A DNA stretch of 47,191 bases from positions 1 to 47,191 of the forward strand of contig JAZNNA010000011.1 of NCBI GenBank assembly GCA_045580065.1. Direction: 5' to 3'. Positions 1 through 47,191 of the stretch are shown one piece after another. Positions within the stretch are counted from its first letter, which is position 1. Every line of letters starts with the position of its first letter. Made by a program: the position numbers and the translations under genes. Source of the stretch: Eubacteriales bacterium (GTDB lineage Bacteria; Bacillota; Clostridia; Oscillospirales; CAG-272). Below the pieces are notes generated by a model. It did no database searches and had not been told where the DNA came from. It worked only from the letters and a program-made list of their open reading frames with translations.

Positions 1-503
1 TCCTGCGCCGGCGGCATCTCATAGCGCATACCGGGCAGTACCTGGCGCTTGGAGCTTGTGGTAAAATCAACCGGGCGCAGCACCGCCAGGATCTTATCCT
101 TTTCATCGGTAAAAATCAGATTGCTGTACTTCCCCATGATCTCCGCCACCAAATGGCGCTCACACAAAAAGCCCATTTCGTCGCGTGTCTCAAAACCAAG
201 CACCACCACGCGCTCAAAGCCAAGCTGGCGCACACCGGTAAGCTTTGCACCGGAGAGATGCTTGCGCAAAAGCACGCAAAACTGCGGCGGATTTTGCGGA
301 TTCTCCATCGGAATGGCGGTAAAGCCAATACGTGGATTGGCAGAGCCTGCATTGATCAGCAAGCGATTGCCGCCCTCAAAGGTTCGCATCTGCAGCACTA
401 CGGTATCACGCTCGGGCTGGTAGACCTTTTCGATCCTGCCACCAAGCCCCACACGATTGATCTCGGCGGCTACTGCCGCCAAAAAGCCTGCATCAAATGC
501 CAT
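1..503 (-). CDS. rqcH: RqcH/Rqc2-family (FbpA, NFACT) ribosome quality-control protein, N-terminal fragment; gene continues past the window start
   Basis: Absent from the ORF track because there is no stop inside the window. My own translation of the minus strand from ATG 503..501, 5 nt after a GGAGG RBS (rc of 509-513), gives MAFDAGFLAAVAAEINRVGLGGRIEKVYQPERDTVVLQMRTFEGGNRLLINAGSANPRIGF... This is a typical NFACT-N start of FbpA/RqcH proteins. The frame stays open to position 1. Plus-strand ORFs 49..423 and 153..527 are antisense shadows. Confidence 0.7.
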   Translation of the reverse strand, partial: MAFDAGFLAAVAAEINRVGLGGRIEKVYQPERDTVVLQMRTFEGGNRLLINAGSANPRIGFTAIPMENPQNPPQFCVLLRKHLSGAKLTGVRQLGFERVVVLGFETRDEMGFLCERHLVAEIMGKYSNLIFTDEKDKILAVLRPVDFTTSSKRQVLPGMRYEMPPAQ

Positions 504-523
504 ATCTGCCTCCTTTCAGACGA

Positions 524-550
524 ATAAAGGGGCGCTTTGCGCCCCTTTTG
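524..550 (-). terminator. Rho-independent terminator downstream of the HAD hydrolase gene
   Basis: GGGGCGC (529-535) / GCGCCCC (539-545) stem with a 3-nt loop. It is flanked by an A-run and a T-run. On the minus strand the hairpin is followed by TTTATT. Confidence 0.6.
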
Positions 551-560
551 GCGTCGGCGA

Positions 561-1382
561 TCAGCCGAACATTTCTTTGTCTACGTTATCCAAAGAATCA
601 AATACGAAATCGGGCTTGTCAGCCTCGGTAGCTGCCTCAACGTCCTCGGGCGTGGTCTCACCGGAAAGAACGAGCGCAGCGGTAACGCCGTGACGCTTGC
701 CAACGGCGATATCGGTATACAAGCGATCACCGAAAATGCACATTTCCTCACAGGAGAAGCCGGTTGCCTCGCAGATCATCTCAATGGTTTCCTTATAAGG
801 CTTGCCAAAGTAGGTGGGCACCTTACCCGTAGAGGCGGTCACAAAGGCTGCGATCGCGCCGCTATCCGGAATAAAGCCAGTTTCGGTGGGGCAATTGAAA
901 TCGGGGTGGGTGGAAAGATACTCTGCCCCGTTGCGCACCATGCGGCAGGCGTTGTCCATCTTCTCATAGGTGAGGGTGGTATCAAAGCTGGTCACCACGA
1001 TATCGGCATTTTCCTCCTTGCCCGTAAGCATGGGGATGCCGTTTTCGCGGAAGTTTTCAACAAGCTCGTCGGTGCCGACAAGGTAGACGTTCTTGCCTGC
1101 ACGGTGGCGCTTTAAAAACTCGATCGTCACGTCGCCAGAGGTCATGATCTCCTCTTTTGTGGGAGAGAAGCCAAGCTTTGTGAGCTTATTTACGTAAAAA
1201 TCGGTGGTGTGAGAGGCGTTGTTGGTGAAAAACAGCACCTTTTTGCCTGCTGCGCGCAGATTGTTGATAAAGCGGATGGCAAACGGAAATACCTGATAGC
1301 CAAGGTAGATGGTGCCGTCCATATCAAAGATATACAGCTTTTTCTCGTTTAAAACAGAGATATCGGGGTTTTTGAAGTTCAT
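561..1382 (-). CDS. HAD-IIA family hydrolase (NagD/YutF-like sugar-phosphate phosphatase)
   Basis: 273-aa ORF. HAD motif I is FDMDGTIY, followed by FFTNNAS and a C-terminal IFGDRLYTDI motif. Length and cap architecture fit the HAD-IIA subfamily. Confidence 0.8.
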   Translation of the reverse strand: MNFKNPDISVLNEKKLYIFDMDGTIYLGYQVFPFAIRFINNLRAAGKKVLFFTNNASHTTDFYVNKLTKLGFSPTKEEIMTSGDVTIEFLKRHRAGKNVYLVGTDELVENFRENGIPMLTGKEENADIVVTSFDTTLTYEKMDNACRMVRNGAEYLSTHPDFNCPTETGFIPDSGAIAAFVTASTGKVPTYFGKPYKETIEMICEATGFSCEEMCIFGDRLYTDIAVGKRHGVTAALVLSGETTPEDVEAATEADKPDFVFDSLDNVDKEMFG

Positions 1383-1414
1383 AAAAGGTCCTCACTTTCA
1401 GTCTTATCTACACT

Positions 1415-1443
1415 ATTGTATCATACTCTTGATTTTTTTGCAA
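1415..1443 (-). promoter_or_regulatory. Sigma-A type promoter for the HAD hydrolase gene
   Basis: Minus strand reads TTGCAA (1443-1438), 17-nt spacer, TACAAT (1420-1415), with a TG at the extended -10 position (TGaTACAAT). It overlaps the divergent coaW promoter. Confidence 0.5.
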
Positions 1444-1457
1444 GATTGTAGTATAAT
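1429..1457 (+). promoter_or_regulatory. Sigma-A type promoter for coaW
   Basis: TTGATT (1429-1434), 17-nt spacer, TATAAT (1452-1457). The RBS AGAGGTGA precedes the ATG at 1493. Confidence 0.55.
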
Positions 1458-1492
1458 AAATTAAAGATTTTTATCACAGAGGTGATCTGACT

Positions 1493-2341
1493 ATGGCAAA
1501 AACCGTACTTGGAATAGACGTTGGCGGCAGCACCACCAAGATCGTGGGCTTTCGCAAGGAGGCGCACGGTAACGTTCTGATCGAGCCGCAATGCGTGCGC
1601 GCTACCGATCCCCTGACCTCGATCTATGGCGCCTTTGGGCGCTTTACCATGCAAAACGGACTTTTGCTTTCCGATATCGAGCGCGTGATGATGACCGGTG
1701 TTGGCTCCGCCTTTGCGCAAAAGCCGCTTTACGAGGGGCTTGACTGCCGCATCGTGCCAGAATTTGAAAGCGTGGGGCTTGGCGGACTTTACCTTTCCGG
1801 CATGGATGAGGCCGTGATCGTCAGCATGGGCACGGGCACTGCGCTTGTCCACGCACAAAAAACCGCCACCGGCACAAAAACCGACTATCTGGGCGGCACC
1901 GGCGTTGGCGGCGGCACACTGATCGGCCTTTCGCGCAAGATCCTTGGTGTTGACACCGTTGAGCATATCGAGCAGCTTTGCGAGGGCGGCGATCTTTCTA
2001 ACGTTGACCTGCGTATCCGCGACATTTCCTCTAAGGATATGTACCCCAATATGAACTTTGAGCTGACAGCCTCTAACTTTGGCAAATTAAGTGACATTGC
2101 AAGCAAGCACGACATTGCCCTTGGCATTTGCAATATGGTGGGCGAGACCATTGGTATGATGGCGATTTTTGCCGCCAGAAGCCACCATCTGGACAACGTA
2201 GTGCTGACGGGCAACCTGACGGCGCTCAAGCCGATCCGCCGCGTTTTCGAGGCGATGGAGGCTATGTTCGGCATCCGCTTTATCATCCCGGAAAATTCGC
2301 AGTACGGCACCGTGATCGGCGCGGCGCTGGGCGCGCTGTAA
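1493..2341 (+). CDS. coaW: Type II pantothenate kinase (Fumble/CoaW family)
   Basis: 282 aa. N-terminal GIDVGGSTTKIVG is an ASKHA phosphate-1 motif. YLGGTGVGGGTLIGLSRKILG and TASNFGKL match the type II PanK/Fumble signature. Confidence 0.7.
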   Translation: MAKTVLGIDVGGSTTKIVGFRKEAHGNVLIEPQCVRATDPLTSIYGAFGRFTMQNGLLLSDIERVMMTGVGSAFAQKPLYEGLDCRIVPEFESVGLGGLYLSGMDEAVIVSMGTGTALVHAQKTATGTKTDYLGGTGVGGGTLIGLSRKILGVDTVEHIEQLCEGGDLSNVDLRIRDISSKDMYPNMNFELTASNFGKLSDIASKHDIALGICNMVGETIGMMAIFAARSHHLDNVVLTGNLTALKPIRRVFEAMEAMFGIRFIIPENSQYGTVIGAALGAL

Positions 2342-2346
2342 GCAAC

Positions 2347-2378
2347 AAAAAAGGACGGAATCGCTTCCGTCCTTTTTT
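2347..2378. terminator. Bidirectional rho-independent terminator between convergent coaW and MBL-lipoprotein paralog A
   Basis: AAAAAA-GGACGGAA-tcgc-TTCCGTCC-TTTTTT. The stem is a perfect 8 bp and has an A-run on one side and a T-run on the other. Confidence 0.8.
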
Positions 2379-2380
2379 GT

Positions 2381-4774
2381 TTACCTCTTGATCGCAGCCA
2401 CCTTGGATCTGGTCGACCAATCGGCGTAGGTAATGGTCTGGTGTCCCACGGCATCATAGAGATTGTTATAGTCCGCGCCACCGGGCTTGAGGGTCAGCGT
2501 GATATTGTAGATATCCGAAATATAGATATATTTTACGCTGTCAAGATTATAGCGGATGTAATAGTCAACGGACTTATTGAACGAGGTTGTGTTGGGATCG
2601 TTGGTATAGCTCACAACGGCAGATGCGGTGTGAGGCCACCACACAACGGTGGGATCCACCATCTCGTAAAAGCTGATCTCGCAGCCGGGACCGCCGTGGT
2701 GCGATACCTGCACCATATCCGACTTGAGATAAGTGCCGTACATAATGCACATCCACTTGCCCTGATAGCGGTAAGCATCGCCCGTCCACAGCGTGGAGTA
2801 GCGCTGCGAGCCGTTTTTGGTAGAGAAGGTGATGCGCAGAGTTGTGGAGGAATCGTTAAAGGTCACGATATTGTGGGGGTTAAGATCCTCTTGCGTGCAA
2901 AGTATCTCCATTTCGGCATTGGCGAAATAGAGCTTTTGCCCCGTGTGTACCTTGAGATACTTGAATCCGCCCTTAAACGAGCTTTTCAGAGTATCCATAT
3001 AGTTGTTCAACGAGAAGTCGTGCCCCGTGGTGTTATAGCAAGCAGCCTCCGAGGGGAAGTTGCCGATCAGATACTCCAGCTGCACCAGTCCGTTTGAGGC
3101 AAAGACCTTGGCAAAATCGTACAGAACCTGATAGTGATCCCCGTGTGAGTGAGAAATGATCCACGCGGCGATCTTGATGGGAGAGGAGGAGCTGGGCGCC
3201 TTGTTATTGGCCCTGGTATACAGATCGGACAGCACATCCCACATACGCTGCGTGCTGCTTCCTACGCTGGTAGCACCACCGTCATACACAATAAAGCGGC
3301 CATCCTCCAGCATCATCACGTAGCCGGTTCCTACGTTACCGCCCTCAAGCTTTACAGCGGTAATGGTAGAATTAGCTACAAAATTGTACGAGGGGTTGGG
3401 CGTGAGGAGCGAACTGTCGGGCAGTGTTACCGCATCCAAGGGAGCGGAGATCACGCGCAGCATCGGCTCCTCAAAGGCATGCTTTTCAGCATCCGCGTGC
3501 TTGTATGCATTATAAGCTACGTAAAGCGTGGTTTTGGCTTCGTTATTCACAAGCGTTGCAAATTTGCTGTCTTCTATGGTATTTTCCGTCAGGATCTCAT
3601 AACCGCTGGTTTTAAGCGTGCTGCAGTAAGCATCAAATGCACTTGCGTTTACGCCATCGCCCATATACAAATACTGCAGGGAGCTGTCAGCATCATCGTA
3701 GGTGTTATAAAGCTCGATCCCCTGCCCTTCGGGCTTGGGAAAATCGGTGATCCACTTTTCATTAGTGTTATCGGTCAGCTTAAAGCCCTCCGGGAAAACG
3801 ATGCTGACGCTGCCGTCTTTGTCTTCAACGGTAGCAAGCTCAAGCATCGAGATCAAACGCTGCTCACCGTTTATCAGTCCTGCACGCCCCCAAGAGGTAA
3901 AGATCAGCTTGCCGTTCTTTACAAAGATGCCGTATTCCTCGCCGCGAAGCTCGGAAAGAGCGGCCTTGCACTCGTCACGCTCCACCTGGCCAAGCAGGAT
4001 CTCACTGGCTACGGGCTCTGCAGCATCGGTCTTTCTCTTGAGATCGTTCAACTTTTTTCCTGTTTTTCCGGAAAGGATCCCTGCAAGAGTCGTGGCAAAA
4101 TTCACCTCGTAATCCATGCCGTTATTGGGAACGTAGCCCGCCTCGTACTCCGAGCTGCCGCTATCGTCAAGCAGCGCGCTGTAAACAAGGTTGATCACTT
4201 CGTCGCTGCCGGTAACGATGCTGTGCATCTGGATCTTATCTGCATTGACCTCCTTGTGCAGCTCCAACACCGAGTCGGTGCCGTCGCCGGTAAGGTAATT
4301 ATCGATAAAGAAGGACATTGCCTGCACGGTAAGCAGGTGGTTGCTGCCCACAATGGCGATCTTGTTGTCGGTAACTTGGATGGCAAATCCGTTTTCCTTG
4401 ATCGAAGCATATGCTTCTTTACTTTCTTCTCTGCCGGTAAGGCCGATCAGGATCTCAAGCCCTGCGGCACCGCCCTTGGCGCGTGCTTCAGCCGTGGCCT
4501 TATAGCTCTCGCCGGTAGCAGCGCCAAGCCTATCGGCAAAATCGGCGGCGACTATCTTTAAAAAGGCTTCTCGCCCAAACTCGTCGGCATACACAACGTC
4601 GTACTGTGCAACGTCCACCTTTTTCGTTTTGTTGGTAACCTCTACCTCAACGTTGCTGCCCGCGGGAAGCTTGATGTCCTCGGGGTTGGTCTTTTTGCAG
4701 GAGGAAAGAACCGTTACAGCCGCAAGCAAAAGCGTTGCGGCAAGGATCAAACTTAAAACTCTTGTCGTTTTCAT
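2381..4774 (-). CDS. Lipoprotein with C-terminal ComEC-type MBL-fold domain, paralog A of 5
   Basis: ORF 2381..4789. The preferred start is ATG 4774 (MKTTRVLSLILAATLLLAAVTVLSSC), 7 nt after GAGGGA. It has a signal peptide plus lipobox Cys (LSSC). The HxHxDH motif HSHGDH is encoded at 3134-3151. Downstream motifs LWTGDA and VSHHGGPG resemble the ComEC/COG2333 MBL domain. The start lies only 15 nt after the stop of paralog B, so the two are probably cotranscribed. Confidence 0.8.
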   Translation of the reverse strand: MKTTRVLSLILAATLLLAAVTVLSSCKKTNPEDIKLPAGSNVEVEVTNKTKKVDVAQYDVVYADEFGREAFLKIVAADFADRLGAATGESYKATAEARAKGGAAGLEILIGLTGREESKEAYASIKENGFAIQVTDNKIAIVGSNHLLTVQAMSFFIDNYLTGDGTDSVLELHKEVNADKIQMHSIVTGSDEVINLVYSALLDDSGSSEYEAGYVPNNGMDYEVNFATTLAGILSGKTGKKLNDLKRKTDAAEPVASEILLGQVERDECKAALSELRGEEYGIFVKNGKLIFTSWGRAGLINGEQRLISMLELATVEDKDGSVSIVFPEGFKLTDNTNEKWITDFPKPEGQGIELYNTYDDADSSLQYLYMGDGVNASAFDAYCSTLKTSGYEILTENTIEDSKFATLVNNEAKTTLYVAYNAYKHADAEKHAFEEPMLRVISAPLDAVTLPDSSLLTPNPSYNFVANSTITAVKLEGGNVGTGYVMMLEDGRFIVYDGGATSVGSSTQRMWDVLSDLYTRANNKAPSSSSPIKIAAWIISHSHGDHYQVLYDFAKVFASNGLVQLEYLIGNFPSEAACYNTTGHDFSLNNYMDTLKSSFKGGFKYLKVHTGQKLYFANAEMEILCTQEDLNPHNIVTFNDSSTTLRITFSTKNGSQRYSTLWTGDAYRYQGKWMCIMYGTYLKSDMVQVSHHGGPGCEISFYEMVDPTVVWWPHTASAVVSYTNDPNTTSFNKSVDYYIRYNLDSVKYIYISDIYNITLTLKPGGADYNNLYDAVGHQTITYADWSTRSKVAAIKR

Positions 4775-4789
4775 GCTCTGTTCCCTCAA

Positions 4790-7165
4790 TTATTTTTTGA
4801 TAATACTTGTCAGATTGTACTGAATAGTCGCACCGGAGATCGCATCGTAGATGTTTTCGTAATCCGGGCCGTTTGCCGTCAGATTGACCGTAGTGTGATA
4901 GGTATCGGAAACGTAAATGTACTTGACGTTAGGCACCTTATTTACAAGATGATAGTCAACGGCATATTGCCAGCCGGCACTCTGATTGCCCTGCGCAGTA
5001 TAGCTGCGGAATGCCTCGGCAGTGTGCGGGAACCATACCACCGTGGGGTTGACACAATCATAGAACGGGATCTCACAGCCGATGTTGCCGTGGTGCGCCA
5101 CCTGTACCATATCCGATTGCAGATAACTGCCATACAGCGCTGCCATATAGCGGCTCTGGTTGCGGTTGGCATCTCCCGTCCACATCTGGGTAACGGGCTT
5201 TGCACCGGGGGCATCCTGGTTGGAAAGGTGGAAGCGAAGCACCGTGCAGGTATCGTTAGAGTTGTTGATGCGCAAGGGATTGAGATCCTCAAAGGTGGTG
5301 ATCACCTCGATCTCAAGGTTGGCAAGATGATATCTTTGGCCGGCATGTACCTTTACGTATTTAAAGCCGCCCGTCACCTTAGTCTGCAGGCCCTTGATGG
5401 CATTTGTGGAGCTTAAGTGCATCACACCGTCACGCACGGAATAGCAGGAGCTGAGCGACGGGAAGCTGCCAAGCAGATAATCCATTTTGACCTTTTTCGT
5501 TTGGCCGTAAGCACTCAAAAAGTCCTCAAACGCCTCGTAATGGTCGGAGTGAGAGTGCGTAACCACCCAAGCTGCAATGCGGATCGGATTTGTGGTGGAA
5601 ACCTCGGCCTTGGTGATCTCTTTGTGCAGACTGGAAAGAATGCTCCAGATCTTGGTATGGGTGGGCGCACCGTCGTTGCTTGCAAAGCCACCGTCAAACA
5701 GGATGAAGCTGCCGTCCTCAAGCGTGACCACGTAGCCCATACCAACGGCAGCGGAAACAAGCGGGATCGCGGTGGTCTTAGAGTCGGTCTTTTTTACGTA
5801 AGACTGCTTGGTAAGCAGCTTTTCGTCAGGCAGATAGGCGGTAGCAAGCGGCGTGGAGGTAATGCGGAAGTTGGGATCCACAAAATAATATTCGCCCTTA
5901 TCATAGGTGTAATCATCTGCAAAGGCAAACGCGTTATAGTTTACGTGCAGCACAACACCCTTTTCCTGATTGATAAAGGTGGAAAACAGGTTTTCGCCGG
6001 CGGTGGAGGAGGTCTGCAGCACATACCCCTCGGCCTTCAGCTTTTCACAATATGCGTTATAATTTTCGGCGTTGATGCCATCACCCTTATACAGATATTG
6101 CAAGGAGCTATCGTTGGCATCCATGGTGTTATACAGCTCAATGCCCTCGCCATCAGGCTTGGGGAAATCGGTGATCCAGTTCTCGTTGACGTACCCGCGC
6201 AGCGAAAAGCCGTTGGGAAACGCCACACAAGGCTGACCGGCATCGTCCGTAAAAACGGCAAGAGAGATCAGACCCTTGACAAGCTCCTGACAGGTCATCA
6301 ACGCAGCATCGCTGTAGGAGGTGCAAACGATATCCTCACTTCCCACAAAAAAGCCGTATTCGCACGCGCCAAGCTTTGCACGAAGCTCCTTGCAGGCCTC
6401 TCGATTGACGTAGCCCATCAAAAATTCCTTGGTGGACTTTTCACTTTTATCTGTGCGGATAGAAAATTTACCGGCCGAAAGACCAACCTCTCTTGCCGCA
6501 GTGGCAACCAGCTCATCAATAGCGATCACAGGGAAATCGCGGTGGTCGCCGCCTGCGGAGTGCACGTATTCGTGCACCACGGAGTCGTCAAGCTTGTCAT
6601 CGTAGATATAGCGGAAAAAGCTTTCGGTAGAGTTGGCAAGCACCACCATCTCCATCTCGTTTGCACTTGCCTTTTGGTGTACGGAAAGCGTGCTGCCGAC
6701 AGCGGCTCCGGCGGTGAGATAGGTATCGGAAAAATACTGCAGAGCCTGTACGGTAAGCAGCTGGCTGCTGCCCACGATCACGATCTTATTGCCGATCAGC
6801 TGAACGACAAAGCCGTCGCCCTTGATGGATTTATAAGCCTTTTGGCTTTCTTCCCTTTTTGTAAGGCCGATCAGGATCTCCGGGTCGGCAGCGGTGCTGC
6901 GCGTTTTATCATCGCTATTGGCGACAAGAGGAAGGCCGGTAGCACCCGAAAGCGTGTCTGCAAAATTTACAACGATCTTTTTGAGTGCTGCGATCTCACC
7001 GTAGCTTTGGGGGTATACCAACGCATACTCGGTAAGGTCGATATCCTGCCTTTTCTTGCTGCGCTTTACCTGATCCACCCTTTCGCTGCAAGCGGCGAAA
7101 ATAAGGGTTAAGGAAAGCAGCATAGCCGCGGCCAGAAGAAGGCAAACAACTTTTTTCATCTTCAT
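4790..7165 (-). CDS. Lipoprotein with C-terminal ComEC-type MBL-fold domain, paralog B of 5
   Basis: 791 aa. The start MKMKKVVCLLLAAAMLLSLTLIFAAC has the lipobox FAAC, and AAGGAG lies 7 nt upstream. HSHSDH is encoded at 5540-5557. It also carries MWTGDA and VAHHGNIG. It is collinear with the other four paralogs and shares WITDFPKPDGEGIELYNT. Confidence 0.8.
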   Translation of the reverse strand: MKMKKVVCLLLAAAMLLSLTLIFAACSERVDQVKRSKKRQDIDLTEYALVYPQSYGEIAALKKIVVNFADTLSGATGLPLVANSDDKTRSTAADPEILIGLTKREESQKAYKSIKGDGFVVQLIGNKIVIVGSSQLLTVQALQYFSDTYLTAGAAVGSTLSVHQKASANEMEMVVLANSTESFFRYIYDDKLDDSVVHEYVHSAGGDHRDFPVIAIDELVATAAREVGLSAGKFSIRTDKSEKSTKEFLMGYVNREACKELRAKLGACEYGFFVGSEDIVCTSYSDAALMTCQELVKGLISLAVFTDDAGQPCVAFPNGFSLRGYVNENWITDFPKPDGEGIELYNTMDANDSSLQYLYKGDGINAENYNAYCEKLKAEGYVLQTSSTAGENLFSTFINQEKGVVLHVNYNAFAFADDYTYDKGEYYFVDPNFRITSTPLATAYLPDEKLLTKQSYVKKTDSKTTAIPLVSAAVGMGYVVTLEDGSFILFDGGFASNDGAPTHTKIWSILSSLHKEITKAEVSTTNPIRIAAWVVTHSHSDHYEAFEDFLSAYGQTKKVKMDYLLGSFPSLSSCYSVRDGVMHLSSTNAIKGLQTKVTGGFKYVKVHAGQRYHLANLEIEVITTFEDLNPLRINNSNDTCTVLRFHLSNQDAPGAKPVTQMWTGDANRNQSRYMAALYGSYLQSDMVQVAHHGNIGCEIPFYDCVNPTVVWFPHTAEAFRSYTAQGNQSAGWQYAVDYHLVNKVPNVKYIYVSDTYHTTVNLTANGPDYENIYDAISGATIQYNLTSIIKK

Positions 7166-7203
7166 AGCTTTGCTCCTTTACAAAGATATAAATAGTTAGT
7201 TTA

Positions 7204-7232
7204 ATTATATCATCAAATCCTGCTTTTGGCAA
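7204..7232 (-). promoter_or_regulatory. Sigma-A promoter with extended -10 for paralog B (and probably A)
   Basis: Minus strand reads TTGCCA (7232-7227), 17-nt spacer, TATAAT (7209-7204), preceded by TG (TGaTATAAT). Confidence 0.6.
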
Positions 7233-7305
7233 GCGGTACGGTGCGATGTTTGCTTTCTCTTCACTTTTTTCGCCGTTTTTCACAATTGCCAAATTCACTT
7301 TTCGG

Positions 7306-7341
7306 CATTTCGCGCAAAAAGGGCAACGGGAAAATTCCCGT
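7306..7341 (-). terminator. Rho-independent terminator after paralog C
   Basis: GGGCAACGGGA (7312-7322) / TCCCGTTGCCC (7327-7337), a perfect 11-bp stem. A T-run follows on the minus strand (rc of 7307-7311). Confidence 0.8.
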
Positions 7342-7354
7342 TGCCCTTTTGATC

Positions 7355-9781
7355 TTATTTTTTGATGGCGAAAACGCCGTTGTGCGTAAGCTTGTTGAAC
7401 TCGGTGGTAGAAGCATCGAAAATGTTATCGTGGTCCGGGCCGTTCTTGGTAAGAACAAGCGTGATATAATACGCGTAGGTAGAGGCCTTATCACCGGAAA
7501 TATAAATATATTTCACGCTGGGCATCTCATACGCGATGTGCTGATCCACCTGGAACTGCCAGCCGTTATTCAGCTTTTCCCTGTTCATGTAGTTGTGAGC
7601 AGCCTTGGCACTATGCGGCCACCAAACGGTTTCGGGCTGCACCATATCGTAAAAGTCGATCTCAAGACCTACGTTGCCGTGGTGCGCGATCGACACCATA
7701 TCCGACTTCAGATATTCGCCGTACATAGCGCACATCACGCGGCTCTGGCGGCGGTTGGCGTCGCCCGTCCACATCTGCGTAACGACCTCGCTCGGGTTAT
7801 CCTTGTTGGTCATGGTAAAGCGCAGGACCGTGTTGGTATCGTTGCCGTCACACACACGCATGGGAGTGGTATCCGCCCAGGTGGTGATCACCTCGATCTC
7901 CAGGTTTGCAAGGTAATATTTTTGCCCCGTACGAGCCTTGATGAACTTAAAGCCACCCTTTACCGCATTTTGCATATTTGCAATCGTTTTGGCGGTTATG
8001 ACCTTACCGATATCGGTCGTGCAGGAATACTCCTGGGGGAAATTGCCGATCATATAATCGATCTTCAGCGAGCCGGATCTGCCGTTCGCCTCAGCCATCT
8101 TCATAAAAGCATTGTAGTGGTCGCCGTGTGCGTGCGTCAGGACCCAAGCGGCAATATGAACGGGGTTAGCGGAAGAAACGGGTCTGCCGGTGATCTTGAC
8201 CTTCAGGTTGGTCAGCCACTCCCACAGTCTGGTGTGCGTGTCGCCGTTGTCGCCCATAGCACCACCGTCAAATACGATAAATCTGCCGTCCTCAAGCACC
8301 ACCACGTAGCCAAGACCTACGGCCCCCTCGTAAAGCGGGATCGTGCTGATCATCGAGTCGGTCACCTTATCGTAAACGGGATTTTTGTTCAGCAGATTGC
8401 TGTCCGCAAGGCCGGCATCCTCCAGGGGGGTGGATGCAATGCGGAAGCACTCCTCAAAATCATAGCAATTGGTATCCTTGGTTTTTACCTTGGAATGCAC
8501 GTTGTCATACGCGGAAAATTCGTTTTTATGCTTATAAGCGTTGTACGCCACGTACAAAGAAACACCCTCTTTGTTGTTGACAAAGGTGGTAAAGATGCTG
8601 TCCTCTGCACTGCTTTGCATCAGCACGCTGTAGCCCTCGCTCTTCAGCTTTTCGCAGTATGCGTTGTAGTTGGCGGCATTGATCCCGCTGCCGGTATAGA
8701 GGAACTGCAGAGAGTTTTCGCCGTCCTCCACCGTGTTATACAGCTCGATCCCCTCCCCTTCAGGTCTGGGGAAATCGGTGATCCACTTATCATTTCCAAC
8801 GCGCACAAGGCGGAAGCCCTGCGGAAGCGCGACCGTAACGGTACCGTCCTCATTTTTCACGGTTGCCTCGGCCAGAATATCCATATAGGCGCCTGCCGCA
8901 TTGATCAGCAGCGTATCGTTCCAGGCTGTTACGTGGACCTTGTCGCCTTCTACCACCACGGCGTACTCGTTTTCGGCAAGGGTGGCAAGCAGTGCGCGGT
9001 TCTCCTCACGATCGGGATACCCAACCAAGATCTCTTTCTCAGCAGTTTCGCTATCCTTGATGATCGGGAACAGCTTTTCGCGAAGGCCGGTCAGGTCTAC
9101 CATCTTTTGCACCATATTATCAATGACAAGCTGCGGATGATCCTTGTACGGCCCTCTATGGCCGGTAGAGCTTGTGCCCATATAGGCGCCGGTCAGCATA
9201 CCAAGATGCGCCTGGTGCACAAAGGAGTAGTAGCCTTTTTCAGAATCTGCAAGCAGCGCCATCTCCAGGTTGTTTGCCGCAGCCTTTTTGTGCACGGAAA
9301 GCACGGTGCTTTCCTCGCCCTCGGCCACAAGATACTTTTCCTGGAAGTACTGCACTGCCATCAGCGTCAGCAGATTGGAGGAGCCGACGATGACGATCTT
9401 GTTTTCCGTTACCTGGATCAAAAAGCCGTCGCCCTTGATGGCGCTATGCGCCTTTTTGCTTTCCTCTCGACTGGTAAGGCCGATCAGGATCTCTTTATCA
9501 CCCTTATCGGTCGTGGCGCGATCTTCGGTACGTGCCCAATAATTTTCACCGGTCTTTGCGCTAAGGGCGGTGGCAAAATCAGCCATGGCCTGCGTGAAGG
9601 TAACGGTGTATGCCTCGTCGCTCATAGAATCGCCGTACACAACACCATAGTCGGTAACGTCTACCTCGACGAGCTTTTTGTTAAGCGTGACGTAGCCGTC
9701 CTTTTCGCTGCAGGCAGTAAACAAAAGCGCACAGCCAAGCAGCATGGACAAAGCAAGCAAAAGGCTTAGGATCTTTTTCAT
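7355..9781 (-). CDS. Lipoprotein with C-terminal ComEC-type MBL-fold domain, paralog C of 5
   Basis: 808 aa. The start MKKILSLLLALSMLLGCALLFTAC has the lipobox FTAC. HAHGDH is encoded at 8117-8134. It also carries MWTGDANRRQ, IAHHGNVG and WITDFPRPEGEGIELYNT. Confidence 0.8.
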   Translation of the reverse strand: MKKILSLLLALSMLLGCALLFTACSEKDGYVTLNKKLVEVDVTDYGVVYGDSMSDEAYTVTFTQAMADFATALSAKTGENYWARTEDRATTDKGDKEILIGLTSREESKKAHSAIKGDGFLIQVTENKIVIVGSSNLLTLMAVQYFQEKYLVAEGEESTVLSVHKKAAANNLEMALLADSEKGYYSFVHQAHLGMLTGAYMGTSSTGHRGPYKDHPQLVIDNMVQKMVDLTGLREKLFPIIKDSETAEKEILVGYPDREENRALLATLAENEYAVVVEGDKVHVTAWNDTLLINAAGAYMDILAEATVKNEDGTVTVALPQGFRLVRVGNDKWITDFPRPEGEGIELYNTVEDGENSLQFLYTGSGINAANYNAYCEKLKSEGYSVLMQSSAEDSIFTTFVNNKEGVSLYVAYNAYKHKNEFSAYDNVHSKVKTKDTNCYDFEECFRIASTPLEDAGLADSNLLNKNPVYDKVTDSMISTIPLYEGAVGLGYVVVLEDGRFIVFDGGAMGDNGDTHTRLWEWLTNLKVKITGRPVSSANPVHIAAWVLTHAHGDHYNAFMKMAEANGRSGSLKIDYMIGNFPQEYSCTTDIGKVITAKTIANMQNAVKGGFKFIKARTGQKYYLANLEIEVITTWADTTPMRVCDGNDTNTVLRFTMTNKDNPSEVVTQMWTGDANRRQSRVMCAMYGEYLKSDMVSIAHHGNVGLEIDFYDMVQPETVWWPHSAKAAHNYMNREKLNNGWQFQVDQHIAYEMPSVKYIYISGDKASTYAYYITLVLTKNGPDHDNIFDASTTEFNKLTHNGVFAIKK

Positions 9782-9813
9782 AAACGTATCTTCCTTTCAT
9801 AAGGGTTTTGTTT

Positions 9814-9842
9814 ATTATATCAATTTTCTTCTGTAAAGTCAA
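9814..9842 (-). promoter_or_regulatory. Sigma-A promoter with extended -10 for paralog C
   Basis: Minus strand reads TTGACT (9842-9837), 17-nt spacer, TATAAT (9819-9814), preceded by TG (TGaTATAAT). Confidence 0.6.
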
Positions 9843-9884
9843 GCGCACAAGCTGCACAACTCACAATTTTAAAAGATATATCAC

Positions 9885-9920
9885 AAAATAAAAGCGGCAG
9901 CGAGGCTTACTCGCTGCCGC
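9885..9920 (-). terminator. Rho-independent terminator after paralog D
   Basis: GCGGCAGCGAG (9894-9904) / CTCGCTGCCGC (9910-9920), an 11-bp stem with a 5-nt loop. TTTTATTTT follows on the minus strand. Confidence 0.8.
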
Positions 9921-9928
9921 CGGGATTT

Positions 9929-12391
9929 TTACTTTCTGGCTGCTACGTAATTGACCTTATAGAAATCGGTCACCGCGCAGTAGTCAACGGTTTTACCTGT
10001 CATCAGGTCGAAAACGCCGTCGTAATCCGGGCCGTTTGCGGTAAGCACCATGGTAACGTAGTGTGCGCTATACTTGGTGTCGCCGGACTTGTTGCCCGAG
10101 GTGTACAGATACTTAACAGTGTTGATCTTGTACATCAGGTGCTGGTCTACCTCGTACTGCCAGCCCTTGCCCTCGTTTGCGGGGTTGAGGTAAGAGGCAA
10201 CAGAACTTGCATTGTGAGGCCACCACACAACAGTGGGAGAGATCAGATCGTAGAACTCTACCTCACAGCCGGCGTTGCCGTGATGTGCCACGGAGGTCAT
10301 ATCCGACTTGAGGTAGCTACCGTACATGGCGCACATAAAGCGGCTCTGCCAACGGTTGGCGTCTCCCGTCCACATCTGGGTGATCTTCTGGCTTGGATTA
10401 TCCTTGTTGGTCATGGTAAAGCGCAGAACGGTGTTGGTATCGTTAGAGTTGTTGGTGCGGATGGGGTTGAGGTCCTCCCAGGTGGTAATGACCTCGATCT
10501 CGCAGTTTGCAAGATACAGCTTATCACCTGTGTGTAGCTTGACGTACTTAAAGCCGCCGCGGATCGAAGCTTTCAAGCTGGCCACCAGCTCATCGCTCAT
10601 AACATTCAGACCAGCGGCACCGGCATAAGAGCCCTCCTGGGTGGGAACGTTGGCAAACATATAATCCATCTTCAGCTGGCCGGAGCTGCCGTAGGTATCA
10701 GCCATACGCACAAATGCATAGTAGTGATCCCAGTGTGCATGAGTCAGCACCCAAGCAGCAATGTGAACGGGGTTAGAGGAAGATACGGCCTTGCCGGAAA
10801 TGCGCTCCTGCAGCATGCTAAGTGTGCTCCAAAGCACCTTGTGCTCGGCAGTTGCGGCATCGTCGTTTACACCGCCGCCATCAAACACGATAAATCTGCC
10901 GTCCTCAAGAGTCACAACGTAGGAAAGGCCTACTGCCTTGCTGTAGATAGGCATGGTAGTGATCATAGAATCGGTCTTTTTATCGTATGCGGGGTTTTTG
11001 GTCAGCAGAGTGCTGTCTGCAAGGGTAACGGAATCAAGAGGTGCGGAAACGATACGGAAGCAGGGATCCTGCTCGTAATAGCCCTTATCACCGGTTTCGT
11101 CCTTGGAGTCGGTGTAGCTATAGGCAGAAAACTCATCTCTGTGCTTAAACGCATTGTAGGCCACGTACAGAGTAATGCCCTCCATACGGTTTACAAAGGT
11201 GGTGAACAGGCTGTCCTCAATGCTGTTTTCGCTGAGGATGCTGTAGCCGGCAGCCTTCAACGTATCGCAGTAGGCCTTGTAGGAGGTGGCATTTACGCCG
11301 TCGCCCATATACAGGTACTGCAGCGCATTGTCAGAAGCATCCATCGTGTTGTACAGCTCAATTCCCTCGCCCTCGGGCTTGGGGAAATCCGTCTTCCAGT
11401 CCTTATCGACGCGTCCGGAAAGGCTAAGGCCGATGGGAAGCGAAACGCTCTTGTCCTCGGCGGTGCCTTCTATGAGCAAATCAATGTACTCGGTAACGGC
11501 GCCCTTTACGGTAACGTCGTTCCAGCCGGTGACCTGGATCTGATTTTCCTGCACGGTGATCCTGTACTGGTCATCGGCAAGCGTAGCAAGCAACGCCTTG
11601 TTCTCGTCGCGCGCTACCACACCCACAAGAACCTCTTTTTCTGCGGTATCACTATCCTTTTCGATCTTAAACGCCTTATCGCGCAGGCCGGTCTGAGCCA
11701 CCATCTTCTGCACGATCAAGTCGATCGCGACCTGTGGATAGTCCTTATACGTGCTGTTAGCAAGAGTAGAGCCGGAAACACCCTTGTAAACGGGGGGGAG
11801 GATACCAAGCGATGCATCGTGAACGTAAGAGAAGTAGGATTCTTCGGCATCGGCAATGGTCACACTCTGCATTTTAAAGGCCTGTGCCTTTTGGTTGATG
11901 GAAAGCTCGGGATTGACCTTTTCGCTGTCGGAGAGGTACTTATCGGCAAAATACTGCACAGCCTGCAGAGTAAACAGGTTGGAGCTACCAACGATAACGA
12001 CCTTTTTGTCAGTTACCTCAATGGCAAAGCCATCGCCCTTGATAGAGTTGTAAACCTTTTTGCTTTCCTCGCGGTTGGTAAGGCCGATCAGGATCTCCTT
12101 GTCGCCCTTATTGGTCTTTGCGCGGTCTACGCTATAAGCAACAAAGCTTTCGCCGGTGGCCTTGTTCAGCATAGCGGCAAAATCAGACATACGCTCTTTA
12201 AAGGTAACGGTATAGTCATTGCCTGTCATAGAATCACCGTAAACCAGACCGTAATCGGTCAAATCCACTTTGACCTGCTTTTTGCTGAGCTTGACGTATC
12301 CATCTCTTTCGCTGCAGGCGGAAAGAATGAAGGTCGTGCTTACCAGCATCAAAAGCGCCAGCGCAAGACTGAGAATTTTTCTCATCTTCAT
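9929..12391 (-). CDS. Lipoprotein with C-terminal ComEC-type MBL-fold domain, paralog D of 5
   Basis: ORF 9929..12472. The preferred start is ATG 12391 (MKMRKILSLALALLMLVSTTFILSAC; lipobox LSAC) with an AAGGAG RBS. The upstream ORF extension would run through the promoter. The HxHxDH variant HAHWDH is encoded at 10725-10742. It also carries MWTGDANRWQ, VAHHGNAG and WKTDFPKPEGEGIELYNT. Confidence 0.8.
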   Translation of the reverse strand: MKMRKILSLALALLMLVSTTFILSACSERDGYVKLSKKQVKVDLTDYGLVYGDSMTGNDYTVTFKERMSDFAAMLNKATGESFVAYSVDRAKTNKGDKEILIGLTNREESKKVYNSIKGDGFAIEVTDKKVVIVGSSNLFTLQAVQYFADKYLSDSEKVNPELSINQKAQAFKMQSVTIADAEESYFSYVHDASLGILPPVYKGVSGSTLANSTYKDYPQVAIDLIVQKMVAQTGLRDKAFKIEKDSDTAEKEVLVGVVARDENKALLATLADDQYRITVQENQIQVTGWNDVTVKGAVTEYIDLLIEGTAEDKSVSLPIGLSLSGRVDKDWKTDFPKPEGEGIELYNTMDASDNALQYLYMGDGVNATSYKAYCDTLKAAGYSILSENSIEDSLFTTFVNRMEGITLYVAYNAFKHRDEFSAYSYTDSKDETGDKGYYEQDPCFRIVSAPLDSVTLADSTLLTKNPAYDKKTDSMITTMPIYSKAVGLSYVVTLEDGRFIVFDGGGVNDDAATAEHKVLWSTLSMLQERISGKAVSSSNPVHIAAWVLTHAHWDHYYAFVRMADTYGSSGQLKMDYMFANVPTQEGSYAGAAGLNVMSDELVASLKASIRGGFKYVKLHTGDKLYLANCEIEVITTWEDLNPIRTNNSNDTNTVLRFTMTNKDNPSQKITQMWTGDANRWQSRFMCAMYGSYLKSDMTSVAHHGNAGCEVEFYDLISPTVVWWPHNASSVASYLNPANEGKGWQYEVDQHLMYKINTVKYLYTSGNKSGDTKYSAHYVTMVLTANGPDYDGVFDLMTGKTVDYCAVTDFYKVNYVAARK

Positions 12392-12443
12392 AGCAATTCT
12401 CCTTAATAGATAAAATAAACCGATCCACTCGGTTTGTAGCCCC

Positions 12444-12472
12444 ATTATACCACCTTTCGGTTTTGAATGCAA
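12444..12472 (-). promoter_or_regulatory. Sigma-A promoter with extended -10 for paralog D
   Basis: Minus strand reads TTGCAT (12472-12467), 17-nt spacer, TATAAT (12449-12444), preceded by TG (TGgTATAAT). Confidence 0.6.
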
Positions 12473-12550
12473 GTAAAATCAGGACTGTTCACTTTTTTGC
12501 AAAACTTTTTGGTTTATTTGACAAATTCCTCTTTCAAATTTTGTAAATTA

Positions 12551-12584
12551 CAACAAACAAAGGGGAAGGCGCGCGGCCTTCCCC
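12551..12584 (-). terminator. Rho-independent terminator after paralog E
   Basis: GGGGAAGGC (12562-12570) / GCCTTCCCC (12576-12584). TTTGTTTGTTG follows on the minus strand. Confidence 0.7.
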
Positions 12585-12599
12585 TTTGTAGGCGGTTAC

Positions 12600-15014
12600 T
12601 TATTTTTTAACCGAAACCGTACCGTCATACGGGATCAGCTCGCCGGTCTTAAGGTCATATACCTCATCGAAGGCGGGGCCGGTCTTGCGCAGCTCAAGCA
12701 CGGTATAGTATTTGTCGTTGGTTCCCTTTGCATCGCCGGATACAAAGATGTACTTTACGCTGGGAATGTTGTTTACAAAGTGCTGGTCGACCTCGTACTG
12801 CCAGCCTCTGCTGATGTTTGCAGGGGTGGTATACATCTTGTAAGCACTCATGTTGTGCGGCCACCAGATAGCGGTGGGAGAAACAAGATCATAGAACTCG
12901 CACTCAAGACCGAGGTTGCCGTGGTGAGCCACGGAAACCATATCGGCATCAAGGTAAGAGCCGTACATAGCGCAAAGATAGCGGCTCTGCCAACGGTTGG
13001 CGTCGCCCGTCCAGATCTGCACGTTCTTTTCGTTGGGGTTATCCTTGTTGGTCATGGTAAAGCGCAGAACGGTGTTGGTATCGTTAGAGGTATAGGTGAC
13101 GCGGGGATTCAGATCCTCCCAAGTGGTCAGGACCTCGATCTCAAGATTGGCAAAGTAGAACTTCTGGCCGGTATGCACCTTGATGTACTTGAAGCCGCCC
13201 TTGACAAGAGATTGCCAGTTTTTGATGCTCTGCTCCGTGATGCCGCCCGAGCCGTGTGCCCAGTGGGTATATGCAGCAAACTCGTTGGGGTAGTTACCAA
13301 AGAGGTAATCCATCTTCAGGGTGCCGTTTTGGCCGTAGCGGGAAAGCACGCGATTGAATACGTAGAAGTGGTCGCCGTGGGGGTGCGTTACGATCCAGGC
13401 TGCGATATGTACAGGGTTGGAGGCGGAAACGGCCTTGCCGGTGTACTTTTCCTTCAGATCCTTCATTACGCCGTAAAGACGAACGTCCTCGTCGCCGGTG
13501 TTTTCGCCCATATTACCGCCGTCAAACACGATAAATCTGCCGTCCTCAAGCATGATCACGTAGATCAGACCAACGGCGTTGCCGTGCAGAGGCATGGTTG
13601 CGATCGCAGCATCGGCGATCTTATCGTAGGGCTGCTTTTTGAGGATCTTGTCATCGGGGAGCGTGACGGAGCTGATGGGAGTGGATACGATACGGAAGCA
13701 CTTTTCAAAGTCGTACCAGCCGATATCGCCGGTCTTGACCTTGGAAGCCTTGCTTGAGTATGCGGCAAACTCGTCCTTATGCGCATAAGCATTGAAGGAC
13801 GCATAGATCGTATGGTTCTTTTTCTGGTTGACAAGCGTTACAAAAACACTGCCCTCCACTTCGCTCTCGGTAAGAACGGTGTAGCCCTCACCCTTCAGGG
13901 TGTTGCAGTAGGCCTTGAGAGCATCGGCGGTCACGCCGTCGCCCATGTAGATATACTGCAGCGAGTCGTCGGTGGCGTTCATGGTGTTGTACAGCTCGAT
14001 CCCCTCGCCCTCGGGCTTGGTGAAATCGGTGATCCAATCCTCGTTTACTGCGCCCGTGTAGGTAAAGCCAACAGGCAGAGCAATGACCTTATCTGCGGTC
14101 ACAGCCTCGGCAAGCAGATCAATGTAGGTATCAACGCAAACGTCAAGCGCGTCGGTGCACCAGGCGTTCAGAACGACCTGGTTCTCCGTTACGTTAAGAA
14201 TGTACTGGTCCTCGGCAACGGTGGCGCGCAGCGCAACGCTCTCCTCGCGGTCCACGACGCCTACCAACACCTCTTTTTCGGCATTCTCGGTATCGGTAAT
14301 GGTGGAGAAGGCTCTTTCGCGAAGGCCGGAAAGCTTGGCCATCTGCTTTACGATATTTTCGGCAGCCACAACGCAGTAATCGCGGAAGTCACCGGAAACG
14401 CTTGCATAGTCTGGGCACTTGGGATCGGTTCGAAGTCCGTCCTGGAACACGTAAGAGAAATAGCTGCTTTCAGTATCGGCAAGCACGGTGGTGGCCATCT
14501 GGTTTGCCTTGGCGGACTGGTTGATCTGAAGCTTTGCTTCAGGCTTTTCCACCACGTTAAGGAAGGTGGTCTTAAAGTACTCTACCGCCATCAGCGTGAA
14601 GACGTTGGAAGAGCCCACGATCACGATCTTGTTTTCAGTCACCTGAATGGCAAAGCCATCGCCCTTGATGGAATTGTAAGCCTTTTTACTTTCTTCGCGG
14701 TTGGTAAGGCCAATAAGGATCTCCTTGTCGTTCTTACCGGTCTTTGCGCGGTCCTCGGTCTGGGCGATAAAGCCCTCACCGGTGGCAGCGGAAAGCGCAG
14801 TAGCAAAATCTGCCATTTTTTCTTTATAGGTTCTGGTAAATTCGTTTTCGCTCATCGAATCGCCGTATACCAGCGCGTACTCAGAGAAATCGACCTCTAC
14901 CTTTTTGCCGCTCAGCTTTATCTCTCCTTTTTTCGCACAGGAAGAAAAAAGCACGGCGCCGCCTGCCAGCATCAGCACTGCAAGCAGAAGGCTTAAAACT
15001 CTCGTCTTTTTCAT
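12600..15014 (-). CDS. Lipoprotein with C-terminal ComEC-type MBL-fold domain, paralog E of 5
   Basis: 804 aa. The start MKKTRVLSLLLAVLMLAGGAVLFSSC has the lipobox FSSC. HPHGDH is encoded at 13368-13385. It also carries IWTGDANRWQ, VAHHGNLG and WITDFTKPEGEGIELYNT. Confidence 0.8.
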   Translation of the reverse strand: MKKTRVLSLLLAVLMLAGGAVLFSSCAKKGEIKLSGKKVEVDFSEYALVYGDSMSENEFTRTYKEKMADFATALSAATGEGFIAQTEDRAKTGKNDKEILIGLTNREESKKAYNSIKGDGFAIQVTENKIVIVGSSNVFTLMAVEYFKTTFLNVVEKPEAKLQINQSAKANQMATTVLADTESSYFSYVFQDGLRTDPKCPDYASVSGDFRDYCVVAAENIVKQMAKLSGLRERAFSTITDTENAEKEVLVGVVDREESVALRATVAEDQYILNVTENQVVLNAWCTDALDVCVDTYIDLLAEAVTADKVIALPVGFTYTGAVNEDWITDFTKPEGEGIELYNTMNATDDSLQYIYMGDGVTADALKAYCNTLKGEGYTVLTESEVEGSVFVTLVNQKKNHTIYASFNAYAHKDEFAAYSSKASKVKTGDIGWYDFEKCFRIVSTPISSVTLPDDKILKKQPYDKIADAAIATMPLHGNAVGLIYVIMLEDGRFIVFDGGNMGENTGDEDVRLYGVMKDLKEKYTGKAVSASNPVHIAAWIVTHPHGDHFYVFNRVLSRYGQNGTLKMDYLFGNYPNEFAAYTHWAHGSGGITEQSIKNWQSLVKGGFKYIKVHTGQKFYFANLEIEVLTTWEDLNPRVTYTSNDTNTVLRFTMTNKDNPNEKNVQIWTGDANRWQSRYLCAMYGSYLDADMVSVAHHGNLGLECEFYDLVSPTAIWWPHNMSAYKMYTTPANISRGWQYEVDQHFVNNIPSVKYIFVSGDAKGTNDKYYTVLELRKTGPAFDEVYDLKTGELIPYDGTVSVKK

Positions 15015-15051
15015 AACAAACTCCTTTCAAAAGTTTTCATAAGACAAATAC

Positions 15052-15080
15052 ATTATAACATTAATGTTATTCTTGTGCAA
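15052..15080 (-). promoter_or_regulatory. Sigma-A promoter with extended -10 for paralog E
   Basis: Minus strand reads TTGCAC (15080-15075), 17-nt spacer, TATAAT (15057-15052), preceded by TG (TGtTATAAT). Confidence 0.6.
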
Positions 15081-15255
15081 GTTTTTTACTTTTTTTGCTT
15101 TAAATTTCATTTTGTTGCACAATTTGTTCAACTGGATTTTGGCATTTCACACAATAAAAGCAGTCTTTTCTCGGCTTGCATATTTGTATTTTTGAAAACG
15201 CCATGCCCTCCCCTTTCTTTTTTACAAAAAATGCAGAAAGCTGCCGCTTTCGCTC

Positions 15256-15284
15256 TTGACAGTTGGGGCGTTAAATGCTATAAT
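15256..15284 (+). promoter_or_regulatory. Consensus sigma-A promoter for alaS
   Basis: TTGACA (15256-15261), exactly 17 nt, TATAAT (15279-15284). The leader to the alaS ATG is about 30 nt. Confidence 0.65.
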
Positions 15285-15320
15285 AAAGGTTGTATTATTT
15301 TAAGGAAAGGCTTATTGGCT

Positions 15321-17966
15321 ATGAAATGGACTTCTCTTAACGAGCTGCGCGAAAAATATCTTGCATTTTTTGAAAGCAAGGGACATTTGCGCCTCCCCTC
15401 TTATCCGCTTGTTCCCATCAACGACAAATCTCTGCTTCTGATCAACTCCGGTATGGCACCCATGAAAAAGTTCTTTACCGGTGAGGAAGAGCCGCCCCGC
15501 AACCGCGTGACCACCTGCCAGAAGTGCATCCGTACCCCCGACCTTGAGCGCGTGGGTCACACCGCTCGCCACGGCACGTTTTTTGAGATGCTGGGCAACT
15601 TCTCCTTTGGAGATTACTTCAAAAACGAGGCCATTCCGTGGGCTTGGGAGTTTCTGACCAAAACGCTTGAGATCCCCGGCGAGCTGCTCTGGCCCTCTGT
15701 TTACGAGCAGGATGACGAGGCCTTTGAGCTTTGGAATAAAGTGATCGGCGTTCCCGCCGAGCGCATCACCAAGCTTGGCAAGGCCGATAACTTCTGGGAG
15801 CATGGCACCGGCCCCTGCGGCCCCTGCTCCGAGATCTATTTTGACCGCGGCATCAAATACGGCTGCGGCTCGCCTGACTGCCGCCCCGGCTGCGATTGCG
15901 ACCGTTTTATGGAGATCTGGAACAACGTGTTCTCCCAGTTCAACAACGACGGCAACGGCAATTACACCGAGCTTGCACAAAAAAATATCGACACCGGCAT
16001 GGGCCTGGAGCGTCTTGCGTGCGTGATGCAGGGCGTGGACAATATGTTTGAGGTGGACAGCATCCGCAAGATCCTGGATACCGTTTGCCAGATCGCGGGC
16101 AAGACCTACGGTGCTGACAAAAACAACGATATCTCTATCCGTGTTTGCACCGACCATATCAAGAGCTCGATGTTTATGATCGCCGACGGCGTTATTCCCT
16201 CTAACGAGGGCCGCGGCTACGTTCTGCGCCGCATCATCCGCCGCGCCTGCCGCCACGGTAAGCTGCTTGGCATCGATCACCCCTTCCTTTCCGAGCTTTG
16301 CGTGGTCGCCATCGGCGAGAATAAGGATGCTTACCCCGAGCTTGCCGAAAAGCAGGATTACATCCTGAAGGTGATCTCGATGGAGGAGGAGCGCTTCGCC
16401 GCCACCATCGACGCCGGCCTTTCTATCCTTTCCGGCATTATTGAAGAAACCAAGTCCGCAGGCAAGACCACCGTTGCAGGCGAGGACGTATTCAAGCTTT
16501 ACGACACCTTTGGCTTCCCGCTTGATCTGACCAAGGAGATCGTTGCGGAAAACGGCCTTGAGATCGACGAGGATACCTTCAAGACCCTGATGACCGAGCA
16601 GCGTGAGCGTGCCCGCGCCGCACGCGGCAATATCAGCGGCTGGGACAACGCCACAAAGAACCTGCTTGGCGAGCTGCCTCAGACCTCCTTCCGCGGCTAC
16701 GACAGCTTCCGCTCCGATGCAGCTACCGTGCTTGCCATCATCGTTGAAAACGAGGACGGCGCCCAAAGCGTTGACGAGATCAGCGAGGGCGACTGCACCG
16801 TGATCCTGGATAAGACCGTATTCTACGGCGAGGGTGGCGGTCAGGTCGGCGACCGCGGTACCATCTCGGCAGATGACGTTTTGCTGAACGTGCGCGACAC
16901 CAAAAAGACTGACGGCATTTATCTGCACCTTTGCACCGTTGCCGGCGGCGTGCTGCACGTAGGCGACAAAATTTGCGCTCGCATCGACGAGGATTACCGC
17001 AACACCATCGCCCGCAACCACTCTGTTGCTCACCTTTTGCAGGCAGCGCTGCGCCGCGTGCTTGGCAATCACGTAGAGCAGGCAGGCTCTCTTGTTGACG
17101 GCGACAAATGCCGCTTTGACTTTACCCATTTTGCTGCCCTTACCAAGGAGGAGATCGAAAAGATCGAGGCCCTGGTCAACGAGCAGATCTTCGCGGGCCT
17201 TCCCATCACGATGACGGAAATGCCGCTTGACGAGGCTAAGAAGCTTGGCGCTATGGCTCTGTTTGGCGAAAAGTACGGCAAGACCGTACGCGTGGTGCGC
17301 ATGGGCAACTTCTCCACCGAGCTTTGTGGTGGTACCCACATTGACAACACCGCGCGCATCGGTCTGTTTAAGATCACCTCCGAAACCTCGGTTGCTGCAG
17401 GCGTTCGCCGCATCGAGGCTTGCACCGGCACCGGCGTTCTGAAGCTGCTTGAGGCTAAGGATCGCCTGCTTGGCGATACCGCCACCGCCCTCAAGGCACA
17501 AAACGTGGCTGACCTCACCAAGCGCGCCGTGGCTCTGCAGGAGGAGCTGAAGGCCGCTCACCGCGAGCTGGATGCCCTGAATGCAAAGCTGGCCGGCTCC
17601 AAAAAGCAGGATCTGCTTGGCAATGCCAAGGCGGTTGGCGCCATCAAGCTGGCGGTTGCCCGCTTTGACGGCATGCAGCAGGACGTTGCAAGAAGCCTTG
17701 CTGACGAGGTAAAGGCAGAATGTGCCGATACCGTTGCCGTAATCGCCACGGTAAACGGTGCCGACGTTAAATTCCTTGCCGTTGCAGATAAGGATGCCGT
17801 TGCAGCCGGCGCTCATGCAGGCAAGCTGGTAGGCGCGGTTGCAGCCGTGACCGGCGGCAAGGGCGGCGGACGTCCCGACAACGCTATGGCCGGTGGCCGC
17901 GAGGCTGCCAAGGTTGACGAGGCTTTGGCAAGCGCTGCTGATGCACTGGCAGCTCAACTGAAATAA
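15321..17966 (+). CDS. alaS: Alanine--tRNA ligase
   Basis: ORF 15075..17966. The real start is ATG 15321 (MKWTSLNELREKYLAFFESKGHLRLPSYPLVP), giving 881 aa. It has class II AlaRS core motifs, the editing-domain HxxxH (HSVAHLL) and CGGTH, and a C-terminal DHHA1-like tail. The 5-prime ORF extension covers the promoter. Confidence 0.95.
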   Translation: MKWTSLNELREKYLAFFESKGHLRLPSYPLVPINDKSLLLINSGMAPMKKFFTGEEEPPRNRVTTCQKCIRTPDLERVGHTARHGTFFEMLGNFSFGDYFKNEAIPWAWEFLTKTLEIPGELLWPSVYEQDDEAFELWNKVIGVPAERITKLGKADNFWEHGTGPCGPCSEIYFDRGIKYGCGSPDCRPGCDCDRFMEIWNNVFSQFNNDGNGNYTELAQKNIDTGMGLERLACVMQGVDNMFEVDSIRKILDTVCQIAGKTYGADKNNDISIRVCTDHIKSSMFMIADGVIPSNEGRGYVLRRIIRRACRHGKLLGIDHPFLSELCVVAIGENKDAYPELAEKQDYILKVISMEEERFAATIDAGLSILSGIIEETKSAGKTTVAGEDVFKLYDTFGFPLDLTKEIVAENGLEIDEDTFKTLMTEQRERARAARGNISGWDNATKNLLGELPQTSFRGYDSFRSDAATVLAIIVENEDGAQSVDEISEGDCTVILDKTVFYGEGGGQVGDRGTISADDVLLNVRDTKKTDGIYLHLCTVAGGVLHVGDKICARIDEDYRNTIARNHSVAHLLQAALRRVLGNHVEQAGSLVDGDKCRFDFTHFAALTKEEIEKIEALVNEQIFAGLPITMTEMPLDEAKKLGAMALFGEKYGKTVRVVRMGNFSTELCGGTHIDNTARIGLFKITSETSVAAGVRRIEACTGTGVLKLLEAKDRLLGDTATALKAQNVADLTKRAVALQEELKAAHRELDALNAKLAGSKKQDLLGNAKAVGAIKLAVARFDGMQQDVARSLADEVKAECADTVAVIATVNGADVKFLAVADKDAVAAGAHAGKLVGAVAAVTGGKGGGRPDNAMAGGREAAKVDEALASAADALAAQLK

Positions 17967-17972
17967 AAGCAA

Positions 17973-18000
17973 GGGGATCGCCGCGGGCGATCCCCTTTTC
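17973..18000 (+). terminator. Rho-independent terminator of alaS
   Basis: GGGGATCGCC (17973-17982), loop gcg, GGCGATCCCC (17986-17995), then TTTT. It begins 7 nt after the alaS stop. Confidence 0.85.
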
Positions 18001-18009
18001 ACTTTCATA

Positions 18010-18410
18010 AAAAAAGCACCCGCAATTAGCGTGTTCTCCTTAACGGAGAACACGCTAAAACTAAGTTTGCCCTTATGGGCAAGTGAAGTTTACTTCGTAA
18101 GTGAAGTTATCCTGCGGATAGTGAAGTTTTGCCTTTGGCAAAGTGGGCAAACTTAACTTCACTGCGAGCCCCTGTGAGCAACTTCACTGTGCGTAGCACA
18201 ACTTCACTTTCGCAGTAGCGAAAACTTCACTAACAGAAAAAGAGCAGACACATAAGGTCTTTTCCCCCTTGCGTGTTTGCTCTTTCTGCTTGTATAAGGG
18301 TTTGGGCTTAGCCCATTTGCATTTGACCAGTCAAATGCGATGCTCGCACTTAACGGTGTTTTCCAAATTCTCCGCTAAGAGCATCACCCATTCTCTGCGG
18401 GTGCTTTTTT
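18010..18410. other. Highly structured ~400-bp noncoding element: candidate large structured RNA, or a MITE-like insertion in a terminator loop
   Basis: The outer 14-nt arms AAAAAAGCACCCGC (18010-18023) and GCGGGTGCTTTTTT (18397-18410) are perfect complements. Inside are a 12-bp hairpin (18028-18039/18045-18056), the repeat ladder at 18082-18231, hairpins at 18241-18251/18273-18283, 18304-18314 and 18319-18338, and a pairing of 18339-18345 with 18379-18385. No ORF of 60 aa or more is present. Confidence 0.5.
18082..18231. repeat. Inverted ladder of 9-nt repeats: 3x AGTGAAGTT followed by 4x AACTTCACT, alternating with mini-hairpins
   Basis: AGTGAAGTT occurs at 18082-18090, 18100-18108 and 18120-18128. 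Its reverse complement AACTTCACT occurs at 18155-18163, 18180-18188, 18200-18208 and 18223-18231. The spacers are self-complementary mini-hairpins of unrelated sequence: 18091-18099, 18109-18119, 18129-18141, 18188-18200 and 18209-18222. Confidence 0.8.
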
Positions 18411-18414
18411 GATA

Positions 18415-19734
18415 TCAATAATTATCGCGCTGAGCCTTGGAGCGGAACAGGTTCATGATGCGATCAAAATCATCGGTGTCGTCCTTTTCTTCTTCAGCGG
18501 TGTTAATGGAAGGTGTGTGTGACACGGGGGCAGGCTCCTGCACGGGAGCGACCGGTGCCGCGGGAGCCACGGGAGCCACGGGAGTTGCGGGAGCCACGGG
18601 AGCCACGGGAGTTGCAGGTGCCACGGGAGCCACGGGAGTTGCAGGTGCCACGGGAGTTGCGGGAGCGACAGGAGCCACGGGTGCTGCCGGTGCTACGGGA
18701 GCTACGGGTGCCATAGGAGCTGCAGGGGCAGTGTGTGCTACGGGCGCGATCTCCTGAATGGGAGCAGGCAGCTCGTCGCTTTGCTCAAAGCCGGTTGCAA
18801 TAATGGTGACGCGCATTTCGTCGTCGAGGTTGTTATCAAAGGCAAGACCCCAGATCACGTTTGCATCGGGATGAGCTTCCTTGGAGATCATAGAGGATGC
18901 AAGATCCACATCCTCAAGTCCCACGTCGGGAGAAGCAGTGATGCTGATCAGAATACCGCGTGCGCCGTGGATAGAGGTTTCAAGCAAGGGGCTGGAGATA
19001 GCAGCGCGCGCTGCAAGCTCAGCCTTGTCGGTGCCGGTGGCACCGCCCACGCCCATGTGCGCATAGCCTGCGTTTTTCATAACAGAGGTCACGTCGGCAA
19101 AGTCAAGGTTAATAAAGCCGGGGACGTTGATCAGCTCAGAAATGCTTTGCACACCGCGACGAAGCACGTCGTCGGCGATCTCAAAGGCATTGCCAAGGGT
19201 AATGCGAGTATCGGACACCTGCTTTAACTTTTCATTGGGAATCACAACAAGAGAGTCTACGTACTGGCGGAGCTCCTTGATACCGCGCTCTGCCTGCTCC
19301 ATACGGCGCTTGCCCTCAAAGCTGAAGGGCTTGGTAACGATACCAATGGTAAGAATGCCCATTTCGCGAGCCACTCGTGCCACAACGGGGGCTGCACCGG
19401 TGCCCGTGCCACCGCCCATGCCGGCGGTAACAAACACCATATCAGCACCTGCAAGTGCGGCCTTGATCTCATCGATCGATTCCTCTGCTGCGCGCTCGCC
19501 CACCTCGGGATTTGCGCCTGCACCAAAGCCGCGGGTGATCTTTTCGCCGATCACCATCTGAGTGGGAGCCTCGGATTTGCGAAGCGCCTGACGGTCGGTA
19601 TTTACGGTAATGAATTCTACGCCGCGGATATTGGCGGCGATCATACGGTTAACGGCATTGTTTCCGCCGCCACCGACACCGATCACTCGGATCGCTACGC
19701 CACTTTCAAAACTATTATCTACTTCAAAGGTCAT
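18415..19734 (-). CDS. ftsZ: Cell division GTPase FtsZ
   Basis: 439 aa. It carries the tubulin signature [13 protein letters not shown], the N-terminal [17 protein letters not shown], a long Pro/Val/Ala linker and a C-terminal [10 protein letters not shown] peptide. Confidence 0.95.
18541..18747 (-). repeat. In-frame tandem repeat encoding the FtsZ C-terminal linker, (A/T)PVAP(V/A) units
   Basis: The DNA consists of iterated GCCACGGGAG / GTTGC(A/G)GG units. They encode [57 protein letters not shown]. Confidence 0.85.
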
Positions 19735-19804
19735 TGTATATCTTCCTCCCTTTTACTGTGTCGCGCAAAAAGCGCGCTATGCTACGTAAAGACTAATCTC
19801 TTAT

Positions 19805-19833
19805 ATTTTAATATAAAACTCCCTTTTTTGCAA
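19805..19833 (-). promoter_or_regulatory. Sigma-A type promoter for ftsZ
   Basis: Minus strand reads TTGCAA (19833-19828), 17-nt spacer, TAAAAT (19810-19805). A GGGAGGAAG RBS precedes the ftsZ ATG. Confidence 0.5.
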
Positions 19834-19873
19834 GACGTTTTTGAAAAATAATTGAAAAAAAGCACAACAAGGG

Positions 19874-19906
19874 TAAAAAAAGCGCCGCAGAGCGACGCTT
19901 TTTTTA
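19874..19906 (-). terminator. Rho-independent terminator after murG
   Basis: On the minus strand: AGCGUCGC-ucu-GCGGCGCU followed by UUUUUUU. The single non-Watson-Crick position is a G-U wobble on the minus strand and a C-A mismatch on the plus strand, which fits the murG orientation. Confidence 0.6.
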
Positions 19907-19907
19907 C

Positions 19908-21008
19908 TTATCGCCCGTAAAGCGACAAAATATCCCTTAATATGCAGGCATTGGCATGCGGATTGTGAAAGCGCGTGATCGCACGCGCCATAAAAGCGCG
20001 CTCACTTCCCTCGCGCAAAAGGCGCTCTGTTGCCACCTCAAGCCCGCCCCCTGCAAGCTCGCACTCGGGCAGACAGATCGCAGCCCCTTTGGATGCCAGC
20101 ATCATGGCGTTTTTGTGCTGGTGATCCCCCGTCACGTTCGGGGATGGGATTAGGATCGCCGCCTTCCCAAGCGCTGCCAGCTCGCTGATGCTCATTGCTC
20201 CCGCACGGCAGATCACAAGATCCGCCGCTGCCATTTCCTGCGGCATATCCGACAAAAACGGAACGACCCTCACGTTGGCTCTGTCCTGCAGACCGCGCCT
20301 GCAAAGCTCTCGGTAAAAGGACTCGTATTCACGCTTTCCCGTGGCGTGCAAATGATAAAGCGTGCTGTCGTTGCGGTGGCTCTCCATCAGCTGTAGCACC
20401 GCACGATTGATCTCGGTCGCCCCAAGGCTCCCCCCAAACGAAAGCAGCATGCGCTTGCATCCGGGCGGCAGAGCTGCCGGCGCGGGAGTGCGATAGCCAC
20501 GCCGCAAGGGATTGCCGACCGCAAGAACCTTGGCAGAGGCCGGAAGATGCTCCCTTGCCTGCTCAAAATTCAGCCAAACACGATCCACGCGCCTTGCAAG
20601 CAAGCAAACGGTAAGGCCCGGAACGGCATTTGACTCGTGCACCGCGCTTGGAATATGCATCTGAACAGCAGCAGACAAAGCCGGATAACAGGCATACCCC
20701 CCTGTGCCGATCACGATATCCGGGCAAAAGCCCCCCAACACGCGCGTCGCTTCTTTTTTTGCCGCCCGTGCTTTTTGCAGCACCGCAAGGTTTTTCAGCC
20801 CCGCGCTGCGCGATAATCCCCTTACGTCAAGCGTCTGGATGCGGTAGCCGGCAGCGGGCACCAGCTCCTCCTCCATTCCCCCCGTTGCCCCGACAAACAA
20901 AATATCGGCGTTGGAAAAATTATCCTTGATAATGTCGGCGATCGCCAATGCAGGCGTAATATGCCCACCCGTACCACCGCAGCTTATGATCACCTTGATC
21001 TTCATCAT
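19908..21008 (-). CDS. murG: UDP-N-acetylglucosamine--N-acetylmuramyl-(pentapeptide) pyrophosphoryl-undecaprenol N-acetylglucosamine transferase
   Basis: 366 aa. It carries the N-terminal GGTGGHITPALAIADII motif and the C-terminal ICRAGAMSISELAALGKAAILIP motif. It sits at the dcw position and has a 4-nt ATGA overlap with ftsW. Confidence 0.9.
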   Translation of the reverse strand: MMKIKVIISCGGTGGHITPALAIADIIKDNFSNADILFVGATGGMEEELVPAAGYRIQTLDVRGLSRSAGLKNLAVLQKARAAKKEATRVLGGFCPDIVIGTGGYACYPALSAAVQMHIPSAVHESNAVPGLTVCLLARRVDRVWLNFEQAREHLPASAKVLAVGNPLRRGYRTPAPAALPPGCKRMLLSFGGSLGATEINRAVLQLMESHRNDSTLYHLHATGKREYESFYRELCRRGLQDRANVRVVPFLSDMPQEMAAADLVICRAGAMSISELAALGKAAILIPSPNVTGDHQHKNAMMLASKGAAICLPECELAGGGLEVATERLLREGSERAFMARAITRFHNPHANACILRDILSLYGR

Positions 21009-22174
21009 CGCTTGTGTGTGCTGTAGCGAGAGATCGACAGCAGTATCCCCATTTCAAAAATCTGCATAGCAAGAAAGGTTCCTTTTGAGCTGAAAAACGG
21101 CAGCGACACCCCCGTGTTCGGCATAGAATTTGTCACGACAGCAAGGTTCAGTATTGCTTGCAAAGCAAGCTTGACAGAAAGGCCGTAGGCCACCAGCGCA
21201 GAGAAATGATCAGGCGCACCTGCGGCGATCCGAAAGCCTCGCAGCACCACGGCTGCAAACAAAAGCACCACGCACAAGGCACCAAAAAAGCCAAGCTCCT
21301 CACAAATAACAGTAAAAATAAAGTCGTTTTGCGGCTGCGACACGTATCCGTGCTTTTGCCTGCCGTTTCCAAGCCCTACGCCAAATATCCCCCCTGAGCC
21401 GATCGCATAAAGGCCCTGCAGGGTCTGCCATGCGGAGCCGAGGGGGTCTACCTCCTCGATATGTATCCACGTATCCACGCGAAGCTGTGCGTATGAGGAA
21501 ACCAGCACCAAAAGACAGCCGGCAACGGCAACACCCCCTGCCATCAGGGCAAGATAGCGCAGGCGCGTACCGCCAAGAAACATCATAAACACCCCAAGCA
21601 TCCCGATGATCAAGAGCCCGGAAATATGCTTTTCGGCTGCCACCAAAACACCGATCAGCGCGATCAGGCCGCCCGGCAGCAATATACCGTAGCGTATGCT
21701 TCCCCCTTTGTGCCTTTTGGAAAGCACCTCGCGCCGATGCTTGCTCATCACAAGCGCCAGCATCATCACAAGCGCAGGCTTTGCCACCTCGGAGGGCTGG
21801 ATCGTAAGCGGCCCCAGCACCAGCCAGCGCTGCGCGCCGCCCCCTACTGTGCCGATCAAAAGCACCAGGATCAGCAGCAAGACAGAAATTGCGTAAAGCG
21901 CCACCGCAAAGGCACGCCAGAACGCCGGCCTTACCAATATGACAAAGGGGGTGGTCAGGGCAATTGAAGCGAGTGCAAAAAGCAGATACCGTTTGAAAAA
22001 GTACGCGCTGTCGCCATAAAATTCCTTGGCATATACCGCACTGGCGCTAAAGGACATCACAGCGCCAAACGAGAGCAATAAAAGCAAAAACAACAAAAGC
22101 AAAACGTCAATGCCATAGCGCCCTTTCGCCGCCCTTCGCGGGTGAGCCAGCAGCTGATCGACTATTTCTCGCAT
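21005..22174 (-). CDS. ftsW: FtsW/SpoVE (SEDS family) peptidoglycan glycosyltransferase
   Basis: ORF 21005..22225. The preferred start is ATG 22174 (MREIVDQLL...) behind a GGAGGTGAG RBS, 2 nt after the mraY stop. It is a polytopic membrane protein with the SEDS motifs GGAQRWL, PSEVAKPAL and NTGVSLPFFS. Confidence 0.85.
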   Translation of the reverse strand: MREIVDQLLAHPRRAAKGRYGIDVLLLLFLLLLLSFGAVMSFSASAVYAKEFYGDSAYFFKRYLLFALASIALTTPFVILVRPAFWRAFAVALYAISVLLLILVLLIGTVGGGAQRWLVLGPLTIQPSEVAKPALVMMLALVMSKHRREVLSKRHKGGSIRYGILLPGGLIALIGVLVAAEKHISGLLIIGMLGVFMMFLGGTRLRYLALMAGGVAVAGCLLVLVSSYAQLRVDTWIHIEEVDPLGSAWQTLQGLYAIGSGGIFGVGLGNGRQKHGYVSQPQNDFIFTVICEELGFFGALCVVLLFAAVVLRGFRIAAGAPDHFSALVAYGLSVKLALQAILNLAVVTNSMPNTGVSLPFFSSKGTFLAMQIFEMGILLSISRYSTHKR

Positions 22175-22176
22175 AC

Positions 22177-23151
22177 TCACCTCCCGACAAGAGCGAAAGC
22201 TGCAAAGCACACCCCCGCTGCGCAAAACACGGCAACCACGCGCTCCTCGCTCCAGCCAAGCCTTTCAAAATGATGGTGCAGCGGTGCCATACGGAAAAGA
22301 CGCTTTCCTTTACTCAGCTTAAAATAGATCACCTGCAAGGCAACAGAAGCCGCCTCCACCACAAAAACACCGCAGGCAAGCAGCACGAGAATCGGCGAGG
22401 GGGAAAGCAAGCCGTACCCTGCAACCACGCCGCCCAGAAAGAGCGAACCGGTGTCCCCCATAAACACCTTGGCGGGGTGGGCGTTAAAGCACAAAAATCC
22501 AACCGTGCCGCCAAGCAAGGCTGCCCCCAACAACAGTGCTTCGTTACCCCATGCAGCAACCCCAAGCAGCACAAAAAGTGCCGCGATCACGCCCACAAGC
22601 GAGGAAAGCAGCCCATCAACGCCGTCTGTCAGGTTTAGCGCGTTGACAAGCCCCGTGAGATAAAGCAACGCAAAGGGATAATAAAATATACCAAGCGAAA
22701 CTCTCAGATCGCAAAATGGAAGCAAAAGCTCCTTTTCAAGCCCCCAAAGCAGCTCTGCGGCAAACAAAAAAGCCACGCTTACTGCCAACTGCAGCGCATA
22801 CTTTTGTGCGGCGCTAAGACCCTTATTTTGCCGTTGGCGCAGCTTACAAAGATCATCGACCACGCCGACAAGACCGCAGCAAAGTGCAAAAAGCAAAATA
22901 AGCAGTGGCTTTTGCAGATCGCTGCTGCCGCGACGCCTTGCATAAAGATAAAGCAATAGCACCGTCAGCAGCATAGCTGCGATAAATCCAATGCCACCCA
23001 TTGTGGGTGTGCCACTTTTTGAGAGATGCCAGGAAGGCCCGATCTCAAGTATCGGCTGCCCGGCGCGCTTTGCACGCAAAAACGGGACAAGCCGCCATTC
23101 GATAAGAATCGTTATCAAAAAGCTGAGCAAAAACCCCGCACACGCCGACAT
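22177..23151 (-). CDS. mraY: Phospho-N-acetylmuramoyl-pentapeptide transferase
   Basis: ORF 22177..23202. The preferred start is ATG 23151 (MSACAGFLLSF...), which overlaps the murF stop as TGATG. It has PTMGG, NLTDGVDGL and VFMGDTGSLFLGG motifs and the C-terminal PLHHHFE. Confidence 0.9.
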   Translation of the reverse strand: MSACAGFLLSFLITILIEWRLVPFLRAKRAGQPILEIGPSWHLSKSGTPTMGGIGFIAAMLLTVLLLYLYARRRGSSDLQKPLLILLFALCCGLVGVVDDLCKLRQRQNKGLSAAQKYALQLAVSVAFLFAAELLWGLEKELLLPFCDLRVSLGIFYYPFALLYLTGLVNALNLTDGVDGLLSSLVGVIAALFVLLGVAAWGNEALLLGAALLGGTVGFLCFNAHPAKVFMGDTGSLFLGGVVAGYGLLSPSPILVLLACGVFVVEAASVALQVIYFKLSKGKRLFRMAPLHHHFERLGWSEERVVAVFCAAGVCFAAFALVGR

Positions 23152-24557
23152 CAGATACTCTCCTTGCACAATCTCTCCCCTACCTCTCTTGCGATGTGCC
23201 ACATCGCCATTTTGTGCGATGCCTTGAACAGCACCGCGCTCCAGTTTTCTTTTTGTCGGCAGATCTCGTTGATCAGATCCTGCTCCTCACCCACGGCATA
23301 GCTTTTAACCGCAGCCTGTGGCATACCGAGTGCAAGTGCCTCAGCGGCGATCAGACGGGCGCACTCGCCGTACGTGATCAGCCTGCAGATCCCGTTTTCC
23401 ATAACTGCCCTGCCCACAGCACGGTGCAGCACCTCGCTATATTTACCAAGCTCCAAAATATCGCCAAGCACAGCAAGCGTTGCTCTTCCCTGTGCCAGGT
23501 GTCGCAGCACCTCAAGGGCAGCGACCGTTGCTTCCGGCGAGGCGTTATAGCTGTCATCCAGCAGCACCCTGCCGCACACTTCAAGCCTTTTCATTCGCGG
23601 CGCTTTTTTTGCCGCGCGCAAAAGCCCTTCCCTGATCTCTTTCTCCTCACGTCCGCAAAGCACGCCGACACCCGCCGAAAGCCCGATGACAGAAAGCCCC
23701 GTGTCGCCCGGCACCGGCCACGAAAGCCCCGATATCACGCGCCCGAGGCCCCTGAGGTCGCAGCTGCTGCCGTCGGCATCTATGCGGATGCCTTCAAGCC
23801 TGAGATCAGCGTTTTTGCCCACGCCAACAGAAAAAACGCGATCACTCGGCAGCGCAAAACGTGTTTTGGCAAAATGGGCGGGCGCAAGAAAGCGCCCACC
23901 CGGCGCAAGCTGCCTTGCAAGCTCCGCTTTCTCGCAGAATATCGTATCAAAGGAGCCAAGCTCCCCAATATGCGCGCTACCCACGTTCGTCAGCACGCCA
24001 AGCGTGGGGCGAAGCGCTGCCGCCATTCTTTCCATTTCCCCCACGTGACTGATGCCAAGCTCCAGCACCCAATAAGGGGCGCGCGGCAGCGACAGGACCG
24101 AAAGCGGCATACCGATCTCGCTATTAAAATTCCCCTTTGATTGCGGCACGTCGCCAAGCACCGCGCCAATTGCCTCTTTCACCGTTGTTTTTCCCGCACT
24201 CCCCGTAACGGCAATCACCTCGCCATCCTGAAGCAAGCGGCGATACGCAGCAGCGGCAAGCAAGGCCTTAACAACATCCGGCACGTAAAAAAAGTAAAAG
24301 CTGCCCCGCAGCCCATTCTGCGGCACCGTATGCAAAAGCGCCGTCGCGCCCCGATCCAACGCCTGCTGCAAATAGCACTCGCCGTGGCTGTACGCCCCCG
24401 GCAGTGCCACAAACAGATCTCCCGGGCAGACCTCACGCGAGTCGGTAGAGATGCCACGGATCTCACGGGGAGGCTCCCCCTGCACGATCTGCCTTGCGCC
24501 AAGTGCCGCAGAAAGCCGCGCGACGCCCCTCAACTCCTGGCACAATTCAATTCTCAT
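23151..24557 (-). CDS. murF: UDP-N-acetylmuramoyl-tripeptide--D-alanyl-D-alanine ligase
   Basis: ORF 23151..24569. The start is either GTG 24569 or, preferred, ATG 24557 (MRIELCQEL...), which overlaps the murE end. It carries the Mur ligase P-loop VTGSAGKTTVKE and DSYNASPEA, and sits at the dcw position. Confidence 0.85.
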   Translation of the reverse strand: MRIELCQELRGVARLSAALGARQIVQGEPPREIRGISTDSREVCPGDLFVALPGAYSHGECYLQQALDRGATALLHTVPQNGLRGSFYFFYVPDVVKALLAAAAYRRLLQDGEVIAVTGSAGKTTVKEAIGAVLGDVPQSKGNFNSEIGMPLSVLSLPRAPYWVLELGISHVGEMERMAAALRPTLGVLTNVGSAHIGELGSFDTIFCEKAELARQLAPGGRFLAPAHFAKTRFALPSDRVFSVGVGKNADLRLEGIRIDADGSSCDLRGLGRVISGLSWPVPGDTGLSVIGLSAGVGVLCGREEKEIREGLLRAAKKAPRMKRLEVCGRVLLDDSYNASPEATVAALEVLRHLAQGRATLAVLGDILELGKYSEVLHRAVGRAVMENGICRLITYGECARLIAAEALALGMPQAAVKSYAVGEEQDLINEICRQKENWSAVLFKASHKMAMWHIAREVGERLCKESI

Positions 24558-26031
24558 AACCCTCGGCACTCAAACGCCGTTGCATACACTCTGCCACGAT
24601 CTCGCGCTCAGAAAACGGCAAGCGCTCGCGCCCTCGTATCTCATATTCCTCATGCCCCTTACCTGCAAGCAGCAGCACGTCGCCGCGTCGCACCTCGCGC
24701 ACAGCATAGGCAATGGCCTCTTTCCTATCCTTTATCACAACGTACGGCTTCTCCTTATCCACACCGCGCAAAATCGCTTCCAGGATCTGCTCGGTCTGCT
24801 CACCTCGGCTGTTATCTGCAGTCAATACCAAAAAGTCCGCCAAGCGTGAAGCAATGCTACCCATCTTTCGTCTTTTGCCACGGTCACGGTCACCGCCGCA
24901 GCCAAATAAAAGCATAATGCGTTGCTGCGACCCGATAAAACCGCGCACCGTTTTTAAAAGCTTTTCCAGGGCATCCGGCGTGTGGGCATAATCAATAAAA
25001 ATTGAAACCTCCAAGGGATTCTCACAAATGCGCTCCATGCGCCCCGGCACTCCCGGAAATCCGGCAAGCGCCAATGCAACCACCTGAGCCTCGACCCCCA
25101 GTGAAAGTGCGGTCATAGCGGCAAGCGCAGCATTTTCTACTGAAAAATCCCCTGGGACGGGTAAAGTTATTTTAATTTTTTCTTTGCCCGCAGCACCTAA
25201 TAAAAATGAAACACCCTCTGCACCGTGCAGCTCGATTTTTTCTACCGTTCTGGGGGATATTTCCATCTGCGGGCAATCCAGCTCTTCGGAAAGCCGTTTG
25301 CCGTAGGGGGTAAAATGCGAAAGGATCGCCATCTCACACCCAGCAAACAGCTTGCGCTTTTGCAGATAGTATTCTTCCATATCCCCGTGCAGATCCAGGT
25401 GATCTGCCGTGAGGTTTGTAAAAATTCCCCGCAGAAAAGAGATGGGGGCAGTCTTATCAAAGTTCAAAGCATGCGAGGTGACCTCCATCACTACGTATTC
25501 TACCCCATTGTCGCGCATTTTAGCAAGCATAGCATACAATTCCACCGGGTCCGGCGTTGTCATATTGGCAAGTGCGTCTGCATTTTTCATTGTTAATTTT
25601 TCGCCGTTGAAAAGGTTGGCAACGGTACCGATCAGCCCCACCTTATGCCCCGCCCTGCAAAGCACGTGATAAAGCATGCTGGCAACTGAGGTCTTACCGT
25701 TTGTGCCGGTCACGCCGATCATTCTCATATCTCTTGCAGGGTGACGGTGCCAGGCGCTGCAGAGCCACGCGAGAGCCAGTCTTGCATTATCAACGCGCAG
25801 ACAATTCTCCCCTTCCAGCTCGCGCTCGCAAACAACAAATGCCGCCCCACGTGAAAGCGCTTCGGCAACGTAGCAGGCACCATCTCTGTGCAAGCCGCGC
25901 AGCGCCACAAAAAGCGATCCTGCGCGCACCAGACGCGAGTCGCACACCACACCTGTGATCTCGCACGCTCGCACCCTTTCTGAGAGCGAGGCCTCTATCC
26001 CTGCCGAATACAACAACTCTCCAAGCTGCAT
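24547..26031 (-). CDS. murE: UDP-N-acetylmuramoyl-L-alanyl-D-glutamate--2,6-diaminopimelate ligase
   Basis: 494 aa. It carries the P-loop VTGTNGKTS, DYAHTPDALEKLL and a C-terminal LTADNSRGE, a variant of the DNPR DAP-recognition motif. Confidence 0.85.
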   Translation of the reverse strand: MQLGELLYSAGIEASLSERVRACEITGVVCDSRLVRAGSLFVALRGLHRDGACYVAEALSRGAAFVVCERELEGENCLRVDNARLALAWLCSAWHRHPARDMRMIGVTGTNGKTSVASMLYHVLCRAGHKVGLIGTVANLFNGEKLTMKNADALANMTTPDPVELYAMLAKMRDNGVEYVVMEVTSHALNFDKTAPISFLRGIFTNLTADHLDLHGDMEEYYLQKRKLFAGCEMAILSHFTPYGKRLSEELDCPQMEISPRTVEKIELHGAEGVSFLLGAAGKEKIKITLPVPGDFSVENAALAAMTALSLGVEAQVVALALAGFPGVPGRMERICENPLEVSIFIDYAHTPDALEKLLKTVRGFIGSQQRIMLLFGCGGDRDRGKRRKMGSIASRLADFLVLTADNSRGEQTEQILEAILRGVDKEKPYVVIKDRKEAIAYAVREVRRGDVLLLAGKGHEEYEIRGRERLPFSEREIVAECMQRRLSAEGYEN

Positions 26032-26041
26032 ACCTATCCCC

Positions 26042-28279
26042 CTATTCCTTCATTTCGTCATATGGAAACCGTAGCTCGATCACGGTGCCGCGTGGCACCT
26101 GTGCACCCGCGGCCGGATGCTGCGACACAACGTTTTTATTGCTTTTCAAATAGTCACGTCCACCGCTTATCGCAACGTTAAAGCCCGCATCCAAAAGCGC
26201 ACGGTTGGCGGCGGCAGCCGTCATTCCCACAAGATCCGGAACTGTCAAAAGCGCCGCCTGCGCCTCTCCCATCATCAGAAGGACGTGTGCGCCCTCGCGC
26301 TGTATATACGCCCCTGCCTGCGGGCTTTGCGAAATAACTTGATCCCCCGTTCCCACGATCTCAAAGGCAAAGCCTGCCTCTGTTAAGTAAAGCGCTGCCT
26401 CATCAACGCTCCAGCCCGTGCAATCCGGTACGTGCAGCTCCAAGCTTTTTTCCTCATCCTCGGTATAAATGGCTTCGATATCCAGATACGGCAGCGCTCC
26501 TTTTAAAAAATTGGCAACGTAAGGAGCGGCTACAACACTGCCGTATTTGCTCCCCTCTGTCGGCTCATCCACCACAATGATCACCGCAATTTCCGGATCG
26601 TCTGCGGGGGCAAAGGCCACACACGAGGAGATGCGTGCATCGCGATCGTCGCCGATCTTTTCCGAGGTCCCGGTCTTGGCTGCCACGCGATATCCTGCAA
26701 CGTATGCATTTTTCGCACCTCCCTCACCGGCAACGCCACCTGCCAAGATCTCGCAGATCTTGCTTGCAGTTTCCTTGCTGATCACCTGACGGCGCACGTT
26801 TCTCTCATGCGTGTAAAGCGTGTTCCCCTCGGCATCAACAATGCTTTCTACAAGATACGGTGTCAGTAAATCACCACCGTTTGCAACCGCTCCAACGGCG
26901 CAAAGCAGCTGTAAAACAGAAATCTTAAAGTTCTGACCAAAGGATGCCGTGGCAAGATCCAGCTCGGTAAAATCAGAGGCAGCGTGAAAGATCGATCCCC
27001 CCTCGCCCGGAAGGTCGATCCCCGTTTTTTCAAGCAAGCCAAAGCTGCGCACGTAGCTGTAAAACGTGTCGCACCCCACACGCGATGCAACGCTCATCAT
27101 CACGGGATTGCAGGAGTTTTGCAGCCCCTCGGTAAAGGTGAGGCTTCCGTGCCCCTTTACCTTATGGCAATGGATGCAGCGATCTGCCACCTGCAGCGAG
27201 CCACCGCAAAAAAATCCCTCCTCCGGGCTGACTACCCCCTCCTCCAACGCCATTGAGCAGGTCAATATCTTAAAGGTTGAGCCCGGGATATAGATCTCGG
27301 TTGCAGCCTTGTTAGACCAGCTCTCAAGCAAAAGCTGATTTTTGGCAGCGCGATATTCCTCGCTTCCCTCGGCAAATCCCATCGCCGCAAGCTCGCGTGC
27401 AGCACTTTCGTTTAAGGTAAAAGGATCGTTCAGGTCAAATGAGGGGCCCGTTGCCATTGCAAGGATCGCCCCGGTCTTAACGTTCATCACCACACCGCAG
27501 GCGCGGTTGGCCGCGCCGGATTCTATCATTGCATTTTCGATCTGCTCCTCAAGCGCAGATTGAATATAGGCATCTATCGTGGTATGCAGGGTGGCGCCAT
27601 CCACGGCCGGAATATAGGCCTCGTAAGCGTTTGGGAGCTCGTTACCCATAGAATCCCGCGCCGTGGTGTAGGATCCGTTTTTCCCCTTCAAATAGCTATC
27701 ATACTGTAACTCAAGGCCATACAAGCCCTGCCCGTCGCTCCCCGTAAAGCCAAGCACGTGCGAGGCAAGCGTTTCGAAGGGATAATACCTGCCGGAAACC
27801 GCCTCTACCGCTACGCAATCTGAAAGCTTTTTATCCTTGATAAAGCGCAAGACTGCCGTAGCAGTCTGCACGTCAACAGCTCTTGCCACGGTACGCTCCA
27901 GCTCCCCCGTATGCGAAAGGTGCTTTTGCACACTCTGAGCGCTGACCCCCTCGATCAGAACAGAAAGCCCGTTTGCGATCTGCTCAACAAGCTCGCTTGA
28001 CTTTTCTTTATCCGAGATCACGTGCGGAAATACCGACACGCGATAAACGGTTTTGTTGCCTGCAAGCACCCTCCCATTTGCATCAAGAATAGCACCTCGT
28101 GCAGCTTGCACGGGAGATTCGGTGGTGAGTTGATCCAGCACCTTTTGCTGATAGCGCTCAAATCGAAAGATCTGGATCCCCAAAATACGCAATATAAGCA
28201 GCGAAAATAAAAGTAAAAGCGCACAAAGCATAATAGCTGAGCGTTTTAAAAGCCTACCAGAGGCAAAAAAACTTGGCAT
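26042..28279 (-). CDS. Class B penicillin-binding protein (FtsI/PBP2B/SpoVD type) with two C-terminal PASTA domains
   Basis: ORF 26042..28357. The preferred start is ATG 28279 (MPSFFASGRLLKRSAIMLCALLLL...). It has an N-terminal TM anchor, the transpeptidase motifs STFK (PGSTFKILT), SCN and KTGT, and two PASTA repeats (HVPDCTGWSVDEA..., TVPDLVGMTAAAA...). Confidence 0.9.
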   Translation of the reverse strand: MPSFFASGRLLKRSAIMLCALLLLFSLLILRILGIQIFRFERYQQKVLDQLTTESPVQAARGAILDANGRVLAGNKTVYRVSVFPHVISDKEKSSELVEQIANGLSVLIEGVSAQSVQKHLSHTGELERTVARAVDVQTATAVLRFIKDKKLSDCVAVEAVSGRYYPFETLASHVLGFTGSDGQGLYGLELQYDSYLKGKNGSYTTARDSMGNELPNAYEAYIPAVDGATLHTTIDAYIQSALEEQIENAMIESGAANRACGVVMNVKTGAILAMATGPSFDLNDPFTLNESAARELAAMGFAEGSEEYRAAKNQLLLESWSNKAATEIYIPGSTFKILTCSMALEEGVVSPEEGFFCGGSLQVADRCIHCHKVKGHGSLTFTEGLQNSCNPVMMSVASRVGCDTFYSYVRSFGLLEKTGIDLPGEGGSIFHAASDFTELDLATASFGQNFKISVLQLLCAVGAVANGGDLLTPYLVESIVDAEGNTLYTHERNVRRQVISKETASKICEILAGGVAGEGGAKNAYVAGYRVAAKTGTSEKIGDDRDARISSCVAFAPADDPEIAVIIVVDEPTEGSKYGSVVAAPYVANFLKGALPYLDIEAIYTEDEEKSLELHVPDCTGWSVDEAALYLTEAGFAFEIVGTGDQVISQSPQAGAYIQREGAHVLLMMGEAQAALLTVPDLVGMTAAAANRALLDAGFNVAISGGRDYLKSNKNVVSQHPAAGAQVPRGTVIELRFPYDEMKE

Positions 28280-28288
28280 GAGATCCCC

Positions 28289-28338
28289 CAAAAAGCAAAA
28301 AATTGGCGGCCTTCGTCCGTTTTGGGACAAAGGCCGCC
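28289..28338 (-). terminator. Terminator-like hairpin plus U-tract between the ftsL-like gene and the PBP gene
   Basis: GGCGGCCTT (28305-13) pairs with AAGGCCGCC (28330-38), and inner GTCC pairs with GGAC. On the minus strand AATTTTTTGCTTTTT follows and runs directly into the GGGGGA RBS and ATG 28279. Confidence 0.5.
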
Positions 28339-28394
28339 ACAGGACACGGCATAACACCGCACCCTATCTTATTCTTTTTTGGCAGGATTTATGC

Positions 28395-29060
28395 TTAGTT
28401 TGCAAGTGCTACCAGCGCGTTCAAAAGCGCCGCAACGGGAGAAAGCTTTTCCTCCTCATCGGTATACACCTCTACAGAATCATCTGCCGCAAAGGAGGAT
28501 CCGTCTACGTTCTCCTCGCCATTTGCAGAGTTATAGCCCTTGGTGGTATCAGCCATCTCAAGTGCAGAAACCTCATTTTCCAGGTCGATGACCTGGGTGC
28601 GAGTGGTTTCAAGCAAAAACGAGGTGGTAAGGATCATACCGATAGAAAGCACAAGCATCAAACCAAACACAACGCGAACAAAGGAGAAACGCGAGCGGGG
28701 CGAATGATGAGCGGCTGCTCTTTTTTGAGCAGAACGGCTCTTTTTATCGGCTGCATTTTCCTGCGGACGCGCGCGCTTCAGCTCGGTATTGCGCTGAGCC
28801 TGCACGATAGAACGGCGCATAGCACCGATACGGTCATGACCATACTTCTGGTTGAAAAAGGCGACAAAATCGCCGGTTGTAATCGTAACACCGCCATCAA
28901 AGGTGTCTTCCATCATAACGACAGTGGTTGCATTGGGCATAGGAGCTCTATCGGCTGCATGGGCAGATGCAGTATGCGATGCGCTCGAATCACGAAACGC
29001 GCCAAATTGGCTAGCGTAATTCTCTTGAAAATAAATTTTTTCGTAGGTTTCGCGGTTCAT
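28395..29060 (-). CDS. FtsL-like bitopic cell-division protein (call is positional), with an extended N-terminal region
   Basis: 221 aa, located between rsmH and the PBP gene. It has a single TM segment (FSFVRVVFGLMLVLSIGMILTTSFLL) followed by a short coiled-coil-like stretch (QVIDLENEVSALE) and an acidic tail. Confidence 0.55.
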   Translation of the reverse strand: MNRETYEKIYFQENYASQFGAFRDSSASHTASAHAADRAPMPNATTVVMMEDTFDGGVTITTGDFVAFFNQKYGHDRIGAMRRSIVQAQRNTELKRARPQENAADKKSRSAQKRAAAHHSPRSRFSFVRVVFGLMLVLSIGMILTTSFLLETTRTQVIDLENEVSALEMADTTKGYNSANGEENVDGSSFAADDSVEVYTDEEEKLSPVAALLNALVALAN

Positions 29061-29095
29061 GCTCAGTCCTCCTTTCTTCTTCTCTCTTCTTCTTT

Positions 29096-30034
29096 TTAAA
29101 TTTTTTCGGCTACGCGGAGCTTTGCGCTTCGCGCTCTGGGATTTTCGTTTAATTCAGCCTCACCGGGCAGGATAGGCTTTTTGCTGATGATCTTAACGCG
29201 CGGCTTTTTTCCGCATACGCAGATCGGCAGGCTTTTGGGGCAGGTGCAACCGCTTGCAAGGCTTGCAAAGGCTTGCTTCACAAGGCGATCCTCAAGCGAA
29301 TGGAAGGTAATGATCGCAATTCTTCCACCCGGATTCATACGGTCAACGGCGGTGTGAATGGCCGGAAGGATCACATCCAACTCGCTGTTTACCTCAATGC
29401 GAATGGCTTGGAAGGAGCGCTTTGCAGGGTGGTGTCCTCCTTCGCGCGCTGCCGCGGGAATTGCAGATTTGATAATGTCAGAAAGCTGACCGGTCGTTTC
29501 GATGGGCGCTTTTTCGCGCTCGGCAACGATGCGGGCTGCAATTCTGGCAGAAAACTTTTCTTCACCGTAGGTGAATAAAATGCGCTTCAGCTCCTCGACA
29601 GAGTAGGTGTTGACCACGTCGCGGGCAGTTTTTGCTGCACGTTGATCCATGCGCATATCCAGCGGCGCATCGCTTTGATAAGCAAATCCGCGCTCTGCCT
29701 CATCTAATTGATGAGAGGAAACGCCAAGATCAAGCAAAAGGCCGTCGATGCGATCTATGCCGCAGCCGTCAAGAACCTCGCCAAGATTAGAAAAGTTGTT
29801 GCGGACGATCCTGGCTCGCTCCCCAAGCGGGGCAAGTCGAGCGCCGGCTGCCTTGATTGCCGCCTCATCCTGGTCAATAGCGATCAGTTGACCACCCTCC
29901 AGGCTTGAAGCGATCGCAAAGGAATGTCCTCCGCCACCGGCTGTTCCGTCTACGTAAATGCCGTCAGGGCGAATGGCAAGTGCCTCAATCGCCTCATCAA
30001 GCAGAACAGAGCGATGTGAAAAGTCGATAGCCAT
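29096..30034 (-). CDS. rsmH: 16S rRNA (cytosine1402-N4)-methyltransferase
   Basis: ORF 29096..30049. The preferred start is ATG 30034 (MAIDFSHRSVLLDEAIEAL), which overlaps the mraZ stop as TGATG. It carries the SAM motif YVDGTAGGGGHS, DLGVSSHQLD and ITFHSLEDRLVK. Confidence 0.9.
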   Translation of the reverse strand: MAIDFSHRSVLLDEAIEALAIRPDGIYVDGTAGGGGHSFAIASSLEGGQLIAIDQDEAAIKAAGARLAPLGERARIVRNNFSNLGEVLDGCGIDRIDGLLLDLGVSSHQLDEAERGFAYQSDAPLDMRMDQRAAKTARDVVNTYSVEELKRILFTYGEEKFSARIAARIVAEREKAPIETTGQLSDIIKSAIPAAAREGGHHPAKRSFQAIRIEVNSELDVILPAIHTAVDRMNPGGRIAIITFHSLEDRLVKQAFASLASGCTCPKSLPICVCGKKPRVKIISKKPILPGEAELNENPRARSAKLRVAEKI

Positions 30035-30480
30035 CAGAGGATACCACACTTTTCGATCTCGTCAGAAAGCTCGTCGGGATCAAAATCAGCATCAAATGCA
30101 TCCAGCTCGGTCTTAGACCAGATCTCGCCAAATTCACCGCAGCCGATAACCATGATCTCTTTGCTTTCCCCTGCTTCAAAGGAAACACCAATGCTTTCCC
30201 AGATCTCTTTGGGAATGCGAACGCGGCCAAGAGAGTCGGGCACAGCTTGCACAGCCTTGCGGTAGTAGGCATATAAAACCTTTTCAAAGGAACCGCGGCT
30301 CAGCTGCCCTTTCAAGGACGCGATGTATTCATCCCATGCAGAGGAGGAGTAGATACGAAGGCAAGATTTTTTTAAGTGGCGAACGATAATGAACTGCTCC
30401 CCCAACTCAGTACGGAACTTGGCAGGAAAGGAAATACGATATTGAGAATCAATCGCCGGGCTATGTTCACCAAACAGCAT
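30034..30480 (-). CDS. mraZ: Transcriptional regulator MraZ
   Basis: 148 aa. The start MLFGEHSPAIDSQYRISFPAKFR is followed by a second SpoVT/AbrB-like repeat (GRVRIPKEIWE). It is the first gene of the dcw cluster. Confidence 0.9.
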   Translation of the reverse strand: MLFGEHSPAIDSQYRISFPAKFRTELGEQFIIVRHLKKSCLRIYSSSAWDEYIASLKGQLSRGSFEKVLYAYYRKAVQAVPDSLGRVRIPKEIWESIGVSFEAGESKEIMVIGCGEFGEIWSKTELDAFDADFDPDELSDEIEKCGIL

Positions 30481-30569
30481 ATCGCGTTTCCTCCTTTCCT
30501 TTCCGTTTATCGGGCTTCAAAAGGCTCACCTAAATTTACCTTTTCTTACCTAAATCTCCCATTAACCCT

Positions 30570-30598
30570 ATTATACTCCCTATTTTTCCCATTGTCAA
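30570..30598 (-). promoter_or_regulatory. Consensus sigma-A promoter of the mraZ/dcw operon
   Basis: Minus strand reads TTGACA (30598-30593), 17-nt spacer, TATAAT (30575-30570). GGG-containing direct repeats overlap the promoter (see findings). Confidence 0.65.
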
Positions 30599-30665
30599 GG
30601 GTTTTTTTGAAAAAATCCGAAATTTTTTAAAGATTTTTGCGGATTTTAAAAAAATAACACGAAAA

Positions 30666-30705
30666 TAAAAAAAACACCCTCCCGGGCAAGTGCCCGGGAG
30701 GGTGT
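30666..30705 (-). terminator. Rho-independent terminator after the LTD protein gene
   Basis: ACACCCTCCCGGGCA / TGCCCGGGAGGGTGT form a 15-bp stem. TTTTTTTT follows on the minus strand. Confidence 0.85.
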
Positions 30706-30733
30706 TTGGATTTACCTTACGGCAAATCTTTTA

Positions 30734-33700
30734 TTATTTCATAAAGGTCTCAAGAAGAGCGCGCTCCTCAGCGGTGTAGGGGCTGAACTTGTTGTCAACC
30801 TTATTGACGTAGATACCGCCCTCCTTAGAGGTTACGTCCTTCAGAGCAGCCTTGGCTACGTCAAAGACGCTTCTCGTAGAGGTGGTGTAAGACCAGAAGG
30901 TGTGCTCAACACCATCAGCAGTGGTAACCTTAATGTAACCAACTGCAGTGTACTCGGTGTTGTAGTTCTTCTCGTTTACAACTACGGAAGTACCAAGCAC
31001 GGCGTACTCGCCCTTGTAGTACATCAGCTTGCTTGCAACGTCGATGTACTTCACGCCTGCGGCGGTGAGGCCCTCGGCGGTCATCTTGGTATCATTCTTA
31101 AGGTCGTCGGACATGCAGATCAGCATACCAACCTTAACGTTGTCGGCACCGTAGGAAGCGATCAGAGAGGAGTAAACCTCAGACTTCACTGCGTTGTCGA
31201 AGCGAAGAACGGGAGAAGTGCCCTCGGTAGCAAGTGCTGCACCCTCAAGAGTGCTGACTGCAACCTTCTTCTCGTTGTAGTAACGAGCGATGTTCTTGCC
31301 ATCCTCCTTAGTGGCAAGGAAGAAGGTATCTCTTGCGCAGTATGCCTCAGCATTGGAAAGAGAGCCAAGACCGGGCTCCTGCAGAGCAAGGGTGGTGGTG
31401 TTCTCCATACGAAGCTTTACGTCAGGATCGTCGGAGTACAGAACGCCGGAGCGGTAGTAGTAAGAGGTAACCTTAAGGGACTGTACCATGCCGCTGATAC
31501 GGTTACTGTAGGTCATATCAACCACGTAACGCATACCGGTGTTAACGGGAATGTTGGCACAGATCATGGTGTTTGCATAAACGGTAGAACCGTCAGCCTT
31601 CTTCTGAGCAGTCTTGGTAACTCTGTAGTAGATACTGTTCATAGAGAAGCATGCAATGGAGATCACGTCGCTGATGGCAACCTTGCCTGCTGCAACGTCG
31701 GCAGTAGCATTGGCTACACCGTAAACGGCAGAGGAGGTGTGAGAAACCGTGAATACGCGGCTTGCATTGGTCTGGTTGAGAGCTGCATCGTTACAGCCGT
31801 CAACTGCGATAACGGGCACGTTGTACTCGCCATCAACACCCTTTTCACCAAGGACTGCACAGCCCTGATTTACCCAGTACTGACGGAAGTAGGAGAAGCC
31901 AAAGTCGTCGTCGTTGTAGTAAGAGGTATAGGTATCCTGGTTTACAAACCATACAACCACAGATTCACCGGGCTGCAGTACGCAGGTCTCGGGGTTCTTG
32001 ATGTGGTCGTCTGCAAAGTAGTAGTAAGCACCGTTACCGGTTACAAGATCGATGGGGTTACCTGCACGCATTACAGTAGAGCGAACAAAGTCCTTATCGG
32101 CACGGCCGCCGTTTACGTGATTCAGCTCACTCTGTGCAAGTGCATAGTTGTAAACGTTTACAGGAGCATCGGTCGGGTTGGTCAACTCGATCGCTGCAAA
32201 GGCGTTCATATCCTCGCCCGCAAGGTTTGTGGTGTGAGGCATGATCTCAGTGATCATCAGCGGAGGAGTCTCGGAAGCTCTTACAAAGAAGTTGCCAAGA
32301 ATGATGCGCTGATAGCCTGCCAGCTTACCAACGTGAGAAATGTTAGCTTTGTTAACAGGGCAAGAAGCGTAGTACAGAGAAGCTACGCGGAAGTCACCGG
32401 AAGCGTCGATGCCGTATACGTAGGAGCCGGAGGTGTTGGTTACCATCCAGCCTGCCTTACCAAGGTTGGAGCTGGAGGGGTCGATGTTCTCGTCCATCAA
32501 GCCAAGAGCGATACCTGCCTGGTAGGGGGTGATGCACTCAAGATCGTTGTAGTCGGTGATGTAACGGGACTTGTAGTCGATCTCGTTATTGTTCTCGTCA
32601 ACAGACTTACCGATGTAGTAGGTTCTACCTGCACCGTCGGCGATATCGTGGTTGGGAATGTGAATAACCTTAGTTTCCTTGGGCAGGCCGTACTTGCTGT
32701 ACTGATGACGGAAGCCTGCAGAAGCAAAATCGGTGGTATCGTTCAGACCGGCATTGGTCAGCTGACCCTTGGTCCAGCAGTCGTAAGTACCGCTCAGGAA
32801 GATCAAGAAGCACTCGCCGGGGTTAAGCATGGTGTTGTGCTCGTAGTCAGAGGAGCCCTGCACATAGCGCTCGTTCCAGCTATCGCAGCGACGAACCTTG
32901 CGCAAACCGCCGTTGGGGTCTTCAACAATGGTACCGTTGTCGTTACGGTAGGTCTTGTCATCAAGCAGCTCGTAGTTGCCGGAAGGCATCTTGGCAAGGT
33001 CAGCAATACCCATGTAGATAGCGCTCTGGCCAGATCTGGGGTCGTAAACCTTTTTGCCAAGGTAATCAGAAAGCTTCATATAACCACTGTAGGTGGTGTT
33101 ACGCTTCTGGTCGATATTGTCGGTAGCCAGACCGTTTACGCAGTAGCTGGACCAGATGATGGAGTAGTTCGCAAGGTCAACCGCAAAGTCGTTGGGGTTG
33201 GTGATCTCGATGAACTGAGCCCAGCCGGGGTTAGGCATACCGCAGATCTCGGTGATCAGCAGTGCGGGAACGTCGCCCTCACCGGTGTTGGCATTGATAT
33301 TGGTGGTGGAAACGGTGATGTTATCAATGTCGGCAACGATACCGTGCGTTACAAGCAGCGCAAGGGTGGAAGCGCCGTTACGGTCGATAAAGTCCTTCCA
33401 AAGAGTATCGTTTCTGATCTGGGAGTTGTAGTTCTGAGTGGTGTTCATGTCAGAAACACGCTCGCCATTGATAGAAACGTATACGCCGTTGTCTACGTCA
33501 TAAGAAACCTCGATGTTCAGAGGTCTGTTAGCCATAGACTGGGAGCCGGAAAGGATAGCAGAGGAGCTCTCATTGTTGTCGAACAGACGAGCATAGAGAG
33601 AAGGCTGTGCAGAATAGTTGGTGTAACGGTTTTCCATTACGTTGGGGGAGCCTGCCTGCTTTTCCAGAGAATGGAATGCGCAGTTGGGACCCTGTGCGGG

Positions 33701-34228
33701 ATAGTAAACGGCGCTGAAGCCGGTACCGCACATACGAACGGCAGCAATACCGTAAACCTCGTTCCCTGCCTCGGCACCTGCAACGCTGCCGTGCTTCTCG
33801 TTATAATTATAAATAATGGAAGCGTAGCCGTTGTTGTTGGTGGTTTCGGGAGAGTAGGTCAGGCGGTAGGAAAGCGTAAACTCAGTGCGACTGAGAATAG
33901 ACATAACCTCGCCACCGAAAATAGAAACAAAGCTGTCGGTGGTAGCTTCGCCAACCGTGTTTACGCGAAGCGCCTTGTTGGTGCCGTTTGCCTGAACGGT
34001 GTAAGTAGCAATGTTGGTATCCACCTTTGCATCGGGGATGTACCAGCCAAGCGACTCGAACAGGTCGTTACCGGTGGTGCCGGCAGGAATGTCTTCGAAA
34101 TCTTGCTCGTAAACCAGATAAGTGGTCTTGTCATCAGCTGCAGCAGACGCAGGAAGTGCGAATGCGGGAACCGATACAGCCAGCATCAGTACGGCAAGGA
34201 TCAAAGAGAGAATACGAGATTTTTTCAT
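30734..34228 (-). CDS. Large secreted protein with two lamin-tail domains (LTDs)
   Basis: ORF 30734..34357. The preferred start is ATG 34228 (MKKSRILSLILAVLMLAVSVPAFALPASA-AADD) with an AAGGAG RBS, giving 1164 aa and a Sec signal peptide. LTD-like segments are LLITEICGMPNPGWAQFIEITNPNDFAVDLANYSI...LNPGECFLIF (about 32774-33271) and LMITEIMPHTTNLAGEDMNAFAAIELTNPTDAPVNVYNYAL...LQPGESVVVW (about 31934-32266). Confidence 0.7.
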   Translation of the reverse strand: MKKSRILSLILAVLMLAVSVPAFALPASAAADDKTTYLVYEQDFEDIPAGTTGNDLFESLGWYIPDAKVDTNIATYTVQANGTNKALRVNTVGEATTDSFVSIFGGEVMSILSRTEFTLSYRLTYSPETTNNNGYASIIYNYNEKHGSVAGAEAGNEVYGIAAVRMCGTGFSAVYYPAQGPNCAFHSLEKQAGSPNVMENRYTNYSAQPSLYARLFDNNESSSAILSGSQSMANRPLNIEVSYDVDNGVYVSINGERVSDMNTTQNYNSQIRNDTLWKDFIDRNGASTLALLVTHGIVADIDNITVSTTNINANTGEGDVPALLITEICGMPNPGWAQFIEITNPNDFAVDLANYSIIWSSYCVNGLATDNIDQKRNTTYSGYMKLSDYLGKKVYDPRSGQSAIYMGIADLAKMPSGNYELLDDKTYRNDNGTIVEDPNGGLRKVRRCDSWNERYVQGSSDYEHNTMLNPGECFLIFLSGTYDCWTKGQLTNAGLNDTTDFASAGFRHQYSKYGLPKETKVIHIPNHDIADGAGRTYYIGKSVDENNNEIDYKSRYITDYNDLECITPYQAGIALGLMDENIDPSSSNLGKAGWMVTNTSGSYVYGIDASGDFRVASLYYASCPVNKANISHVGKLAGYQRIILGNFFVRASETPPLMITEIMPHTTNLAGEDMNAFAAIELTNPTDAPVNVYNYALAQSELNHVNGGRADKDFVRSTVMRAGNPIDLVTGNGAYYYFADDHIKNPETCVLQPGESVVVWFVNQDTYTSYYNDDDFGFSYFRQYWVNQGCAVLGEKGVDGEYNVPVIAVDGCNDAALNQTNASRVFTVSHTSSAVYGVANATADVAAGKVAISDVISIACFSMNSIYYRVTKTAQKKADGSTVYANTMICANIPVNTGMRYVVDMTYSNRISGMVQSLKVTSYYYRSGVLYSDDPDVKLRMENTTTLALQEPGLGSLSNAEAYCARDTFFLATKEDGKNIARYYNEKKVAVSTLEGAALATEGTSPVLRFDNAVKSEVYSSLIASYGADNVKVGMLICMSDDLKNDTKMTAEGLTAAGVKYIDVASKLMYYKGEYAVLGTSVVVNEKNYNTEYTAVGYIKVTTADGVEHTFWSYTTSTRSVFDVAKAALKDVTSKEGGIYVNKVDNKFSPYTAEERALLETFMK

Positions 34229-34304
34229 ACTTGATCTCCTTTTCCATAATGGTTTTCGCCCTTGTAAATGATCTGTTAAGCAGAACACTCCCAAGATTAA
34301 TAGT

Positions 34305-34333
34305 ATTTTAACATATTTTCGAAATTTCGTCAA
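34305..34333 (-). promoter_or_regulatory. Sigma-A promoter with extended -10 for the LTD protein gene
   Basis: Minus strand reads TTGACG (34333-34328), 17-nt spacer, TAAAAT (34310-34305), preceded by TG (TGtTAAAAT). Confidence 0.55.
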
Positions 34334-34340
34334 GACCTGT

Positions 34341-35312
34341 TTACAACAGTTTTGCAAAAAACTTTCCTTGCCAAGAATTTTTTTTGTAGAAACTTTTGTC
34401 TATTTCGTTCAAAACAATTCCCTTCTTCAGGCTCCAAAGAGGGGCCATAAGGGTGCTTTTTGCCCCATCCCCTGTCAAACGTCCGATCACAGTGGCTGGC
34501 GGCAGGTACTCCAGAGCCCTTATAACCAAGTCCACGTAGTGAGGCATTTCCATAGGAAAATACCCTCCGTTTGCATAAATTTCGCCCATTTTTGTGTCTT
34601 TCAGGACGTAAAGCAAGTGAATCTTCACCTCATCCGGAGCAAGCTCTGCCACCTTTTGCACAGTTTTGATTATCTTTTCGTCATTTTCACCAATTAAGCC
34701 AAAGATCAGATGAATACCAATGCGTACTCGCGGCGCACGTTGGCGCAAACGCCGGTAGGCATCCAAAAACACGTCAAAATTATAGCCGCGACCAATGGCA
34801 GCAGCCGTATCATCATGGGCGGTCTGCAGCCCCAGCTCTACCGTCAGCACGGTTTTTTGCGAAAGCTCGGCAAGATAGTCGATCACGTCATCCGGCAGGC
34901 AATCGGCTCGCGTACCGATATTCAGCCCCACCACGCCGGGCTGTGCCAGCGCCTGAGTGTAAAGCTCCCGCAGACGCGGAAGCGGCGCGTAGGTATTGGT
35001 AAAGGCCTGGAAATAAGCGATATACTTATTCAGCCTCCATTTGCCGGAAAGCGATTGCTTTTGCTTTTCAAACTGCTGTGAGATAGAAAGCCCTGCAGAG
35101 GTAAATTCCCCGCTTCCCTCACCCGAGCAGTAGATGCACCCCTCGGTACCGCAGGTGCCGTCGCGATTAGGGCAGGTAAATCCGCCGTCCAGCGTGATCT
35201 TTCCCACCTTTTCGCCAAAGGTCTGCCGCAAATAATAATCATAGGTATAATAACGCTTGTTGCTATCCGAGTAAAAAAAGGGATTGCTCTCGCGCTGTGT
35301 TTGGGCTTTCAT
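34341..35312 (-). CDS. TIGR01212-family radical SAM protein
   Basis: ORF 34341..35318 begins with GTG. The ATG at 35312, 5 nt after AAGGAG, is preferred. The segment YYTYDYYLRQTFGEKVGKITLDGGFTCPNRDGTCGTEGCIYCS carries the CxxxCxxC-type cluster characteristic of the TIGR01212/YhcC family. Confidence 0.8.
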   Translation of the reverse strand: MKAQTQRESNPFFYSDSNKRYYTYDYYLRQTFGEKVGKITLDGGFTCPNRDGTCGTEGCIYCSGEGSGEFTSAGLSISQQFEKQKQSLSGKWRLNKYIAYFQAFTNTYAPLPRLRELYTQALAQPGVVGLNIGTRADCLPDDVIDYLAELSQKTVLTVELGLQTAHDDTAAAIGRGYNFDVFLDAYRRLRQRAPRVRIGIHLIFGLIGENDEKIIKTVQKVAELAPDEVKIHLLYVLKDTKMGEIYANGGYFPMEMPHYVDLVIRALEYLPPATVIGRLTGDGAKSTLMAPLWSLKKGIVLNEIDKSFYKKNSWQGKFFAKLL

Positions 35313-35323
35313 AGTCACTCCTT

Positions 35324-35357
35324 AAAAAAGCAGGCGGACGGCACGCCGTCCGCCTGC
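35324..35357 (-). terminator. Strong terminator-like hairpin after the aminotransferase gene, abutting the radical SAM RBS
   Basis: GCAGGCGGACGGC (35330-42) / GCCGTCCGCCTGC (35345-57). On the minus strand TTTTTT follows immediately, then AAGGAG. Confidence 0.6.
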
Positions 35358-35365
35358 AGCGGTTT

Positions 35366-36646
35366 TTATTTTTGCAAAAGCTTTTCCAGGGCCGCAAGCT
35401 TGGCGCACAGCACAAAGATGCGCATGGCGACCTCAAGATCCTGCGTGTTGGGGTAGGTGGGTGCAAGGCGGATGTTGCTGTCATCGGGATCCTTGCGGTA
35501 GGGATAGGTGGCGCCCACATTCGTCAGCGTAACGCCTGCCTCGCGGCAAAGGTTGAACGCGCGGGTGGCGCAGCCGGGCAGAATATAAAAGCTGATAAAA
35601 TATCCGCCGCGCGGATGGCTCCAGGTCGCGATCCCCTTGTCACCAAGCTCACGCTCAAGCAGATCGAACACGATATCAAACTTTGGGCGGATGATCTCTG
35701 CATGCTTTTTCATATGTGCAAGCAGATTTTCTGCCGTTTTGAAATAACGCACGTGGCGCAGCTGGTTGAGCTTATCGTGTCCGATGGTCTGTGCGGAAAC
35801 GATGGGCTTGATCTGCGCAAGGTTTTCGGGAGTGGCGGCCATGATGGCAACACCCGCACCCGGGAAGGACATTTTAGAGGTGGAAGCAAAGTAAAATACC
35901 ATGTTCTCGCTTCCCTGCTCGCGGCAGGCCGTAAAAATATCCAGCAGGTGATCCTGCTCGTCGTACAGATCGTGCACGGCGTAGGCATTATCCCAGAAAA
36001 TGCGGAAATCGGGCGCTGCGGGCTTGAGTGCGGCCAGGCGGCGCACCGTTTCGTCGGAATAGGTGATACCGTCGGGATTGGAATACTTGGGATTGCACCA
36101 AATGCCCTTTACCGCAGGGTCAGCGTTGACCAACGCTTCTACCGCATCCATATCGGGGCCTGCGGGGGTCATCTTGACGGGGATCATCTCAATGCCAAGC
36201 GACTCGCAAATACCAAAGTGACGATCATAGCCGGGCGCGGGGCAGACAAACTTGATCTTATCCTCGCGGCACCAAGGGCGCTTGCTGCCCACCACACCGT
36301 AAAGCATGGCGCGCGCAACGGCATCATACATTAAATTTAAGGAAGAGTTACCGCCCACAAAAATGTAGGAGGCCGGAATACCCAGCAGATCGGCAAAAAA
36401 CTGCTTTGCCTCAGGCAGGCCGTCTACAATGCCATAGTTGCGGCAATCAAAGCCTGCATCGGAAAGGCACTCGGCAGCGGTAGCGGGCACGCAAAGCATA
36501 TCCGCCGTCAGGTCAAGCTGGGCAGCACCGGGCTTGCCGCGGGAAAGATCAAGAGAGATCTTTTTTTCCTGCCACGCACTATACTCAGCCTGCAGCTTTT
36601 GCAGCTCCTCTTGCAGCTGTGCGGTACTCATCTGTTGATAATTCAT
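35366..36646 (-). CDS. PLP-dependent aminotransferase (class I/II fold, aspartate-aminotransferase-like)
   Basis: ORF 35366..36754. The preferred start is ATG 36646 ([19 protein letters not shown]...) behind a GGAG RBS, giving 426 aa. It has [13 protein letters not shown] near the N-terminus and a PLP-lysine context [15 protein letters not shown]. Confidence 0.7.
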
Positions 36647-36693
36647 ACTGAAACTCCTTCGCTCGAACAAGCGTTTTCGCATTGTGAAAACGC

Positions 36694-36709
36694 AAAAATT
36701 GCAATTTTT
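36694..36709. promoter_or_regulatory. Perfect 16-bp palindrome AAAAATTGCAATTTTT in the aminotransferase leader (candidate operator)
   Basis: The sequence at 36694-36709 is its own reverse complement. It lies about 20 nt downstream of the -10 element. A near copy, AAAAATTGCATTTTT, sits at 36757-36771 just upstream of the -35. Confidence 0.4.
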
Positions 36710-36725
36710 ACTGTAAACAAGGGGT

Positions 36726-36754
36726 ATTATACCACATTTTCGCAAGAATTGCAA
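36726..36754 (-). promoter_or_regulatory. Sigma-A promoter with extended -10 for the aminotransferase gene
   Basis: Minus strand reads TTGCAA (36754-36749), 17-nt spacer, TATAAT (36731-36726), preceded by TG (TGgTATAAT). Confidence 0.6.
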
Positions 36755-36785
36755 GCAAAAATTGCATTTTTAGCAAAGAAATTTG

Positions 36786-39185
36786 TTAATTTTCTTTGTT
36801 CCAGAAGGTTTTATGACGGTGTGCAAGCGAAGCGGCGTCACCCGCCACACAAAGCCCCTGCCAATGTGAGGGGTAGAGGTGCAGATACGGCTCCTCGGTA
36901 TAGCGATCGTCGATCAGCACCACCACGCCGCGGTCCTCCTCGCGCCGGATCACGCGTCCCGCTGCCTGCAGCACGTGATTCATACCGGGATAGGTATAGG
37001 CATAGTCAAAGCCGCGCTCACGCGTGTTTTCATAATAATCGCGCAGCATATTCCGCTCGTTGGAAAGGCCGGGAATCCCCACGCCCACCACAACAACACC
37101 GATCAGACGGCTACCGGGCAGATCAACCCCCTCGGAAAAGCTCCCGCCAAGCACGCAAAAGCCCACGCGCATTTTCCCCTCATCCGCCTTAAAATAAGCA
37201 AGGAACTCCTCCTGCTCGCGGTGGGACATTCCACGCTTTTGCACCACGTGCGGCACCTTGGGGTACTTAAGCTCAAACTGCTCCAGCACGCGCTCCATAT
37301 ACGCGTATGAAGGAAAATAAACCATATAATTTCCAGCCTTGGCACTGATGGCCGCTGCGATCAGCGTAGCAATGCGGCGATAGGATTTTTCCCGAGCTTC
37401 CATTCTGGTGCTGACACCCGATGCCACGGTAACGCAAAGATGCTCCGGGTCGAAGGGTGAGGACAGCTCCAGCGTTTGCGCCCCCTTTCCGCCGCCCAGC
37501 AGATCCACGTAATAATCCAGGGGCTTGAGAGTAGCGGAAAACAGCACGGCAGCATGTGCGCGCCCCAGCGCGCTGTGCAGAACCCCTGCGGGGTCAAGGC
37601 AGATGATCTCCACACAAAGCGCGCCGGCACTCAGCTCAATAAAGGTCAAAAACCTTTCGTCATAATACTCAAACAGGCTACAAAAATGCCGCAGAAGCGT
37701 ACAAAGCTCCAGGATCCCGTCTGCCAACGGATGCTCCGGTGCTTTTTTGACCAGTGCCTCCAGCTTCTGGCGGCACTCGGTGGCAAGCTTGCCAAGGTTT
37801 TCCAGCGGGGCGCGGTTGAGATAATACCCGCTTTCGGTACCGTCCTCGTTTTTCACGCGCCCCTCGGTGCAAAGCTCCGAGAGCCTGTGCAGGGCCATCA
37901 GAAAGCCGCCAAGCAGCCCTTCAAGCTCGCCATCCTCGTGCGGATCGATGCGAGCATATAACTCCTCAAAGGGTGCAAGCGCCAATCGCGCGGAAAACAT
38001 ATCACGGGCACGGTCGGGCAGGTTATGCGCCTCGTCCACCAAAAACACGTATTTCCCGCGCTCGCCCTCGGCATCAAAATAGCGGCGAAGATAGACCTCG
38101 GGTGAAAAAGCATAGTTATAATCGCATATAATGATCTCGCAGTACTCGGAAAGATCAAGCGAAAGCTCGTAGGGGCAAACGCGGTGGCGCTTAGCCACCT
38201 CGGTGATCAGGGCCTTGGGAAAGCCGTGATGCGTAGCAAGCAGCTCATGTACCGCATTGTCGATGCGGTCGTAATATCCCCTTGCAAAGGGGCAGGCATC
38301 GGGATTGCAGCGTGAGGCCGCCCCCATACGGCATCCCTCGGGGTGTGCGCACATCTGTTCCTTGGCATAAAGCATCACAGTACGCAGCCGGGCACCCTGC
38401 TCGTAAAGCTTTGCCGCAGCCGAATAGGCCTCGCGGCGCACGCTTGCCTTGGCAGTCAGGTAAAAAATGCGGTCGCAATACCCTGCCCCAAGCGCCTTGA
38501 CAGAAGGATATAAGGTAGACATGGTCTTACCGATCCCGGTTGGCGCATCGGCAAACAAGCGCTCGCCCCGCCTTACCGTGCGGAACACGCGCTCGGCAAG
38601 CTCGCTTTGTCCCTCGCGGGGATTGGGATACGGAAAGCGCAGATGCTCCACGGTGGGCACGCGCTCCTCTGCGCGATACACCAGCTCTCTTGCCAGAGGC
38701 TCGATGCGGGAAAGCAGCGAGGCGTAAAAGATATACAGCTCGTCGGTCTTTGCCTCGGTGCAGATATCCTTGATCTCCTTGGTTTCGGTATTATAAATGC
38801 GCATGCGCAGCGTAACGCTGCGCAGATCCTTGGCTGCAGCGGAAAAATAGGCAAGGCAACGCAGGCGAGAGTAAAGATCCGAATGACCGGCGCCGCCCCC
38901 CTTTGTCAACTTGATCTCCTCGATCAGCGCGCCGTTTTTTGACACGGCATCGGCGATCCCCTCTACAGTATAGGTAATGCCGTTGTGCGTTACCGTGTTA
39001 CGCAGAAGCACGCCGGCGCTTCTCCCCTCCTCGCGCGGCAGCTGCAGACGGGATTGATCCACCTGCTTGGTACCGCCCGCGTGGCGGTAAGGGTGCCGGG
39101 CATCTATACTGCCGCTTTTGTGTGCCAGGGCACACAGCTCTTCAACAGAAAGCTCTACGGCACAGCTGTCGCTGCAATAGCGCAT
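36786..39185 (-). CDS. XPD/DinG-like (Rad3-related) Fe-S DNA helicase with N-terminal PD-(D/E)xK nuclease-like module
   Basis: ORF 36786..39374. The preferred start is ATG 39185 (MRYCSDSCAVELSVEEL...) behind AAGGAGGTG, giving 799 aa. It carries Walker A (DAPTGIGKTMS), a DEAH box (LVDEAHNL) and Cys residues between them (CAHPEGC...CNPDACPF...VCPYE) typical of the XPD 4Fe-4S domain. C-terminal helicase motifs include VLQAAGRVIRRE. Confidence 0.8.
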   Translation of the reverse strand: MRYCSDSCAVELSVEELCALAHKSGSIDARHPYRHAGGTKQVDQSRLQLPREEGRSAGVLLRNTVTHNGITYTVEGIADAVSKNGALIEEIKLTKGGGAGHSDLYSRLRCLAYFSAAAKDLRSVTLRMRIYNTETKEIKDICTEAKTDELYIFYASLLSRIEPLARELVYRAEERVPTVEHLRFPYPNPREGQSELAERVFRTVRRGERLFADAPTGIGKTMSTLYPSVKALGAGYCDRIFYLTAKASVRREAYSAAAKLYEQGARLRTVMLYAKEQMCAHPEGCRMGAASRCNPDACPFARGYYDRIDNAVHELLATHHGFPKALITEVAKRHRVCPYELSLDLSEYCEIIICDYNYAFSPEVYLRRYFDAEGERGKYVFLVDEAHNLPDRARDMFSARLALAPFEELYARIDPHEDGELEGLLGGFLMALHRLSELCTEGRVKNEDGTESGYYLNRAPLENLGKLATECRQKLEALVKKAPEHPLADGILELCTLLRHFCSLFEYYDERFLTFIELSAGALCVEIICLDPAGVLHSALGRAHAAVLFSATLKPLDYYVDLLGGGKGAQTLELSSPFDPEHLCVTVASGVSTRMEAREKSYRRIATLIAAAISAKAGNYMVYFPSYAYMERVLEQFELKYPKVPHVVQKRGMSHREQEEFLAYFKADEGKMRVGFCVLGGSFSEGVDLPGSRLIGVVVVGVGIPGLSNERNMLRDYYENTRERGFDYAYTYPGMNHVLQAAGRVIRREEDRGVVVLIDDRYTEEPYLHLYPSHWQGLCVAGDAASLAHRHKTFWNKEN

Positions 39186-39333
39186 GGCACACACCTCCTT
39201 AAGTAATATATGTTTTATTTTAACATATCTTTGATAGCAAGTCAACCGCGCAGCTGAAAATTGGTAATATTTTAGGGGTAGCCGAAAGCGCAGAAAGCGT
39301 TTATAATGATAATACGAGAAAGGCGGTGAAGCA

Positions 39334-39915
39334 ATGGAATGGATCAGGATCAGCAACAATAAATTAAAGGTCATGCTGTCCGCAGAGGATACGCAACGCT
39401 ACGACCTGGATTGTCAAAGCACCGACAGCTCGGATATCATGGCGCGTGCTGCATTTCGGGCGATCCTCTCCGACGTGCAGCGCGAGACCGGGTTCGATGC
39501 CGCCGAGGATAAGGTATACATACAAATGTACCCCTCAAAGGAAGGGGGCTGTGAGCTTTTTATCACCAAGATCGGCTTGCTTTTGAGCACGGAAGGAGAA
39601 TCGAAGGCAAAAAACGCAAGGACACAGGAAAAAAAACGCCGCAGCTGCGCTACGGCGATCTGTCTGAGGGAGCTTTCGGCACTTTTACTGCTTTGTCGCA
39701 GGCTTGTACCGGAGCCGAGGATCCAGAAAAGTGAGGCCTGGCAGGACGAAAACAACAACTGGTGGCTGCTGCTCAGTCACGCGCCCTCGCTTTCCCCTGC
39801 CCTATTCAGAGAATACGGCACCGAGGTACCGCGTGACCGTGCGGAAACATTTTTAGCAGAACACGGCAGACGTATCTGCCGAGAGCGCGCCGTTCATATC
39901 CTTGGAAGGCTATAA
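39334..39915 (+). CDS. MecA-like adaptor protein
   Basis: 193 aa. MEWIRISNNKLKVMLSAEDTQRYDLD...VYIQMYPSKEGGCELFITKIG parallels the MecA N-terminal domain (MEIERIN...LWIQVQALDKGLEIIVTK). The C-terminal LAEHGRRICRERAVHILGRL resembles the MecA C-terminus. Confidence 0.55.
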   Translation: MEWIRISNNKLKVMLSAEDTQRYDLDCQSTDSSDIMARAAFRAILSDVQRETGFDAAEDKVYIQMYPSKEGGCELFITKIGLLLSTEGESKAKNARTQEKKRRSCATAICLRELSALLLLCRRLVPEPRIQKSEAWQDENNNWWLLLSHAPSLSPALFREYGTEVPRDRAETFLAEHGRRICRERAVHILGRL

Positions 39916-39946
39916 AAAAAGCGGATGACGTGGTCATCCGCTTTTT
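39914..39946. terminator. Bidirectional terminator between the mecA-like gene and nagB
   Basis: AAAAAAA-GCGGATGAC-gtg-GTCATCCGC-TTTTT. Confidence 0.85.
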
Positions 39947-39955
39947 GATTTACAC

Positions 39956-40681
39956 TTATTTGCCGGGCCAGGCCTCATCCTCGCAGATCAAGGTAACGTT
40001 TTGATGCAGCTGAAGGATGGTAACGGGATACATCGTGTTTACCAGGCCGTCAAGCAAGGCGCTGATGGCGGCACGCTTACCCTCGCCACAGGCAAGCAGG
40101 ATGATGCGACGGGCATTCATGATGGTGCCGACACCCATGGTGATAGCACGCTTCGGCACGTCGTCCATTGAGTCGAAGAAGCGAGAGTTTGCACGGATGG
40201 TATCCTTGGTCAGGGCGGTTACGTGCGTATCGGTAAACAGGCTTTCAGCAGGCTCGTTAAAGCCGATATGGCCGTTGTGACCAACGCCAAGCACCTGAAG
40301 ATCGGCATAGCCAAGGCTTGCAACCAGCTTTTCGTAACGCTCTGCCTCTGCATCCAGATCCATTGCATCGCCCTCGGGCAGATGGGTGTTATTCATATCG
40401 ATGTTGATATGATTGAAAAGCTTCTCATTCATGAAGTAACGGTAGCTTTGGGGGTGCTCGGGCTCAAGGCCGCAATACTCGTCAAGGTTAACGGTAACAA
40501 CCTGAGAAAAATCCACCTTGCCATCCTTGCAGTCCTTTGCAAGCTGTGCATACAGCCCCTCGGGTGTAGAGCCGGTTGCAAAGCCGAGAACGGCATCTTT
40601 CTTCTTTGCCACCTCTTCTTCAACAATGCGGGCGGCAACAAGGGACATTTCCTCGTAATTCTTGCAGCGAATGATTTCCAT
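39956..40681 (-). CDS. nagB: Glucosamine-6-phosphate deaminase
   Basis: 241 aa. It carries LGFATGSTPEGLYAQL, VTVNLDEY and LGVGHNGHIGFNEP motifs. Confidence 0.9.
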   Translation of the reverse strand: MEIIRCKNYEEMSLVAARIVEEEVAKKKDAVLGFATGSTPEGLYAQLAKDCKDGKVDFSQVVTVNLDEYCGLEPEHPQSYRYFMNEKLFNHINIDMNNTHLPEGDAMDLDAEAERYEKLVASLGYADLQVLGVGHNGHIGFNEPAESLFTDTHVTALTKDTIRANSRFFDSMDDVPKRAITMGVGTIMNARRIILLACGEGKRAAISALLDGLVNTMYPVTILQLHQNVTLICEDEAWPGK

Positions 40682-40720
40682 AGAGCTACTCCTCGTGTAA
40701 GATAATTTTTATCAAATTTA

Positions 40721-40748
40721 ATTATATCATACTTTTGAACTTTTGCAA
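40721..40748 (-). promoter_or_regulatory. Sigma-A promoter with extended -10 for nagB
   Basis: Minus strand reads TTGCAA (40748-40743), 16-nt spacer, TATAAT (40726-40721), preceded by TG (TGaTATAAT). Confidence 0.5.
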
Positions 40749-40776
40749 GGGCTTTTTGCAAAAAGTGTAATTTTTT

Positions 40777-41361
40777 TCAAATGCTCACAGCACCCACCAG
40801 CGAGCAGACCAAAATCCCAAGCGCAGCGGAGGTAAGGATCAGCCACACGGCAGAAAGGCGCTTTCCACGCAAGCGCCTGAACAGAAGGTCGAAAAGCAAA
40901 AGCAATAAAAGGATGATCGGCTCGGCTGCTCGCAAGGAAAAAGAGAAAGGAGCCGAATAGCCTACAGTCTTAAAAAGCAGGATCACGCCGGTGGAAAGGA
41001 TCAGTGCCACGACCACCGGATTGACTCCGCGCAAAAACGCCTTGAAAAAGCGATTTTCCGTCAGGCTTTTCAGCACGGTCGCCACCAATAGGATCACAAG
41101 AAAGGAAGGCAGCACCACCCCAAACGTGGCACAAAGGCTGCCCGGAAGCCCCCCTTGCGAAGCACCCACGTAGGTTGCCATATTGACTGCGATCGGCCCG
41201 GGAGTAGATTCGCAAACACCGACAAAGCTATAGAATTGCTCCTCTGTGAGCCAGGCGTATTTCAGCACCGCATCCTCGATCAAGGGCAGCATGGCAAGCC
41301 CACCGCCAAAGGTGAAAAGCCCAACCTTAAAAAATTCCCAAAACAGCAAGAGATAGGTCAT
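40777..41361 (-). CDS. Chromate transporter, short-chain CHR family (second half of a pair)
   Basis: ORF 40777..41577. The preferred start is ATG 41361 (MTYLLLFWEFFKVGLFTFGGGLAMLPLIED), with an ATGA overlap onto the upstream paralog stop. It has the CHR signature FGGG and multiple TM segments. Confidence 0.75.
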   Translation of the reverse strand: MTYLLLFWEFFKVGLFTFGGGLAMLPLIEDAVLKYAWLTEEQFYSFVGVCESTPGPIAVNMATYVGASQGGLPGSLCATFGVVLPSFLVILLVATVLKSLTENRFFKAFLRGVNPVVVALILSTGVILLFKTVGYSAPFSFSLRAAEPIILLLLLLFDLLFRRLRGKRLSAVWLILTSAALGILVCSLVGAVSI

Positions 41362-41918
41362 TTCTTCCCCTCCCCCACACGGAATACGGAGTAGGCCAGT
41401 ATTCCGATCGCACCGCCGACAAGGATCAGCAAAACGGTGCTGAAGCTTGTGCAAAGAAGCTCCAATGCGATCATAAGCAAAAACACAGCGACAAACAGCA
41501 GGCTCGGCAGCCATGCACGCTCCAGCTTGTGCAGCATCCCTATCCCTGTGCGCAGGATCAGAAGAGCCACCGCACACTTGATGCCCACAAAGGCATAGGC
41601 CACGTACTTATTGGCCATAAATGCATCCAGAAACAAGGAGATGACAAAAATAATGACAAGCGATGGCAGCACCACGCCAAGCGTGGCAAGCACGCTCCCC
41701 CAAAAACCACCCTTTTTATACCCAACGTAGGTAGCCAGGTTGATAGCGATCGGCCCCGGGGTGGATTCGGCAACGGTGATGACCTGTAAAAGCTCCTCCT
41801 CAGAGAGCCAGCCAAGCCGCTCGACCACGCTTTCGCGGATATTGGCTATCATCGCATAGCCACCGCCAAACGTAAACAGTCCCAGCTTAAAAAAATTCCA
41901 AAACAAAGAAAACAGCAT
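41358..41918 (-). CDS. Chromate transporter, short-chain CHR family (first half of a pair)
   Basis: 186 aa. The start is MLFSLFWNFFKLGLFTFGGGYAMIANIRE. The paired short CHR arrangement resembles B. subtilis ywrA/ywrB. Confidence 0.75.
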   Translation of the reverse strand: MLFSLFWNFFKLGLFTFGGGYAMIANIRESVVERLGWLSEEELLQVITVAESTPGPIAINLATYVGYKKGGFWGSVLATLGVVLPSLVIIFVISLFLDAFMANKYVAYAFVGIKCAVALLILRTGIGMLHKLERAWLPSLLFVAVFLLMIALELLCTSFSTVLLILVGGAIGILAYSVFRVGEGKK

Positions 41919-41939
41919 CGTTCCCCCTCCTTACACAGA

Positions 41940-41968
41940 ATTATAGCACACCTCGCCCCTTCGTGCAA
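41940..41968 (-). promoter_or_regulatory. Sigma-A promoter for the chrA pair
   Basis: Minus strand reads TTGCAC (41968-41963), 17-nt spacer, TATAAT (41945-41940), preceded by TG. Confidence 0.5.
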
Positions 41969-41975
41969 GAAGCTC

Positions 41976-42003
41976 TTGACAGAAAAAATATTTATGTTAT
42001 ACT
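41976..42003 (+). promoter_or_regulatory. Sigma-A promoter for the AraC-family regulator
   Basis: TTGACA (41976-41981), 16-nt spacer, TATACT (41998-42003), preceded by TG. Confidence 0.5.
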
Positions 42004-42031
42004 TAAAAGGAACCAAATCAAAGATTGATTT

Positions 42032-42892
42032 TTGAAGAAGGTGAAAATTTTGAATTCAGATACAAAGACGATCCTGTGGGAGCTTTGCCCGATCCGGCGC
42101 GTGGTGCAGATCGACGGGATCTATACCGCCTTCAGCCGCGACATCACGCCGGATTATCTTTTCCGCGGCGAGGCACACGATTTTTACGAGATCGAGATCG
42201 TCACAAAGGGGTGTGTCAGCATCACCGCAGGGGCAGATTCGCTGATCCTGCAGGCCCCCTCAGCGATTTTGCATCCACCAATGGAATTTCACAGTCTGCG
42301 CGCCATCGGTGACTCACCCGCGCAGCTGGTGGTATTCTCCTTTTCAGCCTCAAGGATGCCGGATTTTTCGCACCGCATCTTTTCCCTTACGCAGCCGGAC
42401 ACGCTGCGCGTAGAACGCGCATTGGAGCTTTTACAAAAGAGCGCCTCGTATCGTGTGCGCCAAAACGGCGTGGTGGCCCCGGAGCGGGAAAGAGAAGCCC
42501 AACAAGGGCTTTGCGAGCTGGAGGCCCTGCTGCTCAGCCTTTGTGAGCAGGGTGTGCAGGAGCGCGCGGATTGCACGGCAGGCGCGCGGAATTACCGCAA
42601 GATACTGCAAACGATCGAGCAGAATATTTCCCTACCCCTGGATATCGTCACGCTTGCAAGGCTGACGCAGATGAGCCCATCGCTGCTGAAAAAGACCTTT
42701 TCGCGATATGCGGGCATTGGTGTAATGCAATACTGCCGCACGCAAAAGTGCAACACCGCTATCCGTATGCTGCGCGAGGGTAAAAGCGTGAAGGAGACCG
42801 CGCTGGCACTTGGCTTTTGCGATGCCGCCTATTTCGCAACCGCCTTTCGCCGCACCACGGGACATTCCCCCACGTATTACCGAAACAACTGA
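42032..42892 (+). CDS. AraC family transcriptional regulator (cupin-like N-domain plus HTH)
   Basis: 286-aa ORF beginning with TTG 42032. GTG 42041 or TTG 42050 are alternative starts. The C-terminal AraC HTH contains LARLTQMSPSLLKKTFSRYAGIGVMQY...LGFCDAAYFATAFRRTTGHSP. Confidence 0.8.
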   Translation: MKKVKILNSDTKTILWELCPIRRVVQIDGIYTAFSRDITPDYLFRGEAHDFYEIEIVTKGCVSITAGADSLILQAPSAILHPPMEFHSLRAIGDSPAQLVVFSFSASRMPDFSHRIFSLTQPDTLRVERALELLQKSASYRVRQNGVVAPEREREAQQGLCELEALLLSLCEQGVQERADCTAGARNYRKILQTIEQNISLPLDIVTLARLTQMSPSLLKKTFSRYAGIGVMQYCRTQKCNTAIRMLREGKSVKETALALGFCDAAYFATAFRRTTGHSPTYYRNN

Positions 42893-42900
42893 CAAAAGCA

Positions 42901-42929
42901 TTGCGCGAGCGCGCAAATTGTGGTATAAT
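42901..42929 (+). promoter_or_regulatory. Sigma-A promoter for the UDG/AEC genes, overlapped by a GC palindrome
   Basis: TTGCGC (42901-42906), 17-nt spacer, TATAAT (42924-42929), preceded by TG. The palindrome TTGCGCG-ag-CGCGCAA (42901-42916) overlaps the -35 element. Confidence 0.5.
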
Positions 42930-42962
42930 AACACTATATAGCATATAGAACGGAGGTCTATT

Positions 42963-43532
42963 ATGACTTGGGAGATCTTAGAGAGCACCTGTGCCGCCTG
43001 CCAGAAATGCGCACTGGGCGCCACAAGAACAAAATGCGTATTCGGAACCGGCAGCCGCACGGCAGACCTGCTTTTTGTGGGGGAAGCCCCCGGCGAGCAG
43101 GAGGATCTGACCGGCACCCCCTTTGTGGGGCGCGCAGGGCAGCTTCTGAATAAATTTTTGCAGGCGGTGGATATCCCGCGCGAAAAGGTGTATATCGCCA
43201 ATATCTTAAAGTGCCGCCCGCCACAGAACAGAGATCCCCTGCCCGACGAGGAGGAGGCCTGCATCGGTTACCTGCGCGAGCAGGTGCGCCTTTTGAAGCC
43301 CCGTGTGATCGTATGCCTTGGGCGTATTTCAGCAATGAAGCTGATCAAGCCCGACTTCCGCATCACCAAGGAGCATGGCGAGTGGTTTGATAAAAACGGC
43401 TATCTGATGACCGCCGTTTACCACCCCGCGTATCTCTTGCGCGATCCCCGCAAGAAAGAGGATATGCTTGAGGATATGAAGCGCATTGCCGAAAAGCTGC
43501 ACGAGCTTGGCTCGTTTGCGGAGGAAGCATAA
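42963..43532 (+). CDS. Uracil-DNA glycosylase, family 4
   Basis: 189 aa. It carries CxxCxxC (CAACQKCAL), GEAPGEQED and FVGRAGQLL motifs and HPAYLLR near the C-terminus. Confidence 0.85.
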   Translation: MTWEILESTCAACQKCALGATRTKCVFGTGSRTADLLFVGEAPGEQEDLTGTPFVGRAGQLLNKFLQAVDIPREKVYIANILKCRPPQNRDPLPDEEEACIGYLREQVRLLKPRVIVCLGRISAMKLIKPDFRITKEHGEWFDKNGYLMTAVYHPAYLLRDPRKKEDMLEDMKRIAEKLHELGSFAEEA

Positions 43533-44497
43533 TGGAGCTTGGCACGTTTTTAAACCTCTTATCCATCATCGGGCTTTTGTTTTTGCTGATGGTCGCGGGC
43601 TACGTCTGCCGGCGCACCAGGATCATCAGCGAGGAGGGCTCAAAGCACCTTTCCAAGCTGATCATTTCTCTTGGGCAGCCCATGATGATCGTGGGCGCAC
43701 TGATCAGCAAGGAGTTTTCGGTTGAGCTGTTCAAGGAAGGGCTGTTTTATCTTGCTCTCGGCCTTATCCTGCACCCGGTCATGGCGCTTGTCGCCTTTCT
43801 TGCCTCGCCCCTGTTCCCGGGTGGCACACGTAAAAACTTAAGCATTTTTGCCACTATCTTTAACAACTGCGGCTTTATCGGCTTTCCCATTCTTGCCGCC
43901 ATCTTCCCCGGCAAGGGTGCATTTTACGGTGCGTTTTTCGTGATCGGCTTTCACCTGTATCTCTGGACGATCGGCATCTGGATCCTCTCTCGCGGTGAGG
44001 AGCACATCCGCCTCACCCCAAAGAAGGCGTTGCTCAATTACGGCACCATTCCCTGCGCCATCGGCTTTTTGCTTTATCTGCTCAAGGGCGTGCTGCCCTT
44101 CCCCTCCTTTGTGATCGATTTCACTAATCAGCTGGGCAACCTATGCCTGCCCGTTTCCGTGCTGGTCACGGGTGCGCTGCTTGCCTCGCAGAATATGCGC
44201 GCGCTGCTCACCGACCTCAAGCTGTATCTGTTCAATCTTGTCAAGCTGATCGGTGTGCCGATCGTCATTTGTCTGCTTGCCAAGCTGGTAACGCTTGGGA
44301 TGCAGGATAGCTACAGCGTGGTGCTGTTTTGCACCGTGATCTCTGCGCTCCCCAGTGCGGCGACTGTTACGATGCTTGCCGAGCTTTACGATCTGGATGC
44401 CCCTTACGCTGCGCGCGTGGTCGGCTCCACCTCGATCCTCTCGCTTGCAACGCTGCCGTTGCTCTATTTCATCGGTGACCTGATCGCCAGACTGTAA
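43532..44497 (+). CDS. AEC (auxin efflux carrier) family transporter
   Basis: 321 aa and polytopic. The start overlaps the UDG stop as TAATG. N-terminal MELGTFLNLLSIIGLLFLLMVAGYVCRR is typical of the family, as is its two-fold repeat topology. Confidence 0.7.
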   Translation: MELGTFLNLLSIIGLLFLLMVAGYVCRRTRIISEEGSKHLSKLIISLGQPMMIVGALISKEFSVELFKEGLFYLALGLILHPVMALVAFLASPLFPGGTRKNLSIFATIFNNCGFIGFPILAAIFPGKGAFYGAFFVIGFHLYLWTIGIWILSRGEEHIRLTPKKALLNYGTIPCAIGFLLYLLKGVLPFPSFVIDFTNQLGNLCLPVSVLVTGALLASQNMRALLTDLKLYLFNLVKLIGVPIVICLLAKLVTLGMQDSYSVVLFCTVISALPSAATVTMLAELYDLDAPYAARVVGSTSILSLATLPLLYFIGDLIARL

Positions 44498-44502
44498 GCA
44501 AT

Positions 44503-44533
44503 AAAAAAAGACGGGAGATCCCCGTCTTTTTTT
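44503..44533. terminator. Bidirectional terminator between the AEC transporter gene and the convergent 162-aa gene
   Basis: AAAAAAA-GACGGG-agatc-CCCGTC-TTTTTTT. Confidence 0.75.
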
Positions 44534-45020
44534 ATTGCATTGCCCCCTTCAGGGTTGCCAGAAACGCCGCGTAGAGGTCGGCATCTGCCGCGAAATAATA
44601 GGTGACGTCCTCGCTGATATAATAAAAGCGCTCGCCTTGAAAATACAGCTGCACAACGCTGCCGTCGGCACACTTGGCAAACAGGCGCAGATCAAGCCCC
44701 GTCAGGCTTTTCCTGTCGCTACCCTTGTACTTCAGCGTTTTTGCCAGCTGCAAAAGCTGTGTGCGGACCGTTTGTAAGCGCTCGCCGGAAAGCGTGATCT
44801 CCTTGCCGTTATTTGCAAAAAGCTCGTCATTATTATAATGCGGATCTGTCAGTACAAGATACTGCACGTCCTCGCCCGCCACTGCAAAAAGCATTTTTTC
44901 CATATCCTCTCTGGCGGCTATCCGCGGCAAGAGAATGCCACACAAAATGCCACCGATCAGCAAAACGGCCAAAGAACAGCAAAGGATCAGGCTTCGCCTT
45001 GATCTGGTCATAGTTTGCAC
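44532..45020 (-). CDS. Hypothetical N-terminally membrane-anchored protein
   Basis: 162-aa ORF. It has one N-terminal TM segment (LILCCSLAVLLIGGILCGILL) and no recognisable family. It has its own promoter. Confidence 0.5.
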   Translation of the reverse strand: MQTMTRSRRSLILCCSLAVLLIGGILCGILLPRIAAREDMEKMLFAVAGEDVQYLVLTDPHYNNDELFANNGKEITLSGERLQTVRTQLLQLAKTLKYKGSDRKSLTGLDLRLFAKCADGSVVQLYFQGERFYYISEDVTYYFAADADLYAAFLATLKGAMQ

Positions 45021-45036
45021 CTCGCTTTCTCACACA

Positions 45037-45065
45037 AGTATAACAGAATTCGGGGTGCTTGTCAA
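45037..45065 (-). promoter_or_regulatory. Sigma-A promoter for the 162-aa membrane protein gene
   Basis: Minus strand reads TTGACA (45065-45060), 17-nt spacer, TATACT (45042-45037), preceded by TG. Confidence 0.5.
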
Positions 45066-45070
45066 GGCGA

Positions 45071-46474
45071 TCAGTTCCGCTTTTTGCGTCGAATGAAAAG
45101 CGAGAGCAGCGCCCTACCGGAAAATGGGATCAGGGGGTAAAGATAGCTGTGTGTACCGTTAACGGTACGGTTGCTGATGATCAAAAGCAGAATGATCAGC
45201 ACACCCACAGCAAAGCCCCAGACGTTGAAAAACGCCGTGAGGGTCAAAAGCAAAATGCGCATAAACTTCAGCGCATAGCCAAGCTCAAAGCTTGTTTGCG
45301 TAAAGTTTGCAATGGCAACAAAGGCCATATACAGGATCACCTCGGGGATCAGCCATCCCGCATCCACCGCAAACTCACCAAGGATCAATCCCCCCACCAC
45401 AGATAGCGAGTTTGCCAGCATATCCGGGGTGTTCATGGATGCCATGCGCAAGCCGTCGATCACAAATTCCGCCAGCAAAAGCTGCAAAAATACGGGGAGC
45501 ATCCCCGTTTCCTGCGGCAAGGCAAACGCCAGCCATTGCGGCACGGCTTCGGGGTTCTGCACACCGAGATACCACAGGGGCGTTAAAAAAAGCGTAAGCC
45601 AGAACACCGCGTGGCGCACCATGCGCAAATAGGTGCCGGTAAGGGGCGGGAGATAAAAATCATTTGTTTCCTGCAAAAAGGTAAAGATAGAGGTCGGCAG
45701 GATCATTGCCGCAGGCGAGTTGTCAAGCAGGATCACCACGCTTCCCTCTAACAGGTGCGCTGCGGTGGTATCCGGGCGCTCGGTATAGCGGATCTTGGGA
45801 AAGGGATTGTACCAGCGCGTTTTGATCAGCGATTCCGCTAGCGATTCGTGCCCCATCGTCAGCGCGTCGGTGCTGATCGACTTGATCTTTTGTGTGATAT
45901 ACTCCACCAGCTTTGGGTCGGCGCGGTCCTTCATATATGCCACGACCACGTCGCTTTTTGATGCCTTTCCCGCCGTGAGATACTGCATTGTCAGCGTAAC
46001 GTCACGGATGCGCCGACGGATCAGCGCCGTGTTGAAGATCAGCGTTTCCACAAAGCCGTCGCGCGCACCGCGCATCACGCGGTCGTTTTCCGGCTCGGCG
46101 GTTTCGCGTGCGGGATAAGTGCGCGCATCAATGATCATCGCGCTGCTTCCAAAGCTGCTACCAAGCATCAGTGTAGCACCCGAAAGCAGCATTTGCAGCA
46201 TAGTTTCCTCATTTTCCGTCACGTCACACTCAACGTAAGGCATATTCTGCTCTAAAAATGCCGCGGCGCTTTCAGGCATTTTTTGCAGCGAGAGCAGATA
46301 GATAAACAGCTTTTGCATGGCGCCGTCCTTGATCAGCCCGTCGATATAAAACAGCGTGACCTCGCCGTCTGCAATTCGCAGCACCTTTTTGATGATATCA
46401 AAATTTTCGGCAACGCGCAGCTTTTTTTCAAAATACTGCACGTTTTCGCAGTAATTTTCACCGATCCTTAGCAT
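45071..46474 (-). CDS. Spore germination protein, GerA family (A-subunit / SpoVAF-like)
   Basis: ORF 45071..46531. The preferred start is ATG 46474 (MLRIGENYCENVQYFEKKL...) behind GGAGGG. The N-terminal soluble domain contains DFDIIKK-like and LFYIDGLIKD motifs. The C-terminal membrane domain is typical of GerAA/GerKA/SpoVAF. Confidence 0.8.
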   Translation of the reverse strand: MLRIGENYCENVQYFEKKLRVAENFDIIKKVLRIADGEVTLFYIDGLIKDGAMQKLFIYLLSLQKMPESAAAFLEQNMPYVECDVTENEETMLQMLLSGATLMLGSSFGSSAMIIDARTYPARETAEPENDRVMRGARDGFVETLIFNTALIRRRIRDVTLTMQYLTAGKASKSDVVVAYMKDRADPKLVEYITQKIKSISTDALTMGHESLAESLIKTRWYNPFPKIRYTERPDTTAAHLLEGSVVILLDNSPAAMILPTSIFTFLQETNDFYLPPLTGTYLRMVRHAVFWLTLFLTPLWYLGVQNPEAVPQWLAFALPQETGMLPVFLQLLLAEFVIDGLRMASMNTPDMLANSLSVVGGLILGEFAVDAGWLIPEVILYMAFVAIANFTQTSFELGYALKFMRILLLTLTAFFNVWGFAVGVLIILLLIISNRTVNGTHSYLYPLIPFSGRALLSLFIRRKKRN

Positions 46475-46528
46475 AGATCCCTCCGTGAACTTGATAAGAA
46501 CAGTTTGCGTCACCTCGCCCAAAATATA

Positions 46529-46559
46529 CAAAAAAATCGCCCCAAAGGGGCGATTTTTT
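46529..46559 (-). terminator. Rho-independent terminator after the partial right-edge gene
   Basis: ATCGCCCC-aaa-GGGGCGAT with a T-run on the minus strand. Confidence 0.8.
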
Positions 46560-46560
46560 C

Positions 46561-47191
46561 TTAATCCAATTCAATATCCTTCACTTTTTTGATCCAGTCG
46601 CGCAGCCAAAGCTCGCTTTCCATTCCCATTCCCATCGTGGCGTTGCATTCAATAACAATACCCTCAATGCGCTTCTCTTTTAAAAGCTTTAATGCTACGT
46701 TGCACTGGTGCTCCATCAGATCAAGCGGGACCATGCGATAATTGGGGAAATCATACATATAGATGCCCAGCATCTTTCTCTTGTCGGGATAGGTCTTTTC
46801 CAGCTGCTCAAAGCGCTCCTCCAGCAAGGGGAGCTCATTGTTATCCCACGTCCAGAGAACAAAGCCATCCACCTGATCAAGCACCTCAGGCGCAGTACGG
46901 GACGTTTCGTACGTATACCATACCATCCAAAGATCCATCGGGCGGCAGGCCTTGCCAAGCCTTTCGCGCATATCGCGCAGGAACGCCGCTGCCTTTTCGT
47001 TGACATTTTCTTCACCGCGAAAGCTTACGAAAAAATCGTCCAAAAAGGCACCGCAAATGTTGGGGTACTTCTCTGCCAGATCGCAGATAAAGGCCTCCTC
47101 AACGCCGCCGTGCTGCATAACGGGCATGGAAATTCCCGACCACAGCACCTTATCCATAGTAATAAAGCTTTCGGCATAGCCGTAAGCATCC
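46561..47191 (-). CDS. Hypothetical protein, C-terminal part; the frame is open to the window end
   Basis: The track gives 46561..47157 (198 aa from an internal Met). The frame has no stop upstream to position 47191 (...DAYGYAESFIT-MDKVLW...), so the gene probably starts beyond the window. I recognise no family. Confidence 0.45.
   Translation of the reverse strand, partial: DAYGYAESFITMDKVLWSGISMPVMQHGGVEEAFICDLAEKYPNICGAFLDDFFVSFRGEENVNEKAAAFLRDMRERLGKACRPMDLWMVWYTYETSRTAPEVLDQVDGFVLWTWDNNELPLLEERFEQLEKTYPDKRKMLGIYMYDFPNYRMVPLDLMEHQCNVALKLLKEKRIEGIVIECNATMGMGMESELWLRDWIKKVKDIELD

Follow-up and report, generated by a model that had tools for sequence, protein, structure and literature searches.

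The window analysed here, the whole 47,191-nt stretch of DNA, comes from an uncultured gut bacterium of the Clostridia and carries on its minus strand, between positions 2381 and 15014, five collinear genes, and the question that they raise is what their products are and on which substrates they act. We addressed this question through the organization of the genes, the predicted structure of one of the proteins, and the sequences and loci of the relatives.

Organization and transcription signals of the gene array

The five minus-strand genes located by a preliminary description of this DNA are all present in our ORF list, as paralog 5 (12600..15014, 804 aa), paralog 4 (9929..12391, 820 aa), paralog 3 (7355..9781, 808 aa), paralog 2 (4790..7165, 791 aa), and paralog 1 (2381..4774, 797 aa). 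Paralog 5 was described from its ORF, AF2 model, motif coordinates, and Foldseek matches, and the other four from ORF, alignment, and motifs. Two of the mechanically called ORFs begin earlier, at TTG codons (4789 and 12472); the ATG codons at 4774 and 12391 are preferable as the starts of paralogs 1 and 4, respectively, because an AGGAG-type ribosome-binding site precedes each of them. The full-length pairwise identity among the five proteins is 42-57%, far above chance, and the most divergent copy is paralog 1 (42-43% identity to the other four).

Four near-consensus promoter-like sites of the form CTTGnn-N17-TGnTATAAT were found in the sequence, one for each transcription unit, all on the minus strand: CTTGCA-N17-TGTTATAAT for paralog 5 (15052..15081), CTTGCA-N17-TGGTATAAT for paralog 4 (12444..12473), CTTGAC-N17-TGATATAAT for paralog 3 (9814..9843), and CTTGCC-N17-TGATATAAT for the unit comprising paralogs 2 and 1 (7204..7233). 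Terminator-like hairpins lie 3' of paralogs 5, 4, 3, and 1. Those after paralogs 5 (12557..12589) and 4 (9893..9921) resemble intrinsic terminators on the minus strand, and the palindromic hairpin after paralog 3 (7317..7350), with an A-run before it and a T-run after it, is terminator-like on both strands. The bidirectional terminator-like hairpin AAAAAAGGACGGAAGCGATTCCGTCCTTTTTT (2341..2380) separates paralog 1 from an adjoining convergent PanK-like gene. Paralog 1 starts 15 nt past paralog 2, and these two genes are probably co-transcribed. An Rfam scan upstream of the array genes detected no riboswitch and no leader.

Lipoprotein signals

Each protein had been described as having a signal peptide with a lipobox Cys (LSSC, FAAC, FTAC, LSAC, and FSSC in paralogs 1 to 5, respectively). 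A pattern search with [LVIF][ASTV][GAS]C bore this out for all five, with the Cys at residue 24-26 behind a K/R-rich n-region and a hydrophobic stretch; the signal peptide and lipobox of paralog 5 are encoded at 14937-15014. The N-terminal signal peptide is the only hydrophobic segment of the array proteins, the lipobox Cys is conserved in 92 of the 98 full-length relatives, and one family member matches Pfam LPAM_1. From these sequence features, we infer that the five proteins are exported and lipidated. Processing by signal peptidase II would then leave an N-terminal Cys that tethers the protein to the external side of the membrane. The mature proteins are acidic, with a net charge of -22 to -32 in the five window paralogs and a family median of -35; the family median for the MBL domain is -13.

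Domain architecture

The full-length AlphaFold model of paralog 5 (pLDDT 92.5) consists of four modules, all encoded on the minus strand: two duplicated accessory domains of the GH20/GH84/GH89 type, D1 (14544-14924) and D2 (14085-14543), which make up the N-terminal 300 residues; a conserved domain of unknown type, D3 (13677-14084); and a C-terminal MBL domain (12603-13676). The assignment of D1 and D2 agrees with Foldseek matches of the full-length model to GH20/GH84 N-domains (E 1e-6 to 1e-5) and with weak but recurrent Pfam matches to NAGLU_N (28 of 59 members), GH20b (5 of 59), and GH67N (4 of 59). In GH20, GH84, GH89 (NAGLU_N), and GH67 glycosidases, an accessory domain likewise precedes the catalytic domain. 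However, it is duplicated in the array proteins, unlike in those enzymes, and where the glycosidases have a (beta/alpha)8 barrel the array proteins have D3 and the MBL domain. Glycoside hydrolases of these families were rejected as an assignment, since only accessory-domain models match and the AF2 model contains no barrel.

D2 is the most divergent module among the paralogs (33% identity, against 50-55% for the others). Because this divergence accompanies one and the same catalytic centre, the five paralogs probably recognize different substrates. A strong promoter for every transcription unit is in line with such diversification.

The MBL domain and its predicted metal centre

The MBL fold was recovered with a Foldseek probability of 1.0 to many MBL structures, and the MBL-only model had a pLDDT of 86.7. 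Of 59 members, 51 are matched by Pfam Lactamase_B; among the window proteins, paralog 4 lies just above the cut-off of this model (23.0 against 22.7 bits), and the Pfam and NCBIfam matches of the five were otherwise sub-threshold.

An HxHxDH motif followed downstream by WTGDA and (S/A)HHG had been reported for each protein. The two downstream motifs are present in every copy, and four of the HxHxDH positions were exact; HAHWDH of paralog 4 occupies 10724-10741, so that the 10725-10742 given previously was out by one base. On the minus strand, the motifs are HPHGDH (13368-13385), NDTNT (13071-13085), WTGDA (12999-13013), and AHHG (12918-12929) in paralog 5; HAHWDH, NDTNT (10430-10444), WTGDA (10358-10372), and AHHG (10277-10288) in paralog 4; HAHGDH (8117-8134), NDTNT (7829-7843), WTGDA (7757-7771), and AHHG (7676-7687) in paralog 3; HSHSDH (5540-5557), NDTCT (5243-5257), WTGDA (5168-5182), and AHHG (5087-5098) in paralog 2; and HSHGDH (3134-3151), NDSST (2843-2857), WTGDA (2774-2788), and SHHG (2693-2704) in paralog 1.

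Nine predicted catalytic-site residues (D498, H544, H546, D548, H549, N644, D671, H697, and H698) are invariant in all 98 full-length relatives, drawn from 68 loci. Seven of them are predicted metal ligands; the other two are D498 of motif I and the His that accompanies the ligand in the HH pair. In the predicted two-metal centre, H544, H546, and N644 would form metal site 1 and D548, H549, and H697/H698 site 2, with D671 as the bridge. The MBL domain is thus predicted to bind metal, and such a centre would activate a bridging hydroxide for attack on a phosphodiester. The strict invariance of the ligands in all 98 members argues against a non-catalytic binding or structural role at the surface.

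Comparison with Pce, ComEC, and other MBL-fold enzymes

An AlphaFold and Foldseek check had been proposed for the domains. The closest solved structure to the predicted MBL domain was Pce, a phosphorylcholine esterase of teichoic acid (2bib, E 1.7e-12; 1wra, E 1.2e-11; TM 0.67 on target), and the second best was the ComEC MBL domain (9ic4, E 8.5e-12, TM 0.67); an MBL arylsulfatase, YhfI, and RNase Z/J followed. Pce is therefore a structural match to the model as close as ComEC or closer. The preliminary description had related the TGD...HHG pattern to ComEC/COG2333, and the sequence comparison agreed with this assignment. Since no ComEC gene was found in the window or the related loci, the ComEC-family protein YcaI of E. 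coli was taken for the comparison; in hhalign, motifs I-V aligned (E 5.2e-5), with NDTNT paired with NNHS, WTGDA with LTGDI, and AHHGN with PHHGS, and with N644 as the motif III Asn. HMMER alignments to 9vc6 and 9ic4 also span the TGD...HHG region. A search of PDB sequences with three profiles returned nothing significant, and the similarity to Pce and ComEC stayed below significance (best E 0.05-0.3). The putative kinship of the domain with Pce and ComEC is drawn from the predicted structure together with a single pairwise profile comparison. Independently, work on ComEC itself has singled out Pce as the nearest structural neighbour of the MBL domain of ComEC (PMC12455585, PMC8579336).

Pce is an exported, surface-associated enzyme of a Gram-positive bacterium, and its target is a phosphodiester in a glycopolymer of the cell wall (PMC4929436). 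The array proteins share with Pce of S. pneumoniae (CbpE; 2bib, 1wra), which has a binuclear metal centre, the HxHxDH form of motif II, found in the five paralogs and in 98 of 98 relatives. They differ from it in several respects: motif III has Asn, whereas that of Pce has His (PMC8579336); three additional domains precede the MBL domain, which is C-terminal; and the predicted anchor is an N-terminal lipid, whereas Pce is anchored through C-terminal choline-binding repeats, which Pfam scans of the window proteins and family members did not detect. Profile searches gave no significant sequence similarity between Pce and the array proteins.

With ComEC/Rec2 (9ic4, 9vc6; COG2333), the array proteins have in common the motif III Asn, TGD (motif IV), HHG (motif V), and, as predicted here, an extracytoplasmic location. 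The ComEC MBL domain is a Mn2+-dependent bis-pNPP phosphodiesterase and endo/exonuclease (PMC12455585, PMC8579336). These shared features, the rank of ComEC among the structure matches, and the presence of RNase J and RNase Z further down would fit surface nucleases or nucleotide phosphodiesterases that degrade extracellular DNA, RNA, or oligonucleotides, either feeding nucleoside and phosphate uptake or clearing extracellular DNA. We consider this explanation doubtful. Motif II is H-x-D-x-D-H in Bacillus and Moorella ComEC (PMC8579336, PMC12455585), against HxHxDH here, and the putative DNA-binding Ser after the ComEC HHG is replaced by Asn or Gly. A conserved groove in the ComEC model carries positive charge (PMC5031224), whereas the array proteins and their MBL domains are acidic, which is a weak argument against nucleic-acid substrates. 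Modules that bind nucleic acids, such as OB fold, beta-CASP, and KH, were not detected in Pfam scans, the accessory domains are glycosidase-like, and a substrate as chemically uniform as DNA gives little reason for five or more diverged paralogs.

Membership in the ComEC/Rec2 family itself was rejected: the NCBIfam models TIGR00361 and PRK11539, whose curated cut-offs are 190 and 969, give 13-15 bits, and neither Pfam Competence (the polytopic channel domain) nor DUF4131 (N-terminal OB fold) matched the window proteins or family members. ComEC is a polytopic membrane protein, whereas the array proteins are acidic predicted lipoproteins with many copies per genome. E. coli YcaI also has HxHxDH, so HxDxDH is not universal within the ComEC family. 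The anti-phage "6A-MBL" family was likewise discarded as an assignment (NCBIfam, 16-17 bits against a 220-bit cut-off).

The arylsulfatase among the matches, 8gyg from Pseudoalteromonas atlantica, is a single-domain enzyme that has the MBL fold in common with the array proteins. It was the best match to the full-length model (E 5e-8) and the third distinct match to the MBL domain (E 2e-10), and an MBL-fold sulfatase activity on the sulfate esters of glycans such as mucins, glycosaminoglycans, or algal polysaccharides would also suit glycosidase-type accessory domains and the sugar-catabolic loci of a sister family described below. Such an activity nevertheless appears most unlikely: the TM on target is 0.50-0.53, against 0.67 for Pce and ComEC, TGD...HHG and the motif III Asn tie the domain to ComEC-type enzymes, and a fusion to alkaline phosphatase (see below) points to phosphate rather than sulfate esters.

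The zinc ligands of class B beta-lactamases (B1/B2/B3) are His116-His118-His196 and Asp120-Cys221 or His121-His263. The 98 relatives have neither the invariant His in motif III nor the Cys in motif IV, and the best matches of beta-lactamase type, PNGM-1 and Rm3 (E 1e-7 to 1e-5), rank well below Pce and ComEC, which upholds the earlier view that these proteins are not class B beta-lactamases. The MBL fold is catalytically versatile (PMC7785958), and PNGM-1, UlaG, and YhfI are among the Foldseek matches, so that a lactonase, beta-lactamase, thioesterase, or D-Ala-D-Ala peptidase might be envisaged. Given that the top structural and motif matches are phosphodiesterases and that the class B ligand pattern is absent, we regard chemistry of this kind, taken together with the non-catalytic role discussed above, as quite unlikely.

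Family size, distribution, and conserved locus

The family comprises at least 1,592 clusters at 50% identity (E<=1e-30) and is confined to uncultured gut Clostridia. The copy-number survey that had been suggested showed frequent tandem arrays and a conserved alaS-PanK site with 1-5 copies across many MAGs; single genomes carry nine or more copies. In a tree that included every window paralog except paralog 3, the window paralogs are intermingled with those of other MAGs, and the duplications in the array are old. Searches of Pfam, NCBIfam, PDB sequences, and the literature yielded no entry describing the family, consistent with the earlier remark that no characterized family has this full architecture; an exact-sequence look-up with paralog 5 gave no match, and in the Lipocone paper MBL comes up solely in connections that do not concern this family. 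The five genes thus appear to belong to one old, unnamed family of lipid-anchored cell-surface enzymes.

The neighbours at 70 related loci, clustered from 812 ORFs with a picker that was sometimes misled by long antisense ORFs, display housekeeping synteny only (alaS, PanK-like, HAD, and RqcH-like genes, and also the dcw cluster). Because these neighbours are all housekeeping genes, the window's own family offers no operon clue.

Fusions, sister family, and candidate substrates

In one relative (P0099, a single cluster), the D3-MBL module is joined to an alkaline phosphatase that is intact (DSAAGATA). Other members are giant proteins with fused surface repeats (Flg_new and BspA LRR), which speaks for export; in a Pfam scan of 18 long or giant members, one had alkaline phosphatase, one had BspA-LRR, and the remainder were Pfam-dark. 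A sister family (~30% identity) occurs in sugar-catabolic clusters with CBM9, FGGY kinase, isomerases, TIM, SIS, TAL/FSA, GH36, AraC, and MFS genes. This glycan-locus context belongs to the sister family and not to the array genes. The alkaline phosphatase fusion suggests a link to phosphoesters, and the accessory domains and sister loci suggest a link to glycans. The fusion would also fit nucleic-acid scavenging, as would one sister-family gene (L074) that adjoins a type IV/competence-type pilus cluster.

Ceramidase-like genes bear on another alternative, in which the enzymes would cut phospho-headgroups from sphingo- or glycerophospholipids (sphingomyelin, ceramide phosphoethanolamine, or lysophospholipids) at the cell surface in the manner of phospholipase C or D. 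Four Ceramidase_alk-like genes flank a family member in MAG SIG663 (L005), and a divergent ceramidase-like gene lies in a sister-family cluster on three contigs (L078-L080); moreover, Pce, the best structural match, is a phosphocholine esterase, and NAPE-PLD is an MBL-fold phospholipase (PMC7785958). However, such neighbours occur at just two kinds of locus among about 75, their products have no signal peptides and weak Pfam scores (25-39 bits), no lipid-binding features were detected in the family, and the window contains no ceramidase-like genes. We therefore judge this alternative very unlikely.

Proposed function and significance

As substrates, the preliminary description had named DNA, nucleotides, and phosphodiester-linked glycopolymers, explicitly as speculation. 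We tentatively favour, as a distinctly possible reading, that the array encodes phosphodiesterases with a binuclear metal centre, anchored at the cell surface, and that the paralogs have come to differ in the substrates that they recognize, with a phosphodiester-containing glycopolymer a likelier substrate than DNA. Each protein would display outside the cell two accessory-type alpha/beta domains, the conserved unknown domain, and a catalytic MBL domain of the Pce/ComEC clade. The predicted substrates would be phosphodiester-linked groups or linkages of extracellular glycopolymers, for example teichoic-acid-like polymers or phosphoglycans, which may come from the cell's own wall or be foraged from other microbes, the diet, or the host. 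Both the chemistry and the substrate class are inferred, and the evidence leans to glycopolymers without settling the matter.

A bolder and less probable extension is that hexosaminidase-type accessory domains joined to an MBL phosphodiesterase, in place of a glycosidase barrel, constitute a new class of glycan-processing enzymes, and that uncultured gut Clostridia use expanding arrays of them to dismantle phosphodiester-linked polymers as nutrients. The polymers may include the teichoic acids of other bacteria, phosphoglycans of capsules or of the host, and yeast phosphomannan, and each paralog may be tuned to a different polymer.

Teichoic acids, phosphoglycans, and other phosphodiester-linked glycopolymers abound in the gut, yet the enzymes known to degrade or remodel such polymers are, to our knowledge, few. 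If the favoured reading of surface phosphodiesterases is correct, this structurally confident and easily expressed family would offer a direct handle on glycopolymer breakdown and remodelling, and thousands of proteins annotated as "hypothetical" or "MBL fold metallo-hydrolase" would gain a name. The Pce/ComEC branch of the MBL fold would then reach well past competence and pneumococcal biology, and a large unannotated enzyme family would represent a major surface activity of abundant uncultured gut Clostridia.

Organization and transcription signals of the paralog array

ORF analysis confirmed the five collinear genes of the preliminary description, hereafter paralogs 1-5, on the minus strand at 2381-4774 (797 residues), 4790-7165 (791 residues), 7355-9781 (808 residues), 9929-12391 (820 residues) and 12600-15014 (804 residues), each with an AGGAG-type ribosome-binding site ahead of the ATG chosen there. 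The proteins align end to end with pairwise identities of 42-57%. At each N-terminus a K/R-rich n-region is followed by a hydrophobic stretch and then by a lipobox whose Cys is at position 24-26, and the lipoboxes reported earlier (LSSC, FAAC, FTAC, LSAC and FSSC in paralogs 1 to 5, respectively) were all present. The positions assigned to the HxHxDH, WTGDA and (S/A)HHG motifs were also correct, except that HAHWDH lies one base away, at 10724-10741 rather than 10725-10742. Stop-free antisense ORFs of 405-847 aa face all five paralogs on the plus strand (3149-4561, 5417-7111, 7226-9769, 10724-12406 and 13779-14996); nothing marks them as genes, and longest-ORF gene picking was misled by them.

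Near-consensus extended -10 promoter-like sites (CTTGnn-N17-TGnTATAAT) were found at 15052-15081, 12444-12473, 9814-9843 and 7204-7233, and terminator hairpins were found downstream of paralogs 5, 4, 3 and 1. By these signals, the array comprises four transcription units. Since the gap between paralogs 2 and 1 is only 15 nt, these two genes probably share one transcript.

Module architecture

The preliminary description knew of no characterised function for this architecture, and the same picture emerged here: profile libraries returned almost nothing above threshold, and our literature searches found no paper on the family (paralogs 1-5 and their relatives). Only paralog 4 of the five reached the Pfam cut-off for Lactamase_B (23.0 against 22.7 bits); faint N-terminal matches to NAGLU_N, Glyco_hydro_20b and Glyco_hydro_67N recurred, and NCBIfam gave 13-17 bits to ComEC models and an anti-phage MBL protein, far under the cut-offs. 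Among 59 family members, Pfam matched Lactamase_B in 51, NAGLU_N in 28, Lactamase_B_2 in 15, GH20b in five and GH67N in four.

Paralog 5 was modelled with AlphaFold2 on an alignment of 59 sequences, and the model was confident (pLDDT 92.5, pTM 0.89). In the model, a signal helix (residues 2-26) and a disordered tether are followed by D1 (~31-157), a beta-alpha-beta-beta-alpha-beta-beta-alpha domain; D2 (~158-310), with the same layout; D3 (~311-446), a small alpha/beta domain in which a W-I-T-D-F-P-K-P-E-G-E-G-I stretch is conserved; and an MBL sandwich (~447-804). D1 and D2 are duplicated copies of one domain (hhalign probability 99.1%, E 1e-18), and D3 was unrelated to either by hhalign. The Foldseek matches of the whole model were MBL proteins and, at E 1e-6 to 1e-5, the accessory domains that GH20 and GH84 enzymes carry at the N-terminus. 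The family lacks the barrel and was therefore rejected as a glycosidase. Among the five paralogs D2 has diverged the most, with a mean identity of 33% versus 50-55% for D1, D3 and MBL.

Structural relatives and predicted catalytic residues of the MBL domain

The MBL domain was modelled separately (residues 447-804, pLDDT 86.7) and compared with the PDB using Foldseek. [quoted passage not shown] An MBL-fold arylsulfatase ranked third (8gyg, E 2e-10, TM on target 0.50-0.53), and sulfate esters are the least probable of the substrates that we considered. Published work likewise names Pce as the nearest relative of the ComEC MBL domain in structure (PMC5031224; PMC12455585). That domain is a Mn2+-dependent bis-pNPP phosphodiesterase and an endo/exonuclease (PMC8579336; PMC12455585); the order predicted from our model, Pce and then ComEC, agrees with the literature.

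At the sequence level the link to ComEC was faint in profile searches of PDB sequences (E 0.06-0.3), where the alignment spans exactly the TGD...HHG segment. The ComEC-type nature of this pattern, proposed earlier, was borne out when profiles of the family and of the C-terminal domain of YcaI, which belongs to the ComEC family in E. coli, were compared pairwise (231 columns aligned, E 5.2e-5). All five motifs are in register: EDGRFIVFDGG with RNGKAILYDTG, THPHGDH with SHEHLDH, NDTNT with NNHS, WTGDA with LTGDI and AHHGN with PHHGS. ComEC differs from Pce in having Asp for one motif II His and Asn for the motif III His (PMC8579336); by these differences, the family combines the canonical HxHxDH of Pce with the motif III Asn of ComEC (N644 in paralog 5). 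D498, H544, H546, D548, H549, N644, D671, H697 and H698 were 100% invariant across 98 relatives of full length, which come from 68 loci. Such invariance of nine predicted catalytic-site residues is a strong argument for an active two-metal centre; a different chemistry or a non-catalytic role at the surface is quite unlikely.

The family is not ComEC, since it has no channel domain or OB fold and the curated models score far under cut-off, nor is it Pce, since choline-binding repeats are absent. Nor does it belong to the class B beta-lactamases, which the preliminary description had set aside: their ligand set differs, and they rank low structurally. The reading given in the preliminary description is supported and refined by these results. 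The best-supported mechanism is that the paralogs are lipid-anchored, surface-exposed two-metal phosphodiesterases of the Pce/ComEC clade, for which we infer export, lipidation, metal identity and substrate. In general terms, the family probably consists of exported, catalytically active metallo-phosphoesterases.

Distribution and history of the family

A word-indexed search returned 80 relatives, all from uncultured Clostridia, Oscillospiraceae or 'Eubacteriales' MAGs and named, without exception, 'hypothetical protein' or 'MBL fold metallo-hydrolase'. In an exhaustive profile search, 6,857 representatives passed E<=1e-3, and 1,592 passed the stricter E<=1e-30. Members are mostly ~780-830 aa long, and some form part of giant surface proteins, the longest of 6,405 aa. 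The 70 loci from species-representative genomes came nearly all from gut MAGs, with human (including Hadza) and roe-deer caecum samples among the sources. Several MAGs carry multiple copies; one of them, SIG663, has at least nine, both tandem and dispersed.

The family adjoins alaS in about 21 loci and a PanK-like gene in about 15, a position kept even by distant subfamilies (~28-30% identity); the position of the array is thus conserved across loci. Where both flanks were visible, the number of copies between alaS and the PanK-like gene was 1, 1, 1, 1, 2, 2, 3 and 4, and it is 5 in the window. In a neighbour-joining tree computed without paralog 3, the window paralogs interleave with copies from other MAGs; therefore, the duplications are old and their lineages have been kept.

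Directly 3' of alaS, a Gut-1 RNA motif (Rfam RF01706) lies at 18058-18132 on the plus strand, scoring 54.6 bits where the gathering score is 50 (E 3.5e-8). The window has no other Rfam match, and this one fits an origin in a gut metagenome. The C-terminal part of ftsZ (18415-18757, minus strand) contains a long tandem-repeat linker of about 20 repeats followed by the C-terminal peptide. Another large extracellular protein without assigned function is encoded at 30734-34357 on the minus strand; it is a secreted protein of ~1,160 aa with the signal peptide MKKSRILSLILAVLMLAVSVPAFALPASA and two Lamin Tail Domain matches (E 7.7e-13), the remainder being Pfam-dark.

A sister family of shorter lipoproteins

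A sister family of ~586-615-aa lipoproteins with a D1-D3-MBL layout, ~30% identical to the family over ~540 residues, is prevalent among human-gut assemblies. In three human-gut contigs (L078-L080; L078 6696-21190), a co-directional cluster surrounds a sister pair: first an MBL lipoprotein of 586 aa, then a D3-MBL protein of 414 aa that lacks a signal peptide. The cluster also encodes an unknown lipoprotein, two unknown paralogs of 545 and 556 aa, a CBM9/LPXTG protein, a FGGY sugar kinase, a fucose/arabinose-isomerase-like protein, and TIM, SIS, YjbQ and TAL/FSA proteins, with GH36 upstream. At another locus, L072, the sister gene is flanked by genes for AraC regulators, an MFS transporter and a GtaA-like six-hairpin protein; a short partner protein there (9830-11056) has ADC for TGD and HHA for HHG, and may be catalytically altered or inactive.

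Candidate substrates

The neighbourhood in the window gave no hint of a substrate, the HAD, PanK-like, alaS, ftsZ, murG, remaining dcw cluster, mraW and PBP genes being housekeeping genes. Indirect clues came from elsewhere, the sister-family clusters described above among them. In P0099 (1,166 aa), the metagenomic representative of one family cluster, the D3-MBL module has a membrane-anchored alkaline phosphatase (PF00245) joined to its N-terminal side; the phosphatase is intact (Pfam E 2e-58, active-site DSAAGATA), which hints at phosphate esters. Other long members bear surface repeats (Flg_new, BspA LRR) that are consistent with an extracellular location, and one family member (locus L049) is clustered with genes for two amidohydrolases, a GDSL esterase and an AraC regulator. 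Phosphodiester-bearing glycopolymers are the most likely substrate class, an assignment that we make tentatively.

Extracellular nucleic acids are a rather unlikely substrate. At locus L074, a sister-family MBL gene and a type IV / competence-type pilus cluster are divergently oriented (576-7620 versus 8001-9887); the cluster encodes MshE/T2SSE, T2SSF, a prepilin peptidase and N_methyl pilins, but this single case may be due to chance. In contrast to the positively charged groove of ComEC (PMC5031224), both the mature proteins (pI ~5; net charge -22 to -32 in the five paralogs, family median -35) and the MBL domain (family median -13) are acidic, and no nucleic-acid-binding module is present in the paralogs or the family. 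Phospholipid headgroups are very unlikely. Four neutral/alkaline-ceramidase-like genes lie on either side of a family member in SIG663 (L005, 8499-21963), and one is divergent from the sister-family cluster of L078 (4993-6408), a possible lipid-headgroup connection; however, the Pfam Ceramidase_alk matches at both loci are weak.

The novelty of this large, wholly unannotated family is its architecture, its fold and likely chemistry being already familiar. A functional surprise has not yet been seen; the family is nevertheless a worthwhile target, being large and dynamic in copy number, with accessory domains like those of glycosidases.

Follow-up and report, generated by a model that had tools for sequence, protein, structure and literature searches.

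The intergenic region that separates alaS from ftsZ, two convergent genes in a chromosomal cluster for cell division and the cell wall, contains a ladder of short words in two orientations, alternating with spacers that are mostly able to fold on themselves. The question raised by this locus is what such a ladder is and on which molecule it acts. From the analysis of the whole stretch of 47,191 nt (referred to as the window) and of related loci, we consider it probable, at roughly 60%, that the ladder forms the core of a dispersed, self-folding IVS-like element of ~370 nt, which carries no gene here, acts as + strand RNA and is located inside the ftsZ terminator.

Architecture of the ladder

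A word search of the whole 47 kb found the forward word AGTGAAGTT in exact form at 18082, 18100 and 18120 (+) and its reverse complement AACTTCACT at 18155, 18180, 18200 and 18223, in agreement with every coordinate of the first-pass annotation. No exact copy of the word was present in the 47 kb outside the ladder in either orientation, and the three one-mismatch matches elsewhere in the window correspond to chance level. Seven exact 9-mers inside 150 nt are far above the ~0.36 exact matches that are arithmetically expected by chance for the whole window and both strands.

The forward array (18082-18128, +), defined by word search and covariation, includes the hairpins hp1 (18091-99) and hp2 (18109-19), and is followed by hp3 (TTGCC-ttt-GGCAA, 18129-18141, +), which is likewise evident from sequence and covariation. 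The reverse array (18155-18231, +), defined by word search, includes hp5 (18188-200) and hp6 (18209-22). All five small hairpins previously proposed for the spacers were thus found as described. The spacer 18164-79, which had been singled out as an exception, is indeed only weakly self-complementary, with three closing pairs, and represents a direct repeat GCGAGC/GTGAGC. An additional hairpin, hp0 (18067-18082), and a degenerate reverse word (18150-18158) were absent from the first account. The complementarity noted there between AAGTTTGCCC (18063-18072, +) and GGGCAAACTT (18145-18154, +) is present; these segments form the 5' strand and the distal 3' strand of a stem termed P0, of which the former can pair either locally in hp0 or with the latter, and the latter overlaps the degenerate reverse word. 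Each array is composed of four or five word-plus-hairpin modules with a word spacing near two helical turns. When each arm is read in the GTGAAGT sense, the modules of the two agree, as do their pyrimidine-rich triloops (TTC, TGC and TAC).

Membership in the Gut-1 RNA family

The ladder had initially not been recognized as any described RNA family. This has to be revised, since a covariance-model search against Rfam matched 18058-18132 (+) at full length, model positions 1-77, to the Gut-1 RNA (RF01706) with 54.6 bits, compared to a curated gathering score of 50 bits for this family. The assignment of the left half of the ladder to Gut-1 is solid. The three helices of the model correspond to hp0, hp1, and hp2, and a second, weaker Gut-1-like match (30.7 bits, E 5e-4) was obtained on the minus strand at 18232-18176. 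Sub-threshold matches of the region to other Rfam entries (MIR156, DUF2800, RsaD, RT-17 and others) were weak and regarded as noise.

The first description of Gut-1, published in 2010 on the basis of human gut sequences, assigned no function to the motif and covers the forward array only, as an orphan sRNA from human-gut metagenomes exclusively; in this study as in Rfam, the linkers are modelled as unpaired and the motif is placed among the sRNAs (Weinberg et al. 2010, PMC2864571). The segment 18058-18132 shares with this motif the three covarying hairpins, the GUGAAAU-like linkers between them and the origin from gut Clostridia. Several features go beyond the original paper and the Rfam model. 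These are the second, inverted array, the P0 stem as an alternative pairing, the outer parts of the long form (5' hairpin and 3' domain), the position in split terminators, and the occurrence in MAGs and phage contigs together with the link to four-helix-bundle genes. The reverse-complement array can also be found downstream in the flanks of the Gut-1 authors' own alignment (GUGAUAUU / AAUAUCAC in BAAZ01000095). As judged from sequence, the Gut-1 motif is the 5' third of a ~370-nt element of gut and rumen Clostridia. A motif that has been an orphan since 2010 and was known from metagenomes alone can now be assigned to phage contigs and to genome assemblies of Clostridia, as one half of a bipartite inverted ladder whose whole units are located in terminator loops. 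Our search of the literature on Gut-1, PF05635 and TIGR02436 found neither the ladder nor the gene link.

Conserved folding and strand preference

That spacers of divergent sequence keep their hairpin potential had been taken as a sign of selection on structure, and strong compensatory changes in hp1 to hp3 bear this out. In an alignment-free comparison of 396 spacers from related loci (275 distinct sequences), 88% close with at least three Watson-Crick pairs, compared to 2.3% of shuffled spacers. Across 31 related copies, 95% of the cells in hp1 to hp3 are paired and 13 pairs show double changes. This covariation was reached by none of 500 shuffles, and slid controls resulted in 29-50% pairing.

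The proposed pairing of forward with reverse copies into a rod proved to be thermodynamically dominant, with an ensemble probability of 0.93 for the word pairs. It competes with a second, equally conserved conformer, in which the P0 stem (18063-72 with 18145-54) encloses the forward array; this arrangement recurs with different sequence in the loci L367 and L370. The words differ among subfamilies (GTGAAGT, GTGAAAT, ATGATAT, TCGATAT and TTATTCAT) while the complementarity of forward and reverse words is kept. Inside the subfamily of the window copy the words are invariant, and therefore the forward:reverse pairing displays no internal covariation there. Pairing of the words would be separable from the presence of one motif in two orientations only through two loci, namely L225, whose heterogeneous words show nested complementarity, and L375, which forms a plain long hairpin. 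Pairing between spacers of the two arms dominates the MFE of the window copy; we rejected it as a selected feature because it is no better within elements than between elements (p = 0.42).

Mismatches in the mini-hairpins are seven G.T versus zero A.C. The 3' domain folds with -40.4 kcal/mol on the + strand and with -33.5 kcal/mol on the - strand, and its G.U pairs are conserved. The ladder most likely acts in single-stranded form, as + strand RNA.

Location inside a split terminator

The ladder constitutes the middle part of a conserved unit of ~370 nt between two halves of a terminator. This inserted long-form element (18025-18395, +), to which units at other loci are homologous with 75-85% identity, occupies the loop position of the bidirectional intrinsic terminator of ftsZ and thereby splits its stem into a left arm (18010-18024), an A-run followed by GCACCCGCA, and a matching right arm (18396-18413), TGCGGGTGC followed by a T-run. 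The element starts with a 5' hairpin (18026-18058, +) with a 14-bp stem TTAGCGTGTTCTCC / GGAGAACACGCTAA, which is conserved or covarying in other copies. Downstream of the ladder the 3' domain (18232-18395, +) contains the hairpins 18239-18285, 18303-18315, and 18319-18338, as well as a segment (18368-18379, +) complementary to 18039-18050. On the + strand the element lies behind the own strong terminator of alaS (17971-17997, +), an intact neighboring structure with a 12-bp stem outside the element, and no convincing + strand promoter for the element was found at the locus.

Split terminators, in which one half consists of an A-run plus a stem strand and the other of the matching strand plus a T-run, flank not only the window copy but also L171, L218, L219, L223, L184, and L195. 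Their stem sequences are unrelated to one another. Four related genomes with convergent ftsZ and alaS represent empty sites. Here the spacers between the two genes are 89-124 nt long and contain an intact terminator with a 3-4-nt loop; the FtsZ proteins are 77-91% identical to that of the window, and the terminator stems differ. The FtsZ sequence of the window was itself absent from the records. An exact empty site with the stem GCACCCGCA was not recovered, the metagenome matches listed comprising unrelated GCACCCGCA terminators without ftsZ or alaS, and no filled/empty polymorphism was found within one species.

The first-pass annotation had offered the ends of a miniature non-autonomous element as one of its alternatives. 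This comes close to what is seen at the locus. The aligned ends, AGCGYG... and ...CATCACCC, contain no terminal inverted repeats, and the flanks neither a target-site duplication nor a conserved target word, with variable sequences at the left end (ATT, AAT, TTT, TAT, CTT or GAA). Moreover, no transposase-like neighbor recurs among the flanking ORFs of ladder loci. The presumed mobility of the element therefore matches no known mechanism.

Distribution among genomes and phages

A search for the ladder in other genomes, as had been proposed, revealed that its architecture and hairpin covariation are conserved. Of 119 genome loci retrieved with the word pattern, about 95 show this ladder of hairpins, almost all of them in Clostridia MAGs from gut and rumen. 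There are several copies per genome, and at least 11 assemblies contain copies on two or more contigs. A ladder detector based on 7-mer words gave no matches in 948 kb of control sequence; a version with 6-mer words was noisy on the controls and was discarded. The polar order of hp0, three forward words with hairpins, the distal GGGCAAACTT, and four reverse words with hairpins is kept, as are the spacer lengths. Ladders are found between convergent (23), co-directional (22), and divergent (5) genes.

Homologues of the long form (75-85% identity; L171, L218, L219, L227, L223, L143, L122, and L198) are situated in unrelated contexts. They were dismissed as orthologous alaS-ftsZ loci, as none has alaS or ftsZ nearby. 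Two copies in L152 are similar to each other, and tandem arrays are present in L367 and BAAZ01000130. The phage contig L092 carries two copies between structural genes. Matches of a degenerate three-word pattern in viral contigs were mostly AT-rich tandem repeats, with only L020 and L092 being real, and the 416-nt region of the window gave no blastn match to phages and plasmids. Scan matches in Acidobacteria, Planctomycetota, and Bacteroidales had identical non-palindromic spacers, representing coding or tandem repeats, and were excluded.

Link to four-helix-bundle genes

Genes for four-helix-bundle proteins of the 23S-rRNA-IVS type (TIGR02436) are associated with ladders. Nine were found in 856 kb of ladder loci versus none in ~2 Mb of control loci. 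They are located directly 3' of the ladder in L152, L149, L191, L206, and L182, and directly 3' of Gut-1 matches in L367, L370, and L152. In L197 such a gene lies between a reverse and a forward array. The ladders of L373 and L374 are situated between a tRNA and a downstream four-helix-bundle ORF, with no terminator or promoter there. The link concerns only ~1/10 of the ladder loci and ~1/3 of the sampled four-helix-bundle loci. A promoter-like site separates the ladder from the gene in L367, L370, and L225, and in these cases the ladder may be located outside the mRNA of the gene. No 23S_rRNA_IVP ORF was found in the window, whose copy is gene-less. To our knowledge, no role has been assigned to the stand-alone four-helix-bundle 23S rRNA IVS proteins, which make up a very large family, and a PADLOC search gave no defence-system match for those studied here.

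Proposed mode of action and alternatives

In the reading preferred here, that of a self-folding insert in the ftsZ terminator, the spacers would fold into mini-hairpins on the + strand RNA and the forward words GUGAAGU would pair with the reverse words ACUUCAC; alternatively, AAGUUUGCCC would pair with the distal GGGCAAACUU. Either conformer would collapse the insert to a compact rod and bring its two ends together. The stem of the host terminator could presumably still form around the folded insert, and the insertion would therefore be tolerated, in the manner of the IVS in hairpin loops of rRNA. This suggests a possible route for terminators to tolerate large insertions. In gene-carrying relatives the fold would probably lie at the 5' end of the four-helix-bundle message. 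There it could serve in processing of the message, perhaps as a substrate of RNase III, or in its stabilisation, and possibly also as a binding array for the encoded protein.

A more far-reaching version of this reading, which we propose tentatively and hold to be possible rather than probable, regards Gut-1 ladders as the cis-acting module of unrecognised IVS-like selfish cassettes. These would insert in host hairpin loops (terminators, sites downstream of tRNAs, rRNA helices) and ride on host transcription, with word pairing restoring the host hairpin and releasing or stabilising the message of the cassette. An Avd-like four-helix-bundle protein would recognise the subfamily words, and the window copy would derive from such a cassette but lack the gene. 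Each of two orphans, the protein family TIGR02436/PF05635 and the Gut-1 motif, would in that case account for the other. Two entries without function would be joined in one testable hypothesis involving protein-RNA recognition, RNase III processing, and hairpin-loop insertion.

A stand-alone sRNA or protein sponge appears unlikely. Its hairpins would display single-stranded GUGAAGU linkers for an oligomeric RNA-binding protein, e.g. a pentameric Avd-like four-helix-bundle protein, or for pairing in trans with ACUUCAC arrays, and the inverted array would be a second, convergently transcribed copy. The unpaired linkers and the sRNA class in Rfam and in Weinberg et al. (2010) are in line with this, and so are the shared module and triloops of both arms, the minus-strand Gut-1 match, and the four or five modules per array. 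The invariance of the words within subfamilies suggests sequence-specific recognition, and four-helix-bundle genes are linked to ladders. However, given the ensemble probability of 0.93 for the pairing of forward with reverse words on the same strand, a transcript of the whole unit would be unlikely to leave the linkers free. The G.U asymmetry favors both arms acting on the same strand, neither end shows a conserved promoter, and RNA binding by stand-alone four-helix-bundle proteins is putative.

We regard as similarly unlikely a non-autonomous transposable element of the MITE or PATE type, moved as ssDNA by a transposase encoded elsewhere. This enzyme would recognise the hairpins and would preferentially target single-stranded loops of hairpins, for example those of terminators. 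Dispersed copies that are similar within a genome, as the two in L152, terminator-loop insertion, and the empty sites in relatives would be expected from such an element. Subterminal hairpins, strand asymmetry, and the lack of terminal inverted repeats and target duplications are also features of IS200/IS605. On the other hand, the flank of the left end lacks a conserved target word, and the neighbors include no recurrent transposase-like gene. The tandem arrays rather point to slippage or recombination, and the recurrent cargo is a four-helix-bundle protein instead of a nuclease or recombinase.

Less probable still is a double-stranded array of DNA sites, similar to iterons or operators, an idea already raised in the first-pass annotation and disfavored by our data. 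Convergent words of 7-9 bp at ~18-25-bp spacing would bind a sequence-specific DNA-binding protein, e.g. one regulating an adjacent four-helix-bundle gene or organising DNA. A spacing near two helical turns, words that are identical within an element and subfamily-specific, and ladders just upstream of the promoter-like site of a four-helix-bundle gene (L367, L370, and L225) agree with this. But duplex DNA binding has no need of spacer hairpins kept by compensatory changes, and the mismatches, G.T only and never A.C, as well as the fold are strand-asymmetric. Neither the position-specific, nested-complementary words of L225 nor the plain long hairpin of L375 fits such an array. The locus is a terminator, with no replication or partition genes nearby and no plasmid or phage match for the window region, and most copies, the window copy included, are without an adjacent gene to regulate. 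Finally, a chance or recently decayed local repeat without conserved role can be practically dismissed given the excess of exact 9-mers over the expected number, the same covarying architecture at ~95 loci in many genomes, and the match to a curated Rfam family.

Comparison with known systems

In phage T7, intercistronic hairpins are processed by RNase III. The copies of L092 between structural genes and the ladders of L373 and L374 between a tRNA and a four-helix-bundle ORF resemble these in position; in contrast, the ladder has no sequence or structural homology to them and its cleavage is hypothetical. With iteron and centromere arrays of plasmids and phages (parC, or tubC with 3+4 repeats) the ladder shares three plus four short repeats at a spacing of about two turns, but it is convergent, has covarying hairpin spacers, is strand-asymmetric, and lacks rep/par genes.

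Like REP/BIME, BOX, and Correia/ERIC repeats and MITEs, the ladder is short, non-coding, multicopy, and highly self-complementary, and is mostly found 3' of genes and between convergent genes. It differs from this group by the lack of terminal inverted repeats or target duplications and by its specific location inside terminator loops. In REP elements the hairpin sequence is conserved and the single-stranded parts vary; the ladder shows the reverse, i.e. conserved single-stranded-looking words and variable hairpin sequences.

An IVS of rRNA is an extra self-pairing segment at the tip of a host hairpin, with its ends joined by a long stem, and may carry an ORF. The host hairpin of the window element is a terminator between alaS and ftsZ instead of an rRNA helix, its copy is without the 23S_rRNA_IVP ORF of ORF-carrying 23S rRNA IVS, and its pairing arms are short words broken by mini-hairpins, whereas the stem of an IVS is continuous. 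IVS of 23S rRNA are excised by RNase III, which for the ladder is hypothetical. In common with the 23S rRNA IVS (PF05635, TIGR02436), the window element is inserted into the apical loop of a hairpin in host RNA, and this protein family is encoded next to related ladders. In L197 the gene lies between the complementary arrays, a position comparable to that of the ORF within an IVS.

Identity and architecture of the ladder

The first-pass annotation recognised no described RNA family in the repeat ladder at 18082-18231. The ladder does belong to one: Rfam Gut-1 RNA (RF01706) matches 18058-18132 (+) over the whole model, scoring 54.6 bits (gathering score 50). In this model GUGAAAU linkers separate three hairpins; their counterparts in the window are the small hairpins hp0 (18067-82), hp1 and hp2 and the AGUGAAGUU linkers. 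On the minus strand, the right half of the ladder gave a second, sub-threshold match (18232-18176; 30.7 bits, E 5e-4). Gut-1 was described as a probable non-coding RNA from human-gut metagenome sequence only, with no function proposed (Weinberg et al. 2010, PMC2864571). The two-armed design is visible in the flanks given in the Stockholm file of that study, e.g. in BAAZ01000095 with three copies of GUGAUAUU followed by four of AAUAUCAC, all with hairpins; the text of the paper makes no mention of it. The motif itself is already known, catalogued with unknown function; Weinberg 2010 and the literature searched are silent on the inverted array, on the terminator context and on the gene association. 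Two conclusions are solid: with the window ladder the Gut-1 family gains a new member anchored in a genome, and the Gut-1 motif covers only part of a larger, dispersed, self-folding unit.

All word copies reported in the first-pass annotation were recovered exactly, AGTGAAGTT at 18082, 18100 and 18120 (+) and its reverse complement at 18155, 18180, 18200 and 18223. The 47-kb window holds no further exact copy, and the few one-mismatch matches are at chance level. The spacers between words are small hairpins as listed there. The spacer 18164-18179, noted as poorly self-complementary, has three closing pairs only and is really a direct repeat (GCGAGC/GTGAGC). The complementarity of AAGTTTGCCC (18063-72) to GGGCAAACTT (18145-54), here termed P0, likewise holds. 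The ladder lies in a 448-nt spacer between the convergent genes alaS (15075-17966, +) and ftsZ (18415-19734, -), with murG and ftsW beyond ftsZ, and a promoter scan at this copy gave no convincing promoter.

A search for three GTGAAGTT words, with each species represented by one genome, yielded at least 119 loci. Palindromic spacers were present in about 95 of the 119 matches listed, the remainder being unrelated tandem repeats. Among the matches listed, these 95 or so loci fall almost entirely in gut/rumen Clostridia MAGs, including Oscillospiraceae, Acutalibacteraceae, Christensenellaceae, Ca. Scatosoma and Ruminococcus. Oriented as the window + strand, the copies keep the same fixed polar architecture: first a long variable hairpin, next hp0 (AACTAAGTTTGCCC-loop-GGGCAA), the forward array of three words and hp1-hp3, then AGTG..GGGCAAACTT, and finally the reverse array of four words and hp4-hp6. 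The spacers are conserved in length (about 10, 12, 21 / 15, 8, 15) and vary in sequence. The ladder is a real, conserved feature. Most copies lie 3' of genes (23 convergent, 22 co-directional, 5 divergent), and at least 11 assemblies carry the ladder on two or more contigs. In the phage-like contig L092, two oppositely oriented copies are placed between structural genes; a match to Rfam GP20-b RNA at 4684-4743 confirms that this contig is phage-derived. Tandem head-to-tail units occur in BAAZ01000130.1 of the Weinberg alignment (four matches 240 nt apart), in L367 (1057-1345, two matches 213 nt apart) and in L193 (3176-3541), which suggests amplification via slippage or recombination besides dispersal.

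Elsewhere in the window, a run of five large ORFs (about 790-850 aa each) is arranged head to tail within 2381-15014 (-), namely 2381-4789, 4790-7165, 7355-9781, 9929-12472 and 12600-15014. Pfam searches with three of them left two without a match and gave weak matches only for the third; they may form a tandem paralogous array of unassigned function. In 15075-15320, the mechanically called alaS ORF (GTG start, 963 aa) has about 80 codons ahead of the tRNA-synthetase domain, so that translation probably starts close to MKWTSLNELREK. The region upstream of alaS gave no T-box or other Rfam match at the gathering threshold.

Selection on structure and competing folds

The proposal that hairpin potential is under selection despite divergent sequence is borne out by compensatory changes and by an excess over shuffles. 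Independently of any alignment, 88% of 396 spacers (275 distinct) close with at least three Watson-Crick pairs, compared to 2.3% of shuffles. In a MAFFT alignment of 31 oriented copies, 95% of hp0-hp3 cells are paired and 13 pairs have changed on both sides; this was reached by 0 of 500 shuffles, and slid partners are only 29-50% paired. AAGTTTGCCC matches the local GGGCAA (hp0) just as well as the distal GGGCAAACTT (P0), and a T-to-C / A-to-G double change is common to both pairings. The same triple arrangement occurs with unrelated sequence in L370 (ATATCCGTTCC / GGAACGG / GGAACGGATAT) and L367 (GAAATAAATCC / AGGATTT / GGATTTATTTC). In L197 the forward array is missing and a triloop caps the P0 stem.

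The rod formed by forward and reverse words stands in part. Its pairing is thermodynamically dominant as predicted by RNAalifold (ensemble probability 0.93), and internal covariation is nil because the words are invariant within the window's subfamily. Between subfamilies (GTGAAGT, GTGAAAT, GTGATAT, ATGATAT, TCGATAT, TTATTCAT) the partner word always changes too, which is equally expected from one motif used in two orientations. The position-specific words of L225, complementary in nested order, and the plain long hairpin of L375, which lacks mini-hairpins, argue for real word pairing. For the window ladder, the rod with mini-hairpins reaches -39 kcal/mol vs -36 for P0 with hairpins; hairpins alone give about -18, an approximate value with the hp0 helix off by one base. 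The very low minimum free energy of the window copy (-69.7 kcal/mol) stems from cross-arm spacer pairing, which was rejected as a selected feature, being no better within than between elements (p = 0.42).

A unit inside a split terminator

The long form of the element, 18025-18395, is 75-85% identical to units in eight other loci (L171, L218, L219, L227, L223, L143, L122, L198), none of which has alaS or ftsZ nearby. Similarity begins at AGCGYG in the 5' hairpin and stops at CATCACCC. Outside these limits, an A-run and one stem strand precede the unit and the complementary strand and a T-run follow it, and the stem differs per locus: GCACCCGCA / TGCGGGTGC in the window, AACGCGAGGGAA / TTCCCTCGCGTT in L171, GGCGAAAGCAC / GTGCTTTCGCC in L218 and TGCCGAGAGGA / TCCTCTCGGCA in L219. 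Split stems also flank the units of L223, L184 and L195. Each pair of flanks makes up the two halves of a bidirectional intrinsic terminator. Four related genomes share the convergent ftsZ/alaS arrangement (FtsZ 77-91% identical), with spacers of 89-124 nt that hold two intact terminators each and an ftsZ-side terminator loop of 3-4 nt. In the window this layout recurs, with the ~370-nt unit interrupting the hairpin next to ftsZ. An empty site with the window's identical stem was not found among the matches listed. The terminator stem AAAAGCACCCGCA...TGCGGGTGCTTTT is remarkably widespread, occurring among the matches listed in more than 120 unrelated gut-metagenome contigs (L247-L366) with a handful of loops, e.g. 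GGCTCAGCGTC and GATAAATC.

Association with a four-helix-bundle gene

In five loci (L152, L149, L191, L206, L182) the last reverse word is followed, at most about 25 nt on, by a ribosome-binding site and a start codon; the product of this gene is a 23S_rRNA_IVP / four-helix-bundle protein (PF05635, TIGR02436). A TCGATAT / ATATCGA ladder lies 5' of a paralogue in L158 and a heterogeneous-word ladder 5' of one in L225; in L197 the gene sits between reverse and forward array. Above-threshold Rfam matches to Gut-1 precede the gene in L367 (two matches), L370 and L152. Among about 12 distinct viral-contig loci reached via the protein, 4 have an exact-word ladder directly 5' of the gene, and L373 and L375 have ladder variants. 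The family occurs 9 times in 856 kb of ladder loci vs none in 948 kb of control gut contigs and none in 1.09 Mb of other viral loci. Scanned with a generic 7-mer ladder detector, the same 948 kb gave no matches. L373 and L374 have tRNA-Leu, ladder, ribosome-binding site and gene in this order with no terminator or promoter between, and L367, L370 and L225 have a promoter-like site between ladder and gene. The window has no such gene. By this association two orphan families, Gut-1 and the four-helix-bundle protein, become jointly testable.

A further, conserved module GGRCAAATGTTGCTTTCGAGCAAA...TTTACAGCAGTTTAGTA directly follows either the gene or the ladder, in L158 (minus; past the four-helix-bundle stop and past a GTGAAGTT ladder), L191 and L152 (near 3280), as if a deletion had removed the gene from between ladder and module. 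The gene next to the four-helix-bundle gene on its 3' side in L152 (1061-1960) encodes an HTH + T5orf172 (GIY-YIG-like) protein with a match to the PADLOC candidate defence family PDC-S57 (E 1e-90), and L149 has the same gene pair. tRNA-like 3' ends (GGTTCGAATCC...CCA) in L370 (~1200-1240) and L375 (~1280-1305), just 5' of terminator, ladder and gene, were not called as tRNAs by ARAGORN and may be attachment-site remnants of prophage integration. In L376 (1395-1435) a different tandem repeat, CAATTGACAATTGACAATGGACAATGGACAATTG, with no hairpin ladder, precedes another four-helix-bundle gene.

Probable active strand and possible mechanism

Interior mismatches of the mini-hairpins on the Gut-1 strand comprise seven G.T and no A.C. 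In the 3' domain of the long form G.U pairs are conserved, and the consensus fold has -40.4 kcal/mol for the + strand vs -33.5 for the minus strand. Together, the G.T-only mismatches and the better + strand fold point to a single-stranded + strand molecule, RNA or possibly ssDNA. A conserved GTTATAAGG 3' of the first 3'-domain hairpin (window 18286-18300, TTGTATAAGG; also L171, L218, L219, L143, L122) is similar to an extended -10 box of the + strand and was not called in the promoter scan; were it active, an RNA of about 110 nt ending at the terminator T-run would result.

Most likely, the unit acts as a + strand RNA. A stand-alone sRNA or protein sponge is a rival explanation, as is a non-autonomous transposon mobilised as ssDNA. 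An array of duplex-DNA sites, offered in the first-pass annotation as an iteron-like alternative, is least compatible with the hairpin covariation and with the strand asymmetry, which argues against a purely duplex-DNA role. The + strand RNA would fold via mini-hairpins and word pairing; this folding would bring its ends together, so that the host hairpin could still form. In gene-carrying copies the fold would mark the 5'-end of the cassette's message. Conceivably, the unit is processed by RNase III and bound by the four-helix-bundle protein; these steps, like the manner in which copies spread, we can only infer. With ends that meet and a host hairpin that is restored, as proposed here, the unit would resemble the intervening sequences of rRNA; the same protein family is encoded in some of these.
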